Shown in pieces: positions 1 to 64,000 of a stretch of DNA of 64,000 bases (the stretch's first letter is position 1; each line of letters opens with the position of its first letter). The stretch is from Planctomycetota bacterium. Lineage in GTDB: Bacteria > Planctomycetota > UBA11346. The DNA is taken from the NCBI GenBank assembly GCA_038213805.1, contig JBBQSO010000002.1, forward strand, positions 64,001-128,000, written 5' to 3'. A model generated the notes under the pieces. That model did no database searches. It was not told where the DNA came from and was given only the letters and a program-made list of their open reading frames with translations. A program made the position numbers and the translations under genes.

Positions 1-82
1 TGCCATCTCCCGTCGAGCGCTTGCCCATGCCGTACATTCGCCAGCGGCGTCGACGGTCAATCCCTGCTTCGAATGTGCATGA

Positions 83-169
83 ATCGCCTACGGACCGCGA
101 TTCCTGCCGGTCGGCATCGCTGGTGGATTCGCGGGCTCAGGCCGGCAGGAATCGCGGACCGTAGGCGAT
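83..169. repeat. Inverted repeat (28-nt arms), REP-like hairpin
   Basis: 83-110 ATCGCCTACGGACCGCGATTCCTGCCGG is the reverse complement of 142-169 with one mismatch; contains CTAC/GTAG. Confidence 0.8.
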
Positions 170-190
170 GAGATTTATAACGCGTCAAGT

Positions 191-238
191 CCCAGGGCTC
201 ACGCCCTGGGCTAGCTTCTGCCGCCCGCTCCGCGGGCT
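191..238. repeat. REP-like palindromic unit, same family as 60464-60748
   Basis: CCCAGGGCTCACGCCCTGGGCT (191-212) plus a second small hairpin GCCCGCTCCGCGGGC; near-identical to CCCAGGGCTTCGCCCTGGGCT at 60698. Confidence 0.7.
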
Positions 239-303
239 CATCCACGGTGACGCAGCGGTGCCCGCGTGACCGCCTGTCTCTCGTTCCCGACCCGGTGTCC
301 TAT

Positions 304-338
304 GCCTCGTGCCTCGCGCCTCGCGCCTCGCGCCTCGC
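304..338. repeat. Heptamer tandem array (GCCTCGC)x5
   Basis: Five units, first with one mismatch, just past the trpE stop. Confidence 0.9.
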
Positions 339-365
339 ACTCCGCACACCGCACCTACCTTCCCC

Positions 366-1838
366 TCAGAACTGCCCCGCCCGCGCGATCGCCAGCAGCG
401 TCGCCCGCGCCTTGCGCAGGGTCTCTTCATACTCGCTCGCCGGCACGCTGTCCGCGACCACGCCGGCGCCGGCCTGCACGTGGACCTCGCCGTTGGCGAT
501 GATCGCGGTGCGCAGGGCGATGCAGGTGTCGAGGTTGCCGCGGAAGTCGAGGTAGCCGACCGCGCCCGCGTATGGCCCGCGCTTCACCGGTTCGAGCTGG
601 TCGATGATCTGCATCGCGCGCACCTTCGGCGCGCCGCTGACGGTGCCGGCGGGGTGGCAGGCGCGCAGCGCGTCGAGCGCGTCGAGGTCGTCGCGCAGCT
701 CGCCCTCGACGTGGCTGACGATGTGCTGGACGTGGCTGTAGCGCTCGATGACCATCTTCTCGGTCAGGTGCACCGTACCCGGCTTGCACACCCGCCCGAC
801 GTCGTTGCGGCCGAGGTCGATGAGCATGGTGTGCTCGGCGACCTCCTTGGGATCGGCGAGCAGCGCCGCGGCGAGGCGCTCGTCCTCCTCCGCGGTCTGG
901 CCGCGCAGCGCGGTGCCGGCGATCGGGCGCACTGCGACACGGCCCTGATCGACGCGCACCAGCAGCTCGGGGCTGGCGCCGACCAGCGCGGCCGGACCGT
1001 GCTTGAGGAAGAACAGGTACGGGCTGGGATTCAGGCTGCGCAGGCTGCGGTAGATCTGGAAGGGCGTGACCGCGCACGGCGCGGACAGGCGCTGGCTGAG
1101 CACCACCTGGAAGGCGTCGCCCGCCTTCACGAACTCCTGGATGCGGCCCACGGCCGTCTCGAAGTCGGCCTGGCTGGTGTGCGCGCGGTAGACCGGGTCG
1201 CTGCCCGGCACCGGCTCGACCAAGCGCATCGACGCGGGTTTCTCGAGGCGCATCTGCATAGCGTCAAGCTCGCGCTCCGCCGCGGCGTAGGCGTCCACGA
1301 CCGTGGCGCCGCCGCTGAGATCGAGGTGGGTGATCAGCAGCAGGTGGTTGTAGCTGTGGTCGAAGACCAGCACGGTGTCGTAGCGGCACAGGTGCAGGTC
1401 GGGCAGTCCAAGCAGGTCCGGCGGGCAGTGCGGCAGCGGTTCGCTGCTGCGCACGGTATCGTACGACCAGTAGCCGACCAGCCCGCCCGAGAAGCGCGGC
1501 AGGCCAGGCAGGTGCGGGCTCTTCAGCTTGGCCGCATAGGCGCGCACCGCTGCGTGGGGATCACCGGCCAGCGCCTCGGTCGAGCCGTCCTGGCGGTGCA
1601 GCACGACCTGCCGCAGGTCGCCGACCAGGCGCGCCCGCGGCCGGCAGCCCAGCATGCTGTAGCGCGCGACCCGCTCGCCGCCAACCACGCTCTCGAAGAG
1701 GAAGGCGTAGGGTTCATCCTGGAGGCGTGCCAGCGCGCCCACCGGGGTGAGGTCGTCCGCGACCAGGCGGCGCACCACCGGGATGAGGGTGAAGCCCTGG
1801 TCGGCGAAGGTCTGGCAGGCGGTGCGGTCGGGGGTCAT
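366..1838 (-). CDS. trpE: Anthranilate synthase component I
   Basis: LFESVVGGERVARYS, GGLVGY, FQVVLSQR, NPSPY, PIAGT, KEVAEHTMLIDLGRND, GTVSGAPKVRAM, QAGAGVVADS. Confidence 0.95.
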   Translation of the reverse strand: MTPDRTACQTFADQGFTLIPVVRRLVADDLTPVGALARLQDEPYAFLFESVVGGERVARYSMLGCRPRARLVGDLRQVVLHRQDGSTEALAGDPHAAVRAYAAKLKSPHLPGLPRFSGGLVGYWSYDTVRSSEPLPHCPPDLLGLPDLHLCRYDTVLVFDHSYNHLLLITHLDLSGGATVVDAYAAAERELDAMQMRLEKPASMRLVEPVPGSDPVYRAHTSQADFETAVGRIQEFVKAGDAFQVVLSQRLSAPCAVTPFQIYRSLRSLNPSPYLFFLKHGPAALVGASPELLVRVDQGRVAVRPIAGTALRGQTAEEDERLAAALLADPKEVAEHTMLIDLGRNDVGRVCKPGTVHLTEKMVIERYSHVQHIVSHVEGELRDDLDALDALRACHPAGTVSGAPKVRAMQIIDQLEPVKRGPYAGAVGYLDFRGNLDTCIALRTAIIANGEVHVQAGAGVVADSVPASEYEETLRKARATLLAIARAGQF

Positions 1839-2301
1839 GGCTGTGGAGATGGGCTGGCGGGGGGTGCGGTGGCAGAGGGAGGACGGGCAGCAGATGGCAG
1901 AATTGCGGGTCCGAAAGGCAGGAGACGATAGTCCGGGCCAATGGTATCGACACGCAACAACGGCGTTCGGGCTGGTCGTGCCACCCTACCGGCGGCTGGC
2001 AAAAGTCGAACCCCGTCCGGGCGGCGGAACTCGGGATGTGACAGGCGAATCCCACGATTCTCCAGAGGCTGGCGTCGAGCGACACGCCCCGGTTCGACCC
2101 CCCTGACACACTGTCGGGAAAAAAGACAATTGAATCAGTTTGCCTGCTATCCATCATTCGCGCCTGATCAGCGGAGCAGCTGGCGGACGGCGGGGTCATC
2201 CCCATCCCACACGCCGTACGTTTCGCCTGCCTCGACCGTCAGCCCTGTGTGGGGGTTGATGGTGCCGCTGGAAACGCTTCACCCCCTTAGGAGGGTTTCA
2301 C

Positions 2302-3540
2302 GTGAATCTTCGTCACCTTGTGCCCGTTATGGGCGTCCTCGCCATCACCGCTGGTTCCAGCGTCTTCGCCGAAGACAAGGGCCCGAGCGTCTCGTTCTCC
2401 GGCTGGTCTGATAACTTCATGACCGTCAGCAACGCGAACAACCCGCAGAACAACGCTGCCACCGCCAAGAATGACAAGGCCACCGAGGTCGGCTTCGCCA
2501 CCACGGAGAGCCTGAAGGCCAACGTCAAGATCGGCGATGGCGTCACCGGCAAGATCAACCTCTTCCTGCACCCGACCGGCAACAACGCCAGCACCGTTGA
2601 TATCCGCGAAGGCTACATGGCGTGGGCGTTCAACCCCGACTGGACCTTCACCGCCGGCAAGTACATCAACCACATCGGCTGGCTGTCGCCCGAGCCCACC
2701 GGCCTGTACACCCCGAATGCCTCGCTCATCGGTTACCAGAGCGGCGTTGCGGCTGGCTCGGTTGCCGGCCAGGCCCGCCTCTACGGCTACGCCAACGACG
2801 TCACCGGTATCAACTTCGCCTACGCCTCCAAGGACACCCCGCTGAGCGGTTCAGTCCACCTCGTCAACGGCTACTTCAACGGCGGCGATGCCAACAGCAT
2901 CGGCCCCGTGAGCAGCCTGGGCGCTGGCAATGCCAACAAGCCGACTACCCGCGAGAACGCGGATCTGGGCTACGGCCTCGATCTGACCTTCGCCCTCCCG
3001 AAGGACATGGGTTACATCGACTTCGACTTCGCCTACGACCCCCACGGCGGTTCGAATGCCGGGAATACCGTCGGTCCCGTGACCACCGGTCTCGGCGGCG
3101 ACGTGCTGCTGCTCGGCCTCAACGCCACGCTCAAGCCCGCTGAAGGCTGGCTGCTCGGCGCTGAAGTGATCTACACCCAGACCGGCAAGGGCAAGAACAG
3201 CGCCAAGACGTCGGTCGACAACTCGGATTTCACCACCACGCAGGGCATGCTGCTGGCGAATTACGCCCTGCCCAAGGGTTCCGTGTCGATCCCGGTGTCG
3301 CTCACGGCGCTCGCTCAGATCTGGCAGGACAAGTTCAAGACCGGCGCTCCCGGCCTTGGCGCCAATGGCACCGGACCCGGCGCGCGCGAGATCGCCGTGG
3401 CCGTGCTGACCAACCCGACCAGCTCGGCGAACTTCGGCCTCAACGCCGAACTCGCGTTCACCAGCTTCGACAGCAAGGTGGCCGGCACGGACAAGGTCAA
3501 CGCCACGATCTTCTCGATCGAGGCGCTCATCGCGTTCTGA
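2302..3540 (+). CDS. Outer-membrane beta-barrel porin, candidate urea/amide porin
   Basis: Signal peptide (SVFA-E), amphipathic beta strands, C-terminal Phe (EALIAF), AGGAGG RBS; directly upstream of urt genes. Confidence 0.75.
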   Translation: MNLRHLVPVMGVLAITAGSSVFAEDKGPSVSFSGWSDNFMTVSNANNPQNNAATAKNDKATEVGFATTESLKANVKIGDGVTGKINLFLHPTGNNASTVDIREGYMAWAFNPDWTFTAGKYINHIGWLSPEPTGLYTPNASLIGYQSGVAAGSVAGQARLYGYANDVTGINFAYASKDTPLSGSVHLVNGYFNGGDANSIGPVSSLGAGNANKPTTRENADLGYGLDLTFALPKDMGYIDFDFAYDPHGGSNAGNTVGPVTTGLGGDVLLLGLNATLKPAEGWLLGAEVIYTQTGKGKNSAKTSVDNSDFTTTQGMLLANYALPKGSVSIPVSLTALAQIWQDKFKTGAPGLGANGTGPGAREIAVAVLTNPTSSANFGLNAELAFTSFDSKVAGTDKVNATIFSIEALIAF

Positions 3541-3579
3541 TTCCGAACTCCGACGGTTTCGACCGTTTGATTTCTGCGG

Positions 3580-3613
3580 CCCCCGGTGGAAACACCGGGG
3601 GTTGTTGTTTTTC
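3580..3613 (+). terminator. Rho-independent terminator after porin
   Basis: CCCCCGGTG-GAAA-CACCGGGGG followed by TTGTTGTTTTT. Confidence 0.9.
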
Positions 3614-3811
3614 TGCTTCTCGGCGCGCACCTGGGCCTTGATCACCCCTCGGGCACGCCCGCTACGGTGGACCGATGCCGTTCTCGGAAGTGGCTGCTCG
3701 CCCGCTGCGCCATTCAGCATTAAGCGCATCATTCGCTCTCTATTTGACCATGGAGCCACGACCAACCCTCGGGTAGTGCTGCACGGGTGTGCACATCCGG
3801 CCATTTCCCCT

Positions 3812-3827
3812 CGGCACCATAGTTGCA
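3812..3827 (+). promoter_or_regulatory. Sigma-54 (-24/-12) promoter for urtA
   Basis: CGGCACCATAGTTGCA = GG-N10-GC, near consensus TGGCAC-N5-TTGCW; upstream of a nitrogen-scavenging operon. Confidence 0.7.
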
Positions 3828-3965
3828 CTGCAGCCGCGGATCCTGGGCGCATCTCCTGATGGGGATGGCGGCCTCCAGCCCCCGCGGACGGGGCCGAGCG
3901 CCTGCTCGGGACCAGACACACCCCGTGGTGGCTCCTCGCGCCGCCCGCCTGCCGGAGAATACCTG

Positions 3966-5240
3966 ATGACCAGTCCCACCAACTCACGCCGCAGCGAGCT
4001 GAAGCGCCGCAGCCTGTTGAAAGTCCTCGCCATCGGCGCGGTGGCGAGCCTCGGCTTCGCGCCCGCTTTGAATGCGGCGGACACCGTCAAGATCGGCGTC
4101 CTGCATTCGCTCAGCGGCACCATGGCCATTTCCGAGATCTCCTGCAAGGACGGCACCCTGCTCGCCGTCGACGAGATCAACGCCAAGGGCGGCGTGCTCG
4201 GCAAGATGATCACCCCGGTGGTGGTCGACCCCGCGTCGAACTGGGATCTGTTCGCCGAGAAGGCCAAGCAGCTGGTCACCCAGGACAAGGTCGCCGTGAC
4301 CTTCGGCTGCTGGACCTCGGTGAGCCGCAAGTCGGTGCTGCCGGTCTACGAGTCGAACAACGCCCTGCTCTTCTACCCGGTGCAGTACGAGGGTGAAGAG
4401 CAGTCGCTGAACGTGTTCTACACCGCCGCGTCGCCCAACGAGCAGCTAGTGCCCGCGGCCGAGTACCTGCTCTCGGAAGAGGGCGGCGGCTACAAGAAGT
4501 TCTACCTGCTCGGCACGGACTACGTCTTCCCGCGCACCGCGAACAAGGTGCTCAAGGCCTTCCTCAAGGCCAAGGGCGTGCCCGATGAGAACGTGGTCGA
4601 GGAGTACACTCCGTTCCACCACCAGGACTACCAGACCATTGTCGGCAAGATCAAGGAGCTGGCCAAGGGCGGCAAGGCGTGCGTCCTGTCGACCATCAAT
4701 GGCGACTCGAACGTGCCCTTCTACAAGGAATTCGCCAACCAGGGCCTGACCGCGGCCGACTGCCCGATCATGGCCTTCTCGGTCGCCGAGGACGAACTGC
4801 GCGCCATGGACGTTCCGCCGCTGGTCGGCCACCTGGCCGCGTGGAACTACTTCATGAACATCGACACCCCGGCGAACAAGAAGTTCATCGCCGCGTTCAA
4901 GAAGAAGTACGGCGCCGATCGCGTGGTCGATGACCCCATCGAGGCCGCCTACTACGGCGTCTACGTGTGGGCCGCTGCCTGCGAAAAGGCCAAGAGCTTC
5001 GACGTCGACAAGGTGCGCGCCGCGGTCTACGGCCTCGAATTCGACGCGCCGGGCGGCAAGAAGAAGATGGACGAGAAGAACCAGCACACCTGGAAGCCCG
5101 TCATCATCGGCGAGATCCTCAAGGACGGCCAGTTCAAGACGGTGTGGCAGTCCAAGGGCCTGGTCCATCCGGACAGCTACAGCGCCTACCTGTGGCCCGA
5201 CGCCAGCAAGACCCCCAAGCCCACCGGCGGCCCCAAGTAA
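3966..5240 (+). CDS. urtA: Urea ABC transporter substrate-binding protein
   Basis: KIGVLHSLSGTMAISE, FGCWTSVSRKSVLP, FYPVQYEGEE, GTDYVFPRTAN; Tat-like KRRSLLK; start moved to ATG 3966 (GGAG upstream). Confidence 0.95.
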   Translation: MTSPTNSRRSELKRRSLLKVLAIGAVASLGFAPALNAADTVKIGVLHSLSGTMAISEISCKDGTLLAVDEINAKGGVLGKMITPVVVDPASNWDLFAEKAKQLVTQDKVAVTFGCWTSVSRKSVLPVYESNNALLFYPVQYEGEEQSLNVFYTAASPNEQLVPAAEYLLSEEGGGYKKFYLLGTDYVFPRTANKVLKAFLKAKGVPDENVVEEYTPFHHQDYQTIVGKIKELAKGGKACVLSTINGDSNVPFYKEFANQGLTAADCPIMAFSVAEDELRAMDVPPLVGHLAAWNYFMNIDTPANKKFIAAFKKKYGADRVVDDPIEAAYYGVYVWAAACEKAKSFDVDKVRAAVYGLEFDAPGGKKKMDEKNQHTWKPVIIGEILKDGQFKTVWQSKGLVHPDSYSAYLWPDASKTPKPTGGPK

Positions 5241-5256
5241 TCCCTTCGTGGCGGGA

Positions 5257-5291
5257 GCCGGCCCATCGGTGTGGGATGGGCCGGTTTCCTT
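5257..5291 (+). terminator. Stem-loop after urtA (weak terminator or mRNA stabiliser)
   Basis: GCCGGCCCATC-loop-GATGGGCCGGT then TTCCTT. Confidence 0.55.
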
Positions 5292-5672
5292 CCCGTATGT
5301 TTCCGCATCCAAGCCGCCCGGCGCGCATGCCGGGCGGTGATCCCCCCGACGACGGCTTGGAACCGCGTCGGGTGTGATCGCTTGAATTGAGACTCCCTCG
5401 CTGCTCGCTGATCAGCGCGCGCCATCCGAATGCGGAGTCAAACCCACATGCGCAGCCGTCCCGTGCACAGCCAGCGTCCGATCACGCGTCGCGCGGCCTG
5501 CACGCGCTTCCCGTTGCCGGTGACCACCCGTCAACGCGTCGTGAAACGGATCCTGCGCCGACGCCCCGGACCACGTCGCCCTCGCGAGTGATCGCACCCA
5601 CGATCGTCCCGCCCGCTCACCCATGAGTCGCCCGCTGCGCCCCATGCGCACGGATCGGATGATCCCCCTCTT

Positions 5673-5720
5673 TTTTATTTCCTTATTCCCTTGCTCCTCT
5701 GCTCCCTTGCTCCCCGTTTT
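5673..5720. repeat. Degenerate pyrimidine-rich octamer array (CCTTGCTC-type)
   Basis: CCTTATTC CCTTGCTC CTCTGCTC CCTTGCTC upstream of urtB. Confidence 0.7.
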
Positions 5721-5762
5721 CTCATTTCCCCCTTCCCCGTCCCCGCTCTCCACCGGACGCCC

Positions 5763-7490
5763 ATGACCCTCCCCAGTCCGCAGTCGCGGGCGCACGGCGC
5801 GCGCTGGCTGCTGCTCCTGCTCTGGATGCTGCCCATCTGGGCGCCGGCGCCCGCCCCCCTGCTCGCCGCCGAGACCGCGCCGCCCGCTGCGAGCGCCCCG
5901 AGCTCGGTGGACGATGCGCTGCTGGCGCTCATGGCGGCCGAAGGCCCGGCGCGCCGGGCCGCGATCGAAAGCCTTGGACGCAGCCGCGACATGCGCCTGG
6001 TGCCGTTCTTCAAGGACTACAACAGCGGCAACATCTACGCTTGGCAGGGCCGCCTGGTCCTAGTTCCCGACCTGGTCGATGACGGCAAGGACGGCAAACA
6101 GGGCGCGGCCCTCGACCCACTGACCCGCCAGCCGCTCGCCGGCGCGCCGGTCATCGCCAAGGGCGACCTCACCGAGCTGACCATCAGCAACCCGCGCGAG
6201 CGGACCTGGGCGCGGGCGGCGATGACCATGCTGAACCTCAGCGATCCCGACGGCGACCGCCGGCTCGCCGCCGTGGTCAAGGCCGGCGACAGCGCAAGCG
6301 CCGCCAACCTCGCCGCGCTGCGCGCGCTCGCCACGACGGAAACCAACCCGCGCGTCAGGACCGCGATCATCGAAAGCGAGCTGCTCAATGTGCTGGCCGA
6401 CGCCAGCGGCGCCAAGCCCGGCACGCCGGCCGGCGACACGCGGCTGGCGGCGGTGGTCAAGCTCGGGCAGCTGGGGTCGTCGCGGGCGCGCTCGGCGATC
6501 CGCGAGATCGCTGCGAAGAAGCCGGACGAGGCGCTGACTGCGGCCTGCGACTCCGCGCTTCGATCGATTGAGCGTTGGCAACAGGTGGCGCGCGGCGTCG
6601 GCTACGTGTTCAGCGGCCTTTCGCAGGGCTCGGTGCTGGTGCTGATGGCGCTGGGCCTGTCGATCATCTTCGGATTGATGGGCGTGATCAACATGGCGCA
6701 CGGTGAACTGATGATGATCGGCGCCTATTCCACCTACCTGACCCAGCAGCTATTCGTGAAATTCCTGCCGGCGTCACTCTTTGACTGGTACTTCCCGGTG
6801 GCCATACCGGTCGCGTTCATCATCGCGGCGGTGTTCGGCTGGCTGATCGAGCTGCTCGTCATCCGCCATCTCTACGGGCGGCCGCTCGAAACCCTGCTCG
6901 CGACCTTCGGCGTGTCGCTGATCCTCACCCAGCTGGTGCGCGTCACCATCGGCGACAACATCGCGGTCAACAGCCCGTCGTGGCTGCAGGGTGGCGTCGA
7001 GGTCATGCAGGACGTGACCCTGCCGTGGAACCGCCTGTTCATCCTGCTGTTCTGCGCGGTCTGCATCGGCCTGATGTACTGGCTGATCGAGCGCACCAAG
7101 CTCGGGCTGCTGCTGCGCGCCACCACCCAGAACCGCAACATGGCCGCCGCGCTGGGCGTACCGACGCGGCGCATCGATGGCTACACCTTCGCGCTGGGCG
7201 CGGGCCTGGCCGGGCTGGCCGGCTGCGCGCTGACCCAGATCGGCGGCGTCAGCCCGGACATGGGCCAGAACTACATCGTCGACTCCTTCCTGGTCGTGGT
7301 CACCGGCGGCGTCGGCAAGCTCGCCGGCGCGATCTGGGCGGGCATGGGGTTGGGCTGCCTCAACAAGGTCTTCGAGCCGTTCACCGAGTCGGTGTGGGCC
7401 AAGGTGCTGATCCTCGCCGCGGTGGTGGTGTTCATGCAGTGGCGTCCGTCTGGATTGTTCCCGGCGAAAGGACGGATGGCCGATGCGTGA
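5763..7490 (+). CDS. urtB: Urea ABC transporter permease with long periplasmic HEAT-like N-terminal domain
   Basis: ALGLSIIFGLMGVINMAHGELMMIGAY, LYGRPLETLLATFG, YIVDSFLVVVTGGVG; start uncertain. Confidence 0.93.
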   Translation: MTLPSPQSRAHGARWLLLLLWMLPIWAPAPAPLLAAETAPPAASAPSSVDDALLALMAAEGPARRAAIESLGRSRDMRLVPFFKDYNSGNIYAWQGRLVLVPDLVDDGKDGKQGAALDPLTRQPLAGAPVIAKGDLTELTISNPRERTWARAAMTMLNLSDPDGDRRLAAVVKAGDSASAANLAALRALATTETNPRVRTAIIESELLNVLADASGAKPGTPAGDTRLAAVVKLGQLGSSRARSAIREIAAKKPDEALTAACDSALRSIERWQQVARGVGYVFSGLSQGSVLVLMALGLSIIFGLMGVINMAHGELMMIGAYSTYLTQQLFVKFLPASLFDWYFPVAIPVAFIIAAVFGWLIELLVIRHLYGRPLETLLATFGVSLILTQLVRVTIGDNIAVNSPSWLQGGVEVMQDVTLPWNRLFILLFCAVCIGLMYWLIERTKLGLLLRATTQNRNMAAALGVPTRRIDGYTFALGAGLAGLAGCALTQIGGVSPDMGQNYIVDSFLVVVTGGVGKLAGAIWAGMGLGCLNKVFEPFTESVWAKVLILAAVVVFMQWRPSGLFPAKGRMADA

Positions 7491-8637
7491 TCCCATGAGA
7501 TCCCCGCCGCGCGCCGGGCGCTTCGTCCCGCTGGTGGCGCTCGGTGTGCTCGCGGTGCTGGTGCCCGGGCTGTACGGCGTCGGCGTGCTCGACATCACCG
7601 CGATCAACCAGCTCGGGCGCTTCCTGGCCCTGGCGATCGTCGCGGTCGGCCTCGACCTGGTGTGGGGCTACACCGGCATCCTCTCGCTGTGCCAGGCGAT
7701 GTTCTTCTGCTTCGGTGGCTACGCGATGGGCATGTACATGGCGATGCACGGTCCGCTCAGCGACAAGGGCGTACCGCGCGTGCTGACCGAGGTCAGCTCG
7801 GACGTCGGCGGCATGACCCTGCCGCTGTTCTGGGAGCCGTTCGGTTCGTTCTGGTTCGCGCTGGCGGCGGTGGTGGTGGTGCCTGGCCTGGCGGCACTGG
7901 TCTTCGGCTGGCTGACCTTCCGCAGCCGCGTGCGCGGGGTGTACTTCTCGATCATCACCCAGGCCACCACCATCGCGGTGTGGCTGATCTTCTGCCGCAA
8001 CGAGACCAAGCTGTGCGGCACCAACGGGCTGAACAAGCTCGAGCAGATGTTCGGCTACAACATGACCACGCCCGGGGCGCGCTTCGCCGCCTACCTGGTG
8101 ACGGTCGGGGTGCTGGCCGGAACCTGGCTGTTCGCGCGCTGGCTGATCGCCAGCCGCACCGGCCGCGTGCTGGTGGCGATCCGCGACAACGAGAGCCGCC
8201 TGCGCTTCGCCGGCTACCAGCCGGTGGCCTACAAGACCTTCATCTTCACCGTCGGCGCGGTGCTCGCCGGCATCGGCGGCGCGCTCTACGTGCCGCAGAA
8301 CGGCATCATCACGCCGGCGAAGATGGCGGCCATCGAGTCGATCACCATGGTGGTGTGGGTCGCGGTCGGCGGCCGCGGCACGCTCAGCGGCGCGATCATC
8401 GGCGCGGTGGTGGTTAACTATCTGCAGAGCGTGCTCACCACGCTCGCCCCCAACGCCTGGCTGTTCGTGCTCGGCTCCATCTTCGTCGCGGTCGTGCTGT
8501 TCCTGCCGACGGGCCTGACCGGCCTGTGGGCGCGGCTCTTCCCGGCGGGTGCCGGCAGGGTCCCGGACGACGATGGGCGGACTGACGGCGGAACGGCGTC
8601 CGCACCCGCGCCGGTCCCGGCCAAGGCGGCACCATGA
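7483..8637 (+). CDS. urtC: Urea ABC transporter permease
   Basis: GLDLVWGYTGILSL, FRSRVRGVYFSIITQA, AIRDNESRLRF, WVAVGGRGTL. Confidence 0.95.
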   Translation: MRDPMRSPPRAGRFVPLVALGVLAVLVPGLYGVGVLDITAINQLGRFLALAIVAVGLDLVWGYTGILSLCQAMFFCFGGYAMGMYMAMHGPLSDKGVPRVLTEVSSDVGGMTLPLFWEPFGSFWFALAAVVVVPGLAALVFGWLTFRSRVRGVYFSIITQATTIAVWLIFCRNETKLCGTNGLNKLEQMFGYNMTTPGARFAAYLVTVGVLAGTWLFARWLIASRTGRVLVAIRDNESRLRFAGYQPVAYKTFIFTVGAVLAGIGGALYVPQNGIITPAKMAAIESITMVVWVAVGGRGTLSGAIIGAVVVNYLQSVLTTLAPNAWLFVLGSIFVAVVLFLPTGLTGLWARLFPAGAGRVPDDDGRTDGGTASAPAPVPAKAAP

Positions 8638-9434
8638 CCACCATCCCCGACCACCAGCCGACGACACTCTATTCGCCGTCCAAGATGGACCTGGTGCAGA
8701 TCCAGGACGTGAAGGTGGTCTTCGACGGCTTCAAGGCCCTCGACATCGGCTACTTCGGCGTCGACCGCAATGAACTGCGCGTGGTCATTGGCCCCAACGG
8801 GGCGGGCAAGACCACGTTGTGCGACGTGATCAGCGGCAAGACCAAGGTCACCAGCGGCACGGTGGTGTTCGACGACGTCGACATCACCCGCCTGCGCGAC
8901 ACCGACATCGCCGCGCTGGGCGTCGGGCGCAAGTTCCAGACCCCGACGGTGTTCGACAGCCTGACCGTGTACGAGAACATGGAGCTGGCCCTGCCGCGAC
9001 GCTGGAAGGTGCGGCAGAACATGTTCGGGCGTGAGCGCGCCGAGCAGCGCGACGCGATCATGACCATCCTGCAGCGCGTGCACCTTGAGGACGCGGTGCG
9101 CACCCAGAGCCGCTACTTGAGCCACGGCCAGCGCCAGTGGCTGGAGATCAGCATGCTGATGGTCGCCAAGCCCAAGCTGCTGCTGGTCGACGAACCGGCC
9201 GCCGGGCTGACCGACAAGGAGACCGCGCTGACCGCCGAACTGCTCAACGAGCTTAAAGGCAACCACACCATCATCGTCATCGAGCACGACATGGAGTTCG
9301 TGCGCGTGCTCAATAGCCGCGTCACGGTGTTCTGCGAGGGCAAGGTGCTGGCCGACGGCACGCTGGAGCAGGTGCAGACCGATCCCGAGGTCATGAAAGC
9401 CTACCTAGGGCGCGGGAAGGAGCGGGGGAAATGA
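8634..9434 (+). CDS. urtD: Urea ABC transporter ATP-binding protein
   Basis: GPNGAGKTT, GRKFQTPTVF, LSHGQRQWLEI, LLVDEP. Confidence 0.95.
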   Translation: MTTIPDHQPTTLYSPSKMDLVQIQDVKVVFDGFKALDIGYFGVDRNELRVVIGPNGAGKTTLCDVISGKTKVTSGTVVFDDVDITRLRDTDIAALGVGRKFQTPTVFDSLTVYENMELALPRRWKVRQNMFGRERAEQRDAIMTILQRVHLEDAVRTQSRYLSHGQRQWLEISMLMVAKPKLLLVDEPAAGLTDKETALTAELLNELKGNHTIIVIEHDMEFVRVLNSRVTVFCEGKVLADGTLEQVQTDPEVMKAYLGRGKERGK

Positions 9435-9483
9435 GCCTGGGTCACCGCCTGCCGCACGCCGCACCCTCCGCCGGATCCAGCCG

Positions 9484-10179
9484 ATGCTGACGCTCACCGA
9501 CCTGTGCTTCTCCTACGGCGCCGTCAAGGCCGTGAACAAGGTGTCGATGGTGATGCCGGCCGGCCAGATCACCTGCGTGATGGGCCGCAACGGCGTGGGC
9601 AAGACCACGCTGATGCGCACCATCATGGGGACCTACAAGGCCGCCGCCGGCAGCATCCGCCTCGGCGAGCGCGACATCACGCCGCTGGCCGCGCACCAGC
9701 GCGCCAAGACCGGGCTGGCGCTGGTGCCTCAGGGGCGCGACATCTTCGCCAAGCTGACCGTCGCCGACAACCTGCGCATCGGCCTGGAGGCGCGCACCGA
9801 CGGCCTGCGCAAGGTGCCGGACGACATCTACGACGTCTTCCCGATCCTCAAGCAGTTCGCCAAGCGCATGGGCGGGGACCTCTCGGGCGGCCAGCAGCAG
9901 CAGCTCTCGATCGCGCGCGCCCTGACCGGCGATCCCAAGGTGCTGCTGCTCGACGAACCGACCGAGGGCATCCAGCCGAACATCATCCAGGACATCGGCG
10001 CGGTGCTCAGCCGCCTGGTCACGGAGCGCGGCATGGCGGTGGTGCTGGTCGAGCAGTACCTCGACTTCGTCAAGGAGTTCGGCAAGAGCTTCTACATCAT
10101 GAACCGCGGCCAGGTGGTGGCCTCCGGAGCGACCAGCGAGCTCAGCGATGCGCACGTCGCCGAGCACCTCAGCGTCTGA
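9484..10179 (+). CDS. urtE: Urea ABC transporter ATP-binding protein
   Basis: GRNGVGKTT, VPQGRDIF, LSGGQQQQL, DEPTEGIQPNII. Confidence 0.95.
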   Translation: MLTLTDLCFSYGAVKAVNKVSMVMPAGQITCVMGRNGVGKTTLMRTIMGTYKAAAGSIRLGERDITPLAAHQRAKTGLALVPQGRDIFAKLTVADNLRIGLEARTDGLRKVPDDIYDVFPILKQFAKRMGGDLSGGQQQQLSIARALTGDPKVLLLDEPTEGIQPNIIQDIGAVLSRLVTERGMAVVLVEQYLDFVKEFGKSFYIMNRGQVVASGATSELSDAHVAEHLSV

Positions 10180-10192
10180 AGCGGGGCTGGAC

Positions 10193-11128
10193 ATGATCCT
10201 CAGCCTGCGACCATCACCGGCCATGGCAGAGCGGGCGGACAGGGCGGTCGCGGAGCGGGTGGCGCCGGCATCTGGCGGCGACATCGGCCCGTGCGCGCCG
10301 ACGGGTCCGGCCCGCGCCCCGGCCGCCGGCAGCGGCGCGCTGCGCTGCGCTCTGGTCGACGGCGCCAGCGCGGCGGTGCACAGCTTCGCGTCCGCGCCAC
10401 TCAAGCTGCTGGTGCCACGCCCACGCGGGCCGGCGGTGTGGGCCTACGCCGCCAGCTTCGGCGGCGGCCTGCTCGCCGGCGACCGTCTCGCGGTGGAGGT
10501 CGCCGTTGGGCCAGGGGCCAGCGCCCTGCTCGGCACCCAGGCCTCAACCAAGATCTACCGCGCGGATGGTCGCGGCCCGGCGCACCAGCGGCTGACCGCG
10601 CAGGTCGCGCAGGGTGGTGTCCTGGCGCTGCTGCCGGATCCGGTGGTGGCCTTCGCTGGCGCATCCTATGAGCAGCATCAGGAGGTCGCGCTCGACCCCG
10701 GCGCCAGCCTGCTGCTGCTCGACTGGTACACCAGCGGTCGCAGCGCGCGCGATGAGCGCTGGGCCTTCACCTCCTTCCATAGCCGCAACCGCGTGCATGT
10801 GGGTGGTGCGCTGCTGGTCGACGATGCGCTGCACCTCGCGGCCGGCGCGACCCTGGCGCGGCGCATGGGCCGCTTCCACTGCTTGGCGACCGTGTTGCTG
10901 CTCGGACCGCGCTGCGCGGCGGCGGCGCAGGCGCTGCTCGCCGTGCTGGCGCTGCAACCCGTGAGCAAAGACGCGGACCTGCTCGAGAGCGCCAGCCCGC
11001 TTGGCGACGGGGCGATCCTGCGCCTGGCCGGAACCACCCACCAGGCGGTCGAGATGCGCGTGCGCGAACGGCTGGCCGCGCTCGCCACCGATCTGCTCGG
11101 CGACGATCCCTGGTCACGCAAGTCCTGA
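10193..11128 (+). CDS. ureD: Urease accessory protein UreD/UreH
   Basis: [44 protein letters not shown]-terminal PWSRK; start 10193 or 10223. Confidence 0.9.
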
Positions 11129-11153
11129 AGCCCACGCACCGAGCGGAGCACCC

Positions 11154-11954
11154 ATGCACCTGTCCCCCCGTGAACTCGACAAGCTCGTCCTGCACCAGGT
11201 CGGCGCCCTCGCCCAGAAGCGCCTGGCGCGCGGCCTGCGCCTCAACCAGCCCGAGGCCGTCGGCCTGATCGCCACGGTGGTGCTGGAACTGATCCGCGAT
11301 GGCGACCGCAGCGTCGCCGCACTGATGGCGGTCGGGCAAACCCTGCTCGGCCGCCGCCAGGTATTGCCCGGCGTCCCCGAAATGGTCGCTGAGGTCCAGG
11401 TCGAAGGCACCTTCCGCGACGGCACCAAGCTGGTCACCGTCCACCACCCCATCGCCGCCGAGCACGGCGATCTCAGCTTGGCGCTGTACGGCAGCTTCCT
11501 TCCGGTTCCGACGGTCGCCAGCTTTGCTGGCGACCGTCCGGAGGTCCGGAAGTCCGGAAGTCCGGAAGTCGACGGCCTGGAACCGGGCGCGGTGATGGTC
11601 GAGGAGGGCGAGATCGTGTTGAACGCGGGGCGCGCGACGATCGCGCTGAGCGTCACCAACCTCGCCGACCGGCCGATCCAGGTCGGCAGCCACTACCACT
11701 TCATCGAGACCAATCCTTACCTGCGCTTCGACCGCGCCAAGGCCTACGGCAAGCGCCTCGACATCGCCGCCGGCACCGCCGTGCGCTTTGAACCCGGCGA
11801 GAGCAAGACCGTGCAGCTGGTCGACATCGCCGGCGCACGCGTCATCCGCGGCGGCAACGCCCTGGTCGACGGCCCCGCTACGCCGGCGCGTCTGGCGGAG
11901 GTGATGGCGCGGGTGCAGGAGCGGGGCTTCGCGCACCTGGCGGAACCCGGCTGA
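11154..11954 (+). CDS. ureAB: Fused urease gamma/beta subunit
   Basis: Gamma: [31 protein letters not shown]; beta: [29 protein letters not shown]. Confidence 0.95.
11536..11570 (+). repeat. Octamer array (GTCCGGAA)x4 inside the ureAB linker
   Basis: GTCCGGAG GTCCGGAA GTCCGGAA GTCCGGAA GTC, encoding [11 protein letters not shown]. Confidence 0.9.
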
Positions 11955-11965
11955 TACCGCGCTCT

Positions 11966-12020
11966 CCCGCTTCTCGCTTCTCGCTACTCGTGACTCGTGA
12001 CTCGCTACTCGTGACTCGAA
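11966..12020. repeat. Heptamer array CTCG(CTT/CTA/TGA), about 8 units
   Basis: Fills most of the ureAB-ureC spacer. Confidence 0.9.
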
Positions 12021-12042
12021 ATTCCACCCGGACCCGACCCCC

Positions 12043-13758
<1,716 letters not shown>

Positions 13759-13765
13759 ACCTCCG

Positions 13766-14545
13766 ATGTCCGACGTCCGACGTCCAAGGTCTCCCGGAGA
13801 GTCCACCGCAAGCACGGGCGACGTCGCGTCCCAGGACAGCGGACTGCGCGTGCCGGATGTCCGACCCACCACCTCCGACATCGAAGCCGGATTCCTTTAC
13901 CTGCAGCTCGCCGACTCCGCCTTCCCGACCGGCGGCTTCGCGCATTCGGCGGGCCTGGAGGCGGCGTGGCAGCTCGGCGAGGTGCGCGGGCAGGACGCGC
14001 TCGCGGCGTGGCTGGCGGACGCGCTCGCGCAGCATGGCGAGGCGGTACTCCCCTTCGCGGCGGCGGCGCACGACGGCGTGCTGCCCTACGCAGACATCGA
14101 CCGGCGCTGCGACGCCACCATCACCAACCACATCGCCAACCGCGCCAGCCGCGCGCTCGGCCATGGCCTGCTCGCCGCGGCGGTCGCGGCCTTCCCGGTC
14201 CCGGCCGTGGCGGAGCTGCGGACCACGGTGCGCGCCGCCCGCCTGCCCGGGCACCTCGCTCCGCTGGGGGGCGCGGTCGGGGCCGCGCTCGGCCTGAGCC
14301 GCGACGCCACCCTGCGCCTGCTGCTCTTCCAGCATCTGCGCGGACTGGTCTCGAGCGCGGTCCGCCTGGCCATCATCGGCCCGCTCGCCGGCCAGCGGCT
14401 GCAACACCGCATGGCCGGCAACGCCGCCGCGGTGCTGGTGGCCAGCGCTGGGCGCGGGATCGATGACGTCGCCACCAGCGCGCCGCTCCACGATCTCTGC
14501 CACGGCCATCACGACCGCCTCTATTCCCGGTTGTTCTCGAGCTGA
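13766..14545 (+). CDS. ureF: Urease accessory protein UreF
   Basis: LQLADSAFPTGGFAHSAGLE, SAVRLAIIGP, YSRLFSS; true start may be GTG 13850 because the 5' end overlaps a TCCGACG heptamer array (13762-13789). Confidence 0.92.
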   Translation: MSDVRRPRSPGESTASTGDVASQDSGLRVPDVRPTTSDIEAGFLYLQLADSAFPTGGFAHSAGLEAAWQLGEVRGQDALAAWLADALAQHGEAVLPFAAAAHDGVLPYADIDRRCDATITNHIANRASRALGHGLLAAAVAAFPVPAVAELRTTVRAARLPGHLAPLGGAVGAALGLSRDATLRLLLFQHLRGLVSSAVRLAIIGPLAGQRLQHRMAGNAAAVLVASAGRGIDDVATSAPLHDLCHGHHDRLYSRLFSS

Positions 14546-14658
14546 CGTGCGCCGCGCTTCCGCCTGCCATTGCAATGAATGCTCTGCCCGGATGATCCGC
14601 GCCATCCCGCGTCCGCCGCGTCCGCTTCGCCCATCCCTGCCGCCGGAGAGCCCAGCCG

Positions 14659-15849
14659 ATGCTCCTGTACGACCGCGTCAGCCCACGCCTGTCGTCGCTG
14701 CTCGACCTGGCGCGCTGGAGTGCGGCCTGGCTGGTGCTGGTCAGCCACGTGCGCAGCCTGCTGTTCCAGGACTGGTCGGTGCTGCCGCCCGCGGGCCGCG
14801 GCCCGCTCACCGCGGCCTTCTACCTGCTCACCGGCCTTGGCCACCAGGCGGTGATGGTGTTCTTCGTGCTCAGCGGCTTCCTGGTCGGCGGCTCGGTGCT
14901 GAACGACCTGCGCCGCGAGCGCTTCTCGCTGGCGCGCTACGCCATCAACCGCGTGTCGCGGCTGTACGTGGTGCTGCTGCCGGCGCTGGCCCTTGGCTGG
15001 CTGATCGACAGCGCCGGCAGCACGTGGTTCGCGGCCGAGGGCATCTACAGCGGGCATTGGCCGCAGCCGCTCGCGGCGCTGCAGTACTCCGTGGTCGAAC
15101 GTCTCCAGCCGCTGACCGCCTTGGCCAGTGCGGCCAATCTGCAGACCATCGTCGCGCCGCCGCTCGGCAGCAATGGCCCGCTGTGGAGCCTGGCCAACGA
15201 GTTCTGGTACTATGTGCTCTTCCCGCTGCTGACCCTGCCGCTGTTCCTGCGCGGCCACATGCTCGCCAGCGGCGCCTGTCTGGTAGTGGCCGCTGCGGTG
15301 GCGTGGCTGACCCATCCCGAGATTCTCGCCTTCGGTGCCGTGTGGCTGCTGGGCGTACTGGTGCGGCTGTGTCCGTGGCGCTTGCCGGCGCCGTTGTGGC
15401 TGGGCGGTGGCGTGGTGGTGCTGGCCGCGCTGACCAGTTCACGCCTCGCGCACCTCGACCTGGGCCGCTGGGTCGGCTTCGCCAACGACGTGGTGCTGAG
15501 CCTGATCTTCACCGTGTTCCTGCTCAGCGCGATGTCCGACCGCGGCAGCGCACCGTTGCCTGGGCAGCGGCTGTCCGCGGCGCTGGCGAACTGCTCGTAC
15601 AGCCTCTACCTGCTGCACTTCCCCATGCTGCTGCTGCTCTGCACCGCGGTACAGCACGCCTGGGGATGCGGCCTGTCGCAGCCGCCCGGCGTCACCACCT
15701 TCGCGCTCTTCGCCGGCCTGACTGCGCTGCTGAGCGCCTACGCCTTCGGCGTCGCCCAGCTCACCGAGCGGCACACCAACGCCATCCGCGACGCACTGCA
15801 GCGCCTGCTGCTGCGCCAGCCGCGTCCGGCCGCGCCCCCGGCTACCTGA
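14659..15849 (+). CDS. Acyltransferase-3 (OafA/YrhL family) membrane O-acyltransferase
   Basis: [56 protein letters not shown]. Confidence 0.9.
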
Positions 15850-15877
15850 TCCCGACCGCCCGCCGCCAGGACCCGCC

Positions 15878-16627
15878 ATGATGACCACCCCCAGCTCCGA
15901 CCACGACCACGGCCACGGCCACCACCACGGCCCTGGCGGCCACACCCATGAGCATCTGGACCACGCCGGCCGCTTCCACGAACGTGAACAGCCGCTGGCG
16001 CGCGATTTCAGCGAGCGCGCCTTCACCGTCGGCATCGGCGGCCCGGTCGGCAGCGGCAAGACCGCGCTGATGCTGCAGCTGTGCCGGCGCCTGCGCACGA
16101 CCATGAACATCGCTGCGGTGACCAACGACATCTTCACCAAGGAGGACGGCGAGTTCCTGATCCGCAACGAGGCCCTCGAAGCCGGCCGCATCCGCGCCGT
16201 CGAGACCGGCGGCTGCCCGCACGCCGCGATCCGCGAGGACATCACCGCCAACCTGATGGCGCTCGAGGAGCTGCATGGCCTTTATCAGCCGCAGCTGCTG
16301 CTCATCGAGTCGGGCGGCGACAACCTCGCCGCAAACTACAGCCGCGAGCTGGCCGACTACATCATCTACGTCATCGACGTCGCCGGCGGCGACAAGGTGC
16401 CGCGCAAAGGCGGGCCCGGCATCACCCAGTCCGACCTCTTCATCATCAATAAGACCGACCTCGCCACCGCCGTCGGAGCCGATCTCGCCGTCATGGAGCG
16501 CGATACCGTGAAGATGCGCGGCGGCGGACCCTACGTCTTCGCCCAGGTCAAGCAGGGCGTGGGCGTCGAGGACATCGTGGACCATATCGTGCATGCGTGG
16601 CAGCATGCGACGGGGATCGCGCATTGA
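15878..16627 (+). CDS. ureG: Urease accessory GTPase UreG with His-rich N-terminus
   Basis: [41 protein letters not shown]-terminal [19 protein letters not shown]. Confidence 0.97.
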
Positions 16628-16670
16628 GTCGCAGGGGCGCGACCGACAGGAAGCGGGAGAAGACCAGAGA

Positions 16671-16834
16671 CGCGGAGACGCGGAGATCGGATGAGGTCGA
16701 AGGGGCTGGGGCCGCCATGCGACCAGCGCTGCGGCTGCTCCGCCAGGGCGAAGGCTCGCGACGTTGTGCGCGAGGGGTCACGCGCGCCTCCAGCCGCTCC
16801 CCGGCCGTCCTCCTCCGATCTCCGCGCCTCCGCG
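16671..16834. repeat. Long inverted repeat between convergent genes
   Basis: 16671-16690 CGCGGAGACGCGGAGATCGG pairs with 16815-16834 (19/20). Confidence 0.8.
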
Positions 16835-16867
16835 CCGCCTGTTCGCTCAGAGCAACCGCGGCGATCG

Positions 16868-17653
16868 TTATTTCTTCTTCGCCACCGGATGCGTCGTCGG
16901 CAGGTTCTTGACGATCTCGGTCGCCTCGGGCGTGGTCGCGGGGTGGCCCCAGCCGCTCGGGCTCTTGCCGTCGGCGAAGTCGATGACCAGGTTGTCGTCG
17001 CCGGTCGGGCTGACGCCGCCGGGGATGTGGTCGAGGCCGAGCGCGTGGCGCAGCTTCCAGGCGATGATGTGATCGGCGACCGAGCTGTCTCCGGACAGGC
17101 CCAGGCCGCCGAGCAGGACGCCGCCATCGGCGTAGAGCGCGAGGCCGCCGCCGAAGACGTTCACGCCGCCGATGCGCTCGCCGATCATCGGGTCGTCCTT
17201 GGTGCCGAAGTACTTGGCCTTGCCCTTGTAAGCGACCTCGGGGTCGACCGGGTTGGAGGCCTGCAGGCCGAACAGGCTGCCGCCGGGCTGGGTGGCGGCG
17301 TAGAGCTGGCCGGTGCCGAGCGCCAAGCCGGGCAGGCTGAAGGCGTTGGCAGTGTTGGCCTTCTGCGCCGCGATCACCCGGCTGCCCGGCCACTGGTCGC
17401 CGCGGTCGGCGCCGGTAAAGGTCACCACGCGCACCACCGCGTCGCGGTCGACCAGGGTCGCCCACATGTTCAGGCCGAAGCCGCCATTCTTCTCCTTGAT
17501 CACCAGTTGCAGGGCCGAGCGCACCGTCGCGGCATCCGGCAGGTCGGCACTGGCCGCGTTCAGCGCTGGACCGCTGGCCAGGACGCCGGCACAGGCGATC
17601 AGCCAAGTGGCCAGGAACCGGGTGAATGAAGTGAACGGGGATGCGAGGGACAT
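16868..17653 (-). CDS. Secreted heme-binding protein (GlcG/HbpS, DUF336-like)
   Basis: Signal peptide; WATLVDRD, IAAQKANTANAF, FGGGLALY, GGLGLSGD. Confidence 0.8.
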   Translation of the reverse strand: MSLASPFTSFTRFLATWLIACAGVLASGPALNAASADLPDAATVRSALQLVIKEKNGGFGLNMWATLVDRDAVVRVVTFTGADRGDQWPGSRVIAAQKANTANAFSLPGLALGTGQLYAATQPGGSLFGLQASNPVDPEVAYKGKAKYFGTKDDPMIGERIGGVNVFGGGLALYADGGVLLGGLGLSGDSSVADHIIAWKLRHALGLDHIPGGVSPTGDDNLVIDFADGKSPSGWGHPATTPEATEIVKNLPTTHPVAKKK

Positions 17654-17931
17654 GGAAGGCCTCCTTGGCCGGTGGTGTTCTGGATGACTGGCGCAACCTA
17701 TGGGGGTCTAGAACGGCGGAACGCTGGTTGATACCGGCGTCGACGCGTGCCGGGCGACCCACGACAAGCCCGACCCTGGACAAGCCGCCATCGGTTGCAA
17801 GTCCGTGTCCGCTCTGGTGTGGAGCCCTGGCGCACCTCCCGAATACTCCGGCGCGGTGGAACAAACCGGCAGCCGCCGACCTCTGCGCCCATGCCCAGCC
17901 CCGCATTGACGCCGCAAGCCCACGTGCTGGA

Positions 17932-19812
17932 ATGACCTACGCAGACGCACGCGAGGCCGCGCCGGTGCCTCGCAGGAGCCAGGGGATGTTCCGTTCCGCC
18001 ATCGTAGATCCGCCCGGTCCCCACGCCGAGCCGCAATTGGCGACGCGCCTGGCATCCATCACCAAGGGGGGCGCGGACGGCACGCGTCGCAACCCGTTGT
18101 CCGCCTACCTCCACCTGGTCGAGGGCAAGGCTCGCCTGATCCCCGGGGTGTGGCTGCTGCAGAACCTGCGCAACGCGCCGACCTACCTCTTCCCGCTGCT
18201 CATCAAACACATCTACGACATGCTCAAGGACGCGCCGGAGCGCGTCATGGGCGAACTCGGCTGGGTGCTCGCCGCGTCGTTCCTGATGTGCGTGCTGAAC
18301 GTGATGGCCACCGTGGGGCAGACGCGGCTGCGCTCGTGCCAGCGCCGCCGCCTGACCGCGAACCTGCGCACCTCGCTGGTGCGCCGGCTCAACAAGCTGA
18401 CCTTCATCTTCCACGACCGCTCGCAGGCGGGCATGCTGCAGAACAAGTTCGTGCTCGACATCAACCGCCTTGAGGAGATCGAGAGCTACCTCGCCGAGAA
18501 CGTGCTGATGCAGGGCACCTCGATCCTGATCATGCTGGTGATCGTGTGGCACATCAACCCGTGGTTCCTGCTCGTGCTCGGTCTGATCGTGCCGACCAAC
18601 CTGATCATGGCCAAGCTGCTGTGGCCGCCGATGCGCAAGCGCAGCGAGGAGTTCCGCGTTGCCGAGTCGGGCTTCATGGCCTCGCTGACCGAGGCCCTGC
18701 ACGCGGTGCGGCTGACGCGCGCGCACGCGGTCGAGGAGTTCGCCGAGCAGCGGCTGAGCGGCGCCGCGCACACCGTCGCCGAGACCGGCATCCGCGTCGA
18801 TCTCACGCACGCTTTCTTCGGCTCCACCGGCTGGGCGGTGGGCTCGATCCTCAACATGCTGGTGGTGGCGGTCGGCGCGTGGCTGTGCGTGCGCGACCAG
18901 ATCGGCTTCGGCGACCTGTTCGTGTTCTTCACCTACTACCAGATGATCGCCGGCAGCATGAGCGGCATCGTCAACGGCATCCCGGCGATCGCCTCGGCGA
19001 GCGATGCGATCTCCTCCCTGGCCGAGCTCTACGACACCGAGAGCGAGGAGCGCAACAGCGGCAAGCCGGAACTGCCGGCAGTACGCGGCGAGGTCACGCT
19101 GCGCGGCGTCTCCTTCACCTACCCGGGCAGCAACCGGCACAGCGTGCGCGACGTCACCATCGACATCCCCCAGGGCACCTCGCTGGCGCTGGTCGGTCCG
19201 TCCGGCTCGGGCAAGAGCACCATCGCCAGCCTGGTGCTCGGGCTCTATGAACCGCAGCAAGGCGCGGTGCTGATCGACGGGCACGACCTGCGCGCGGTCG
19301 ACCGCCGCAGCATCCGCCGCCACGTCGGCGTGGTCAGCCAGGACGTGGTGCTGTTCCACGACACCATCGCCGGCAACATCAGCTGGGGCGACGCCAATCC
19401 CGACGCCGCGCGCGTGCGCGAGGCCGCGCGACGCGCCAACGCCGAAGCCTTCATCACCGCCATGGCGCAGGGCTACGACACCGTGCTCGGCGACCGCGGC
19501 CTGGGCCTGTCCGGCGGCCAGCGCCAGCGCCTGGCGATCGCGCGCGCCCTCTACCGCGACCCCAAGCTGCTCATCCTCGACGAGGCGACCAGCGCCCTCG
19601 ACCCCGAGAGCGAGCGTTTGGTACAGCTCGCCCTCGACGAGCTGATGAAGGGCCGCACCACCCTGATCATCGCCCACCGCCTGTCAACGGTGCGCGGCGC
19701 CAACCGCATCGTCGTGCTCGAAGAGGGCCAGGTGAGCGAGACCGGTACCTTCGCCGAGCTGATGGAGCAGAGGCGCGCGTTCTTCAAGCTGGCGAACGGG
19801 CAGCTGATCTAG
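17932..19812 (+). CDS. ABC exporter, fused TMD+NBD half-transporter
   Basis: Hydrophobic N-domain; GPSGSGKST, VSQD, LSGGQRQRLAIARA, LILDEATSALD, IAHRLST; start 17932 or 17986. Confidence 0.92.
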   Translation: MTYADAREAAPVPRRSQGMFRSAIVDPPGPHAEPQLATRLASITKGGADGTRRNPLSAYLHLVEGKARLIPGVWLLQNLRNAPTYLFPLLIKHIYDMLKDAPERVMGELGWVLAASFLMCVLNVMATVGQTRLRSCQRRRLTANLRTSLVRRLNKLTFIFHDRSQAGMLQNKFVLDINRLEEIESYLAENVLMQGTSILIMLVIVWHINPWFLLVLGLIVPTNLIMAKLLWPPMRKRSEEFRVAESGFMASLTEALHAVRLTRAHAVEEFAEQRLSGAAHTVAETGIRVDLTHAFFGSTGWAVGSILNMLVVAVGAWLCVRDQIGFGDLFVFFTYYQMIAGSMSGIVNGIPAIASASDAISSLAELYDTESEERNSGKPELPAVRGEVTLRGVSFTYPGSNRHSVRDVTIDIPQGTSLALVGPSGSGKSTIASLVLGLYEPQQGAVLIDGHDLRAVDRRSIRRHVGVVSQDVVLFHDTIAGNISWGDANPDAARVREAARRANAEAFITAMAQGYDTVLGDRGLGLSGGQRQRLAIARALYRDPKLLILDEATSALDPESERLVQLALDELMKGRTTLIIAHRLSTVRGANRIVVLEEGQVSETGTFAELMEQRRAFFKLANGQLI

Positions 19813-19823
19813 AGAGAGAGAGA

Positions 19824-20184
19824 GTCCGGAAGTCCGGAAGTCGGAGGCGACCGCAGCGAGGTGCAGAGTTCGGTTCGAGGATGGAATGCCCATATCCGAT
19901 TCCGGGTCGGAATTAGGGATAGGGATATGCCAATCCGACTCCGCTGTTCGCCCCAGCGTCGCAATCCCATTCCGCGCCGAACGGGCATTCCCCCTGGAAA
20001 GCGGCGTCGGTGACCTAGCATGCCGGCGGCATCGCCACGGTACGAAAGTGCCCATGCCGACCTCAATCGCCGCTCAGACACGCCATGCATGCGCAGTCAC
20101 AAATGTGTCGAATCCGCTTCAGGGCCCTTCCCCGACCCCGGCCACCGCGACTTCCGGACTGCCGGACCCCGGACTTCCGGACTG
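19824..20184. repeat. Inverted pair of GTCCGGAA/GACTTCCG octamer arrays
   Basis: Forward units 19824-19842, reverse units 20149-20184. Confidence 0.8.
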
Positions 20185-20188
20185 CTCT

Positions 20189-20198
20189 TCAACGTTGA
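20189..20198. promoter_or_regulatory. Possible LacI-family operator
   Basis: Perfect palindrome TCAACGTTGA with central CG, overlapping TTGACT, upstream of a sugar ABC operon. Confidence 0.3.
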
Positions 20199-20243
20199 CT
20201 ACGGCCGTCTGTTCATATTAACACAGCCCACTCCGGAGCCGCC

Positions 20244-21239
20244 ATGCCCATCCGCCTTTGCGCCCTGCTGATGCTTTCATGGTTCGCCGCCGGCCTCCAC
20301 GCCGCTGACGCCAAGCCGCTGACCATCGCGGTCATCCCCAAAGGCACCACCCACGAGTTCTGGAAGACCATCCACGCGGGCGCGGTCAAGGCGCAGCGCG
20401 AGCTGGCCGCCGCCGGCCAGCCGGTGAAGATCATCTGGAAGGGTCCGCTCAAAGAGGACGACCGCACCGCGCAGATCGACGTCGTGCAGAACTTCCTCGC
20501 CCAAGGCGTCAGTGGCATCGTGCTCGCGCCGCTCGACAGCAAGGCCCTGGTCGCGCCGGTGAAGGATGCGATGGAGGCGGGCATCCCGACCGTGATCATC
20601 GATTCCGGCCTGAAGTACGACCAGGTCACCAGCTTCATCGCCACCGACAACTACGCTGGTGGCGCCAAGGCGGCGGAGCGCATGGGCGTGGTGCTCGCTG
20701 GCAAGGGCCGCGTGCTGGTCCTGCGCTACATGGTCGGCTCGGCGAGCACCGAGCAGCGCGAGGCGGGCTTCCTGGACACCATCGCCAAGAAGTTCCCGGA
20801 CATCAAGATCGTCTCGAGCGACCAGTACGCCGGCGCCACCCGTGAGCAGGCCCAGACCGCAGCGCAGAATCTGCTCGCCGCGATGAAGGACAAGATCGAC
20901 GCGGTGTTCACCTCGAACGAGTCGGCCTGCGCGGGCATGATCCAGGCGATCAAGTCCTTCAACCTCGACGGCAAGCTCAAGCACATCGGCTTCGACGCCA
21001 GCGAGCCGCTGATCAAGGCGCTCAAGGCCGGTGCAGTGCAGGGCCTGGTGGTGCAGGATCCGTTCAAGATGGGCTATCTGGGCGTGATGACGGTGGTCGC
21101 CAAGCTCCAGGGCAAGACGGTCGAGGCCAAGGTCGACACCCCGGTGCAGCTCGTCACCCCCGAGAACATCACCACGCCCGAGATCCAGGCGCTGATCTCG
21201 CCGCAGCTGACTGACTACATCGACGATGCCGGCAAGTGA
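20244..21239 (+). CDS. Sugar ABC transporter substrate-binding protein (RbsB-like)
   Basis: Signal peptide; IAVIPKGTTHEFW, IATDNYAGG, IGFD, VVQDPFKMGY. Confidence 0.92.
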   Translation: MPIRLCALLMLSWFAAGLHAADAKPLTIAVIPKGTTHEFWKTIHAGAVKAQRELAAAGQPVKIIWKGPLKEDDRTAQIDVVQNFLAQGVSGIVLAPLDSKALVAPVKDAMEAGIPTVIIDSGLKYDQVTSFIATDNYAGGAKAAERMGVVLAGKGRVLVLRYMVGSASTEQREAGFLDTIAKKFPDIKIVSSDQYAGATREQAQTAAQNLLAAMKDKIDAVFTSNESACAGMIQAIKSFNLDGKLKHIGFDASEPLIKALKAGAVQGLVVQDPFKMGYLGVMTVVAKLQGKTVEAKVDTPVQLVTPENITTPEIQALISPQLTDYIDDAGK

Positions 21240-21272
21240 AGCGCGCGGACGGCGGACGGAGCGCATGCCACG

Positions 21273-22777
<1,505 letters not shown>

Positions 22778-22781
<4 letters not shown>

Positions 22782-23824
22782 TGTCAGTCCCGCAACCCGC
22801 CATGCTGGGCGGGAACACCAGACCGTCGCTGGCGCGCCTGCTCGCCGTGCTCGGCCCGCTGCTCGCCCTGCTGCTGCTGTGGGTCGGCTTCGGCGTCGCC
22901 GTCGCGCTCAACGCCGATGCCGACACCATCAACCGCTGGTCGTTCTTCGGCATCGCCAACCAGAAGCTGATGCTCGAGCAGTCGGCGATCGTCATCGTCG
23001 CGGCCTGCGGCATGACCATGATCATCGTCTCGGGCGGCATCGACCTCAGCGCCGGCTCGGTGATCGCGCTGTCCAGCGTGGTCGCGGCGCTGGCGCTGCG
23101 CGCTGGCTGGGGCCCATGCGCGGCGGTGGGCGCGGCGATCGCCACCGGCGCGGTCGCCGGCGCGATCAACGGCGCGATCGTCAGCTGGGGGCGCCTGGTG
23201 CCCTTCATCGTCACCCTGGGCATGATGGGCGTGGCGCGGGGCCTGGCGAAAGGCTTCGCCGGCAACCAGTCGGTCAACTTCGAGGATGACCACCTCGCCG
23301 TCCTGATGCACACCCCGCGCAGCGGTCCGAACTCGTCACTGTTCGTGCAGGTGCTGGGCGTTGCGCCGGGCGTGTGGATCGCGCTCGGCCTGGTACTGCT
23401 CACCGCGCTGCTGATGTCGCGTACGGTGTTCGGCCGCTACATCTACGCGCTCGGCTCGAACGAGGCGGCGGCGCGGCTGTGCGGCATCTCGGTGCAGCGC
23501 ACCAAGTTCTTCATCTACGCACTTGCCGGCGCCGCCGTCGGCCTGGGCGGCGCGCTCGAGACGGCACGACTGTCGGTCGGCGATCCGAGCACCGCGGCCG
23601 GGCGCGAGCTCGACGTGATCGCCGCGGTGGTGATCGGCGGCGCCTCGCTGGCGGGTGGCACCGGTACGGTGTTCGGCGCGGCGATCGGCGCACTGATCAC
23701 CGCCGTACTGCGCAGCGGCAGCCAGCAGATGGGCTGGCCCACCTACGTGCAGGAGATCATCATCGGCCTGGTGATCGTGCTGGCGGTGGCGGTCGACCGC
23801 CTGCGGCAGCGCCGCCGCGATTGA
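22778..23824 (+). CDS. Sugar ABC transporter permease (RbsC-like)
   Basis: GGIDLSAGS, PFIVTLG, GRYIYALGSNEAAARLCGI, ELDVIAAVVIGGASLAGG. Confidence 0.95.
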
Positions 23825-23840
23825 TGGGACGGGCCGCCGC

Positions 23841-24365
23841 TCACCAACGCGCCGGCCAGCGCGTCGGCCGCACCAGATTGAGATAGACCAGCCCCACCAG
23901 CACGATCAGCAGCGCCCCGAGCGCGGCCGGCACGGCGACGAAGTCCCAGTGCGCGGCGGCGGTGACGGCGATGACCGGGTTCGAGCCGGCGGGCGGGTGG
24001 ACGATGCGCAGCGCCATCATCGCCATGATCGCGGCGCCGGTGGCCAGGGCCACGCTCCACCACGTTGGGCCGAAGAGTTGCACCGCAGCGACGCCGATAG
24101 CGGCCGCGACCACGTGACCGCCGATGACCGCGCGCGGTTGCGAGAAAGGCACATCCGGAAAGCCGAAGACCAGCACGCAACTGGCGCCGAGCGAACCGAG
24201 GATGCAGGGCAGGCCGGTACCGGCCGCCAGACCAGCGACCACAGCGAGAGCGAGCGCGCCGCCGAGGCCGGCGAGCAGGATCTGACGCGCTGGAAGGGCC
24301 GCAGGGCCCGCTGCTCCCGCGCCGCGCCATTTAGCCAGGTAGGAGCCGAGACGGGAATCTGCCAT
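23841..24365 (-). CDS. HPP family membrane protein
   Basis: SLGASCVLVFG, FSQPRAVIGGH, VHPPAGSNP; start moved to ATG 24365. Confidence 0.92.
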   Translation of the reverse strand: MADSRLGSYLAKWRGAGAAGPAALPARQILLAGLGGALALAVVAGLAAGTGLPCILGSLGASCVLVFGFPDVPFSQPRAVIGGHVVAAAIGVAAVQLFGPTWWSVALATGAAIMAMMALRIVHPPAGSNPVIAVTAAAHWDFVAVPAALGALLIVLVGLVYLNLVRPTRWPARW

Positions 24366-24474
24366 GGCGACCTCGCAGGAGCCGGGGATGGGAAGGAGGA
24401 ATGCGACTGCGTCCGGCAACGACGCCGCGCCACGCCACCAGCGCGGTGGCGTGACGTGGTGACGTGCCCAGCGT

Positions 24475-25023
24475 TCAGGCCTGGCGCGCCGCCAGGGCCG
24501 GCGCCGCCGGGAAGTCGATGGGGGTCTGGGCGAGATTGTTGACCGAATTGGTCAACACGTTCAGGGCGACGTTCAGCACCACTTCGACGATCGCGCCATC
24601 GTCCAGGCCGGCACTGCGCGCCGCGGCGACTTCGGCATCGCTCACGTGGCCGCGCTGGGCGTTGATCGCTCTGGCCAGGGTCACCGCCGCTGCGGCGTAG
24701 ACATCGCTGGCGGTACCCAGGCGGGCGCGCTGGATCTCGTCCGGGGCCAGACCGGCGCCCTTGCCGAGCAGGGTGTGCGCCGCCAGGCAGTAGTCGCAGC
24801 GGTTGTCCTGGGCGACGACCAGGGCGATGCGCTCGCGCACCGCCGCCGGCAGCGCACCCTTGCCGAGCGCGGCGTTCAGGCCGAGGTAGCCCTCGAGGGC
24901 TGCGGGGCTGTTGCCCACGACCTGCATGAGGTTGGGGACCATGCCGAGGGCGCCCTTCACGGCCGCGTAGAGCGGCGTGACGGCGGGGTTGGTGGTGGTG
25001 GTGGGGATGGTGGTCAGGCGCAT
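24475..25023 (-). CDS. Carboxymuconolactone decarboxylase/AhpD-like protein
   Basis: LGMVPNL, RERIALVVAQDNRCDYCLAAH, TPIDFP; AGGAGG RBS. Confidence 0.92.
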   Translation of the reverse strand: MRLTTIPTTTTNPAVTPLYAAVKGALGMVPNLMQVVGNSPAALEGYLGLNAALGKGALPAAVRERIALVVAQDNRCDYCLAAHTLLGKGAGLAPDEIQRARLGTASDVYAAAAVTLARAINAQRGHVSDAEVAAARSAGLDDGAIVEVVLNVALNVLTNSVNNLAQTPIDFPAAPALAARQA

Positions 25024-25061
25024 GGGGTCCTCCTGGGACGCGTGGTTATGCTTATCCCATG

Positions 25062-25076
25062 GCGCACCGCGTGCCG
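25062..25076 (-). promoter_or_regulatory. Candidate sigma-54 promoter for the CMD-HPP operon
   Basis: Minus strand CGGCACGCGGTGCGC = GG-N10-GC; good -24, degenerate -12; adjacent to a sigma-54 activator gene. Confidence 0.45.
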
Positions 25077-25145
25077 AATCAGATAAAATCCCATATGTTC
25101 AGTTACTTCAATACATTACATAAACAGTCGCAGGCATGCGCGGTA

Positions 25146-25191
25146 TACGATATATCGTAATTTGCATTTCTTCGTAGATACTCCTACGATA
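25146..25191. promoter_or_regulatory. Candidate enhancer sites for the adjacent activator
   Basis: Perfect palindrome TACGATATATCGTA (25146-25159) and TCGTAG-N6-CTACGA (25172-25189) in an AT-rich patch. Confidence 0.55.
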
Positions 25192-25195
25192 TCTC

Positions 25196-26800
<1,605 letters not shown>

Positions 26801-26807
26801 ACCGGGA

Positions 26808-27176
26808 TCAGGGCCTGCGGGCCTTGGGTTTTAAGATGTCCTTCGACTTGCCCTTCTCCTTGCCTTTCTCCTTGCCACTGGCCTTCGGCTTGTCCCTGCC
26901 TGCACCCTTCTTCTTCTCAACCGTGGCGCTGCCGGGCACCCCGCTAACGCCGACCATCGCGCCGAAGATCAGCAGCGACGGACCGGCGATCATCAGGGTC
27001 AGCGCGAGCAGACGCCAGAACACCACTGCCGCGCGCTGCGTCGGCGAGATGGTCAGCACCAGCGCGGTGACCGCACCGTGCAGACGCGCTTCTAGCTGAC
27101 GGTTGAGGTCGATGCCGAAGACCAGGGCGAAGGCACCGCCGGCGACCAGCAGCAGGACCAGCAGGGCGCGCACCAT
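26808..27176 (-). CDS. Hypothetical membrane protein with Lys-rich tail
   Basis: Hydrophobic segments; follows methyltransferase on the same strand. Confidence 0.55.
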   Translation of the reverse strand: MVRALLVLLLVAGGAFALVFGIDLNRQLEARLHGAVTALVLTISPTQRAAVVFWRLLALTLMIAGPSLLIFGAMVGVSGVPGSATVEKKKGAGRDKPKASGKEKGKEKGKSKDILKPKARRP

Positions 27177-27192
27177 CTGCGGGGCCAGGGCC

Positions 27193-28131
27193 TCAAACGG
27201 TGGCGAGGCGCTGGGCGGTCAGCACGAGGAACACCGGGAACTCCTTGGCGGCGCGGTCCTCGGCACCGAAGCGCGGGCCCTTGGTGCCGCGGCGGTGGCT
27301 GCATAGCTCTTCGCAGGCGATGACCCCGAGCCCGGCCTGGCCGCAGGCATTGAGGTAGGCCTGCAGCGGGCGGTGGAAGCTGGTCGTGCGACTGGCGTCC
27401 TGGGGCTTCCCGGGATGGGTGCGGATGGGCAGCGCCGTCGGTGACAGGTAGCCGTCGAGGCGGCGGTACTGGATGCCGTTGGCCTCGTCGAAGCCCCACG
27501 AGGTGCGGCGCGGGATGCGGAACGCGGGATGGGTCATGACCATGACCGCGCGTCCGCCCGGCTTGAGCAGCGCCGCGACGCCGCCCAGCACCGGCTGGAT
27601 GGGATCGAGGTCCTGCAGCGCCATGACCAGCGCGGCATGATCAAAGCGCGGGCCCTTGACGGTCGCGGCGAGATCGCGCGCGTCGCCCAGCAGGTAGGTC
27701 TCCTGCGCCTGGGCGCGACTGGTCGCGGCCGCGACCAGCGTCGGACTGGCGTCTACGCCGACGGTCAGGACGCCGCGCCCGGCGAGCACGCGCCCGAGCA
27801 CGCCCTGGCCGCTGCACACATCGAGCACGCGCTGCCCCGGTGTGGCGGCGAGCTGGCGCAGCACCGCGGGCAGGATCAGCTCGGTGTAGAAGTCGTCGCC
27901 ACCGGCGCCAAGCAGCTGGTCGTACCAGCCGGCCTGAGCCTCCCAGGCGGTCTCGGCGGCGGGCGGGGTCGGGGCGCGGGCGGGTGCCTGCGGGATCTGG
28001 TCGCGGCGCGCATCGCGGCCGCGGTCATCTGCGCGCGCGGGCCGGGCGTCGGCGGGCCCCGTCGCGCCGGCCGCATCGCGCCGCCGTGGCCGGGGGGCAT
28101 AGTCGCGCTTGGGGAAACGATCGCCGGTCAT
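27193..28131 (-). CDS. Class I SAM-dependent methyltransferase
   Basis: RVLDVCSGQG, GVDAS, LLKPGGR; start moved to ATG 28131. Confidence 0.88.
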   Translation of the reverse strand: MTGDRFPKRDYAPRPRRRDAAGATGPADARPARADDRGRDARRDQIPQAPARAPTPPAAETAWEAQAGWYDQLLGAGGDDFYTELILPAVLRQLAATPGQRVLDVCSGQGVLGRVLAGRGVLTVGVDASPTLVAAATSRAQAQETYLLGDARDLAATVKGPRFDHAALVMALQDLDPIQPVLGGVAALLKPGGRAVMVMTHPAFRIPRRTSWGFDEANGIQYRRLDGYLSPTALPIRTHPGKPQDASRTTSFHRPLQAYLNACGQAGLGVIACEELCSHRRGTKGPRFGAEDRAAKEFPVFLVLTAQRLATV

Positions 28132-28220
28132 GCCTGCAGCATGCCCCCCGCCAGGGCTCGCACAATCGCCCGGCACGGCACCGGACGCAGCCGCACCCGC
28201 CGTGCGCTGTGCGCTGTGCG

Positions 28221-29711
28221 TCAGGAAATGCGCTCCGCCCGCGACGACTGCAGCAACGCGTCCGCCGCGTGCGCCTGCAGCCACGCGCGCCGCAGCAGCA
28301 GCGCGCCCCCGGCGATCAACGCACCCATGATCGCGGCTTCACGCAGCCCCAGCGGCACCTGCGGGTAGTAGGCGGTCTCGTCCAGGCCGGCGACGGAGAA
28401 GGTGTAGTTGTCCTGGAAGCGGTAGGCGCCGGGCGCCGCGTACCAGGCGGCGGTGGTCACCTGGCCCGGATAGAGCGGATCTTCCGGATCATTCTGAAGC
28501 GGCCGGCAGAAGTCCTTGGTGGTGATCAGGCAGAGCAGGCCGCTGACGACCACCGCGAGCGTCGCGTAGGTCAGCCCACGCTGCGGCCAGCGGCGCGCGA
28601 TCGTCACCGCCAGCGGCGGCAGGCCGACACCGGCGAGCATGATGAAGGCGACATGGTAGCGCAGCGGCGACCACCAGGTGCACTTGAATGCCAGCCACAG
28701 GCACTCCTGCGCGGCCAGGGCCGCAAGCACCGCCAGGGCGACGCGCCGCCACGCGCAGGTCGGGGTGCGGCCGCAGGCGACCAGGGCGGCGATGGCGCAG
28801 GGCAGCCACGGCACGCCCAGCACGACGATCGCGAGACCGCGCAGATTGTGCGGCAGCGAGGCGAGGGTCAGGGCGTTGCAGCCGTCGTCGTAATAGGTGT
28901 AGCCGGAGACCAGCGGGCCGCCGAAGCGGTGCCAATTCATCGCCAGAACCCCCGCCATGGGCAGCGCGGCCGCGCCAAGCAGCAATCCGGCCGCGCGCCA
29001 GCCGGCGCGGCTCCCGCGCCACAGCACCCAGGCCGCGCCGGCGCTCAACACACCCATCCCCGGGGCATTCGCGTTGTGGCACATCGCTGCCATGCCGAAG
29101 GCGAACCCCGCCAACAAGGCCAGACGCAGCGGCGTGCGCCCGTCGGCCAGGGCCAGTGCAACCGCCCACAGGCCGAGCAGCGCGAGCAGGCCCACCACCG
29201 GCTCGACGTAGAACAGGCGGCTATAATAGAGGCCCGAGCCGCTGAGCACGAGCACTAGGCCGCCCCACGTCCCGGCGCTGCGCGGCAGGCGCAGCGCACG
29301 GGCGATGCCGGCCAGCGCCACCGCCGCGCCCGCGGTCGCCAGGGGCGACATCAGCGCCATCAGCCAGCGATGGTGAAAGGCGCCGCCGCTCAGCCATTCC
29401 AGACCGGCTCCGAGCAGCACGAAAGGACCACTGAGGATGGGCAGGCCGATCGAAAAGCGGCTGTAGACCTCGCCGCGCGGGCCGAGGTGCTCCAGGCGCA
29501 TGTCCCAGCGCCCGTCCAGCCACAGCGACTCCGCGTCCTGCGCGTACTCGTAGAGATCGTAGACGCCGAATGGGCCGACGAACCACGCCAGCAGCACCAG
29601 CAGCGTGCCGGCGAAAAGCAGCACGTCGCTGCGCCACGGCGCTGGCGCCCCCGGCAGCGCCAAGACCACGGGCCCAGGCGCCAGGGACGCGGAAGGTGGC
29701 CCGGCGCTCAT
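28221..29711 (-). CDS. Polytopic membrane protein, probable GT-C fold glycosyltransferase
   Basis: Many TM segments, acidic loop after TM1 (YDLYEY), YSRLFYVEP, NWHRFGGPLVSGY; ATGA overlap with the GT2 stop. Confidence 0.6.
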   Translation of the reverse strand: MSAGPPSASLAPGPVVLALPGAPAPWRSDVLLFAGTLLVLLAWFVGPFGVYDLYEYAQDAESLWLDGRWDMRLEHLGPRGEVYSRFSIGLPILSGPFVLLGAGLEWLSGGAFHHRWLMALMSPLATAGAAVALAGIARALRLPRSAGTWGGLVLVLSGSGLYYSRLFYVEPVVGLLALLGLWAVALALADGRTPLRLALLAGFAFGMAAMCHNANAPGMGVLSAGAAWVLWRGSRAGWRAAGLLLGAAALPMAGVLAMNWHRFGGPLVSGYTYYDDGCNALTLASLPHNLRGLAIVVLGVPWLPCAIAALVACGRTPTCAWRRVALAVLAALAAQECLWLAFKCTWWSPLRYHVAFIMLAGVGLPPLAVTIARRWPQRGLTYATLAVVVSGLLCLITTKDFCRPLQNDPEDPLYPGQVTTAAWYAAPGAYRFQDNYTFSVAGLDETAYYPQVPLGLREAAIMGALIAGGALLLRRAWLQAHAADALLQSSRAERIS

Positions 29712-31150
29712 CGCATCGCCAACCGGCGCGCCGCGAACCACGCCATGCGCAGCAGGATCAGGCCGTGGCGCCAGCGCTGGATGTTGGTCTCGCCATAGAC
29801 CCGCGCGTGGTAGCGCACCGGCACGTCGACCATGCGCAGGTTGAGCTTGGCGGCGCCCAGGATCAGGTCGAAGTCGCCGAAGGGGTCGAAGTCGCCGAAG
29901 AAGGCGCGGCCGGCCTCCAGGCGCAGGTAGTCGGCGCGCGCCAGGGCCTTGGTGCCGCACAGCGTGTCGCCCAGGCGCTGGCCAAGGATCATCGACAGCA
30001 CCGCCGCGAAGAACTTGTTGCCGAGCAAGTTGAAGAAGCGCATCGCGCTGGGCGCGAGCGGGTAGACCAGGCGCACGCCGTTGACGTACTCGCCGCGGCC
30101 GGAGCGCAGCGCCTCGTGGAAGGAGGCAAGGTCCTCGGGCGCCACCGCCATGTCGGCGTCGAGGATCATCAGCAGGTCGCCGGTCGCGGCGGCGAAGCCG
30201 CAACGCACCGCGTCGGCCTTGCCGCGGCCGCTATGGCGCAGCAGCTTCATGCTGCGCTCCGGGTGCTCGGCGATGCAGCGCGCGATCTCCTCGGCGGTGC
30301 CGTCGCTGCTGCCGCCCTCGACGAAGATCAGTTCGGTGCCGGCGCCCATCTCGGGCACGCGCGCGACGATGTCGCGGATGGTGCCGGCCTCATTGCGCGC
30401 CGGCACGATGACGCTGACGCGCTGCGGCGGACGCGGCGTGGCCTGCGGGCGGGCGACGAAGACCTGGGCGATGCCCAGGCCGCGCAGCGGCCACCAGCGG
30501 CCAAGCACGCGGTTGACCAGCGGGGCGAGCAGCGGGATGCCCAGCGGCAGCGGCATTTCGCGCCAGTCGCGCACCACCTCGAAGCCCGACAGGTAGAGCA
30601 GGTTGCGGACATCGCCCGCGGACAGCCAGTTCTGCGCCAGCATCGGCCGCGCCAGGCCGAGGCGGCGCGCGCAGGCCAGCGGCACCTGCCACAGGCGGTT
30701 GAAGCAGGTGATGATCAGGCGCGTGCCGGGATGGCAGTGCGGCTGCAGCCGGCGCAGCACGGTCTCGACGTTCCACAGGTCATCGACCAGGTCGGAAAGC
30801 ACGATGTAGTCGAAGGTGCCGGTCAGCGGCGGATCGTGGGCATCTGCCTGGATGAATTCGAGCTGCGGGTGACGGATACGAGCCTGATCGAGGGCCACCG
30901 CGCTCACATCCAGGCCGACGCCGCGCCGCGGCTTGAGCGCGGCCAGCAGGTCGCCGGTGCCGCAGCCGACCTCCAGCACGGCCATGTCCGGCGGCACCAG
31001 GAACCCATGCAAGGCCTGGAGCTGCCGGTGATAATAACCGCCGAGCGTCCACCGCGGCTTGGCCGCGACGTGGTCCCAATGTTGGACCCGCGTCCGCCGA
31101 TGGTCGGCGCGCAGGCGCTGCGTACCGGTTTCCGTGTCGGACAGCAGCAT
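29708..31150 (-). CDS. Bifunctional SAM methyltransferase / GT2 glycosyltransferase
   Basis: VLEVGCGTGD; VSVIVPARNEAG, FVEGGSSDGT, ILDAD, DTLCGTK, DPFGDFDL; start ATG 31150. Confidence 0.9.
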   Translation of the reverse strand: MLLSDTETGTQRLRADHRRTRVQHWDHVAAKPRWTLGGYYHRQLQALHGFLVPPDMAVLEVGCGTGDLLAALKPRRGVGLDVSAVALDQARIRHPQLEFIQADAHDPPLTGTFDYIVLSDLVDDLWNVETVLRRLQPHCHPGTRLIITCFNRLWQVPLACARRLGLARPMLAQNWLSAGDVRNLLYLSGFEVVRDWREMPLPLGIPLLAPLVNRVLGRWWPLRGLGIAQVFVARPQATPRPPQRVSVIVPARNEAGTIRDIVARVPEMGAGTELIFVEGGSSDGTAEEIARCIAEHPERSMKLLRHSGRGKADAVRCGFAAATGDLLMILDADMAVAPEDLASFHEALRSGRGEYVNGVRLVYPLAPSAMRFFNLLGNKFFAAVLSMILGQRLGDTLCGTKALARADYLRLEAGRAFFGDFDPFGDFDLILGAAKLNLRMVDVPVRYHARVYGETNIQRWRHGLILLRMAWFAARRLAMR

Positions 31151-31305
31151 CCCGTCAGCATACCCCGGCATCCGGCATCCCGCACGACCCGGGCGGGTCG
31201 GTAGTGGCACCTGGCGATCCTTGCGGATTGCGGAACTCCCCGTCTCAGGCCATGGATTGCAAGCCGCCACCCCCTTCCCACCATGACCAGCACTAGGCAG
31301 AGCCC

Positions 31306-32316
31306 ATGGACGGTCCCACATTCCTGCTCTTTTACGCCGCGATCGCCGCGGTCCTCCTTGGCCTGTGCCGCTGGCGCAACCGCGCCGCGCCGCCGCGCCT
31401 GACGCCGCTGCGCGAGTTGCCGGCCGACCCGGAACCCTACGAGGTGGCCTGGCTGCGCGGTGGCGGGGCAGAGATCGTGCGCCTGGCGGTTTTCGACCTG
31501 ATGCGCTGCAGCTACCTGGCGATCGAGAAGGCCGGCTCCGCGAGCGGCGGGACGCGCCGCATCGCGCGCATCGCCGAACCCTCGCCCGAGGCCGCGATCT
31601 CGCCCTTCGCGCGCATGACCTGGGCGGCCTGCGCCGTGCCCATGCCGGCCTGGAAGCTGCTGCAAGGCACTCTGCCCAAGCGCATCGATGAACGCTGCCG
31701 GGCTTTGCGCACGCGCTTCGAGGAGCAGGGCCTGGTGATCCGGCCGGCGCTGCGCTTCCAAGGCATTCTCATGACCCTTGCTGCCGTGGCGGCCCTGCTC
31801 GTCCTCGGCTTCTGGCGCATCGAGCGTTCGCTCGCTTCCGGGCACCACAACCTTGGCTTCCTGGCGGCGCTGATGGCGATCAGCATCGTGGTGGCGCTGC
31901 GGGCCACCCTGCCGCCCGCGCGGCTGACCAGCCATGGGCGCGCCTACCTGGCTGGACTGGTGGCGGGCAGGCCGGATGCGCGGACGGCGTCGCCCGCACG
32001 CGCGCCCGCAGCGGCCGCTACGCGCTCAGCGCATGCCGCGGACGCGGAGCCGCTCGCCGCCGGGATGCCGATGGCGCCCGCCCTGCTCGGCGTCGCGCTG
32101 CTCGGCTTCCCGGCACTGGCCGGAACAAATTACGCGGTGATGGGCGAGCTCTTCCCACGCGCCCAGGCGCCAGGCAACGGCTCGTCGTGCAGCAGCGGTT
32201 CGTCCTGTGGCAGCAGTTCCTCCTGCGGCAGCAGCAACTCTGGCGGGGATAGCGGCGGTGGCAGCGACGGCGGCAGCAGCGGCTGCGGCGGAGGCTGCGG
32301 TGGCGGTGGCGACTGA
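31306..32316 (+). CDS. TIGR04222-type membrane protein with Cys/Ser/Gly low-complexity tail
   Basis: MDGPTFLLFY, PYEVAWLRGG, LGFL, RLTSHGRAYL, VALLG; tail SSCSSGSSCGSSSSCG...GCGGGCGGGGD. Confidence 0.85.
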   Translation: MDGPTFLLFYAAIAAVLLGLCRWRNRAAPPRLTPLRELPADPEPYEVAWLRGGGAEIVRLAVFDLMRCSYLAIEKAGSASGGTRRIARIAEPSPEAAISPFARMTWAACAVPMPAWKLLQGTLPKRIDERCRALRTRFEEQGLVIRPALRFQGILMTLAAVAALLVLGFWRIERSLASGHHNLGFLAALMAISIVVALRATLPPARLTSHGRAYLAGLVAGRPDARTASPARAPAAAATRSAHAADAEPLAAGMPMAPALLGVALLGFPALAGTNYAVMGELFPRAQAPGNGSSCSSGSSCGSSSSCGSSNSGGDSGGGSDGGSSGCGGGCGGGGD

Positions 32317-33142
32317 GTCGACGGCGCTGCTCGGCGCCGGCCTCGGCTGGCGCACACCTCTCGCGTCCGGCATCCTGCAGCAGCGCGCGCGCATCGACGT
32401 CATCGAGATCGTCGCCGACCACTTCCTTGACGCCGCGGGCGAGACGCTGGCGGAGCTCGACCTGCTGCGCGCGCACTTCACCGTCATCCCGCATGCACTC
32501 GATCTGTCATTGGGCAGCGCCGACGGCGTCGACGGCGCGTATCTCGACAAACTCGCCGCGCTGATCGAGCGCCTGGATCCGCCGTGGTGGAGCGAGCACC
32601 TTGCCTTCACACGCGCCGGCGGAATGCGCATCGGCCATCTCATGCCCCTGCCGCGGACGCGCGCCGCGGTCGCGGTGGTGGGGCGCAACGTCGCGCAGGT
32701 GGCCCGTACCATCCGCACGCCGCTGCTGCTCGAGAACAGCGCCGCGCAGTTCACCCTGCCAGGTGGACTTGATGAGGCGGAGTTCCTTGGCGCGGTGGTC
32801 GACGCGACCGGCTGTGGCCTGCTGCTCGACCTCGCCAACCTGCACGCCGATGCGGTCAACCACGGCGGCGATGCGCGCACGCTGCTCGCGCGCCTGCCGC
32901 TGGAGCGCGTCGTGCAGCTCCACCTCGCCGGTGGCGACCTCGATCGCGGCATGCTGGTCGACAGCCACGCCAGCGCGGTCGCGCCCGCGGTCTGGGCGCT
33001 GGCCGCGGACGTGCTGGCGCACGCCCCGGTGCGCGCGGCGATCCTCGAACGCGATGCGCGCTTCGCCGGCATCGGCCCGCTGCTCGATGAGCTTGACCTG
33101 CTGCGCGCGCGCTGGCCGGCCCTGCAGGCCGCGCGCGCATGA
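32300..33142 (+). CDS. DUF692 multinuclear non-heme iron oxidative enzyme (MNIO; MbnB/TglH/ChrH family)
   Basis: GLGWR, EIVADHF, PHALDLSLGS, WSEHLAF, LLLEN, LLLDLANL, LHLAGG, VDSH, ILERD; GTG start 32300 or 32306 after GGAGG. Confidence 0.93.
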   Translation: MAVATESTALLGAGLGWRTPLASGILQQRARIDVIEIVADHFLDAAGETLAELDLLRAHFTVIPHALDLSLGSADGVDGAYLDKLAALIERLDPPWWSEHLAFTRAGGMRIGHLMPLPRTRAAVAVVGRNVAQVARTIRTPLLLENSAAQFTLPGGLDEAEFLGAVVDATGCGLLLDLANLHADAVNHGGDARTLLARLPLERVVQLHLAGGDLDRGMLVDSHASAVAPAVWALAADVLAHAPVRAAILERDARFAGIGPLLDELDLLRARWPALQAARA

Positions 33143-33738
33143 GCGCTGCCGAGCCCGACCTGGCCGCACTGCAGGCGCAGCTGGCGCGCGCGCTGGTCGA
33201 TCCGGCCGCGCTTGCCGCGCTCACCGCGCGCCCGCCGGCGTGGCTGGCCGGCGATCCCGCGCGAGTGCGTGGGATCGCATTCGCCGCGCGCTCGCTGGTC
33301 GCCAAACGCCGCGCCGAAGCGTTGCCGTTGCTCGGCGCGGTCGCTGCGGCGCTGGGGCCGCCGCTGCGCGCGCGCTTCGAGGCCTTCGCTGCGACCCATG
33401 CGCCCGCCGCCGGCCAGCCGCGCAGCGATGCCCTGCGCTTGCTCGCCACGCTCGTCACCGATCCGACCTTGCCCGCGTGGCTGCGCGCGCTGGCGCGCTG
33501 GCAGGCCGGTCTGGTGGCGGCCGCACGGCCCGGCCCGTTCCTGCGCCTGGAGCACTTCGCCTGGCGCGTCGACCGCCAGCGCGGCGCGGACCCGCCCGAC
33601 CCAGGCGTGTTGATCGCGGCGTGGTGGCGCTGGTCGCGGCGCGGCCGGCTCCATCATGTCCGCCTCATGCCCCCCCGCCGCCGCCTGCCGCCGTCCGATC
33701 TGGATCCCCTCAACCTGCCGCGCGGAACCCGCCCATGA
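33139..33738 (+). CDS. Putative MNIO partner protein
   Basis: ATGA overlap with DUF692 stop; LQAQLARALVD, SLVAKRRAEA, LRARFEAFA helical N-domain resembling DUF692-adjacent partners. Confidence 0.65.
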   Translation: MSAAEPDLAALQAQLARALVDPAALAALTARPPAWLAGDPARVRGIAFAARSLVAKRRAEALPLLGAVAAALGPPLRARFEAFAATHAPAAGQPRSDALRLLATLVTDPTLPAWLRALARWQAGLVAAARPGPFLRLEHFAWRVDRQRGADPPDPGVLIAAWWRWSRRGRLHHVRLMPPRRRLPPSDLDPLNLPRGTRP

Positions 33739-34073
33739 GCTGGCCGCTGCTCATCATCATCGGCAGCCAGCTGCTGTTCACCCTCAGTGATCTCATTGCC
33801 CGCATCCACATGAAGTCAGGCGGCTTCACTGTCGCCAACTTCATGACGATGTGGTTCGCCGGATACATGCTGATCCGCCTGGTCGCCACCGTCGGCCAGC
33901 TCTACATCTTCGCGAGCATCGACCTTGGCAAGAGCATGGCGCTGTTCGGGGCCGCCTCGATCGTGCTCGCCAACCTGCTCGGCTTCCTGGTGCTCAAGGA
34001 GGTGCTGTCGCCGACCGTGTACGTGGCGGTCTCGATGGTGGTCGTCGCGTTCATGATCCTCGCCTGGCGCTAG
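33735..34073 (+). CDS. Small four-TM membrane protein (SMR/DMT-like)
   Basis: 112 aa, four hydrophobic helices, LLGFLVLKEVLS; ATGA overlap with the previous stop. Confidence 0.7.
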   Translation: MSWPLLIIIGSQLLFTLSDLIARIHMKSGGFTVANFMTMWFAGYMLIRLVATVGQLYIFASIDLGKSMALFGAASIVLANLLGFLVLKEVLSPTVYVAVSMVVVAFMILAWR

Positions 34074-34136
34074 TTCGCCGAAGCGTGGCCTCAGCAGCAT
34101 GCGGCCGTGTGCGCAGACGTTCCCCCGACTCGCGGC

Positions 34137-35306
34137 TCAATACGCGGTGATCGACGGATCGATCTGCTCGCCCCACGCCAGGATGCCGCCCTCCAGGTTC
34201 AGCACCTTGGTGAAGCCGTGCTTCTGCAGGGTCTCGAGGGCCTTCATGCTGCGCCGCCCCGACTTGCACTGGGCGACGATGAGCTTGTCCTTCCACGCGG
34301 CGAGCTCGCCGAGGCGCGCCGGCAGCTGGCCGAGCGGAATGTTGAGGTTGCCGTCGATCTGGCAGACGCCCAGCTCGGACGGCTCGCGCACGTCGAGCAG
34401 CAGGTGCTCGGTGCCGGCCTCGCGCAGTTCGGAATAATCGCCGACCGAGATCTCGAGTCCACTCATGCCGCTGTCGCTTTCTCCGCGTTTCAGGCCGCAG
34501 AATTCCTGGTAATCGATGAGCTGGGTGATGGTCGGATTCCGCCCGCACACCGGGCACGTCGGATCGGGCCGCAGCTTGAGCTCGCGGAAGGTCATGTTCA
34601 ATGCGTCGTAGCGCAGGAAGCGCCCGGCCAGGGTGCGGCCCATGCCGGTCAGCACCTTGATCGCCTCGGTGGCCTGGATCATGGCGATGCTGCCGGGCAG
34701 CACGCCCAGCACGCCGCCCTCGCTGCACGACGGCACCTCGCCGGGCGGCGGCGGTTCGGGGTACAGGAAGCGGTAGCACGGCCCGTTGCGGGTGCCGTCC
34801 GGCTGCTTGCGCACGTCGAAGACCGTGGCCTGGCCTTCGAAGCGGTAGATCGACCCGTAGATGTTCACCTTGTCGAGGAACACGCAGGCGTCGTTGACCA
34901 GGTAGCGGGTCGGAAAGTTGTCGGTGCCGTCGATGACGATGTCGTACTTGGCGATGATCTCGAGCGCGTTGCCGGAGTTGATCCCCTCCTCATAGACCTC
35001 GACGACGACGTCGGGATTGAGGTCGTTGATGCCGCGCTTGGCACTCTGCGCCTTACTGGTGCCGACGTCCTGGGTGCGGTGGATGATCTGGCGCTGCAGG
35101 TTCGAGACGTCGACCGCGTCGAAGTCCATGATGCCGATGCGCCCGACCCCGGCCGCGGCCAGGTAGAGGGCAAGGGGCGAACCCAGGCCGCCGGCGCCAA
35201 TCAACAGCACCGCCGACTTCAGCAGCTTCTCCTGGCCCATCTCGCCGAACTCGGGCAGGGTCAGGTGGCGGGCATAGCGCAGGTACTGGTCGCGTTTCAG
35301 CGGCAT
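34137..35306 (-). CDS. moeB: MoeB/MoeZ ThiF-family adenylyltransferase with rhodanese domain
   Basis: RYARHL, GAGGLG, SNLQRQ, DGTDNFPTRY, SCSEGGVLG; rhodanese LLDVRE, CKSGRRS. Confidence 0.93.
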   Translation of the reverse strand: MPLKRDQYLRYARHLTLPEFGEMGQEKLLKSAVLLIGAGGLGSPLALYLAAAGVGRIGIMDFDAVDVSNLQRQIIHRTQDVGTSKAQSAKRGINDLNPDVVVEVYEEGINSGNALEIIAKYDIVIDGTDNFPTRYLVNDACVFLDKVNIYGSIYRFEGQATVFDVRKQPDGTRNGPCYRFLYPEPPPPGEVPSCSEGGVLGVLPGSIAMIQATEAIKVLTGMGRTLAGRFLRYDALNMTFRELKLRPDPTCPVCGRNPTITQLIDYQEFCGLKRGESDSGMSGLEISVGDYSELREAGTEHLLLDVREPSELGVCQIDGNLNIPLGQLPARLGELAAWKDKLIVAQCKSGRRSMKALETLQKHGFTKVLNLEGGILAWGEQIDPSITAY

Positions 35307-35386
35307 GGGCTCTCCGGAGCGGCGGGCGCGGGATCATGCAGGCGCGGCGGACGTGAAAAGGGGAAAGCCTGTGCGCCTGCGGCGCG

Positions 35387-35561
35387 GTCCGGGAGTCCGG
35401 GAGTCAGGGAGTCAGGAAGTCGCGGAGGACAATGAACAACCCAAATGACCCGGTCGCGCGTGGACGCAGGTAGAGGATTTCAGAGCGGTGCGTCACGACC
35501 GGGCATGGATTCGCCCATGCCTACGAGACTTCCGGACCTCCGGACTTCCGGACTTCCGGAC
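35387..35561. repeat. Inverted pair of octamer arrays
   Basis: GTCCGGGA-type x4 (35387-35421) and GACTTCCG-type x4 (35527-35561). Confidence 0.88.
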
Positions 35562-36033
35562 CCTCACCCAGCACCGTCCAATTCGCGAACGTCGCCGCCT
35601 GACCCGCCGGCGCCCCATCTTCGTCCACCAGGTTCCACAGCAGCGCGTCTTCGATGCGGAAGCGCCGGCCGGTCGCGGTGATGCGGATGCCGCGGTAACC
35701 GGCGAAGAAGCCGTCGCGCTGCGCCTGGGCGAGCATCGCGGCGCGCTCCGGGCCGAACTCGGGTTCGGCTGAACGGCGCGAGGGCAGGGCCAGGAAGCTG
35801 GGCCAGTCGAGTTCCCACAGGTGTTGGGCGGTGTGGTTGGCATAGATGAACAGCGGGTCGGGGCCCGGCGCATGCGCCAGGACCACCGCCGGCAGCTCGT
35901 ACAAGTCGCGGGCGAGCTCCGCCGCCGGCGCCTCCGGCACCAGCTCGCGACCGGTCCAGCGGCGGTGGCTGGCCACGATGATGCGGCTCAGGCGCTGGAT
36001 CGCCGGGGTCTGCCAGGGCGGGGGTGCGCTCAT
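35521..36033 (-). CDS. MEKHLA domain protein
   Basis: SHRRWTGREL, VVLAH, DPLFIYAN, LPSRRSAE, YRGIRITATGRRFRI, GQAATF. Confidence 0.9.
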   Translation of the reverse strand: MSAPPPWQTPAIQRLSRIIVASHRRWTGRELVPEAPAAELARDLYELPAVVLAHAPGPDPLFIYANHTAQHLWELDWPSFLALPSRRSAEPEFGPERAAMLAQAQRDGFFAGYRGIRITATGRRFRIEDALLWNLVDEDGAPAGQAATFANWTVLGEGPEVRKSGGPEVS

Positions 36034-36171
36034 GGGTGTAGGCTATGACAGCCCCGCCGAGGCCAAGAGGCCCCTCCCCGTGACCACCCGGGCGCGGAGT
36101 TGTAAACCTTGGTCGGAAACAACACTCGCCCTCGGGCGTTTATCTGACCAGCCACCCTCCGGAACCCGTCC

Positions 36172-37116
36172 ATGCCTGTCGTGACCAGCCGCTCCGCCTC
36201 CATCCTGCGCCGGGCCCTGCCCTGCGCCCTGCTGCTGCTTGCGGTGGTGCCCCTGGCCTCGGCCGGCGAGGACGGCGGTTTCTCGCTGTGGCGGCTGTTC
36301 GGGCGCCTGCACGTGCTGGTGGTGCACTTCCCCGTCGCCCTGCTGCTGGTCGCCGCCCTGGTCGAGGTGGTGCAGTGGAAGCGCCGCGAGGTGTCGGAGA
36401 CCACCCTATGGTTCGTGATCGTGGGCGCGATCAGCGCGGTCGGCGCCGCGGCGATGGGCTGGGCCAACGGTGATGAGCACCATGACGGCGGCCTCGACCT
36501 GCTGCTGCACCGCTGGCTGGGCGTCGCCACCGCGGTGCTGTCCTGCGTGACCGCCGGTATCGCCCTGCGCCTGCGCACCGCCGATTTCGGGGTGATGCCG
36601 CGCCGCGTGTTCCGCGTCCTGCTCTTCACCACGTCGATGGTGGTGGGCGCGACCGGCCACTTCGGCGGCAACCTGGTGCACGGCTCCGACTACGTGACGT
36701 CGGCCCTGCCGGCCTGGGCGAAGGCGCTGATGCCGACCGTGGCGGAACGCCACAGCGATCCGGCGACCGCACCGGGAACCCTAGCGGTCGACCCCGCCGC
36801 CCTGAACGGCCCCGTCGATTTCACCCGCGACATCGAGCCGATCTTCAAGAAGTCCTGCTATGAGTGCCACAACGACAAGGAGCAGAAGGGGAAGCTGCGC
36901 ATGGACAGCCGCGAGGCCCTGCTCAAGGGCGGCGAGAACGGCCCCGGCTTCGAACTCGGCAACGGCGACAAGAGCGCGATCATCCAGCGCATCCGCGGCG
37001 AGGGCGACGACCCGCGCATGCCGAAGAAGAAGCCGCCGCTGAATGCCGATCAGACCGAGGTGATCAAGCGCTGGATCGATCAGGGAGCGGTGTGGGCGAA
37101 GGCCAAGGACGGCTGA
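36172..37116 (+). CDS. DUF2231-like membrane domain fused to planctomycete-type cytochrome c
   Basis: GRLHVLVVHFPVALL, HRWLG, TGHFGGNLVHG; VDFTRDIEPIF, CYECH, RMP, WIDQGA. Confidence 0.88.
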   Translation: MPVVTSRSASILRRALPCALLLLAVVPLASAGEDGGFSLWRLFGRLHVLVVHFPVALLLVAALVEVVQWKRREVSETTLWFVIVGAISAVGAAAMGWANGDEHHDGGLDLLLHRWLGVATAVLSCVTAGIALRLRTADFGVMPRRVFRVLLFTTSMVVGATGHFGGNLVHGSDYVTSALPAWAKALMPTVAERHSDPATAPGTLAVDPAALNGPVDFTRDIEPIFKKSCYECHNDKEQKGKLRMDSREALLKGGENGPGFELGNGDKSAIIQRIRGEGDDPRMPKKKPPLNADQTEVIKRWIDQGAVWAKAKDG

Positions 37117-37311
37117 TGGCTGATGGCTGATGGCTGATGGCTGATGGCTGATGGCTGATGGCTGATGGCTGATGGCTGATGGCTGATGGCTGACGACCGG
37201 CGCGGGGCGCCGGTCGTCTATTCGTACCTGGCTGGTCGCAGCGCTGATGCTGCAGTACGTCGATGGGCAGAACGCGGCCGCTGTCAGCTGCCAGCTGACA
37301 GCCGTCAGCCA
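37111..37311. repeat. (GGCTGAT)x11 plus partial, with degenerate inverted partner
   Basis: Perfect array 37111-37193; GCTGTCA GCTGCCA GCTGACA GCCGTCA at 37280-37311. Confidence 0.95.
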
Positions 37312-37373
37312 GAAGGATCCCTGCCACCCGGCCACGCACATTGCGCTCCTGGATCCGCTCCGACCATCCAGCA

Positions 37374-38510
37374 ATGCTGATCCCCTGGGCCACCGATGCT
37401 CCGGTCTATCACCGTCCGTGGGGCACCATCGGGCTGATCATCGCCAACATCCTGATCTTCGCCTGGGAGCTCCACGCCGATCCTGAGACCATCGCGGATC
37501 TGGTCCTGCGCTTCGGCGATGGCTATCATCCGGTGCAGTGGCTGACCAACCACTTCCTGCACGCCGACATCATGCACCTGCTCGGCAATATGGTGTTCCT
37601 GTGGGTCTTCGGCCTGATCGTCGAGGGCAAGCTCGGCTGGCGGCGCTTCCTGCCGCTCTATCTCGGCATCTGCCTGCTCGACTCGGTGATCGTGCAGAGC
37701 GCGATGCTCGGCGCCGACGAGGGCGGCGCGCTCGGCGCGTCGGGCGCGATCTTCGCGCTGATGCTCATCAGCCTGGTGTGGGCGCCGGCGAACGAGATCA
37801 GCTGCCTGCTGTTCATCTGGATCGTGCCCAAGACCTTCGACGCACCGGTGTGGGTGATCTGCACGCTCTTCCTGCTGTGGAACGTGCTGATGGCCGCGCT
37901 CGACTCCTTCACCATGGGCACCGCCATGCTGCACCTCAGCGGTGCGCTGGTCGGGGCCGGCGCGGGCGTGCTGGCGGTGCGCAGGACATGGGTGGACTGC
38001 GAGGGCTGGGACGTGTTCTCGCGCGTGGCGAACTGGCGCGGCAAGGCGCCGCCGCGGGCAGCCGTGCGCAGCGTCGACGAGTCGACCGTGAAGCACGACC
38101 TGGCCGAACGCCGCGCCCAGGCCCAGGCGCTGATCCGCGAGTACGTCGTCAGCGGCGAAGGCGCCCTGGCCTTGCGCGTGCTGCGTGAGGCGACCCTCGC
38201 GACCGGCCGCTGGGGGCTCGAGCGTTCTGATCTGCTCGGCCTGATCGACGCGCTGATCGCCGAGCGCGCCTTCACCGAGGTGCGGCCGCTGCTCGCCGAG
38301 GCGCTGCAGCGCTTCCCTGACGCCGCGCCCGGCCTGCGCCTGCACGAGGCGCGCATGCTGCTCGACCTGCGCCGCCCGGCCAAGGCCCTTGAGCTGCTCG
38401 ACGCGCTGGAACCCGACGCCCTCGACGCGCACCAACAGGGCGAACGCGAGCGCCTGCGCGGCGCCGCACGCACGCTGATCGCCGCGGGCGTCCTCGAGAT
38501 CGACGATTGA
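37374..38510 (+). CDS. Rhomboid intramembrane serine protease with helical C-terminal domain
   Basis: FLHADIMHLLGNM, GASG, LHLSG. Confidence 0.9.
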   Translation: MLIPWATDAPVYHRPWGTIGLIIANILIFAWELHADPETIADLVLRFGDGYHPVQWLTNHFLHADIMHLLGNMVFLWVFGLIVEGKLGWRRFLPLYLGICLLDSVIVQSAMLGADEGGALGASGAIFALMLISLVWAPANEISCLLFIWIVPKTFDAPVWVICTLFLLWNVLMAALDSFTMGTAMLHLSGALVGAGAGVLAVRRTWVDCEGWDVFSRVANWRGKAPPRAAVRSVDESTVKHDLAERRAQAQALIREYVVSGEGALALRVLREATLATGRWGLERSDLLGLIDALIAERAFTEVRPLLAEALQRFPDAAPGLRLHEARMLLDLRRPAKALELLDALEPDALDAHQQGERERLRGAARTLIAAGVLEIDD

Positions 38511-38563
38511 CGGCCGCTGCGGATGACGCTTCCCGGCCTGCGCGGCGCAACGACGCTGGTGCC

Positions 38564-39598
38564 ATGGGCACGAACCGTCAGGTGCAGGTCATGGCGCTCG
38601 TCGCACTCATGGCCGTGGCCGGCTGCGGGCCGCGTCCCGGCGAACGCGCAGGGGTCGCGCCGGGCTTCCCGCCGGAAGCCTGGCGCGAGATGGCGGATCT
38701 GATCGCGGCGAACTGGGTGCGCGACCTCGCCGACGACTTCACCCTGGCGATCGCCGTCGCCGGACCCGAGGCGCGCGCGCAGCTCGTAGCCGCCTATGCC
38801 ACGGTCGGCACCTGGTGGGCGCAGGACCATGTGCCGGGCGACTTCACCGCGCGCACCTGGCTCGAGAGGCAGCCACGCGCTGAGCTCGAGGCCCTGGCGC
38901 GCCACCTGCGCGCCGCCGCCACGCCGCTGCGCGCCGCCGGGCTGCTGCCACAATTGCCCCGCCCGGAGCATCCACCGGGCCTGAGCGGCGCGCCCTTCGG
39001 CGATGCCATCACCGTCGCGCACGGCGCCGCGCCCGACGTTCTGGTCGCCTACGAGCTGCAGCTTGAATTCAGCAGCGCGGCGCTCGCCATCGACGCCGCT
39101 GACGACGTTGGTCGCCCGCCGACCGCCGCGGAGATCACCGAGTACCGCCGCGCCCACGAGGTCATGCGCCCGTCCGACTACGCCCCCCTCGCCGCCCACC
39201 AGGTGCGCGGTCTGGAACACTTCTGGGGGCATGCGGGGTTCGACGCGGCGCGCTTCGCCGACGGCCTGTGGGGCATGACCAGCGCCGGTGAATGGACCTC
39301 ATCGCTGCATTCCCTGGCACGCTGGCTGAAGTGGCTCGACGCCTGGGATGGCATCCTGGCCACCGGCGAGGTCCCCGACCTGACCAGCGCTGCGCAGGCG
39401 ACGGTCGCGCCCGGAGCCGCCGCGAATGCCGATTTCGTGCGCGACAAACGGCATCCTCCGGCTAGCATGCCCGGTACTCCCGGCCACCTTTCCGGAGCCA
39501 AACCATGCGTCACGCCGCCCTCGCCAGCCTCGCCCTCGCCAGCCTCGCCGGGTGCGCCAGCCTTCGCGCCGAGACCGCCGGCCCCGTCACGGAAGTGA
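38564..39598 (+). CDS. Hypothetical lipoprotein
   Basis: Lipobox-like VAGC after a hydrophobic stretch; no recognised domain. Confidence 0.5.
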   Translation: MGTNRQVQVMALVALMAVAGCGPRPGERAGVAPGFPPEAWREMADLIAANWVRDLADDFTLAIAVAGPEARAQLVAAYATVGTWWAQDHVPGDFTARTWLERQPRAELEALARHLRAAATPLRAAGLLPQLPRPEHPPGLSGAPFGDAITVAHGAAPDVLVAYELQLEFSSAALAIDAADDVGRPPTAAEITEYRRAHEVMRPSDYAPLAAHQVRGLEHFWGHAGFDAARFADGLWGMTSAGEWTSSLHSLARWLKWLDAWDGILATGEVPDLTSAAQATVAPGAAANADFVRDKRHPPASMPGTPGHLSGAKPCVTPPSPASPSPASPGAPAFAPRPPAPSRK

Positions 39599-40035
39599 CC
39601 GCCCTCGAGACCATCACCCTGGTCGACCAGCGGGTGCTGACTGGCACCTACGATCCCGAATCAGGACGCGTCCAGGTGCCGGGACCGATCGCCTTCGCAC
39701 TGACCCTGACCGCCGAGCAAATCGCGAGCCGCCGTGCGGCCACCGCCGCCGAGATCGCGGCGGTGCAGCCCAAGCCGGTGGTGGTGCTGACCCCCGAGGA
39801 GCGCGCCGCGCGCGCCGCAGCGGCCATGGAGCGCGCCGCCGAGCAGGCCAAGCTCGATGAGGCAACGCGCAAGGACGACGACAAGCGCGCCGCGGAGCGC
39901 AAGGTCGAGGACGACAAGCGCCACCAGGAGCGCGAGGCGCGCCTCGCGCGCGAGCGCACCGATGCCCTGTTGCGCGCTCAGGCCGCCGCGGCCGCCAATG
40001 GCGGTGGTGGCGGCGGGGTCAAGAAGGCCTATTGA
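39505..40035 (+). CDS. Hypothetical lipoprotein with coiled-coil C-terminus
   Basis: GGAG RBS, MRHAALASLALASLAGC lipobox, charged helical tail. Confidence 0.7.
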   Translation: MRHAALASLALASLAGCASLRAETAGPVTEVTALETITLVDQRVLTGTYDPESGRVQVPGPIAFALTLTAEQIASRRAATAAEIAAVQPKPVVVLTPEERAARAAAAMERAAEQAKLDEATRKDDDKRAAERKVEDDKRHQEREARLARERTDALLRAQAAAAANGGGGGGVKKAY

Positions 40036-40051
40036 TCAGGCCGCGGCCGCC

Positions 40052-40351
40052 TCAGCCGAGCGAATCGTAGATCGTCACACGGCTCCAAAAGCCGGCGCAG
40101 GCATCGCGGAAGCGATCGTGGATCGGGTGCACCTGGTAGACCTCCTGGGCAGCCTCGTCGTCGAAGCTGACGACCAGCGAGGTGGTGTAGCTGCGCTCAA
40201 TCACCGGGCGGTTGGTCGGCGCGGGTTTGCCGACGTGGGCGAGACGCACCCCGGGGATGGTGAGCAGGCTGCGCACGCCCGCATCGAAGGTCTTCAGCTG
40301 ATCCGCGGTGAGACCGGGTTTGAGCCAAAAATAGACGGCATGGACAAACAT
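40052..40351 (-). CDS. Dabb family (stress-responsive A/B barrel) protein
   Basis: MFVHAVYFWLK, YQVHPIH, VTIYDS. Confidence 0.9.
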   Translation of the reverse strand: MFVHAVYFWLKPGLTADQLKTFDAGVRSLLTIPGVRLAHVGKPAPTNRPVIERSYTTSLVVSFDDEAAQEVYQVHPIHDRFRDACAGFWSRVTIYDSLG

Positions 40352-40372
40352 GGGACCTCGGGAGGGGAATGG

Positions 40373-40677
40373 GTCCGGAAGTCCGGCAGTCCGGAAGTCC
40401 GGAAGTCTCGTGATGCGGTCGGCGCCGGGGATCCGCGGGCCGGACGGCCCGGCTACGGTTCCAGCGCACTCGTGCGCCGGATGCTGGGTCATGGCGCGGG
40501 GCTGTCTAGGGAGAGAAGTCCGGGAGTCCGGAAGTCCGGAAGTCTCGTGATGCATGGCGGCGCGCATTTCCGGCCGCGCCGCCATGCCCACTGAAACCCG
40601 AGTTCATAATCCGCCGCCAAGTCCCAGGAGACTTCCGGACCTCCGGACTCCCGGACTCCCGGACTTCCGGACCTCCG
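40373..40677. repeat. Three octamer arrays (two forward, one inverted)
   Basis: 40373-40407 and 40518-40544 both end GTCTCGTGATGC; 40630-40677 is GACTTCCG-type x6. Confidence 0.92.
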
Positions 40678-40699
40678 GCAGTCGGACTTCTCCCCCGCC

Positions 40700-43600
40700 T
40701 CACTCCTCGAAGCGCAGCCAGTTCAGATTGAACAACCCACCACCCTGACCCTTGAAGACCAGGTAGAGGTCGTGCACGCCGCCCGGATCCTTGACCGCGC
40801 CCTGGACCTCGGCCCACTTCTGCCAGTCGCCGGTGGGCTTGACCTCGGCGCTGCCGATGAGATCGCCCTCGGGCTTGTCGAGGTGCACCTCGATGGTGCC
40901 GCCGCTGCCCGCGGAGGCGACGCGGAACGTCATCTTGGTGGTGCCATCCAGGCCGATGTCCGCGAACTTCATCCAGTCGCCGTTGTCGATGAAGCCGATA
41001 CTCTTGCCACCGCCGGAGTCCTTGGTGTCCTCGGTCTGCACGCCGTGCTGGTCGCTGAACGACGAGGCGCGCACCATGCGGTTGCGCAGCACCACGGTGG
41101 TGCGCACGGTGTTGCTCGGGATCTCCTTGCCGTCAGCGGTCTTGACCTTGCGATCGGTGTAGGTCGCGGTCAGCAGGTAGATGCCGGTGTCGTCCTTGGG
41201 CTTCGGCACCACGGTAAAGGCGCCGCTGGCGCCCGCCAGCTCGGGCGGGGTCTCGGCCAGGGAGAGGATCCAACCGACCATTTCCGAGACCACCTCCTTG
41301 CTGTGCTGCGGGTGCGCGGCCATGGCGATCGGTCCCCACACCCCGCCGCCGCCGGTGATGATCTTCTGGGCGAGCTTCTCGACGATGCCCTTCTCGTCGT
41401 GGTATTTCGCGGCGATCATGGTGAAGGCCGGCCCGACCGACTGCACCGCCGGCTGGTGGCAGGCCATGCAGTCGCTGGCCAGGATGAGCTGCCGCCCCTT
41501 GACCGAGCCACCCATCATCGACTGCTCGAAGCCGACCAGGTCCTTGGGTTCGGCGCCGATGATGTACTGGGCGCTGAACTTGACGCGCGTGCTGATCTTG
41601 CCATCGGCGGTGCTGCCGTCCTCGGCGTCGGTCACGTCGATCTGGTAGCTCAGATTCTTGCCCCACGAGAAGAAGCCGCCGCCCTTCGGCGCGGTGATGG
41701 CGATGGTCGGCACGGCGTTGCCGACGGTGATCGGCACTACCGCGATCGCCGACTTGCCGCCCTGGTCGGTGACCGTGAGCTTGGCCTGGTAGAGGCCGGG
41801 CTTGGCGAAGGTGAAGGTCGGGTTGGGCTCGCTCGACTCGACCGCGTCGCCGGTGAAGCGCCACTCGTACTTCAGCACGTCGCCGTCATCCTTGTCGTAG
41901 GTGCCGGTACTGGTGAATTTCACCGCCAGCGGCTCCTTGCCGGCGGTCACATCGCTGCCCGCCTTGGCGACCGGCGCGCGATTTCCCGCGATGTAGTCGA
42001 TGCGGATGACCTGCGAGTCCTTGGTGTCCCACCACTGGGTGCCCCACAGGATCACGTACAGCGAGCCGTCAGGACCGAAGCGCATGTCCATCGGCTTCAT
42101 CCAGGTGAAGGTGGGCATGAAAGGCACCATGGTCTGCCGGGGATCGGCAGCGGTGGTGTCGAGGGTCTTGACCCAGTTGCGCATCCACTCGTAGAGGAAC
42201 AGCTTGCCGTCGTACCAGGCCGGGAATTGGGTGCCGTTCTTGAGCTTGGGATCGAAGTGGTAGACCGGGCCGGACATCGCGCAGCGGCCGCCCTCGCCGA
42301 GGTCCGGGAACTCCTCCGACTTCGAGTATGGGTACCACATCCACGCGGGCTGCGCGGGCGGCAGCTCATGGATGCCGGTGTTGACCGGCGAATCATTGAT
42401 CGGGTGGGCCGGGTCAAACTTGTCGCCGAGCTTCTTGGTAGCGAAGTCGTAGGCCGCGTACGGCTTGTTGTCGCCGACGAACAGCGGCCAGCCGAAGTAC
42501 CCGGCCTTGGTCGCGCGGTTGAATTCATCATGCCCCTTGGGGCCGCGCTCGCCGTCCTTGCCCGAGTCGGGACCGACCTCGCCCCAATAGAGGTAACCGG
42601 TGACGCTGTCGACCGCGTGGCGGAACGGGTTGCGGCAGCCCATCACGTAGATCTCAGGCCGGGTCTTGTCGGTGCCAGGCGGGAAGAGGTTGCCCTTCGG
42701 GATGGTGTAGGTGCCGTCCGCCTCGGGGTGGATGCGCAGGATCTTGCCGCGCAGGTCCATGGTGTTCGAGGCGCTGGCGCGCGCGTCCTTGCCGGGCTCG
42801 CGGTAGTCCATCGGCGAGAAGCCGTCGGACTCGAAGGGCGTGGTGTTGTCGCCGCACGACATGTACAGGTTGCCGCCGGGCCCGAAGCTCAGGCAGCCGC
42901 CGCAGTGGCCGACGATGGTGCGGACGTCCTTGACCACCAGCAGGGTCTTCTCGGTCGCGAGGTCGATGGTGTCGCCGCTGACGGTGAAGCGCGCGAGGTG
43001 CTCCTCCGCCGCCTCGCCGGGCATGGCGCGCAGGATGTACACCCAGTGGTTGGTCATGAAGTCGGGATCCAGGACGATGCCGATGCAGCCGTCCTCGGTG
43101 TTGCCCTTCTCGCCGCTGCGCAGCGAGTAGGTCGGCAGCTTGGCGACCTCGACCACCGCTTTGGTGTCCGGCTTGTAGCACGAGATCACGCCGAACTTGC
43201 CGCACCAGAAGACCCGGCCGTCGGCGGCGACGGACAGCTCCATCGGGAAGTCGGAGCCGCTCCCCAGCGAGGTGATCTCGAAGCGCGAATCGGACGGGCG
43301 CGCCTTGCCGAAATCGAGCGCCGGCCCTGCCGCCGCCCACTGCACGCCGCCGAGCAGGTGCTTGAGGTAGAGCGGTTCGGCGTAGCTCTCATCGGTGTGG
43401 CCCATCTCGGTGTAGAAGGCGCGGCCGCCCTCGTACTCGTGGTACCAGGCGAGCGGGTGCTCGGCGCCCATCTTGGTCGGGCCCGCGTCGTAGCTGGTCT
43501 CGTCGATCTTGAGCAGGATGTGGACGTCCTTGGGCAGCTGGCGGAAGTTGTACCACTCGTCGAAGCGCTCGAAGCTCGCGGGCATGCCGGCGGTCGACGG

Positions 43601-44110
43601 GTGGTTACCGTCGACGAGCACGACCTTGGCCTTCTGCTGCGCGGGGTGGCCAGCGAAGTAGGCGCCGGAGAGCTTGCCGTACCACGGCCAGTCGTACTCG
43701 GTGTCGGTCGCCGAGTGCACGCCGACATAGCCGCCGCCGGCCTGGATGTAGCGCGTGAAGGCCTCCTTCTGCCCGGCGTCGAGCACCGTGCCGGTGGTGC
43801 ACAGCCACATCACCACTTTGTAGTTCTTGAGGTTGGCCTCGGTGAACAGCGCGGCGTCCTCGGTGGCGTCGACGCCGAAGCCGTTCTCGGCGCCGAGCTT
43901 CTTCACCGCCTCGACGCCCTTGGCGATCGCCCCACCGTGGCGGAACCCGGCGGTCTTGGAGAAGACCAGCACCTTGTAGGCGTCCGCGGCGCCGGCGAGT
44001 CCAGCGAGCGCGAGCAGCAGCGCGAGCGCCAGGACGCGCGTCAGCACAGCAGGGACGGCAGGGACGGAAAGTCGGACGCGGTCGGTGCAGGACTTGGTGA
44101 AAATGCGCAT
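40700..44110 (-). CDS. Secreted ThuA + glucose/sorbosone dehydrogenase-like propeller + PKD + cytochrome c + CBM6-like protein
   Basis: LVFSKTAGFRH; GHCGGCLSFG, LRGKILRI, GCRNPFR; NPTFTFAKPGLY; CMACH...MAAH; GFIDNGDW, NLNWLRF. Confidence 0.9.
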   Translation of the reverse strand: MRIFTKSCTDRVRLSVPAVPAVLTRVLALALLLALAGLAGAADAYKVLVFSKTAGFRHGGAIAKGVEAVKKLGAENGFGVDATEDAALFTEANLKNYKVVMWLCTTGTVLDAGQKEAFTRYIQAGGGYVGVHSATDTEYDWPWYGKLSGAYFAGHPAQQKAKVVLVDGNHPSTAGMPASFERFDEWYNFRQLPKDVHILLKIDETSYDAGPTKMGAEHPLAWYHEYEGGRAFYTEMGHTDESYAEPLYLKHLLGGVQWAAAGPALDFGKARPSDSRFEITSLGSGSDFPMELSVAADGRVFWCGKFGVISCYKPDTKAVVEVAKLPTYSLRSGEKGNTEDGCIGIVLDPDFMTNHWVYILRAMPGEAAEEHLARFTVSGDTIDLATEKTLLVVKDVRTIVGHCGGCLSFGPGGNLYMSCGDNTTPFESDGFSPMDYREPGKDARASASNTMDLRGKILRIHPEADGTYTIPKGNLFPPGTDKTRPEIYVMGCRNPFRHAVDSVTGYLYWGEVGPDSGKDGERGPKGHDEFNRATKAGYFGWPLFVGDNKPYAAYDFATKKLGDKFDPAHPINDSPVNTGIHELPPAQPAWMWYPYSKSEEFPDLGEGGRCAMSGPVYHFDPKLKNGTQFPAWYDGKLFLYEWMRNWVKTLDTTAADPRQTMVPFMPTFTWMKPMDMRFGPDGSLYVILWGTQWWDTKDSQVIRIDYIAGNRAPVAKAGSDVTAGKEPLAVKFTSTGTYDKDDGDVLKYEWRFTGDAVESSEPNPTFTFAKPGLYQAKLTVTDQGGKSAIAVVPITVGNAVPTIAITAPKGGGFFSWGKNLSYQIDVTDAEDGSTADGKISTRVKFSAQYIIGAEPKDLVGFEQSMMGGSVKGRQLILASDCMACHQPAVQSVGPAFTMIAAKYHDEKGIVEKLAQKIITGGGGVWGPIAMAAHPQHSKEVVSEMVGWILSLAETPPELAGASGAFTVVPKPKDDTGIYLLTATYTDRKVKTADGKEIPSNTVRTTVVLRNRMVRASSFSDQHGVQTEDTKDSGGGKSIGFIDNGDWMKFADIGLDGTTKMTFRVASAGSGGTIEVHLDKPEGDLIGSAEVKPTGDWQKWAEVQGAVKDPGGVHDLYLVFKGQGGGLFNLNWLRFEE

Positions 44111-44174
44111 GTGCTGAGGAACCTCGGGAAGGCGGAAAGGTGTGGGAGTGGTGGAATGGCGCGCGCGGGCAGCG

Positions 44175-44951
44175 TCACTTCTTGGTGGGCAGCTTGCGGC
44201 CGGCGGCGTACTCGATGCCGCCGAGGAGCTGCTGCAGATACAGGGGCTCGGCATAGCTCTCGTCGGTGTGGCCCATCTCGATGTAGAATGCGCGGCCGCC
44301 GTCGTAGTCGTGGTACCACTCGATGGGATGCTCGCCACCCATCGCCCCGCCCTGGTAGGTGCTCTCGTCGAGCTTGGCGAGAATGTGCAGGTCGGTGCCG
44401 AGCGACTTGAAGTTGTACCACTCGTCCTTGCGCTCGATGGCGTCCGGGATTCCTGCGGTGGCGGGGTGGTTGTGATCGACCACGCGCACGGTGGCCTTCT
44501 GCGGCGCGGGGTGGCCGGCGAAGTAGGCGCCCACCAGCTTGCCGTACCACGCCCACTCATACTCGGTGTCAGTCGCCGAGTGGACGCCGACGAAGCCGTT
44601 GCCGGCCTGGATGAAGGCGGTGAAGGCCTTGCGCTGGTCGTCGTCCAGGATGTGGCCGGTGGTGTTGAGGAACATCACCGCCTGGTACTTCTTCAAGGTC
44701 TCGGCCGTGAACAGCGCGGCGTCCTCGCTGGCGTCAACGGCGAAGCCGTGCTCCCCGCCGAGCTTCGTGACCGCGGCGGTGCCGGCCGCGATCGAGCCAT
44801 GGCGGAAACCGGCGGTTTTCGAGAACACCAGCAGGTTGAAGGGCTTGTCCGCAGTGTCGGCCGCATTGGCGACGCCGCCGCAGGCGAGCAGCAGGACGGT
44901 GGCCACGGGCGCCAGGCGGCGCAGGGTGGACGGGAGGCGGGTGCTGGTCAT
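44175..44951 (-). CDS. Secreted ThuA-like (class I glutamine amidotransferase fold) protein
   Basis: LVFSKTAGFRHGSI, FLNTTG, GVHSATDTEY, DEWYNF, GGRAFY, MGH. Confidence 0.9.
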   Translation of the reverse strand: MTSTRLPSTLRRLAPVATVLLLACGGVANAADTADKPFNLLVFSKTAGFRHGSIAAGTAAVTKLGGEHGFAVDASEDAALFTAETLKKYQAVMFLNTTGHILDDDQRKAFTAFIQAGNGFVGVHSATDTEYEWAWYGKLVGAYFAGHPAPQKATVRVVDHNHPATAGIPDAIERKDEWYNFKSLGTDLHILAKLDESTYQGGAMGGEHPIEWYHDYDGGRAFYIEMGHTDESYAEPLYLQQLLGGIEYAAGRKLPTKK

Positions 44952-45368
44952 GTGGACCTCGTCTAAGGGAAGGGTGGCGGGACGGGAGCGGGCGGGCCGG
45001 AAGCGCCCCGCGCAGGTACCTGGGAATCACGCACGAGCTGAGTCATTACCGAATGCAGGACAAGGCGTTGAGGCATGCATCAGAAGCCGCATGCACGGTG
45101 GCGATGCTGGAGGAGCGCCTGGACACCTGCATGAGTGTCGGGACACGAGCGTCAAATCGTTCCACATAATCCCCCGCAATTCCAACTGTGACATGCGGAT
45201 GCGTCAAAGGCAGATGCAAATCGTCCAAGCGGAATGGACAAACCTGACCGGCATGCGCAGCCCGGCCGGTCAGCCGGGTATCCCTGAGGCGGAGCAGGTG
45301 AGGTCCCGGGACCCCCCGTTCGATCCACGCATGGAACGTCATGCCTCGCTGCGGGTAGGGACAAGGCC

Positions 45369-47771
45369 ATGGAGATCATCGCGATGTCGCACCGGACCCG
45401 TCTCGCCGTGGCCCTCGTCCTGGGTGCACTCGTCACCGGCACGGTCATGGCGGCCGAGCCCCAGGTCGCACCGGGCACCCCCCTGCCCGGTGCCGTGCTG
45501 CCAGACGGCCTGGGCGTGAACATCCACTTCACCGACCCCCGCCCGGGCGAGCTCGAACAACTCGCTGCCGGCGGCTTCACCTGGGTGCGCATGGACTTCA
45601 CCTGGCAAGGCACCGAGCGCGCCGCCGGGGCCTATGACTTCGCCGCCTATGACCGCCTGCTCGCGGCGCTCGACGGCAAACACCTCCGCCCGGTCTTCAT
45701 CCTTGACTACGGCAACCCACTCTACGACGGCGGGCTGTCGCCCTGCACCGACGCCGGCCGTGCCGCGTTCTGCCGCTGGACTGCCGCCGCCGTGACGCAC
45801 TTCCGCGGCCGCGGCGTGATCTGGGAGATGTGGAACGAGCCCAACGGCGACTTCTGGAAGCCGCGCGTCAAGGTCGAGGACTACGTCGCTCTGGCGCGCG
45901 CCGTCGGGCCCGCCATCCGCGCCGCCGCGCCCGGTGAGCTGTACGTCGGCCCGGCCACCTCCACCATCGACCTGCGCTTCCTCGAGGCCTGTTTCCAGGG
46001 CGGCATGCTGCAATGGTGGGACGCGGTCAGCGTGCATCCCTACCGCCAGACCGCGCCCGAGACCGCCGGAGTCGAGTACGCGCGGCTGCGCGCGCTGATC
46101 CAGCGCTACGCGCCCGCGGGCCGGCGGGTGCCGATCCTGTCTGGTGAGTGGGGATACTCCTCGGCGTGGGAGGGTATCGACGAGGCGCTGCAAGGCCGCT
46201 ACCTGGCGCGCCAGTGGCTGACCGACATCGCCGCCGAGGTGCCGCTGTCGATCTGGTACGACTGGCACGAGGACGGCACCGACCCCAAGGAGGGCGAGCA
46301 CCATTTCGGCACCGTGCGCCACGCTTACACCGCGCTGGCCGTCGGCGCCCCGGCGGAATCCGGCCCCTACGCGCCCAAGCCCGCCTATCAGGCGGCGCGC
46401 GCCCTCACCGGCGCCCTGCGCGGTTTCACCTACTGCCGGCGCCTGGCGCTTGGACGCAGCGACGACTACGCGCTGCTCTTCGCCCAGGGCGAGCGCGTGG
46501 TGGTGGTGGCGTGGACCAGCGCGCGCACGGCCCACGAGGTGCTGATCCCGGCCAGCGCCGGCGCCATCGCGGTGACCGACCACCTGGGCGCGCCGCGCAC
46601 CTCGCTGGTTGCCGGCCCGCACGGCGTGACGGTGACCCTCGACGGCGGTCCGCAATATTTGGCCCCGGTCCAGCCCAACGATTTGCTGCGCGTCGCCGCC
46701 GCCTGCCCGCGCCTGCCGCCCGAGCTGCGCGTGCACGCGCCGGCCACCCTCACCGTGCCACTGCCCATCACCAACCCGCTGCCGCGCTCGCTGACTCTGG
46801 CGGTGGATGCCGGCGCGGGCGGTCCGTCCGCGCGCCTCGCCCTGCCACCCGGCGGCACCACGCAGGAGCAGCTGAGCTGGCCAGTCGCGCTGCGCGAGGA
46901 CGCGCCGCTGCGCCTGGTGTGGACGGTGGCGGACCTCGGCACCTTCGCGGAGGACGGGCGCATCGTGCCGACCAACCCCCTCGACCTCGAAGTGCTGCCG
47001 GTGCGCAGCCTCGACGCGGCCAGCCGGCTGCCGGTCCGCATCGCGAACACCGGCGGGGACGCCTGCGCTGGCACCATCTCGCTGCTTGAAGCCGACGGGC
47101 TGAACGCGCTGTGCGCCGTACCATACGCCTTCACGGCCGGGCAGACCGAGCAGATCGTGTCCCTGCCCCTGTCCAAGCCGCCCGCCGGGGGCTGGCGTGC
47201 GGGCGTGGTCGCGCACGACGGCCAGAGGCTGGTGCGCACCGTCGCCGCGCAGCGCTTCACCGCGCTGCCATGGGGCGGAGCGGACGCCGGCGCGCTCGCG
47301 ACGGGCTGGGAGGTGCAGCCCGATGGCGACCCCAAGGTCGGCTCCACCCAGGTCCTGGCGCCCGCTGAAGACGCTCTGACCGGATCGGCGCTCACCCTCG
47401 ATTACCAGTGCGGGGCGGGCTGGAAGTTCCTGCGCATCGTGCCGCGCAACGACGCGCTGCGCGCGCTGCCCGGCAGCCCGCGCGCGCTCGGCCTGTGGCT
47501 GCGCGGCGACGGCAGCGGCAACCACGCGCGCCTGCGCCTCACCGACAGCACCGGCCAGACCCACCAGCCCGGCGGCGAGCGCATCCAGTGGACGGGCTGG
47601 CGCTTCGTGCGCTTCGCCCTCGACGAGCCCGGCGCGCACTGGGGCGGCGCCAACGACGGCGTCCTCCACTACCCGCTGCGCCTCGACACGCTGCTGTTGA
47701 TCGATCAGGCGGATCCGGCGCACCCCTCGCAGGGTGTGATCGGCATTGCGGCGCCGACGCTGATGGAGTGA
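45369..47771 (+). CDS. Secreted clan GH-A glycoside hydrolase (GH5/GH39-like) with C-terminal beta-sandwich modules
   Basis: GVNIHF, WVRMDF, WEMWNEP (acid/base), SVHPY, LSGEWG (nucleophile). Confidence 0.82.
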   Translation: MEIIAMSHRTRLAVALVLGALVTGTVMAAEPQVAPGTPLPGAVLPDGLGVNIHFTDPRPGELEQLAAGGFTWVRMDFTWQGTERAAGAYDFAAYDRLLAALDGKHLRPVFILDYGNPLYDGGLSPCTDAGRAAFCRWTAAAVTHFRGRGVIWEMWNEPNGDFWKPRVKVEDYVALARAVGPAIRAAAPGELYVGPATSTIDLRFLEACFQGGMLQWWDAVSVHPYRQTAPETAGVEYARLRALIQRYAPAGRRVPILSGEWGYSSAWEGIDEALQGRYLARQWLTDIAAEVPLSIWYDWHEDGTDPKEGEHHFGTVRHAYTALAVGAPAESGPYAPKPAYQAARALTGALRGFTYCRRLALGRSDDYALLFAQGERVVVVAWTSARTAHEVLIPASAGAIAVTDHLGAPRTSLVAGPHGVTVTLDGGPQYLAPVQPNDLLRVAAACPRLPPELRVHAPATLTVPLPITNPLPRSLTLAVDAGAGGPSARLALPPGGTTQEQLSWPVALREDAPLRLVWTVADLGTFAEDGRIVPTNPLDLEVLPVRSLDAASRLPVRIANTGGDACAGTISLLEADGLNALCAVPYAFTAGQTEQIVSLPLSKPPAGGWRAGVVAHDGQRLVRTVAAQRFTALPWGGADAGALATGWEVQPDGDPKVGSTQVLAPAEDALTGSALTLDYQCGAGWKFLRIVPRNDALRALPGSPRALGLWLRGDGSGNHARLRLTDSTGQTHQPGGERIQWTGWRFVRFALDEPGAHWGGANDGVLHYPLRLDTLLLIDQADPAHPSQGVIGIAAPTLME

Positions 47772-47776
47772 GAGAG

Positions 47777-47887
47777 GGCTGATGGCTGATGGCTGACTAC
47801 CAACAACCGACAACCAACAACCGACCTCTGACAACCGGTGGCTGTCTTCCATCAGCCATCAGCCATCAGCCATCAGCGATCAGCGAT
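47777..47887. repeat. Nested heptamer arrays: GGCTGAT x3, CAACAAC/CGACAAC x5, ATCAGCC x5
   Basis: Outer arrays are reverse complements; located between convergent genes and overlapping the glyA stop. Confidence 0.9.
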
Positions 47888-49169
47888 AGATCGGAAACCG
47901 CTCGCACAGCGCGCGCGCCTCGGCCTTGATCCCGGCCAGCGCGGCCGCGTCATCGCGACCCTTCAGGGCGCGGTCGATCAGGCCCGCGATCTCGACCGCC
48001 TCGGCGGGTCCGAAGCCGCGGCTGCACACTGCGGGCGTGCCGATGCGGATGCCCGAGCCCTGCTGGGCGGGTTGGTCGTCGAAGGGGATGAGGTTCTTGT
48101 TCACCGTGATGCCGACCTCGTGGAGCTTGTCCTCGGCCTGTTTGCCGGTGACGCCCTGGCTCATCACGTTGAGCGAGAACAGATGGTTGTCCGTACCGCC
48201 CGAGACCACCTGCCAGCCCTTGGCGATGAAGGCCTCGGCCATGGCCTTGGCGCTGGCCTGCACGGCGCGCATGTAGGCGGTGAATTCCGGGCGCGCGGCC
48301 TCGGCGAAGGCCGTCGCCTTGGCGGCGATGACGTGCATCAGCGGGCCGCCCTGGATGCCGGGGAAGACCCGGCTGTTGACCTTCTTGGCATGCTCGGGGC
48401 TGCGCGCGAAGACCATGCCGCCGCGCGGGCCGCGCAGCGTCTTGTGGGTCGTGGTGGTGACGAAATCGGCGTGGCCGAAGGGCGAGGGGTGGCAGCCCGC
48501 CGCGACCAGGCCGGCGATGTGCGCCATATCGACGAACATCACCGCGCCGACCTTCTTGGCGATCGCCGCGAAGCGTGGGAAATCGAGGGTGCGCGAATAG
48601 TTCGAGGCGCCGGCGATGATCATCTTGGGCTGGAACTCGGTAGCGATGCGCTCGACCTCGTCGTAATCGATCGCCTGGCGGTCGCGGGTCACACCGTAGC
48701 TGGCGATGGTGTAGTCGAGGCCGCTGAAGTTGAGCTTGTAGCCGTGCGTCAGGTGGCCGCCGTGGTCGAGGCTCATGCCCAGGACCTTGTCGCCCTTCTG
48801 CAGGCCGGCGGCCATGTACACCGCCATGTTGGCCTGTGAGCCGGAGTGCGGTTGGACATTGACGCTGTAGTCGGTCTTGAACAACGCCTGCGCACGCGTG
48901 ATCGCCAGCACTTCGGCCTGGTCGACGAACTCGCAGCCGCCGTAGTAACGCTTACCGGGGTAGCCCTCGGCGTACTTGTTGGTCAGTACCGAGCCCTGCG
49001 CCTCGAGCACGGCCGTCGAGACGATGTTCTCGGACGCGATCAGCTCGATGGTGTACTGCTGGCGGTCCCACTCGCGCTGGATGATCGCGGCGAGTTCGGG
49101 ATCGGTCTCGGCGAGGGCGCGCGGGGTGGTGTGGCGGATGGACGAGGCGTTCGCGGACGTGGTGGCCAT
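47880..49169 (-). CDS. glyA: Serine hydroxymethyltransferase
   Basis: [51 protein letters not shown]. Confidence 0.98.
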
Positions 49170-49215
49170 GGGCAGGCTCCTGACAGGTCCACCGGCTGGT
49201 GGAGGTTCGGGGGTA

Positions 49216-49316
49216 TGCCCAGGCGCGCGGCGGAAAGCTCGTAGAGCCAGGGACTTCCTCGCGGTTCTCCGCGTCGGCCCCGCCCATGGGGCAGAACCCA
49301 GCACCAGTCGTCCCTG
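49216..49316 (-). ncRNA. ZMP/ZTP (pfl) riboswitch
   Basis: Minus strand P1 CAGGGAC/GTCCCTG, GACTGGTG, P2 CGCGG-AGAA-CCGCG, AGGAA, 3' GCCGCGCGCCTGGGCA; directly upstream of glyA. Confidence 0.88.
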
Positions 49317-49382
49317 CGCGGCATGATGGCGTCGTGCGATGGTGCTCAAGCGGCAACCCGGACCGGCCGCTGGGCGGCCGGG

Positions 49383-49503
49383 GTCCGGAAGTCCGGAAGT
49401 CCGGAAGTCCGGAGATCGACAGCCATGCGAAGCCCAGCGTGCATGCGGTGGGGATTCGATGCCCACGAGACTTCCGGACTTCCGGACCTCTGGACCTCCT
49501 GAC
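49383..49503. repeat. Inverted pair of octamer arrays
   Basis: GTCCGGAA x4 (49383-49414) and GACTTCCG-type x4 (49469-49503). Confidence 0.92.
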
Positions 49504-49579
49504 CCTGGCCGGGCGCCGCCCGGTCAGCCGTGGACTCCACCCGGCGCGGGCTACGCTGCGCAGACCCAAGGAGTTCCCC

Positions 49580-49897
49580 ATGCCCGCCCGTCTGCTCTCC
49601 GTGCTCGGCGCCGCCACCCTGATCGTGATCTGCGGCCTCGCCGCGCTCACCGGCACCGGCTGCCGCCAGCGCAACGCGCCGCAGGTCTCGTACACCTACC
49701 ACAAGGCGGCCGCCACCGACCAGCAGCTCACCTATGACGAGCAGACCCTGCGCGACACCAGCGGCGTGGCCAACGTCATCTCGCACAACAGCGACAAGAG
49801 CGGCGCGACCATCGAGCTCTACCTCGATGCGGGCAACCAGTCGCCCGGGCGCGACAAGGCCGCCCAACTCGGCTACACCGTCATCAAGACCAACTGA
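49580..49897 (+). CDS. Small hypothetical exported protein or lipoprotein
   Basis: AAGGAG RBS, hydrophobic N-terminus ending TGTGC, host-like codon usage. Confidence 0.7.
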   Translation: MPARLLSVLGAATLIVICGLAALTGTGCRQRNAPQVSYTYHKAAATDQQLTYDEQTLRDTSGVANVISHNSDKSGATIELYLDAGNQSPGRDKAAQLGYTVIKTN

Positions 49898-49990
49898 ATT
49901 TCCAACCACACGCGTCACCGCAAGCCCGCCGGATCGTCTCCGCGGGACCTGCCGGCCGACACTCCACATCAGCCTCCCAAGGATCACCTC

Positions 49991-51424
49991 ATGAGCGCTT
50001 TCCCCGACGAACTCGCTGACGCCGGCGTCATCGGCATGGCCGTGATGGGCCGCAATCTCGCCAAGAACATCGAATCGCGCGGCCACACCGTGGCGATCTA
50101 CAACCGTTCCTACGAGAAGACCGAGGAGGTCATGCAGTGGGAGCACGGCAAGGAGGCGCGCTTCGTGCCCTGCCGCGAGCTCAAGGACTTCGTCGCCGCC
50201 ATCAAGCGCCCGCGCCGCATCATCATCATGGTGCAGGCCGGCAAGGGCACCGACGCGGTGATCGAGCAGATCGCTCCGCTGCTGGAGCAGGGCGACATCC
50301 TGGTCGACGGCGGCAACGCCTACTGGGGCGACACCGACCGCCGCAACGCCTTCGCCAAGGGCAAGAACTTCTTCTTCGTCGGCATGGGCGTGTCGGGCGG
50401 CGAAGAAGGCGCGCGCATCGGGCCGTCGATCATGCCCGGTGGCGACAAGGAGGCCGTGGCCAAGCTCATGCCGATCCTCAAGGAGATCAGCGCCAAGGTC
50501 GGCAAGAAGGGCGCTGAGGCTTGCGTCACCTACTGTGGCGAGGGCTCGGCCGGGCACTTCGTCAAGATGGTGCACAACGGCATCGAGTACGGCGACATGC
50601 AGATGATCGCCGAGGTCTACGACCTCATCCACCGCGGCCTGGGCAAGGGCCACAAGGACGCCGCCAAGATCTTCACCAAGTGGAACCAGGGCGAGCTCGC
50701 CAGCTTCCTCATCGAACTGACCGGCAACATCGCCGACAAGGCCGATCCCAAGAAGAAGGGCAAGTTCCTGCTCGATGCGATCCGCGACGCCGCCGGCCAG
50801 AAGGGCACCGGCAAGTGGACCACGGTCGCCGCGCTCGAGGCGGGCGTGCCGATCCCGACCATCACCGCCGCGGTCGACGCGCGCCTGATCTCGTCGCTCA
50901 AGGTCGAGCGCGAGGCGGCCGCGAAGATCCTCAAGCTCAAGGTCAAGAAGCTCAAGGGCATCACCATCAACGACCTCGCCAAGGCGCTCTACGCGGCCAA
51001 GATCGCGGCCTACGCCCAGGGCATGCGCCTGATCATCGAGGCGTCGAAGCAGCGCGGCTACAAGACCGACATCGGCAGCATCCCCGCAATCTGGCGCGGC
51101 GGCTGCATCATCCGCGCGGTGTTCCTTGACCGCATCACCACCGCCTTCAAGAAGCAGCCCAACCTGCCCAGCCTGCTCATCGCCGGCGAGTTCAAGAAGG
51201 ACATCGGCCGCACCCTGCCCGCGCTGCGCAAGGTGGTCGGCGCCGCCGTCACCGCCGGCCTGCCGGTGCCCGCGCTGTCGGCCTCGCTGGCCTACATCGA
51301 GGGCTACTGCACCGCGCGCCTGCCCGCCTACCTGACCCAGGCCCAGCGCGACGCGTTCGGCTCGCACACCTACGAGCGCAACGAGAAGCCCGGAGAGTTC
51401 GTGCACACCGAGTGGCTGGCCTGA
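49991..51424 (+). CDS. gndA: NADP-dependent 6-phosphogluconate dehydrogenase
   Basis: IGMAVMG, YNRS, VDGGN, GVSGGEEGA, VKMVHNGIEYGDMQ, QKGTGKWT, QAQRDAFGSHTY. Confidence 0.97.
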   Translation: MSAFPDELADAGVIGMAVMGRNLAKNIESRGHTVAIYNRSYEKTEEVMQWEHGKEARFVPCRELKDFVAAIKRPRRIIIMVQAGKGTDAVIEQIAPLLEQGDILVDGGNAYWGDTDRRNAFAKGKNFFFVGMGVSGGEEGARIGPSIMPGGDKEAVAKLMPILKEISAKVGKKGAEACVTYCGEGSAGHFVKMVHNGIEYGDMQMIAEVYDLIHRGLGKGHKDAAKIFTKWNQGELASFLIELTGNIADKADPKKKGKFLLDAIRDAAGQKGTGKWTTVAALEAGVPIPTITAAVDARLISSLKVEREAAAKILKLKVKKLKGITINDLAKALYAAKIAAYAQGMRLIIEASKQRGYKTDIGSIPAIWRGGCIIRAVFLDRITTAFKKQPNLPSLLIAGEFKKDIGRTLPALRKVVGAAVTAGLPVPALSASLAYIEGYCTARLPAYLTQAQRDAFGSHTYERNEKPGEFVHTEWLA

Positions 51425-51453
51425 GCGAGTCCACGGAAATCATCCGGGGGATG

Positions 51454-51492
51454 CGCCGAACCGGCGGGCTGTGCCCGCCGGTTCGGCGTTTC
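51454..51492 (+). terminator. Strong hairpin after gnd
   Basis: 16-bp stem CGCCGAACCGGCGGGC-TGT-GCCCGCCGGTTCGGCG then TTT. Confidence 0.7.
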
Positions 51493-51681
51493 CTGGGGAA
51501 TGCAAGAACACCGGCAGATCTCGCACACTGGGTGACGATTGAATCGCGCCTGCAGCGTTCCGAACGGCCCAGTTTCCCATGGCTCGAAAGCGGTCCGACA
51601 CCGCTCTGGACATCGCATGACGGCCCGCTGTCCTATCCACGCCGCTATGCCCACTTCCGACGCTCCCGCCGCGACTCCGCG

Positions 51682-52680
51682 ATGACCCTCCCCAACTCTC
51701 AACCGACCTCCGTGCCCTCCCGCCGCGGCCTCGCGACGCTGATGCTGCTCGGGTCGTGCGCGTCGTGGGGGCTAAGCTTCCCGCTGATGCGCGCCTACAA
51801 TCTCGCCATCGCTGGTCGGATCCCGGATGCCTCCAGTTGGTTCGCGGCCTCGTGGAGTTTGGCGGTGCGCTTCGCGGGCGCGGCCCTGCTGCTGCTCGCT
51901 TGGTTGGCGCTGCGCGGCCAGCTGCGCCGGCTGACCGCGCCCGAACGCGGCCAGGGGCTGGCGCTCGGCCTGTTCACCGCCCTGGGCATGCTGCTGCAGT
52001 GCGATGGCCTGAGCTACACCCAGGCTTCGACCTCGGCTTTTCTCACCCAATGCTACTGCATCTTTGTCCCGGCGTGGCTGGCGCTGCGCAGTCGGCGCCT
52101 GCCCGATCTGCGCGTGATGGTCGCGGCGTTGATGATGATGACCGGCATCGCCATCCTCGCCGGCCTCGACTGGCGGACGCTGCACCTAGGCCGCGGGGAG
52201 TGGGAGACTATCGGCGCATCGGCGGTGTTCACCGCGCAGATCCTGTGCGTCGACCGGCCGGCCTACGCCGGCAACCACCCGCTGCACGTGAGCTACCTGG
52301 CCTTTGCGGTGAGCGCCGCGCTGTTCCTGCCGGTGGCGCTGGTCACAGCCCCTGCACCCGCGGCGCTGTGGCAGGCCCTGGCAGATCCGGCAATGGGCGC
52401 CTGCCTGCTCGCCCTGACCCTGATCTCGACCCTGCTCGGCATGGTGCTGATGTTCACCTGGCAGCGCCACCTGGAGGCGACCGCCGCCGCGCTGATCTAC
52501 GGCTGCGAACCGCTCTTCGCCAGCGCCTTCGCTTTCGTGCTGCCCGGCCTGCTTGCAACCGCCCTGGGCATCGCCTACGCGAATGAGCGCTTCACCACCA
52601 GCCTGGTGATCGGCGGCGCGCTCATCATCGGCGCGAACGTGCTCGTCCAGCTCCGCCCGAAGGCACGCGCCGCTCCTTGA
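51682..52680 (+). CDS. DMT/EamA family transporter
   Basis: About 10 TMs; WGLSF, GLSYTQASTSAFLT, ALIYGCEPLFA. Confidence 0.9.
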   Translation: MTLPNSQPTSVPSRRGLATLMLLGSCASWGLSFPLMRAYNLAIAGRIPDASSWFAASWSLAVRFAGAALLLLAWLALRGQLRRLTAPERGQGLALGLFTALGMLLQCDGLSYTQASTSAFLTQCYCIFVPAWLALRSRRLPDLRVMVAALMMMTGIAILAGLDWRTLHLGRGEWETIGASAVFTAQILCVDRPAYAGNHPLHVSYLAFAVSAALFLPVALVTAPAPAALWQALADPAMGACLLALTLISTLLGMVLMFTWQRHLEATAAALIYGCEPLFASAFAFVLPGLLATALGIAYANERFTTSLVIGGALIIGANVLVQLRPKARAAP

Positions 52681-52722
52681 GCGGCTTCATTCCCACAGCG
52701 CTGGTGGGCCGCAGTCACCCTA

Positions 52723-52752
52723 CTCGCGTCTCGCGACTCGCGTCTGCGACTC
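52723..52752. repeat. Short heptamer array CTCGCG(T/A)
   Basis: CTCGCGT CTCGCGA CTCGCGT plus a degenerate unit. Confidence 0.7.
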
Positions 52753-52837
52753 ATTCCTTGCTGATTCCCCATTAACTTCCCCCTGCCATCCCCATGGCGC
52801 ATGCCCGCCAAGCCCATCTAATTCCGCGGAGGTCGCC

Positions 52838-53377
52838 ATGCACATCGTCATCGTCCCCGGCACCAACCGCGCCGGCGCGGTCTCCCTCACCCTCGCGGGC
52901 CTGCTCGCCGCGGATTACGCCGCGCTCGGCTGCAGCGTCGACCTGCTCGCCCTCGAGCTCGGGCCGGAGTTTCTCGCGCCCACCGCCTACAAGCAGCCGA
53001 CGCCGGGCATCACCACCATGGTCGGGCGCTTCCTCGCGGCCGATGGCGTGGTCTTCGTCATTCCCGAATACAACGGCAGCTATCCGGGCGTGCTGAAGCT
53101 GTTCACCGACATGCTGCCCTATCCCCAGGGCTTCGATCGCCGCCCCTGCGCCTTCGTCGGCATCGGCGCGGGGCAGTTCCAGGGGCTGCGCGCGGTCGAG
53201 CACTTCCAGGGCGTGGCAGGTTACCGCAACGCTCACATGTACCCCAACCGCGTCTTTCTCGGTGCCGGCAAGGAGCTCTTCACCGAGGGCCGGCTGACCG
53301 ACACCAAGCTCGCGGAGCGCCTCAAGGCGCAGGCGACCGGCTTCGTGAAGTTCGCTGGGGCGATCAAGGGCGCGTGA
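52838..53377 (+). CDS. NAD(P)H-dependent FMN reductase
   Basis: GTNRAGAVS, PEYNGSYPGVLK, GLRAVEH; GGAGG RBS. Confidence 0.92.
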   Translation: MHIVIVPGTNRAGAVSLTLAGLLAADYAALGCSVDLLALELGPEFLAPTAYKQPTPGITTMVGRFLAADGVVFVIPEYNGSYPGVLKLFTDMLPYPQGFDRRPCAFVGIGAGQFQGLRAVEHFQGVAGYRNAHMYPNRVFLGAGKELFTEGRLTDTKLAERLKAQATGFVKFAGAIKGA

Positions 53378-53844
53378 GCGGACCGCGCCCACTGATCGTC
53401 GCTGGCTGCCTGGTCACGGCCTTCGTGCCGGCTCTCGGCGGGTTCTGGGCGCAGCCCGATGCGTGGTTCGCTGGGCTCGCTCGACCGCCGCTGACGCCGC
53501 CCGATTGGGTGTTCGGTCCAGTGTGGACGCTGCTCTACGCAAGCATCGGCGTCGCCCTGGCGCTGGTCGTCGCCCTGCCGCCGGCGCAGCGGGCGCGCGA
53601 CTGGGCGGTGGCCTTCGCCGCCCAGTGGCTGCTCAACCTGCTCTGGACCCCGGTGTTCTTCGGCCTGCACCGGCCCGGTCTCGCGCTGGTGGTGATCGTG
53701 CTGCTGCTCGCCGCCATCGCCGCGACGATCTGGCGCTTCGCGCGCAGTCGGCCCATGGCCGGGGCGCTGCTCGCGCCGTACGCGGCGTGGGTCGCGTTCG
53801 CGACCTACCTCAATGCGGGTTATGCAGCGCTCAACCCAGGGTGA
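53374..53844 (+). CDS. tspO: TspO/MBR tryptophan-rich sensory protein
   Basis: PPLTPPDWVFGPVWTLLY, LNLLWTPVFFG, PYAAWVAFATYLN. Confidence 0.95.
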   Translation: MSGPRPLIVAGCLVTAFVPALGGFWAQPDAWFAGLARPPLTPPDWVFGPVWTLLYASIGVALALVVALPPAQRARDWAVAFAAQWLLNLLWTPVFFGLHRPGLALVVIVLLLAAIAATIWRFARSRPMAGALLAPYAAWVAFATYLNAGYAALNPG

Positions 53845-53895
53845 CGCCACGAGCGTGCGCGACGCTCACGCGTTGCGCGCCGGTGATGTGCGCGC

Positions 53896-54786
53896 TCAGT
53901 AGGTGAACGACGCCGAGATCCCCTGCTTGATCACGATGGTCATGGTCATGGGCTTGCCCTGCATGTCGCCGGCGCAATCGAAGTTGGCGTCCATGGACAT
54001 GCTCTGGCTGAGGCTGCGCTTGCTGACGTCGACCGGGAAAAGCCCGGTGAAGTGCCCGGTGAAGCTGCCCTTGGTGACGCTCATCCCGGGCGGCAACGGC
54101 ATCGCGACCTTGCCGAGTTCCATGACGGCGCTGATGCGCAGGGCCGGCGCGCTGCCGCCCGGGACCAGCTCGACCACGCTGGTCTTGCCCGTGAAATCGG
54201 CGGGGTCGACCTGCAACTTCCCCTCCTTGACCAGGTCCGCCACGGCGGCGGCGCCGTCGACGGGCCAGCTGTCGCCCACCGCGCGCCGGGTGGTGCTGCC
54301 GAAGATCTGATCGTCGTTCCGGTTCTTCGGATTGCTCATGTGGATCACCACTTCAAGGGCCTGGGCGAGCTCCGGCGCGGCTGCGGCGCCATTGATGCTG
54401 TAGACGGCCTTGCCAGCGCTGCTGTCGGCCTTGATCACCGTGCCCTTGGGCAGCAGCTCGCCGGGCACTCCCGCGCGGGTCACCGCAGAGGTGGTAACGG
54501 TGAAAGCGGTGGTGATCTCGCGCCCATCCGCCGAGATCGCCAGGACCTCCGCCTGCGCGGACAGCTCAGCCGCGATCACCTGATCGCGCGCCGGCTGCGG
54601 CGCCCCGGCCAGGGTCATGGTCATGTGTTGTTCCATGGCGCCTTTGCTGACCACGGCATAGTGGTCGCCGACCTTGGCGGTGCGGGCCAGCTTGATCTCG
54701 TAATCCGCCGCCTGGGCGGGCACGACCGCAACAGCGAGCAGGAGCAGGGCGAGTGCAGGGCAGCGCAGGATGGCGGTGGGAGACAT
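53896..54786 (-). CDS. Hypothetical secreted beta-rich protein
   Basis: Signal peptide (AQA-A), GAGG RBS, VGDSW motif. Confidence 0.7.
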   Translation of the reverse strand: MSPTAILRCPALALLLLAVAVVPAQAADYEIKLARTAKVGDHYAVVSKGAMEQHMTMTLAGAPQPARDQVIAAELSAQAEVLAISADGREITTAFTVTTSAVTRAGVPGELLPKGTVIKADSSAGKAVYSINGAAAAPELAQALEVVIHMSNPKNRNDDQIFGSTTRRAVGDSWPVDGAAAVADLVKEGKLQVDPADFTGKTSVVELVPGGSAPALRISAVMELGKVAMPLPPGMSVTKGSFTGHFTGLFPVDVSKRSLSQSMSMDANFDCAGDMQGKPMTMTIVIKQGISASFTY

Positions 54787-54935
54787 GGTGAATCCTCGGG
54801 CGGTTGGGATGGACGGCAGCACGCGTGGCAGGTTCACAAGCGCAGCCGCAGGTCATAGCGGCCGCCCCTGGCTGGCAATGCGCAAGCCGGCCGACGCCGC
54901 TGGAGCGGCGCCACGCCGCACCATACTCCCCGCCC

Positions 54936-56751
<1,816 letters not shown>

Positions 56752-56771
<20 letters not shown>

Positions 56772-56897
56772 TGGCTGGCGGCTGGCGGCGGACGTGGCGC
56801 CTGTCAGTCCCTCACACGTTAATGGGCAGCCGCTCTGATCTCCATGCTCACCATGACGACGATCCGCCAGCTGTCAGCCGCCAGCCGCCAGCCGCCA
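56752..56897. repeat. Inverted pair of GGCTGAT/GGCTGGC heptamer arrays
   Basis: 56752-56786 forward (contains mnmG stop); GCCAGCC-type 56866-56897. Confidence 0.88.
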
Positions 56898-57013
56898 CCA
56901 GGGGTGACCCCGCCGCCCTCGCGCCCCCCCTCCTGATCCCAGATCCCGATGTATACTGGTGCATCGCCAGCGCGGCATGACGCCACGCCCGGACGAGCAA
57001 GGACCGACCCCCC

Positions 57014-57679
57014 ATGGACAATGTGAAGTCTGAACCCAACTCCTGGCGCATGTTCCGCATCATGGGCGAGTTCGCGGCCGGGTTCCAGACGCTCAGCGAG
57101 ATCCCTTCGGGCATTACCATCTTCGGTTCGGCGCGCACCAAGCCCGGCCACCCCTATTACGAGGCCGCCGCCGCCATCGGCGAGGCCGCGGTCGGGCGCG
57201 GCTTCCCGGTCATCACCGGCGGCGGCCCGGGCATCATGGAGGCCGGCAACCGCGGCGCAAAGCGCGCCTACGGCACCAGCGTCGGTCTGGCCATCAACCT
57301 GCCCATGGAGCAGAGCTCCAACCCCTACATCACCGTCGAGGTCAAGTTCCACTACTTCTTCGTGCGCAAGGTGATGTTCCTCAAGCATTGCTGCGCGGTG
57401 GTGGTGATGCCCGGCGGTTTCGGCACCCTCGACGAGATGTTCGAGGTCCTGACGCTGGTGCAGACCCACAAGATCGCGCCCATGCCGATCGTGCTCTACG
57501 GCCGCGCCTTCTGGAGCGGGCTGATCGACTGGATCAAGGCCACCATGGAGGACCGCGAAGGCTACATCAGCCACGGCGATCTCGACCTGGTGACCATCGT
57601 CGACAGCGTCGAGGAGGCCATGGCGGCGCTCGCCCACGTGCACCCCGAGAAGCCGAAGCCGCTCATCGCCGGCCAGTAG
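57014..57679 (+). CDS. LOG family protein (TIGR00730 Rossmann fold)
   Basis: IFGSAR, TGGGPGIMEA, YFFVRK, PGGFGTLDE. Confidence 0.93.
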   Translation: MDNVKSEPNSWRMFRIMGEFAAGFQTLSEIPSGITIFGSARTKPGHPYYEAAAAIGEAAVGRGFPVITGGGPGIMEAGNRGAKRAYGTSVGLAINLPMEQSSNPYITVEVKFHYFFVRKVMFLKHCCAVVVMPGGFGTLDEMFEVLTLVQTHKIAPMPIVLYGRAFWSGLIDWIKATMEDREGYISHGDLDLVTIVDSVEEAMAALAHVHPEKPKPLIAGQ

Positions 57680-57860
57680 GCGGCGGCGCGCGCCGACCCA
57701 GCATCCTCATTCGGGCCCGGGGAGGATGTACCGCAGAGCCTGCAGGTGACCCACAACGGTGTTCCCATACGCCGAGCGCATGCCTGGATGTGCCTCGGGA
57801 CTGGCGGTTGTGCTTCCCGGCTGCGGCCGATCATCGGCGCCCCCCGACGGAAGCTCTCCC

Positions 57861-59069
57861 ATGGCCCAGCCCGGCGCCCCCAAGACCACCGAGATCGCGC
57901 ATTCCGACCCGGCCGTCGAGAACGCCCAGTTGATCTTCCGCGACGCGTGGGCGGCCCTCGAGTCCAGCGTGGGGCGGCAGAACCTGCGCTTCCCGAAGGA
58001 GATCATCTGGCTGAACGGCGCGCCCGGTTCGGGCAAGGGCACCAACACCCCGTTCATCCTGCGCGAGCGCGGCATCACCGCCAAGCCGGTGGTCACCAGC
58101 GAGCTGCTCAACACCGACGAGGCCCAGGCGATCAAGGCCGCCGGCAACCTGGTCAGCGACCAGGTGGTGGTCGCCCTGCTGTTCCGCAAGCTGCTCGACC
58201 CGACCTACCTCAACGGTGTGATCGTCGACGGCTTCCCGCGCACGCGCGTGCAGTGCGAGTGCCTCAAGCTGCTCTACCAGAAGATGCTTGAGCTGCGCAA
58301 GGAGTTCTACGGCAGTGCGCTCGGCCAGCACTTCCCGCAGCCGGTGTTCCGCATCACCGTGCTCTACGTCGAGGAACACGAATCGGTGGAGCGCCAGCTC
58401 AAGCGCGGCCGCCAGATCATCGCGCACAACCAGCGCATCCGTGACACCGGCGTCGGCGAACTGCTCGAAGAGCGCGCCACCGACACCAACGAAGAGGCCT
58501 GCCGCAAGCGCTACCGCATCTTCAAGGAGCAGGCGCTGGAGGCGCTGCAGTCGCTCAAGAAGACCTTCCACTACCACCTGGTCAACGCCCAGGCCGACGT
58601 CGCGACGGTCGAGCGCAACATCATCCACGAGTTCCAGTACCAGAGCACGCTCGAGCTCGACGACGAGACCCTCGACTCGATCAACCACATCCCGCTCGCC
58701 AGCGACATCGTGCTCAACGCGCGTCAGCTGCTGGTGCGCCGCCTCGACTCCTACCAGCGCGAGCACACCGCGCTGTTCAAGCAGGTGAACTATGTGATCG
58801 AGCACGAGTTCATGCCGGTGATCAGCATCCATTCGATCAGCGGCCGCGCCGAGATCGCCAGCGAGAACCCGCTCTTCGCCCAGCCGATGGCCCTGCTCAT
58901 GCTGCTCGACGTGTTCAACGAGCGCGGCTATTACGCGGTCGGCTTCACCGAGACCAAGGACATCCCCGCGCGCATCGACCTGGCCACCGGCGAGATCACC
59001 TGCCGCAGGAAGCCGGTGTACCGCTTCTCGATCCGCTTCCAGGGGTCGGTGATCCGGCGCGGCAACTGA
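57861..59069 (+). CDS. Atypical long adenylate/nucleoside monophosphate kinase
   Basis: GAPGSGKGT P-loop, GNLVSD, VDGFPRT; long extra N- and C-terminal regions. Confidence 0.85.
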   Translation: MAQPGAPKTTEIAHSDPAVENAQLIFRDAWAALESSVGRQNLRFPKEIIWLNGAPGSGKGTNTPFILRERGITAKPVVTSELLNTDEAQAIKAAGNLVSDQVVVALLFRKLLDPTYLNGVIVDGFPRTRVQCECLKLLYQKMLELRKEFYGSALGQHFPQPVFRITVLYVEEHESVERQLKRGRQIIAHNQRIRDTGVGELLEERATDTNEEACRKRYRIFKEQALEALQSLKKTFHYHLVNAQADVATVERNIIHEFQYQSTLELDDETLDSINHIPLASDIVLNARQLLVRRLDSYQREHTALFKQVNYVIEHEFMPVISIHSISGRAEIASENPLFAQPMALLMLLDVFNERGYYAVGFTETKDIPARIDLATGEITCRRKPVYRFSIRFQGSVIRRGN

Positions 59070-59070
59070 C

Positions 59071-59835
59071 ATGCGCTGCTATACCTGGAACGTCAACGGC
59101 ATCCGCGCGGTGGCCAAGAAGAACCTGCTGCCTTGGTCTGTGCTCGGCGACGGCGACGTCATCTGCCTGCAGGAGACCAAAGCCAAGGTCGAGCAGCTTG
59201 ACCCCACGCTGGCCGCGCCGGAGGGCTGGCACAGCTTCTGGCACTCGGCGGCCAAGCCCGGCTACAGCAGCGTGGCGATCATCAGCCGCATCAAGCCGGA
59301 TGAGGTGGTGGGTGGTATCGGCGACGAGCAGTTCGATTGCGAAGGCCGCGTACTGGCGGCACGCTTCGGCACCCTGGTGGTGATCTCTGCCTACTTCCCG
59401 AACAGCCGCGAAGCGGGCTTGCGGCTGCCGTACAAGCTCGCCTTCTGCGCGCGGCTCGAGGCCTACCTGGCGGAGTGGCGCGCCAAGGGCTGCGAGGTGC
59501 TGCTGATGGGCGACTACAACATCGCGCACCAGCCCATCGATCTGGCGCGGCCCAAGGACAACGCCAAGAACGCCGGCTACCTGCCGGACGAGCGCGCCTG
59601 GATGACGCGCTACCTGGGCCTGGGCTACCACGACGTCTTCCGCGAGGCCAATCCCGACCTGGTCGGCGCCTACACCTGGTGGACCGCGTGGGGCGGCGCG
59701 CGTGACCGCAACGTCGGGTGGCGCATCGATCTCGGCACGGTCAGCCCCGGCCTGCGAGGGCGCGTGCAGGGCAGCCAGATCCATCCCGAGATTCTCGGCA
59801 GCGACCACTGCCCGGTCAGCGTCGAGCTGACCTGA
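59071..59835 (+). CDS. xth: Exodeoxyribonuclease III / AP endonuclease
   Basis: WNVNGIRA, CLQETK, EGR, YFPN, GDYNIAH, YTWW, GWRID, GSDHCP. Confidence 0.97.
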   Translation: MRCYTWNVNGIRAVAKKNLLPWSVLGDGDVICLQETKAKVEQLDPTLAAPEGWHSFWHSAAKPGYSSVAIISRIKPDEVVGGIGDEQFDCEGRVLAARFGTLVVISAYFPNSREAGLRLPYKLAFCARLEAYLAEWRAKGCEVLLMGDYNIAHQPIDLARPKDNAKNAGYLPDERAWMTRYLGLGYHDVFREANPDLVGAYTWWTAWGGARDRNVGWRIDLGTVSPGLRGRVQGSQIHPEILGSDHCPVSVELT

Positions 59836-59848
59836 GCGGCGGCGCGCG

Positions 59849-60346
59849 ATGACCGCGGCCCCGACCCTGCGCACCGCCACGGCCGCCGATCTGCCGGCGA
59901 TCAGCGCAATCTACAACCACTATGTGCGCACCTCGACCGCCACGTACCAGCTTGCCGAAGAAACGCCCGCGGAGCGCGCCGCGTGGTTCGCCGCGCACGG
60001 GCCCGGTCACGCGGTGACGGTCTGCGTCGCCGACGGCGCGGTCGTCGCCTGGGCCTCGCTGTCCCCCTTCCACCCGCGCGCCGCCTTCGCACGCACGGTC
60101 GAGGATTCGCTCTACGTCCATCCCACGCACCTGCGCCGCGGCCTTGGCCGGCTGCTGCTGACTGATCTCATCGGGCGCGCCCGCGCCACCGGCGCGCACA
60201 GCATCATCGCCGCGATCTCCGCCGATCAGGTTGCGAGCCTGGAGCTGCACCGCGCCCACGGTTTCAGCCCCTGCGGCACCTTGCGCGAAGCCGGCCGGAA
60301 ATTCGACCGCTGGCTCGATCTGGCGTATTGGCAACTGCGGCTCTGA
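59849..60346 (+). CDS. GNAT N-acetyltransferase (PAT/YncA-like)
   Basis: AIYNHYV, TVEDSLYV, RRGLGR, SLELH, GRKFDRWLD. Confidence 0.92.
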   Translation: MTAAPTLRTATAADLPAISAIYNHYVRTSTATYQLAEETPAERAAWFAAHGPGHAVTVCVADGAVVAWASLSPFHPRAAFARTVEDSLYVHPTHLRRGLGRLLLTDLIGRARATGAHSIIAAISADQVASLELHRAHGFSPCGTLREAGRKFDRWLDLAYWQLRL

Positions 60347-60463
60347 GGGCAGGGCAGCGCCCCGCGCCTGCGGTCCGCTTCGTGATCGTCTCGCATCTGC
60401 CGACCTCGCATCACCAGGACGCCCGCGGTCCAGCGGAAGATCACCATGCAGTGCGACGTCTGC

Positions 60464-60748
60464 CCAGAGCGCCAACGGCGCGACCAGCGGACAGCCCAGG
60501 GCCAAGCCCTGGGCTCGCTGTGATAAAAAGATTTCAGAGCCCTGAATGGGCGGCCAACGGCGCTGCACCTTGCGAGCCCGGTGCTGCACCTGCGAGCGCT
60601 CCATGCCACGAGAATGCGCTCGCGAGTGGCTGTTCTTCGTCGACGTCGAACGATATGAATCGCCCCTTCAGGGCTCAGAATCGTTATTATTGTTCTACCC
60701 AGGGCTTCGCCCTGGGCTGGCTTTCTGACCGCGCCGTTGGCGCTCTGG
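60464..60748. mobile_element. Palindromic REPIN/MITE-like non-autonomous element
   Basis: Three nested inverted segments: 60464-60482/60730-60748, 60492-60513/60698-60719, 60537-60552/60661-60676; mobility is inferred. Confidence 0.65.
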
Positions 60749-60851
60749 ACAAGCGACCGGTGCGATCCGCAGTCTGCGAAGCGTTCCCCGACTCGCGGAT
60801 CATGGACCTGGTTCAATGTTCCAGGGCCCGGGGACCGGAAACCACTTTCTC

Positions 60852-60893
60852 GGGTCTAGGGTCTAGGGTCTAGCACCTAGCGCCTAGCTCCCA
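60852..60893. repeat. Heptamer array GGGTCTA x3 then GC(A/G)CCTA-type
   Basis: Immediately past the cupin gene stop. Confidence 0.85.
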
Positions 60894-60898
60894 GCACT

Positions 60899-61384
60899 TC
60901 AGCGCCCGCCTTCCTTCACCGCCCGCCAATCCCTGCCGTCGTAGGCCGGCGCGAAGATCTCGTAGAACTGGCTGCCCGCATCCGCGGTGTTCTCCAACGA
61001 GTGCGCCGAACCGCGCGGAATGGTGATCACGTCACCAGGTCCGTAGCGGAAATTCCGCGCGCCCAGGCGCGCCCACCCGCTACCAGCGGCGACGATCAGG
61101 GTACGATCGTGATGATCGTGCACATGCGCGGCCTCCTCCTTGCGCAGCAGCAGGGCGTGGGTGCTTGACCCGGCCTCGCTGTGCACCAGGCGCCGCGCGA
61201 AGGGATCCGCGCGCTCCTGGTCGGTCCACTCGGCCTCGGGCTGGATGTGCTCCGGGGTGATCAGGCGCAGGTGCACATCGCCACAGCCTGCGACCAGGGC
61301 GAGCGCAGCGCCCACACCCACAGGACGGGCCCAGCCCGCCAGGTTTCGGACGATACGCGCGGCAGAGCGGACGATGGATTCCAT
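60899..61384 (-). CDS. Cupin domain lipoprotein
   Basis: VAGC lipobox; HVHDHHD, GPGDVITIPRGSAH; start uncertain. Confidence 0.8.
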   Translation of the reverse strand: MESIVRSAARIVRNLAGWARPVGVGAALALVAGCGDVHLRLITPEHIQPEAEWTDQERADPFARRLVHSEAGSSTHALLLRKEEAAHVHDHHDRTLIVAAGSGWARLGARNFRYGPGDVITIPRGSAHSLENTADAGSQFYEIFAPAYDGRDWRAVKEGGR

Positions 61385-61633
61385 GGTCGCCTTATCGCCA
61401 TCCACCCCACCTCGGCAACGTGCATGTTCGCGGCCGGCGCCCTTGTCCCGTCCCCGCGTACCTCATTCCCATCACCGTGGCCCTCCCCGAGGGCCCCTCC
61501 CCCGCAGCTCCCAGCAGCGCACCGAGCGTCTCGCTTCGCGACTCGACGCTCGCAGCAGGAGGTTTATTCCATGCGCTTAGGGTCTGAATTCACCCCCATT
61601 CGCCATTTCCCTCATCCCCGTTATCCTTCCATC

Positions 61634-62236
61634 ATGCGCGTCGCGATCCTCGATTACCAGGCCGGCAACCTGACCTCGGTGCAGCGCGCCCTGGCCCACC
61701 TCGGCCAGGACGCCCAGGTCACCGCGCGACCCGATGAGGTCGCTCAGGCCGATCGCGTGATCTTCCCTGGCGTCGGTGCCGCCGGCAGCTGCATGGCCAA
61801 CCTGCGCGCTGCCGGCCTGGACCAGGCGCTGCGCGAGGTCATCGCCGCCGGCCGCCCCCTGCTGTGCATCTGCGTTGGCATGCAGCTGCTGTTCGATTCC
61901 AGCGAAGAGGACGGCGGCGTCGCCTGCCTCGGCCTGCTGCCCGGCGCGGTGCGCCGCTTCCGCCCGGCGGATCCGACCATCAAGGTGCCGCACATGGGCT
62001 GGAACCCGGTCACCCTGCGCGATCCGCTCGGCGCCGGCATCGCGCTGGACAGCCCGTTCTATTTCGTGCACAGCTACTACTGCGACCCCGGCCCGGGTGT
62101 CGAGGTCATCGCGACCAGCGTGCACGGCCAGGAGTTCTGCGCCGGCGTGCGGCGCGGCAATCTCGCCGCCTTCCAGTTCCATCCCGAGAAGAGCGGGGCG
62201 GTCGGGCTGAAGCTGCTGGCGAACTTCCTGGCCTGA
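61634..62236 (+). CDS. hisH: Imidazole glycerol phosphate synthase glutaminase subunit
   Basis: DYQAGNLTSV, FPGVG, CICVGMQ, VPHMGWN, YFVHSY, QFHPEKS. Confidence 0.97.
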   Translation: MRVAILDYQAGNLTSVQRALAHLGQDAQVTARPDEVAQADRVIFPGVGAAGSCMANLRAAGLDQALREVIAAGRPLLCICVGMQLLFDSSEEDGGVACLGLLPGAVRRFRPADPTIKVPHMGWNPVTLRDPLGAGIALDSPFYFVHSYYCDPGPGVEVIATSVHGQEFCAGVRRGNLAAFQFHPEKSGAVGLKLLANFLA

Positions 62237-62246
62237 GCGGCGGTCC

Positions 62247-62690
62247 TCAGTCGCTGCTGCTCGACGACGAGCCGCCGCTGTCACTCGAAGAGCCGCCGCT
62301 GTCGCTCGAGAAGCTGCCGCCATCGCTCGCTGGGCTGCTGTCGCATGATGACGAGCCGCCGCTGTCGCTGGCACCGCCTGCGGCATCACCACCGTAATGG
62401 CCGTGGCCGTGATCGTGGCCGTGGCCGTGATGATGACCGTGACCGTGGTGCTGTCCCTGGTCGTGACCCGTACCGGACTGATGGCCCGGCTCCGCGGAGA
62501 CGCCATCCGTCCGCTGGCTCGGCCATCCCCCATTGCCCTCGCCGGACATCACCTGAAAGGCGGGCGCGACCCCATCGTCGTCGATACCGCGGCGCCGCCG
62601 TCGCTCCGGACGCGACGCGGGTCTGCGGAAGAACATGATGATCGCCGTCAGGAAAACGACCCCGACGGCGAGAATGAAAACGAGGTCCAT
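62247..62690 (-). CDS. Small membrane-anchored protein with His-rich and Ser/Gly/Asp-rich tail
   Basis: N-terminal [25 protein letters not shown], (DSGGSSS)n. Confidence 0.7.
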   Translation of the reverse strand: MDLVFILAVGVVFLTAIIMFFRRPASRPERRRRRGIDDDGVAPAFQVMSGEGNGGWPSQRTDGVSAEPGHQSGTGHDQGQHHGHGHHHGHGHDHGHGHYGGDAAGGASDSGGSSSCDSSPASDGGSFSSDSGGSSSDSGGSSSSSSD

Positions 62691-62748
62691 GTGCGGATCC
62701 GGCGTGAGGCGGACGCGCCGATGCTACCAGCCACGGCGGCGCTGTCGA

Positions 62749-63651
62749 TCACTCCCGCGGCAGCCCGAGCTGCAACAGCACGGCGTCGCCCAGGCGCTCG
62801 AGCAGGTCCGCGGGCGACCTGCCCCCATGCCCGTGCGCCGACCAGCACAGCGCGTCGACGGACGCGCGCAGGTCCGCCTTGCCCTGAATCACCAGATCGC
62901 CGGGCTGCGGGCTGTCGGCCCCCGGCACGTGCGGCTGCAGTGAGACGTCGGGCGGCTGCAGATAGAGCACCAGGTCGGCCCAGCGCCGCGCGGCCACGAC
63001 CAGCTCCTGGCCGGCCTGCTCGAGCGGATCGGCGGTCGGTCGCAGCCCGGCCGAATCGACCAGCCGCAGGCGCCAGCCGCCGACCAGGGCGTGGGCGGCG
63101 ACCAGGTCGCGGGTGGTGCCAGGGATGGCGCTGACCAGCGCGCGCTGCCGTCCGCACCAGGCATTGAGCAAGGTGCTCTTCCCGGCATTGGCAGGCCCGG
63201 TGATCAGCACCACCGGCGCGCGCATCAGCAGGCCGGTGGGAAACGGTGGCGGGACGCCGGGATGGGCGAGCAGCCAGCGCACCGCGGCCGGACTGGCGGC
63301 GCGCGCCAGGTCGGGCCAGGAGGCTAGACGGGCGCCAGCTACGTCGCCGGCCAACCCCAGGCCGCTCACCGCCCAGGGCGCCTCGACCAGTCCATGCCCC
63401 GCCAAACAGGCGGTGACCGCCGCACGCACGCCCGGCCCACCATGGGTGGTGAGCTCGATCACGTCGGCAGTGAGACGCACGAGCACCACCTCGTCGATCG
63501 CCGCGCCGGCGCGATCGCGCAAGCGGGTGACGCAGGCGCCGCCAGGCTCGGGCAGGACGCGCGCGATCAGGCCGGGCAGGGCCGGGCAGCGCAGCACCGC
63601 CAGCGCCGCGGGTTCGGGTGGGGTCAGCCAGGTGTAGGTGCCGACGCTCAC
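62749..63651 (-). CDS. mnmE: Shortened MnmE/TrmE-like GTPase
   Basis: TPPEPAALAVLR, IDEVV, ELTTHGG; G1 GPANAGKS, G2 PGTTRD, G3 DSAG, G4 GKAD. Confidence 0.8.
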   Translation of the reverse strand: MSVGTYTWLTPPEPAALAVLRCPALPGLIARVLPEPGGACVTRLRDRAGAAIDEVVLVRLTADVIELTTHGGPGVRAAVTACLAGHGLVEAPWAVSGLGLAGDVAGARLASWPDLARAASPAAVRWLLAHPGVPPPFPTGLLMRAPVVLITGPANAGKSTLLNAWCGRQRALVSAIPGTTRDLVAAHALVGGWRLRLVDSAGLRPTADPLEQAGQELVVAARRWADLVLYLQPPDVSLQPHVPGADSPQPGDLVIQGKADLRASVDALCWSAHGHGGRSPADLLERLGDAVLLQLGLPRE

Positions 63652-64000
63652 GCGGATTCCCCAGCGCTAAGCCGCGCGCCATCCCAGCGCACCACCAGAT
63701 CGGCAGTGCGCACGCGCGCCCACGCGAAATCCGCGACCAGATCGCGCGGACGGCAAGGCGCGGCCGTCGCCTGCAGCCCCGCGCACCACGCCAGAAAGCC
63801 GCACAGCGCCAGCGCATCATAGTGCGCACGCAGCGCTGGCACGCCGACCGCGCCGTGGAATTTCGCGTGCTTGCGGCCGCGCTCCTCGAGCAGCAGCAGG
63901 TGGTGCCGGTAGGTCGGCGTGGGCAGGCCCAGGATGCGCTGCAAGGCGACCTGGGTGGCGGTCGCGCTGGCGAGGTCGCGCCCGCGCACCACGCGCGTCA
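63648..64000 (-). CDS. gluQ: C-terminal part of glutamyl-Q tRNA(Asp) synthetase (5' end outside window)
   Basis: VVRGRDL, TQVALQRILGLPTPTYRH, KMSKS-equivalent GRKHAK, short C-terminus without anticodon domain. Confidence 0.8.
   Translation of the reverse strand, partial: TRVVRGRDLASATATQVALQRILGLPTPTYRHHLLLLEERGRKHAKFHGAVGVPALRAHYDALALCGFLAWCAGLQATAAPCRPRDLVADFAWARVRTADLVVRWDGARLSAGESA

Follow-up and report, generated by a model that had tools for sequence, protein, structure and literature searches.

A cassette of four translationally coupled genes, in the order A-B-C-D, was found by ORF inspection at positions 31306-34073 of the forward strand of a 64,000 nt stretch of DNA from a Planctomycetota bacterium (hereafter the window). 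The first three genes encode a TIGR04222 membrane protein with a Cys-rich C-terminal tail, an MNIO (DUF692) enzyme and a protein with the modelled fold of an MNIO partner. The tail of the first is a plausible substrate for the second, and this fits the gene order, the fold of the partner, the Cys-rich tails of the homologues and the lack of any other precursor in the window. The proposal towards which we lean is that A, B and C would form a module in which the tail is modified in the cytoplasm before translocation to yield an anchored chelator, with gene D as an accessory. The analysis established the gene families, the conserved iron ligands and tails, the synteny and the fold of the partner, and the evidence that these provide for the tail as substrate is one of association. 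The cassette is a further member of a predicted kind. Clusters of TIGR04222, MNIO and ‘PME-type 2’ genes have been described (Antoine et al., Microb Genom 2025; PMC12452194) and, in the available text of that paper, it is proposed in silico that the tail is the MNIO substrate. Since the prediction has already been published, what the window contributes is an example with some anatomical detail, and not a new concept. These details are a partner that is constant in the clade, the charge pattern of the tail, a tail encoded by repeats and an optional SMR-like gene.

Layout of the cassette

The features of the cassette are given in Table 1. A preliminary description of this DNA, made from its letters, had claimed four genes joined by overlaps and this was borne out, all four ORFs being found on the forward strand. 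The ORF of gene B opens at GTG 32207 but its Pfam profile match begins only at ORF residue 43, and the true start is probably GTG 32300, which has GGAGG 5 nt upstream, or GTG 32306. Gene B would overlap the TGA of gene A (32314-32316) by 17 nt or 11 nt respectively. At both of the later junctions, B/C and C/D, the start codon of one gene and the stop codon of the other overlap as ATGA. GC3 lies between 0.86 and 0.94 across all four genes, which fits the expectation for real genes in a window of approximately 70% GC. A scan for promoters and terminators between 30900 and 34400 returned no sites, the consensus used being of the E. coli type and uninformative for this DNA. No copper or other metal-homeostasis gene was found in the flanks of the cassette within the window. 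On the other strand, just upstream of the cassette, lie genes for a methyltransferase-GT2 fusion and a 660-aa membrane protein. The core of three genes occupies 2.4 kb and is free of tailoring genes.

Table 1. Features of the cassette (positions in the window)
Feature	Position	Strand	Description
Gene A	31306-32316	+	TIGR04222 membrane protein, 336 aa
Fourth hydrophobic segment (residues 251-272) and conserved juxtamembrane stretch (273-287, ..AGTNYAVMGELFPRA..) of gene A	32056-32166	+	
Cys/Gly/Ser-rich tail of gene A (residues 288-336), ending CGGGCGGGGD	32167-32313	+	Putative MNIO substrate core
Gene B	32300-33142	+	MNIO (DUF692) enzyme, 278-280 aa, start GTG 32300 or 32306
Gene C	33139-33738	+	MNIO partner, 199 aa; DUF2063-like fold without Pfam signature (‘PME-type 2’)
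Gene D	33735-34073	+	112-aa four-TM protein, SMR/EamA (DMT) type

The MNIO enzyme and its partner

Both of the families named in the preliminary description, PF05114 and TIGR04222, were recovered above cut-off, in gene B and gene A respectively. The PF05114 score of gene B is 253.8 bits (cut-off 25; E 2.1e-75) over profile positions 1-259 of 263, and the gene product aligns to the solved structures 3BWW (E 2.6e-31) and TglH 8HCI (3.6e-20). The motifs PHAL, SEHL, LEN, DLAN, HLAG, DSH and ERD, previously singled out as expected for iron binding, are all present. Counting from GTG 32306, residues H63, H98, E143, D175, N178, H206, D219, H221 and E248 are invariant in all nine aligned MNIOs. These nine positions correspond to the ligand set of MbnB (His54, His90, Glu133, Asp163, Asn166, His192, Asp208, His210 and Glu239; PMC9060507), including the D-x-x-N and D-x-H spacings, in a mapping made by motif and by alignment to 3BWW, 8HCI and 7DZ9 rather than from a structure of gene B itself. 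Judged from its sequence, gene B belongs to the MNIO/DUF692 enzymes, keeps every one of the nine ligand positions for iron and is a putative iron- and O2-dependent modifier of a peptide or protein. Its best NCBIfam match is the BufB model (NF050167) at 215.1 bits, below the equivalog cut-off of 310, and with neither a BufA-like ORF nor a DUF2063 partner it differs from the BufB bufferin maturases. The score against the MbnB model (TIGR04159) is 40.8 bits against a cut-off of 325. As gene B falls below the equivalog cut-offs of BufB, HvfB and MbnB, the chemistry of those enzymes cannot be transferred to it with confidence.

Gene C gave no match in NCBIfam and none in Pfam at E<=0.01; with a limit of E<=10, DUF2694 (E 0.05) was the one Pfam family to appear. 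A word-index search recovered four close proteins and an exhaustive search 33 representatives at E<=1e-3. A first AF2 model, built on four close sequences, reached a pLDDT of 52.3 and was discarded in favour of one built on a 32-sequence alignment with a pLDDT of 90.3. In this model a helical domain (residues 8-128) is followed by a three-stranded sheet (134-176), so that while the length and helical character previously attributed to this protein stand, it is not purely helical. The top Foldseek matches of the model are TglI (8hci_A/8hi7_A; probability 1.00, TM 0.56), to which gene C has 13-14% identity, and NGO1945 (3dee; probability 1.00, TM 0.46), with the next match at a probability of 0.18. 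In the available text of Antoine et al. (PMC12452194) a PME-type 2 protein is defined as one encoded directly after an MNIO gene, lacking the DUF2063 signature and having a structure related to NGO1945 (3dee) or TglI (8hi7). Gene C shows all three of these features and, on the strength of the model, is a PME-type 2 MNIO partner. A putative role for it would be to form a complex with the MNIO and to recognise the substrate. A protein in which MNIO and C-family regions are present in one chain (P0016) is a single case and could be a read-through artefact. A structure prediction for B and C together with residues 245-336 of gene A returned a score of 0.00, with the partner fold uncertain, and counts neither for nor against such a complex.

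Other comparisons with gene C were less productive. In a search of the PDB its profile hit no more than a short N-terminal motif of the nitrile-hydratase alpha-like kind (best E 9e-4), hhalign against the single HvfC-like partner of locus L008 was not significant (E 0.055) and tblastn against plasmids found no match. The N-terminal motif raised the idea that gene C could be an NHLP-type precursor; this was rejected, as the protein has no Cys and has the TglI/NGO1945 fold and the matches are mostly below cut-off.

Related loci and the search for a precursor

Nine loci (L001-L009) were confirmed from 599 pattern matches, a small sample obtained with patterns drawn from gene B alone. In all six loci where the MNIO reaches 47% identity and DNA upstream of it is available, a TIGR04222 gene scoring above cut-off lies directly before the MNIO gene. 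A neighbourhood association between TIGR04222 and DUF692, raised in the preliminary description as a point on which its reading would turn, is present in these loci. The C family follows the MNIO directly in 7/7 loci (L001-L007). A profile of this family run over 717 ORFs gave eight matches, one per cassette, with none in L008 or L009. Junctions across the cassettes range from -13 to +5 nt for A/B and from -4 to -22 nt for B/C. Among the hosts of the A-B-C cassette are Planctomycetota as well as three methanotrophs of the Alphaproteobacteria (Methylocystis, Methylosinus and Methylocapsa), and the flanking genes vary between lineages, which suggests that A, B and C travel as a unit. The next-nearest MNIO (29-32% identity), at L008, belongs to a classical BufA2-BufB-HvfC operon in which the precursor occupies the position that gene A has here.

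No free-standing precursor is present among the ORFs of at least 20 aa between 31000 and 34300, in agreement with what had been noted before. The whole window was also screened for ORFs 30-160 aa long that combine a hydrophobic N-terminus with 4 or more Cys and a GC3 of 0.8 or higher. Only two came up, one of them internal to gene A and the other part of a GATase gene. The 64 kb contain no other precursor and no other MNIO, nor any DUF2282, DUF2063, DoxX, MbnA or MbnC.

The membrane protein and its Cys-rich tail

Against the TIGR04222 model gene A scores 75.9 bits (cut-off 43; E 3.5e-21) over profile positions 2-224 of 229, and it has 775 homologues at E<=1e-3. Hydropathy analysis places four hydrophobic segments at residues ~4-21, 152-170, 184-200 and 251-272, with a conserved soluble domain at residues 22-150. 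By inspection the N-terminus consists of a TM segment followed by RWRNR and is not a cleavable signal. An Atlas search with residues 1-250 matched unnamed clusters only. When hydropathy is averaged over the family, the core of the fourth segment falls at residues 258-268; G267, L271 and F283 hardly vary among family members, and the juxtamembrane motif is also seen in locus-linked homologues. Together, the fourth segment and the juxtamembrane stretch are a candidate signal-anchor and recognition element directly before the Cys-rich core.

The tail had been described as having five Cys and exactly five are present (residues 295, 301, 307, 327 and 331), all within the last 42 residues. It is encoded in part by an 18-bp tandem repeat (32173-32232) and in part by a period-3 GGC/GCG run (32252-32311). 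Among the homologues listed, all 120 have a Cys-rich tail with 3-9 Cys in the last 60 aa. Across 128 tails the residue after Cys is Gly (620) or Ser (150) and K+R are almost absent, with a family mean of 0.16 K+R per about 42 residues. With C-proximal Cys/Ser/Gly, a gene directly before that of the MNIO and no Sec signal, gene A has the features of the subset of TIGR04222 proteins proposed as MNIO substrates in the available text of Antoine et al. (PMC12452194).

The same source also provides grounds for an alternative in which the tail is not the MNIO substrate. Gene A would then be a membrane scaffold, a sensor or transporter-like, its tail would work through free thiols or disulfides in a metallothionein-like or redox capacity, and the true substrate of B and C would be either a peptide from another part of the genome or one yet to be recognised. 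The association reported there is a loose one: MNIO genes are missing altogether from 490 of the 1372 complete genomes that have TIGR04222 genes, over a quarter of the TIGR04222 proteins are without C-proximal Cys, and the TIGR04222 gene comes after the MNIO gene in over 10% of cases (PMC12452194), so that dependence on MNIOs is not a property of the TIGR04222 family as a whole. Further points in its favour are a weak similarity to DUF2207_C in the N-terminal body of gene A, which suggests that this part has a function of its own, and the prediction of a periplasmic tail while B and C are without export signals. This alternative is nevertheless considered unlikely for the cassette, where the TIGR04222 gene holds the precursor position with coupled junctions in every locus in which this could be assessed, 64 kb of DNA offer no substitute precursor, A, B and C move together into unrelated contexts and tail Cys are found in every homologue among the matches listed.

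Topology and a possible order of events

A count of positive-inside charges, which is crude and not a trained predictor, favours an N-out/C-out arrangement with a periplasmic tail in 81 of 82 members of the gene A family, and the same charge analysis places the 22-150 domain in the cytoplasm. The C-out topology depends on the fourth hydrophobic segment truly spanning the membrane, and this segment is the weakest of the four: 11 of its window centres exceed the threshold, where the other three segments reach 14-15. Neither gene B nor gene C has a hydrophobic N-terminus. With B and C cytoplasmic and the tail predicted to be periplasmic, modification of the tail probably precedes translocation, or else the fourth segment does not span the membrane. 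The suggestion in the preliminary description that the tail is modified while tethered to the membrane is, on these grounds, doubtful.

That the tail is modified, by what chemistry, through which sequence of steps and for which metal, we infer as follows. A, B and C would together make up a complete MNIO maturation module that acts on a protein and not on a free peptide. The last ~90 residues of gene A, comprising the fourth segment and the tail, would leave the ribosome last, and the tail would be modified while still in the cytoplasm, gene B and its DUF2063-like partner C oxidatively converting tail Cys into heterocyclic, metal-binding groups. These would most likely be thiooxazoles, as in bufferins, given that gene B is closest to BufB. 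The fourth segment would then insert as an uncleaved signal-anchor and carry the charge-poor, modified tail across the membrane, and the outcome would be a chelator, probably of copper, that is anchored in the membrane and faces the periplasm. It can be imagined, although we regard this fuller version as improbable, that the fourth segment is an uncleaved signal-anchor on a RiPP-like core, that the 22-150 domain and the juxtamembrane motif recruit the MNIO-partner pair, and that Cys are heterocyclised before the tail is flipped, to give a tethered thiooxazole (or oxazolone/thioamide) copper ‘brush’ or chalkophore. The retention of the cassette in Methylocystis, Methylosinus and Methylocapsa would hint at copper delivery or buffering near membrane enzymes such as the particulate methane monooxygenase.

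A different fate for the tail follows if gene A is an oversized precursor, the modified tail being cut behind the fourth segment to release a soluble periplasmic or secreted RiPP, with the body of the protein serving as leader and export device. The sequence A-L-A|G does occur right after the fourth segment in the window protein and its close relatives, and the R-rich loop, hydrophobic stretch and small residues resemble a Sec signal peptide and core, as in the bufferin precursors of the available text of Antoine et al. (PMC12452194). The A-x-A-like site, however, is not conserved, the methanotroph homologues having E-A-L-K-G, and a signal-peptidase site after the fourth segment was rejected as a feature of the family for this reason. 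A rhomboid protease gene is found 3.3 kb downstream (37341-38510) but convergent, unrelated genes lie between it and the cassette, and there is no protease gene in the cassette itself nor one that recurs in the loci. Cleavage of this kind seems to us decidedly unlikely.

If the tail is truly modified on an anchored gene A protein, as in the reading that we prefer, an integral membrane protein would be the substrate of an MNIO. The reach of RiPP-type chemistry would then go beyond diffusible peptides and take in fixed metal sites at the membrane surface, and the question would be raised of how a cytoplasmic maturase handles a segment bound for the other side of the membrane. The small size of the cassette, its freedom from tailoring genes and the presence of relatives in cultivated methanotrophs make it a convenient test case.

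Comparison with known systems

The clusters described in the available text of Antoine et al. (PMC12452194) resemble the present cassette in having a TIGR04222 protein without a signal peptide and with C-terminal Ser/Gly/Cys, followed by an MNIO similar to the bufferin type and a partner of the NGO1945/TglI fold without DUF2063 signature. In both, the tail is predicted to be periplasmic and is hypothesised to be the substrate. The window cassette differs in its additional coupled, SMR-like fourth gene. The partner is constant in this clade (7/7), in comparison with at least 10% of the TIGR04222 clusters in the available text, and the 22-150 domain of gene A is cytoplasmic by charge analysis where large periplasmic domains are reported there (PMC12452194). 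A search of the accessible literature found no biochemical characterisation of the TIGR04222-MNIO arrangement, in agreement with a remark to that effect in the preliminary description.

The bufferin system comprises a BufA1 or BufA2 precursor, the BufB MNIO, the BufC DUF2063 partner and often DoxX, and for Buf1 a thiooxazole and copper chelation are reported in the available text of Antoine et al. (PMC12452194). In addition to the match between gene B and BufB, the two systems share the order precursor, MNIO, partner, a Cys-rich core with small residues after Cys, a periplasm-bound substrate encoded beside cytoplasmic enzymes, and a four-TM protein in the fourth gene position. In contrast to bufferins, the putative substrate here is no small Sec-exported peptide but the tail of a polytopic membrane protein of 336 aa, gene C is without the DUF2063 signature and the fourth gene is SMR/EamA-like rather than DoxX. 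The TglHI (pearlin/3-thiaglutamate) and MbnBC (methanobactin) systems likewise have a heterodimer of MNIO and partner that acts on Cys of a ribosomal substrate. The closest solved fold to gene C is that of TglI, and gene B aligns to the structures of both TglH and MbnB with the ligand motifs kept. They differ from the present case in that the sequence scores are low and that neither MbnC nor a free peptide resembling MbnA or TglA is present in the window.

The fourth gene

Gene D encodes a protein with four TM segments by hydropathy. It scores 11.9 bits against Pfam EamA (cut-off 28.2; E 0.28) and reaches no curated family cut-off, and a PDB sequence search returned nothing meaningful. That gene D defines the function of the cassette, either by exporting a small product as an SMR-like pump or as a flippase for a lipid-linked sugar, akin to ArnE/F, working with the divergent upstream glycosyltransferase genes, would be in keeping with its ATGA coupling to gene C, its SMR/EamA-like features and the methyltransferase-GT2 fusion and 660-aa membrane protein on the other strand, but is very improbable given its lack of a curated family assignment and its presence in only two of the eight cassettes, those of the window and of the nearest relative, L001. 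As a result of this distribution it cannot be essential to the conserved function of A-B-C, and of the four-gene cassette originally described the coupling of the 112-aa protein stands while its place as a conserved member does not. By sequence, gene D is a lineage-specific accessory addition. It has 55 homologues, some of them named EmrE-like by JGI, and an Atlas feature score of 0.97 to EamA/Multi_Drug_Res clusters.

Organisation of the cassette

Four open reading frames with overlapping ends lie at 31306-34073 (+) in a window of approximately 70% GC, and GC3 is between 0.86 and 0.94 in all of them. They encode a TIGR04222 membrane protein with a Cys-rich tail (gene A), an MNIO enzyme (gene B), a partner protein (gene C) and a small membrane protein (gene D). 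The preliminary description had recognised this four-gene arrangement, which is confirmed here and refined, and the two profile searches that it proposed identified gene A and gene B as expected (table). The PF05114 profile begins at residue 43 of the gene B ORF, and the start codon is therefore likely to be GTG 32300 (with GGAGG 5 nt upstream) or GTG 32306, giving a 17- or 11-nt overlap with the gene A stop codon. A scan for promoters and terminators at the cassette detected none, using an E. coli-type consensus that says little for this organism. The divergent side also carries a 660-aa polytopic membrane protein without a Pfam match at 1e-5 (28221-30203, -) and a second methyltransferase (27193-28284, -). 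Together with the SMR-like gene D, the genes at 27193-31321 (-) may recall lipid-linked sugar transfer systems.

Features of the cassette, its borders and the related loci
Feature	Position	Strand	Description
Methyltransferase-GT2 gene	29708-31321	-	Divergent; one border of cassette
Gene A	31306-32316	+	336 aa; NCBIfam TIGR04222, 75.9 bits (cut-off 43)
Gene B	ORF opens GTG 32207	+	Pfam PF05114 (MbnB_TglH_ChrH, formerly DUF692), E 2.1e-75
Gene C	33139-33738	+	199 aa; ATGA overlap with preceding stop
Gene D	33735-34073	+	112 aa; ATGA overlap with preceding stop
MoeB/ThiF-rhodanese gene	34137-35306	-	Convergent; other border of cassette
L001			Planctomycetota MAG; MNIO 86% identity
L002			Chthonomonadaceae; one of seven loci at 47-86%; cut just upstream of MNIO
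L003			Methylocystis sp. LW5; one of seven loci at 47-86%
L004			One of seven loci at 47-86%
L005			Methylosinus sporium; one of seven loci at 47-86%
L006			Planctomycetia MAG; one of seven loci at 47-86%
L007			Methylocapsa aurea; one of seven loci at 47-86%
L008			Verrucomicrobiae; MNIO 29-32% identity
L009			64-residue match only

The Cys-rich tail of gene A

Hydropathy gives four hydrophobic segments in gene A, at about residues 4-21, 152-170, 184-200 and 251-272. The final 49 residues are exclusively Gly, Ser, Cys and Asp, with Cys at 295, 301, 307, 327 and 331 and the terminus CGGGCGGGGD; their coding DNA includes an 18-bp tandem repeat in 3.3 copies and a period-3 run. There are 775 homologues at E<=1e-3, and all 120 of those listed have 3-9 Cys in their last 60 residues. 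When these are taken together with eight locus-linked and window proteins (128 tails), the median is six tail Cys, the last 45 residues are 40% G, 29% S and 13% C, and the residue after Cys is Gly in 620 cases and Ser in 150. Cys spacings of 3, 4, 5 and 2 residues are the most frequent, and 1-7 residues lie beyond the final Cys. A conserved stretch (..AGT.Y......F.R..) separates the fourth hydrophobic segment from the first tail Cys. The Pfam family DUF2207_C resembles TIGR04222 proteins in their TM2-TM3 region (the gene A homologue P0102 scores 40.3 bits, with the cut-off at 33; gene A of the window reaches no better than E 0.036), which hints at a membrane core common to the TIGR04222 and DUF2207/YciQ families.

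No free-standing precursor was found near the cassette among ORFs of at least 20 aa, and a screen of the whole window for small Cys-rich ORFs with a signal and coding-like GC3 produced just a fragment of gene A and one of a GATase gene. The earlier statement that no short free-standing precursor ORF lies nearby is thus borne out within the 64-kb window.

The enzyme and its partner

The best NCBIfam model for gene B is BufB (bufferin maturase), at 215.1 bits against a cut-off of 310, and the scores also fall under the HvfB, ApyH, ChrH and MbnB cut-offs. Gene B aligns with the DUF692 structure 3BWW (E 2.6e-31), with TglH (8HCI/8HI7, E 3.6e-20) and with MbnB structures. The iron ligands of MbnB are His54, His90, Glu133, Asp163, Asn166, His192, Asp208, His210 and Glu239 (PMC9060507). 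The gene B counterparts of these motifs, PHAL, SEHL, LEN, DLAN, HLAG, DSH and ERD, had been listed correctly from the sequence, the D-x-x-N and D-x-H spacings are the same in both proteins, and H63, H98, E143, D175, N178, H206, D219, H221 and E248 are invariant in nine of nine aligned MNIOs.

Gene C has no Pfam or NCBIfam match. A word-index search found just four close relatives, and searching 1.84 billion representatives exhaustively with a profile gave 33 at E<=1e-3. The family is small and divergent. An AF2 fold from four sequences was poor (pLDDT 52), against a pLDDT of 90.3 with 32 sequences. In the latter model helices occupy residues 8-128 and three strands residues 134-176, so that the 'helical protein' first described is predicted to be helical in its larger part with strands as well. 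Foldseek against the PDB matched this model with a probability of 1.00 to TglI (8hci_A, 8hi7_A; TM 0.56) and NGO1945 (3dee; TM 0.46), the fourth match having a probability of 0.18. PME-type 2 partners are defined as proteins that are encoded after the MNIO, carry no DUF2063 signature and have a structural relationship with 3dee or 8hi7 (PMC12452194); on its modelled fold gene C is an MNIO partner that corresponds exactly to this definition. Sequence-level homology to known MNIO partners was not demonstrable by profile-versus-PDB or profile alignment comparisons. The library protein P0016 (458 aa) joins an MNIO domain (2-217) and a C-family region (284-455) in one chain through a linker of ~65 residues; this single, N-terminally truncated metagenomic ORF may be a natural fusion or a read-through.

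The N-terminal ~60 residues of the gene C family (..LARLYTD..FR..F..DP......GL..; window 33139-33330) resemble the nitrile-hydratase-alpha/NHLP leader motif, which this RiPP partner would then share with a family of RiPP leaders. It is also seen in the homologues P0017 and P0025 and in the partners from L003, L005 and L007. NHase_alpha scores 27.7 bits in P0017 against a cut-off of 27.2, Frankia_peptide and NH_RiPP_Os17 are under cut-off, and PDB nitrile hydratase alpha matches the family N-terminus at E 9e-4.

Related loci

One scan of species-representative genomes with gene B gave at least 599 pattern matches and at least nine confirmed loci; among the matches listed, seven loci have an MNIO 47-86% identical to gene B. 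The ORF directly upstream of the MNIO scored above the TIGR04222 cut-off (58.8-119.1 bits) in all six with upstream DNA, L002 being left out. The Methylocapsa aurea locus has two tandem TIGR04222 genes (4041-4952, 70.5 bits; 5160-5990, 67.8 bits), both with Cys-containing tails, and one MNIO, which suggests that both membrane proteins may be substrates of the same enzyme pair. A C-family profile, built partly from matched proteins (P0033, for example, is the L006 protein), found one ORF per cassette directly after the MNIO in the window and in each of the seven loci, making eight matches from 717 ORFs; L008 and L009 gave none. Junctions across cassettes are -13 to +5 nt (A/B) and -4 to -22 nt (B/C). 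The flanks vary by lineage, with MprF-like and SciP genes in methanotrophs and, in both the window and L001, GT2 and MoeB; on this evidence A-B-C acts as a portable unit. The Verrucomicrobiae locus L008 has the standard layout of a bufferin operon, with a BufA2-like precursor of 92 aa that bears a signal peptide, BufB and a partner of the HvfC/DUF2063 type; the classical precursor there stands in the position of gene A.

Each of the three methanotroph loci carries, 3.3-4.3 kb upstream of the MNIO, a gene weakly like HvfX (DoxX-type Cu-binding RiPP maturation; L003 2048-2551, L005 2198-2701, L007 1241-1642; 38-45 bits, cut-off 80). It is not adjacent to the cassettes and any link is uncertain. 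L001, the closest of the confirmed loci, lies on a nanopore-style contig of a MAG, in which the homologues of genes C and D are both broken across two frames (6813-7746), probably through assembly indels and not real decay.

The tail as proposed substrate

Conserved synteny, the recognised partner fold and the universal tail Cys lead us to lean slightly towards modification of the gene A tail by the products of genes B and C, a reasonable reading drawn from association. Thiooxazole chemistry, and copper as the metal, are less probable for this tail. The interpretation duplicates the in silico proposal of Antoine et al. (2025), and the cassette is of a kind already known, predicted but uncharacterised. 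According to that article, ~40% of the more than 1,000 Cys-containing proteins that lack a signal peptide and are encoded ahead of MNIO genes are TIGR04222 proteins; in TIGR04222 clusters DUF2063 genes are reported absent and PME-type 2 partners are encoded in at least 10%; the associated MNIOs are close to bufferin and oxazolin enzymes; genomes with TIGR04222 but without MNIO genes number 490 of 1372; and the nature of the tail modification "remains to be investigated" (PMC12452194). Literature searches, mostly at abstract level, found no experimental study of an MNIO with a transmembrane or membrane-anchored protein, in agreement with the preliminary description.

Predicted topology and timing of the proposed modification

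K+R were counted in an 82-sequence gene A alignment. The loop 1 and loop 3 flanks hold a mean of 9.5 positive residues, compared with 3.5 for the N-tail, loop 2 and the residues that follow segment 4, and 81 of the 82 sequences show this order. The positive-inside rule would place the 22-150 domain and loop 3 in the cytoplasm, with the N-terminus and the C-tail on the outer side. Mean K+R in the tail proper is 0.16 and mean D+E 1.8, a charge pattern that suits translocation. Antoine et al. likewise predict a periplasmic TIGR04222 tail, and also describe large periplasmic domains (PMC12452194), which are at odds with a topology of four segments and a periplasmic tail. Genes B and C have no hydrophobic N-terminus by hydropathy and should therefore be cytoplasmic. 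Since the enzymes are predicted inside and the tail outside, the earlier proposal that the tail is modified while membrane-tethered needs qualifying. The tail might be modified ahead of membrane crossing, as is assumed for Sec-exported bufferins (PMC12452194); alternatively segment 4, the weakest of the four, might not span.

Gene D and the remainder of the window

Gene D has four TM segments by hydropathy, Pfam EamA matches it at no better than E 0.28, and a sequence search of the PDB gave no match. Its 55 homologues are of ~112 aa, some named EmrE-like by JGI, and an Atlas feature score of 0.97 links it to EamA/Multi_Drug_Res clusters. Among confirmed loci it was seen only in the window and L001. 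It occupies the place often taken in bufferin operons by DoxX, described as a frequent neighbour there (PMC12452194), although the family differs.

Pfam annotation of 47 other window ORFs contained no second MNIO, DUF2282, DUF2063 or DoxX, and comprised urea transport and urease, sugar ABC transport and housekeeping functions. The segment 3789-16627 carries genes for a urea ABC transporter (binding protein, two permeases, two ATPases) and, after them, the urease genes ureD, ureAB (fused gamma/beta), ureC, ureF and ureG; an acyltransferase_3 gene interrupts the series between ureF and ureG. A 1286-aa ThuA-GSDH-PKD-CBM6 protein is encoded at 40700-44560, and a PSCyt1 (Planctomycete cytochrome C)/DUF2231 protein at 36172-37116; these two, with the 86%-identical MNIO of the Planctomycetota MAG L001, indicate that the window is of planctomycete origin. 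At the very end of the PSCyt1/DUF2231 gene begins a perfect heptanucleotide tandem repeat (GGCTGAT, 11.9 copies, 100% match; 37111-37193), which extends into the spacer before a rhomboid gene and could be slippage-prone.
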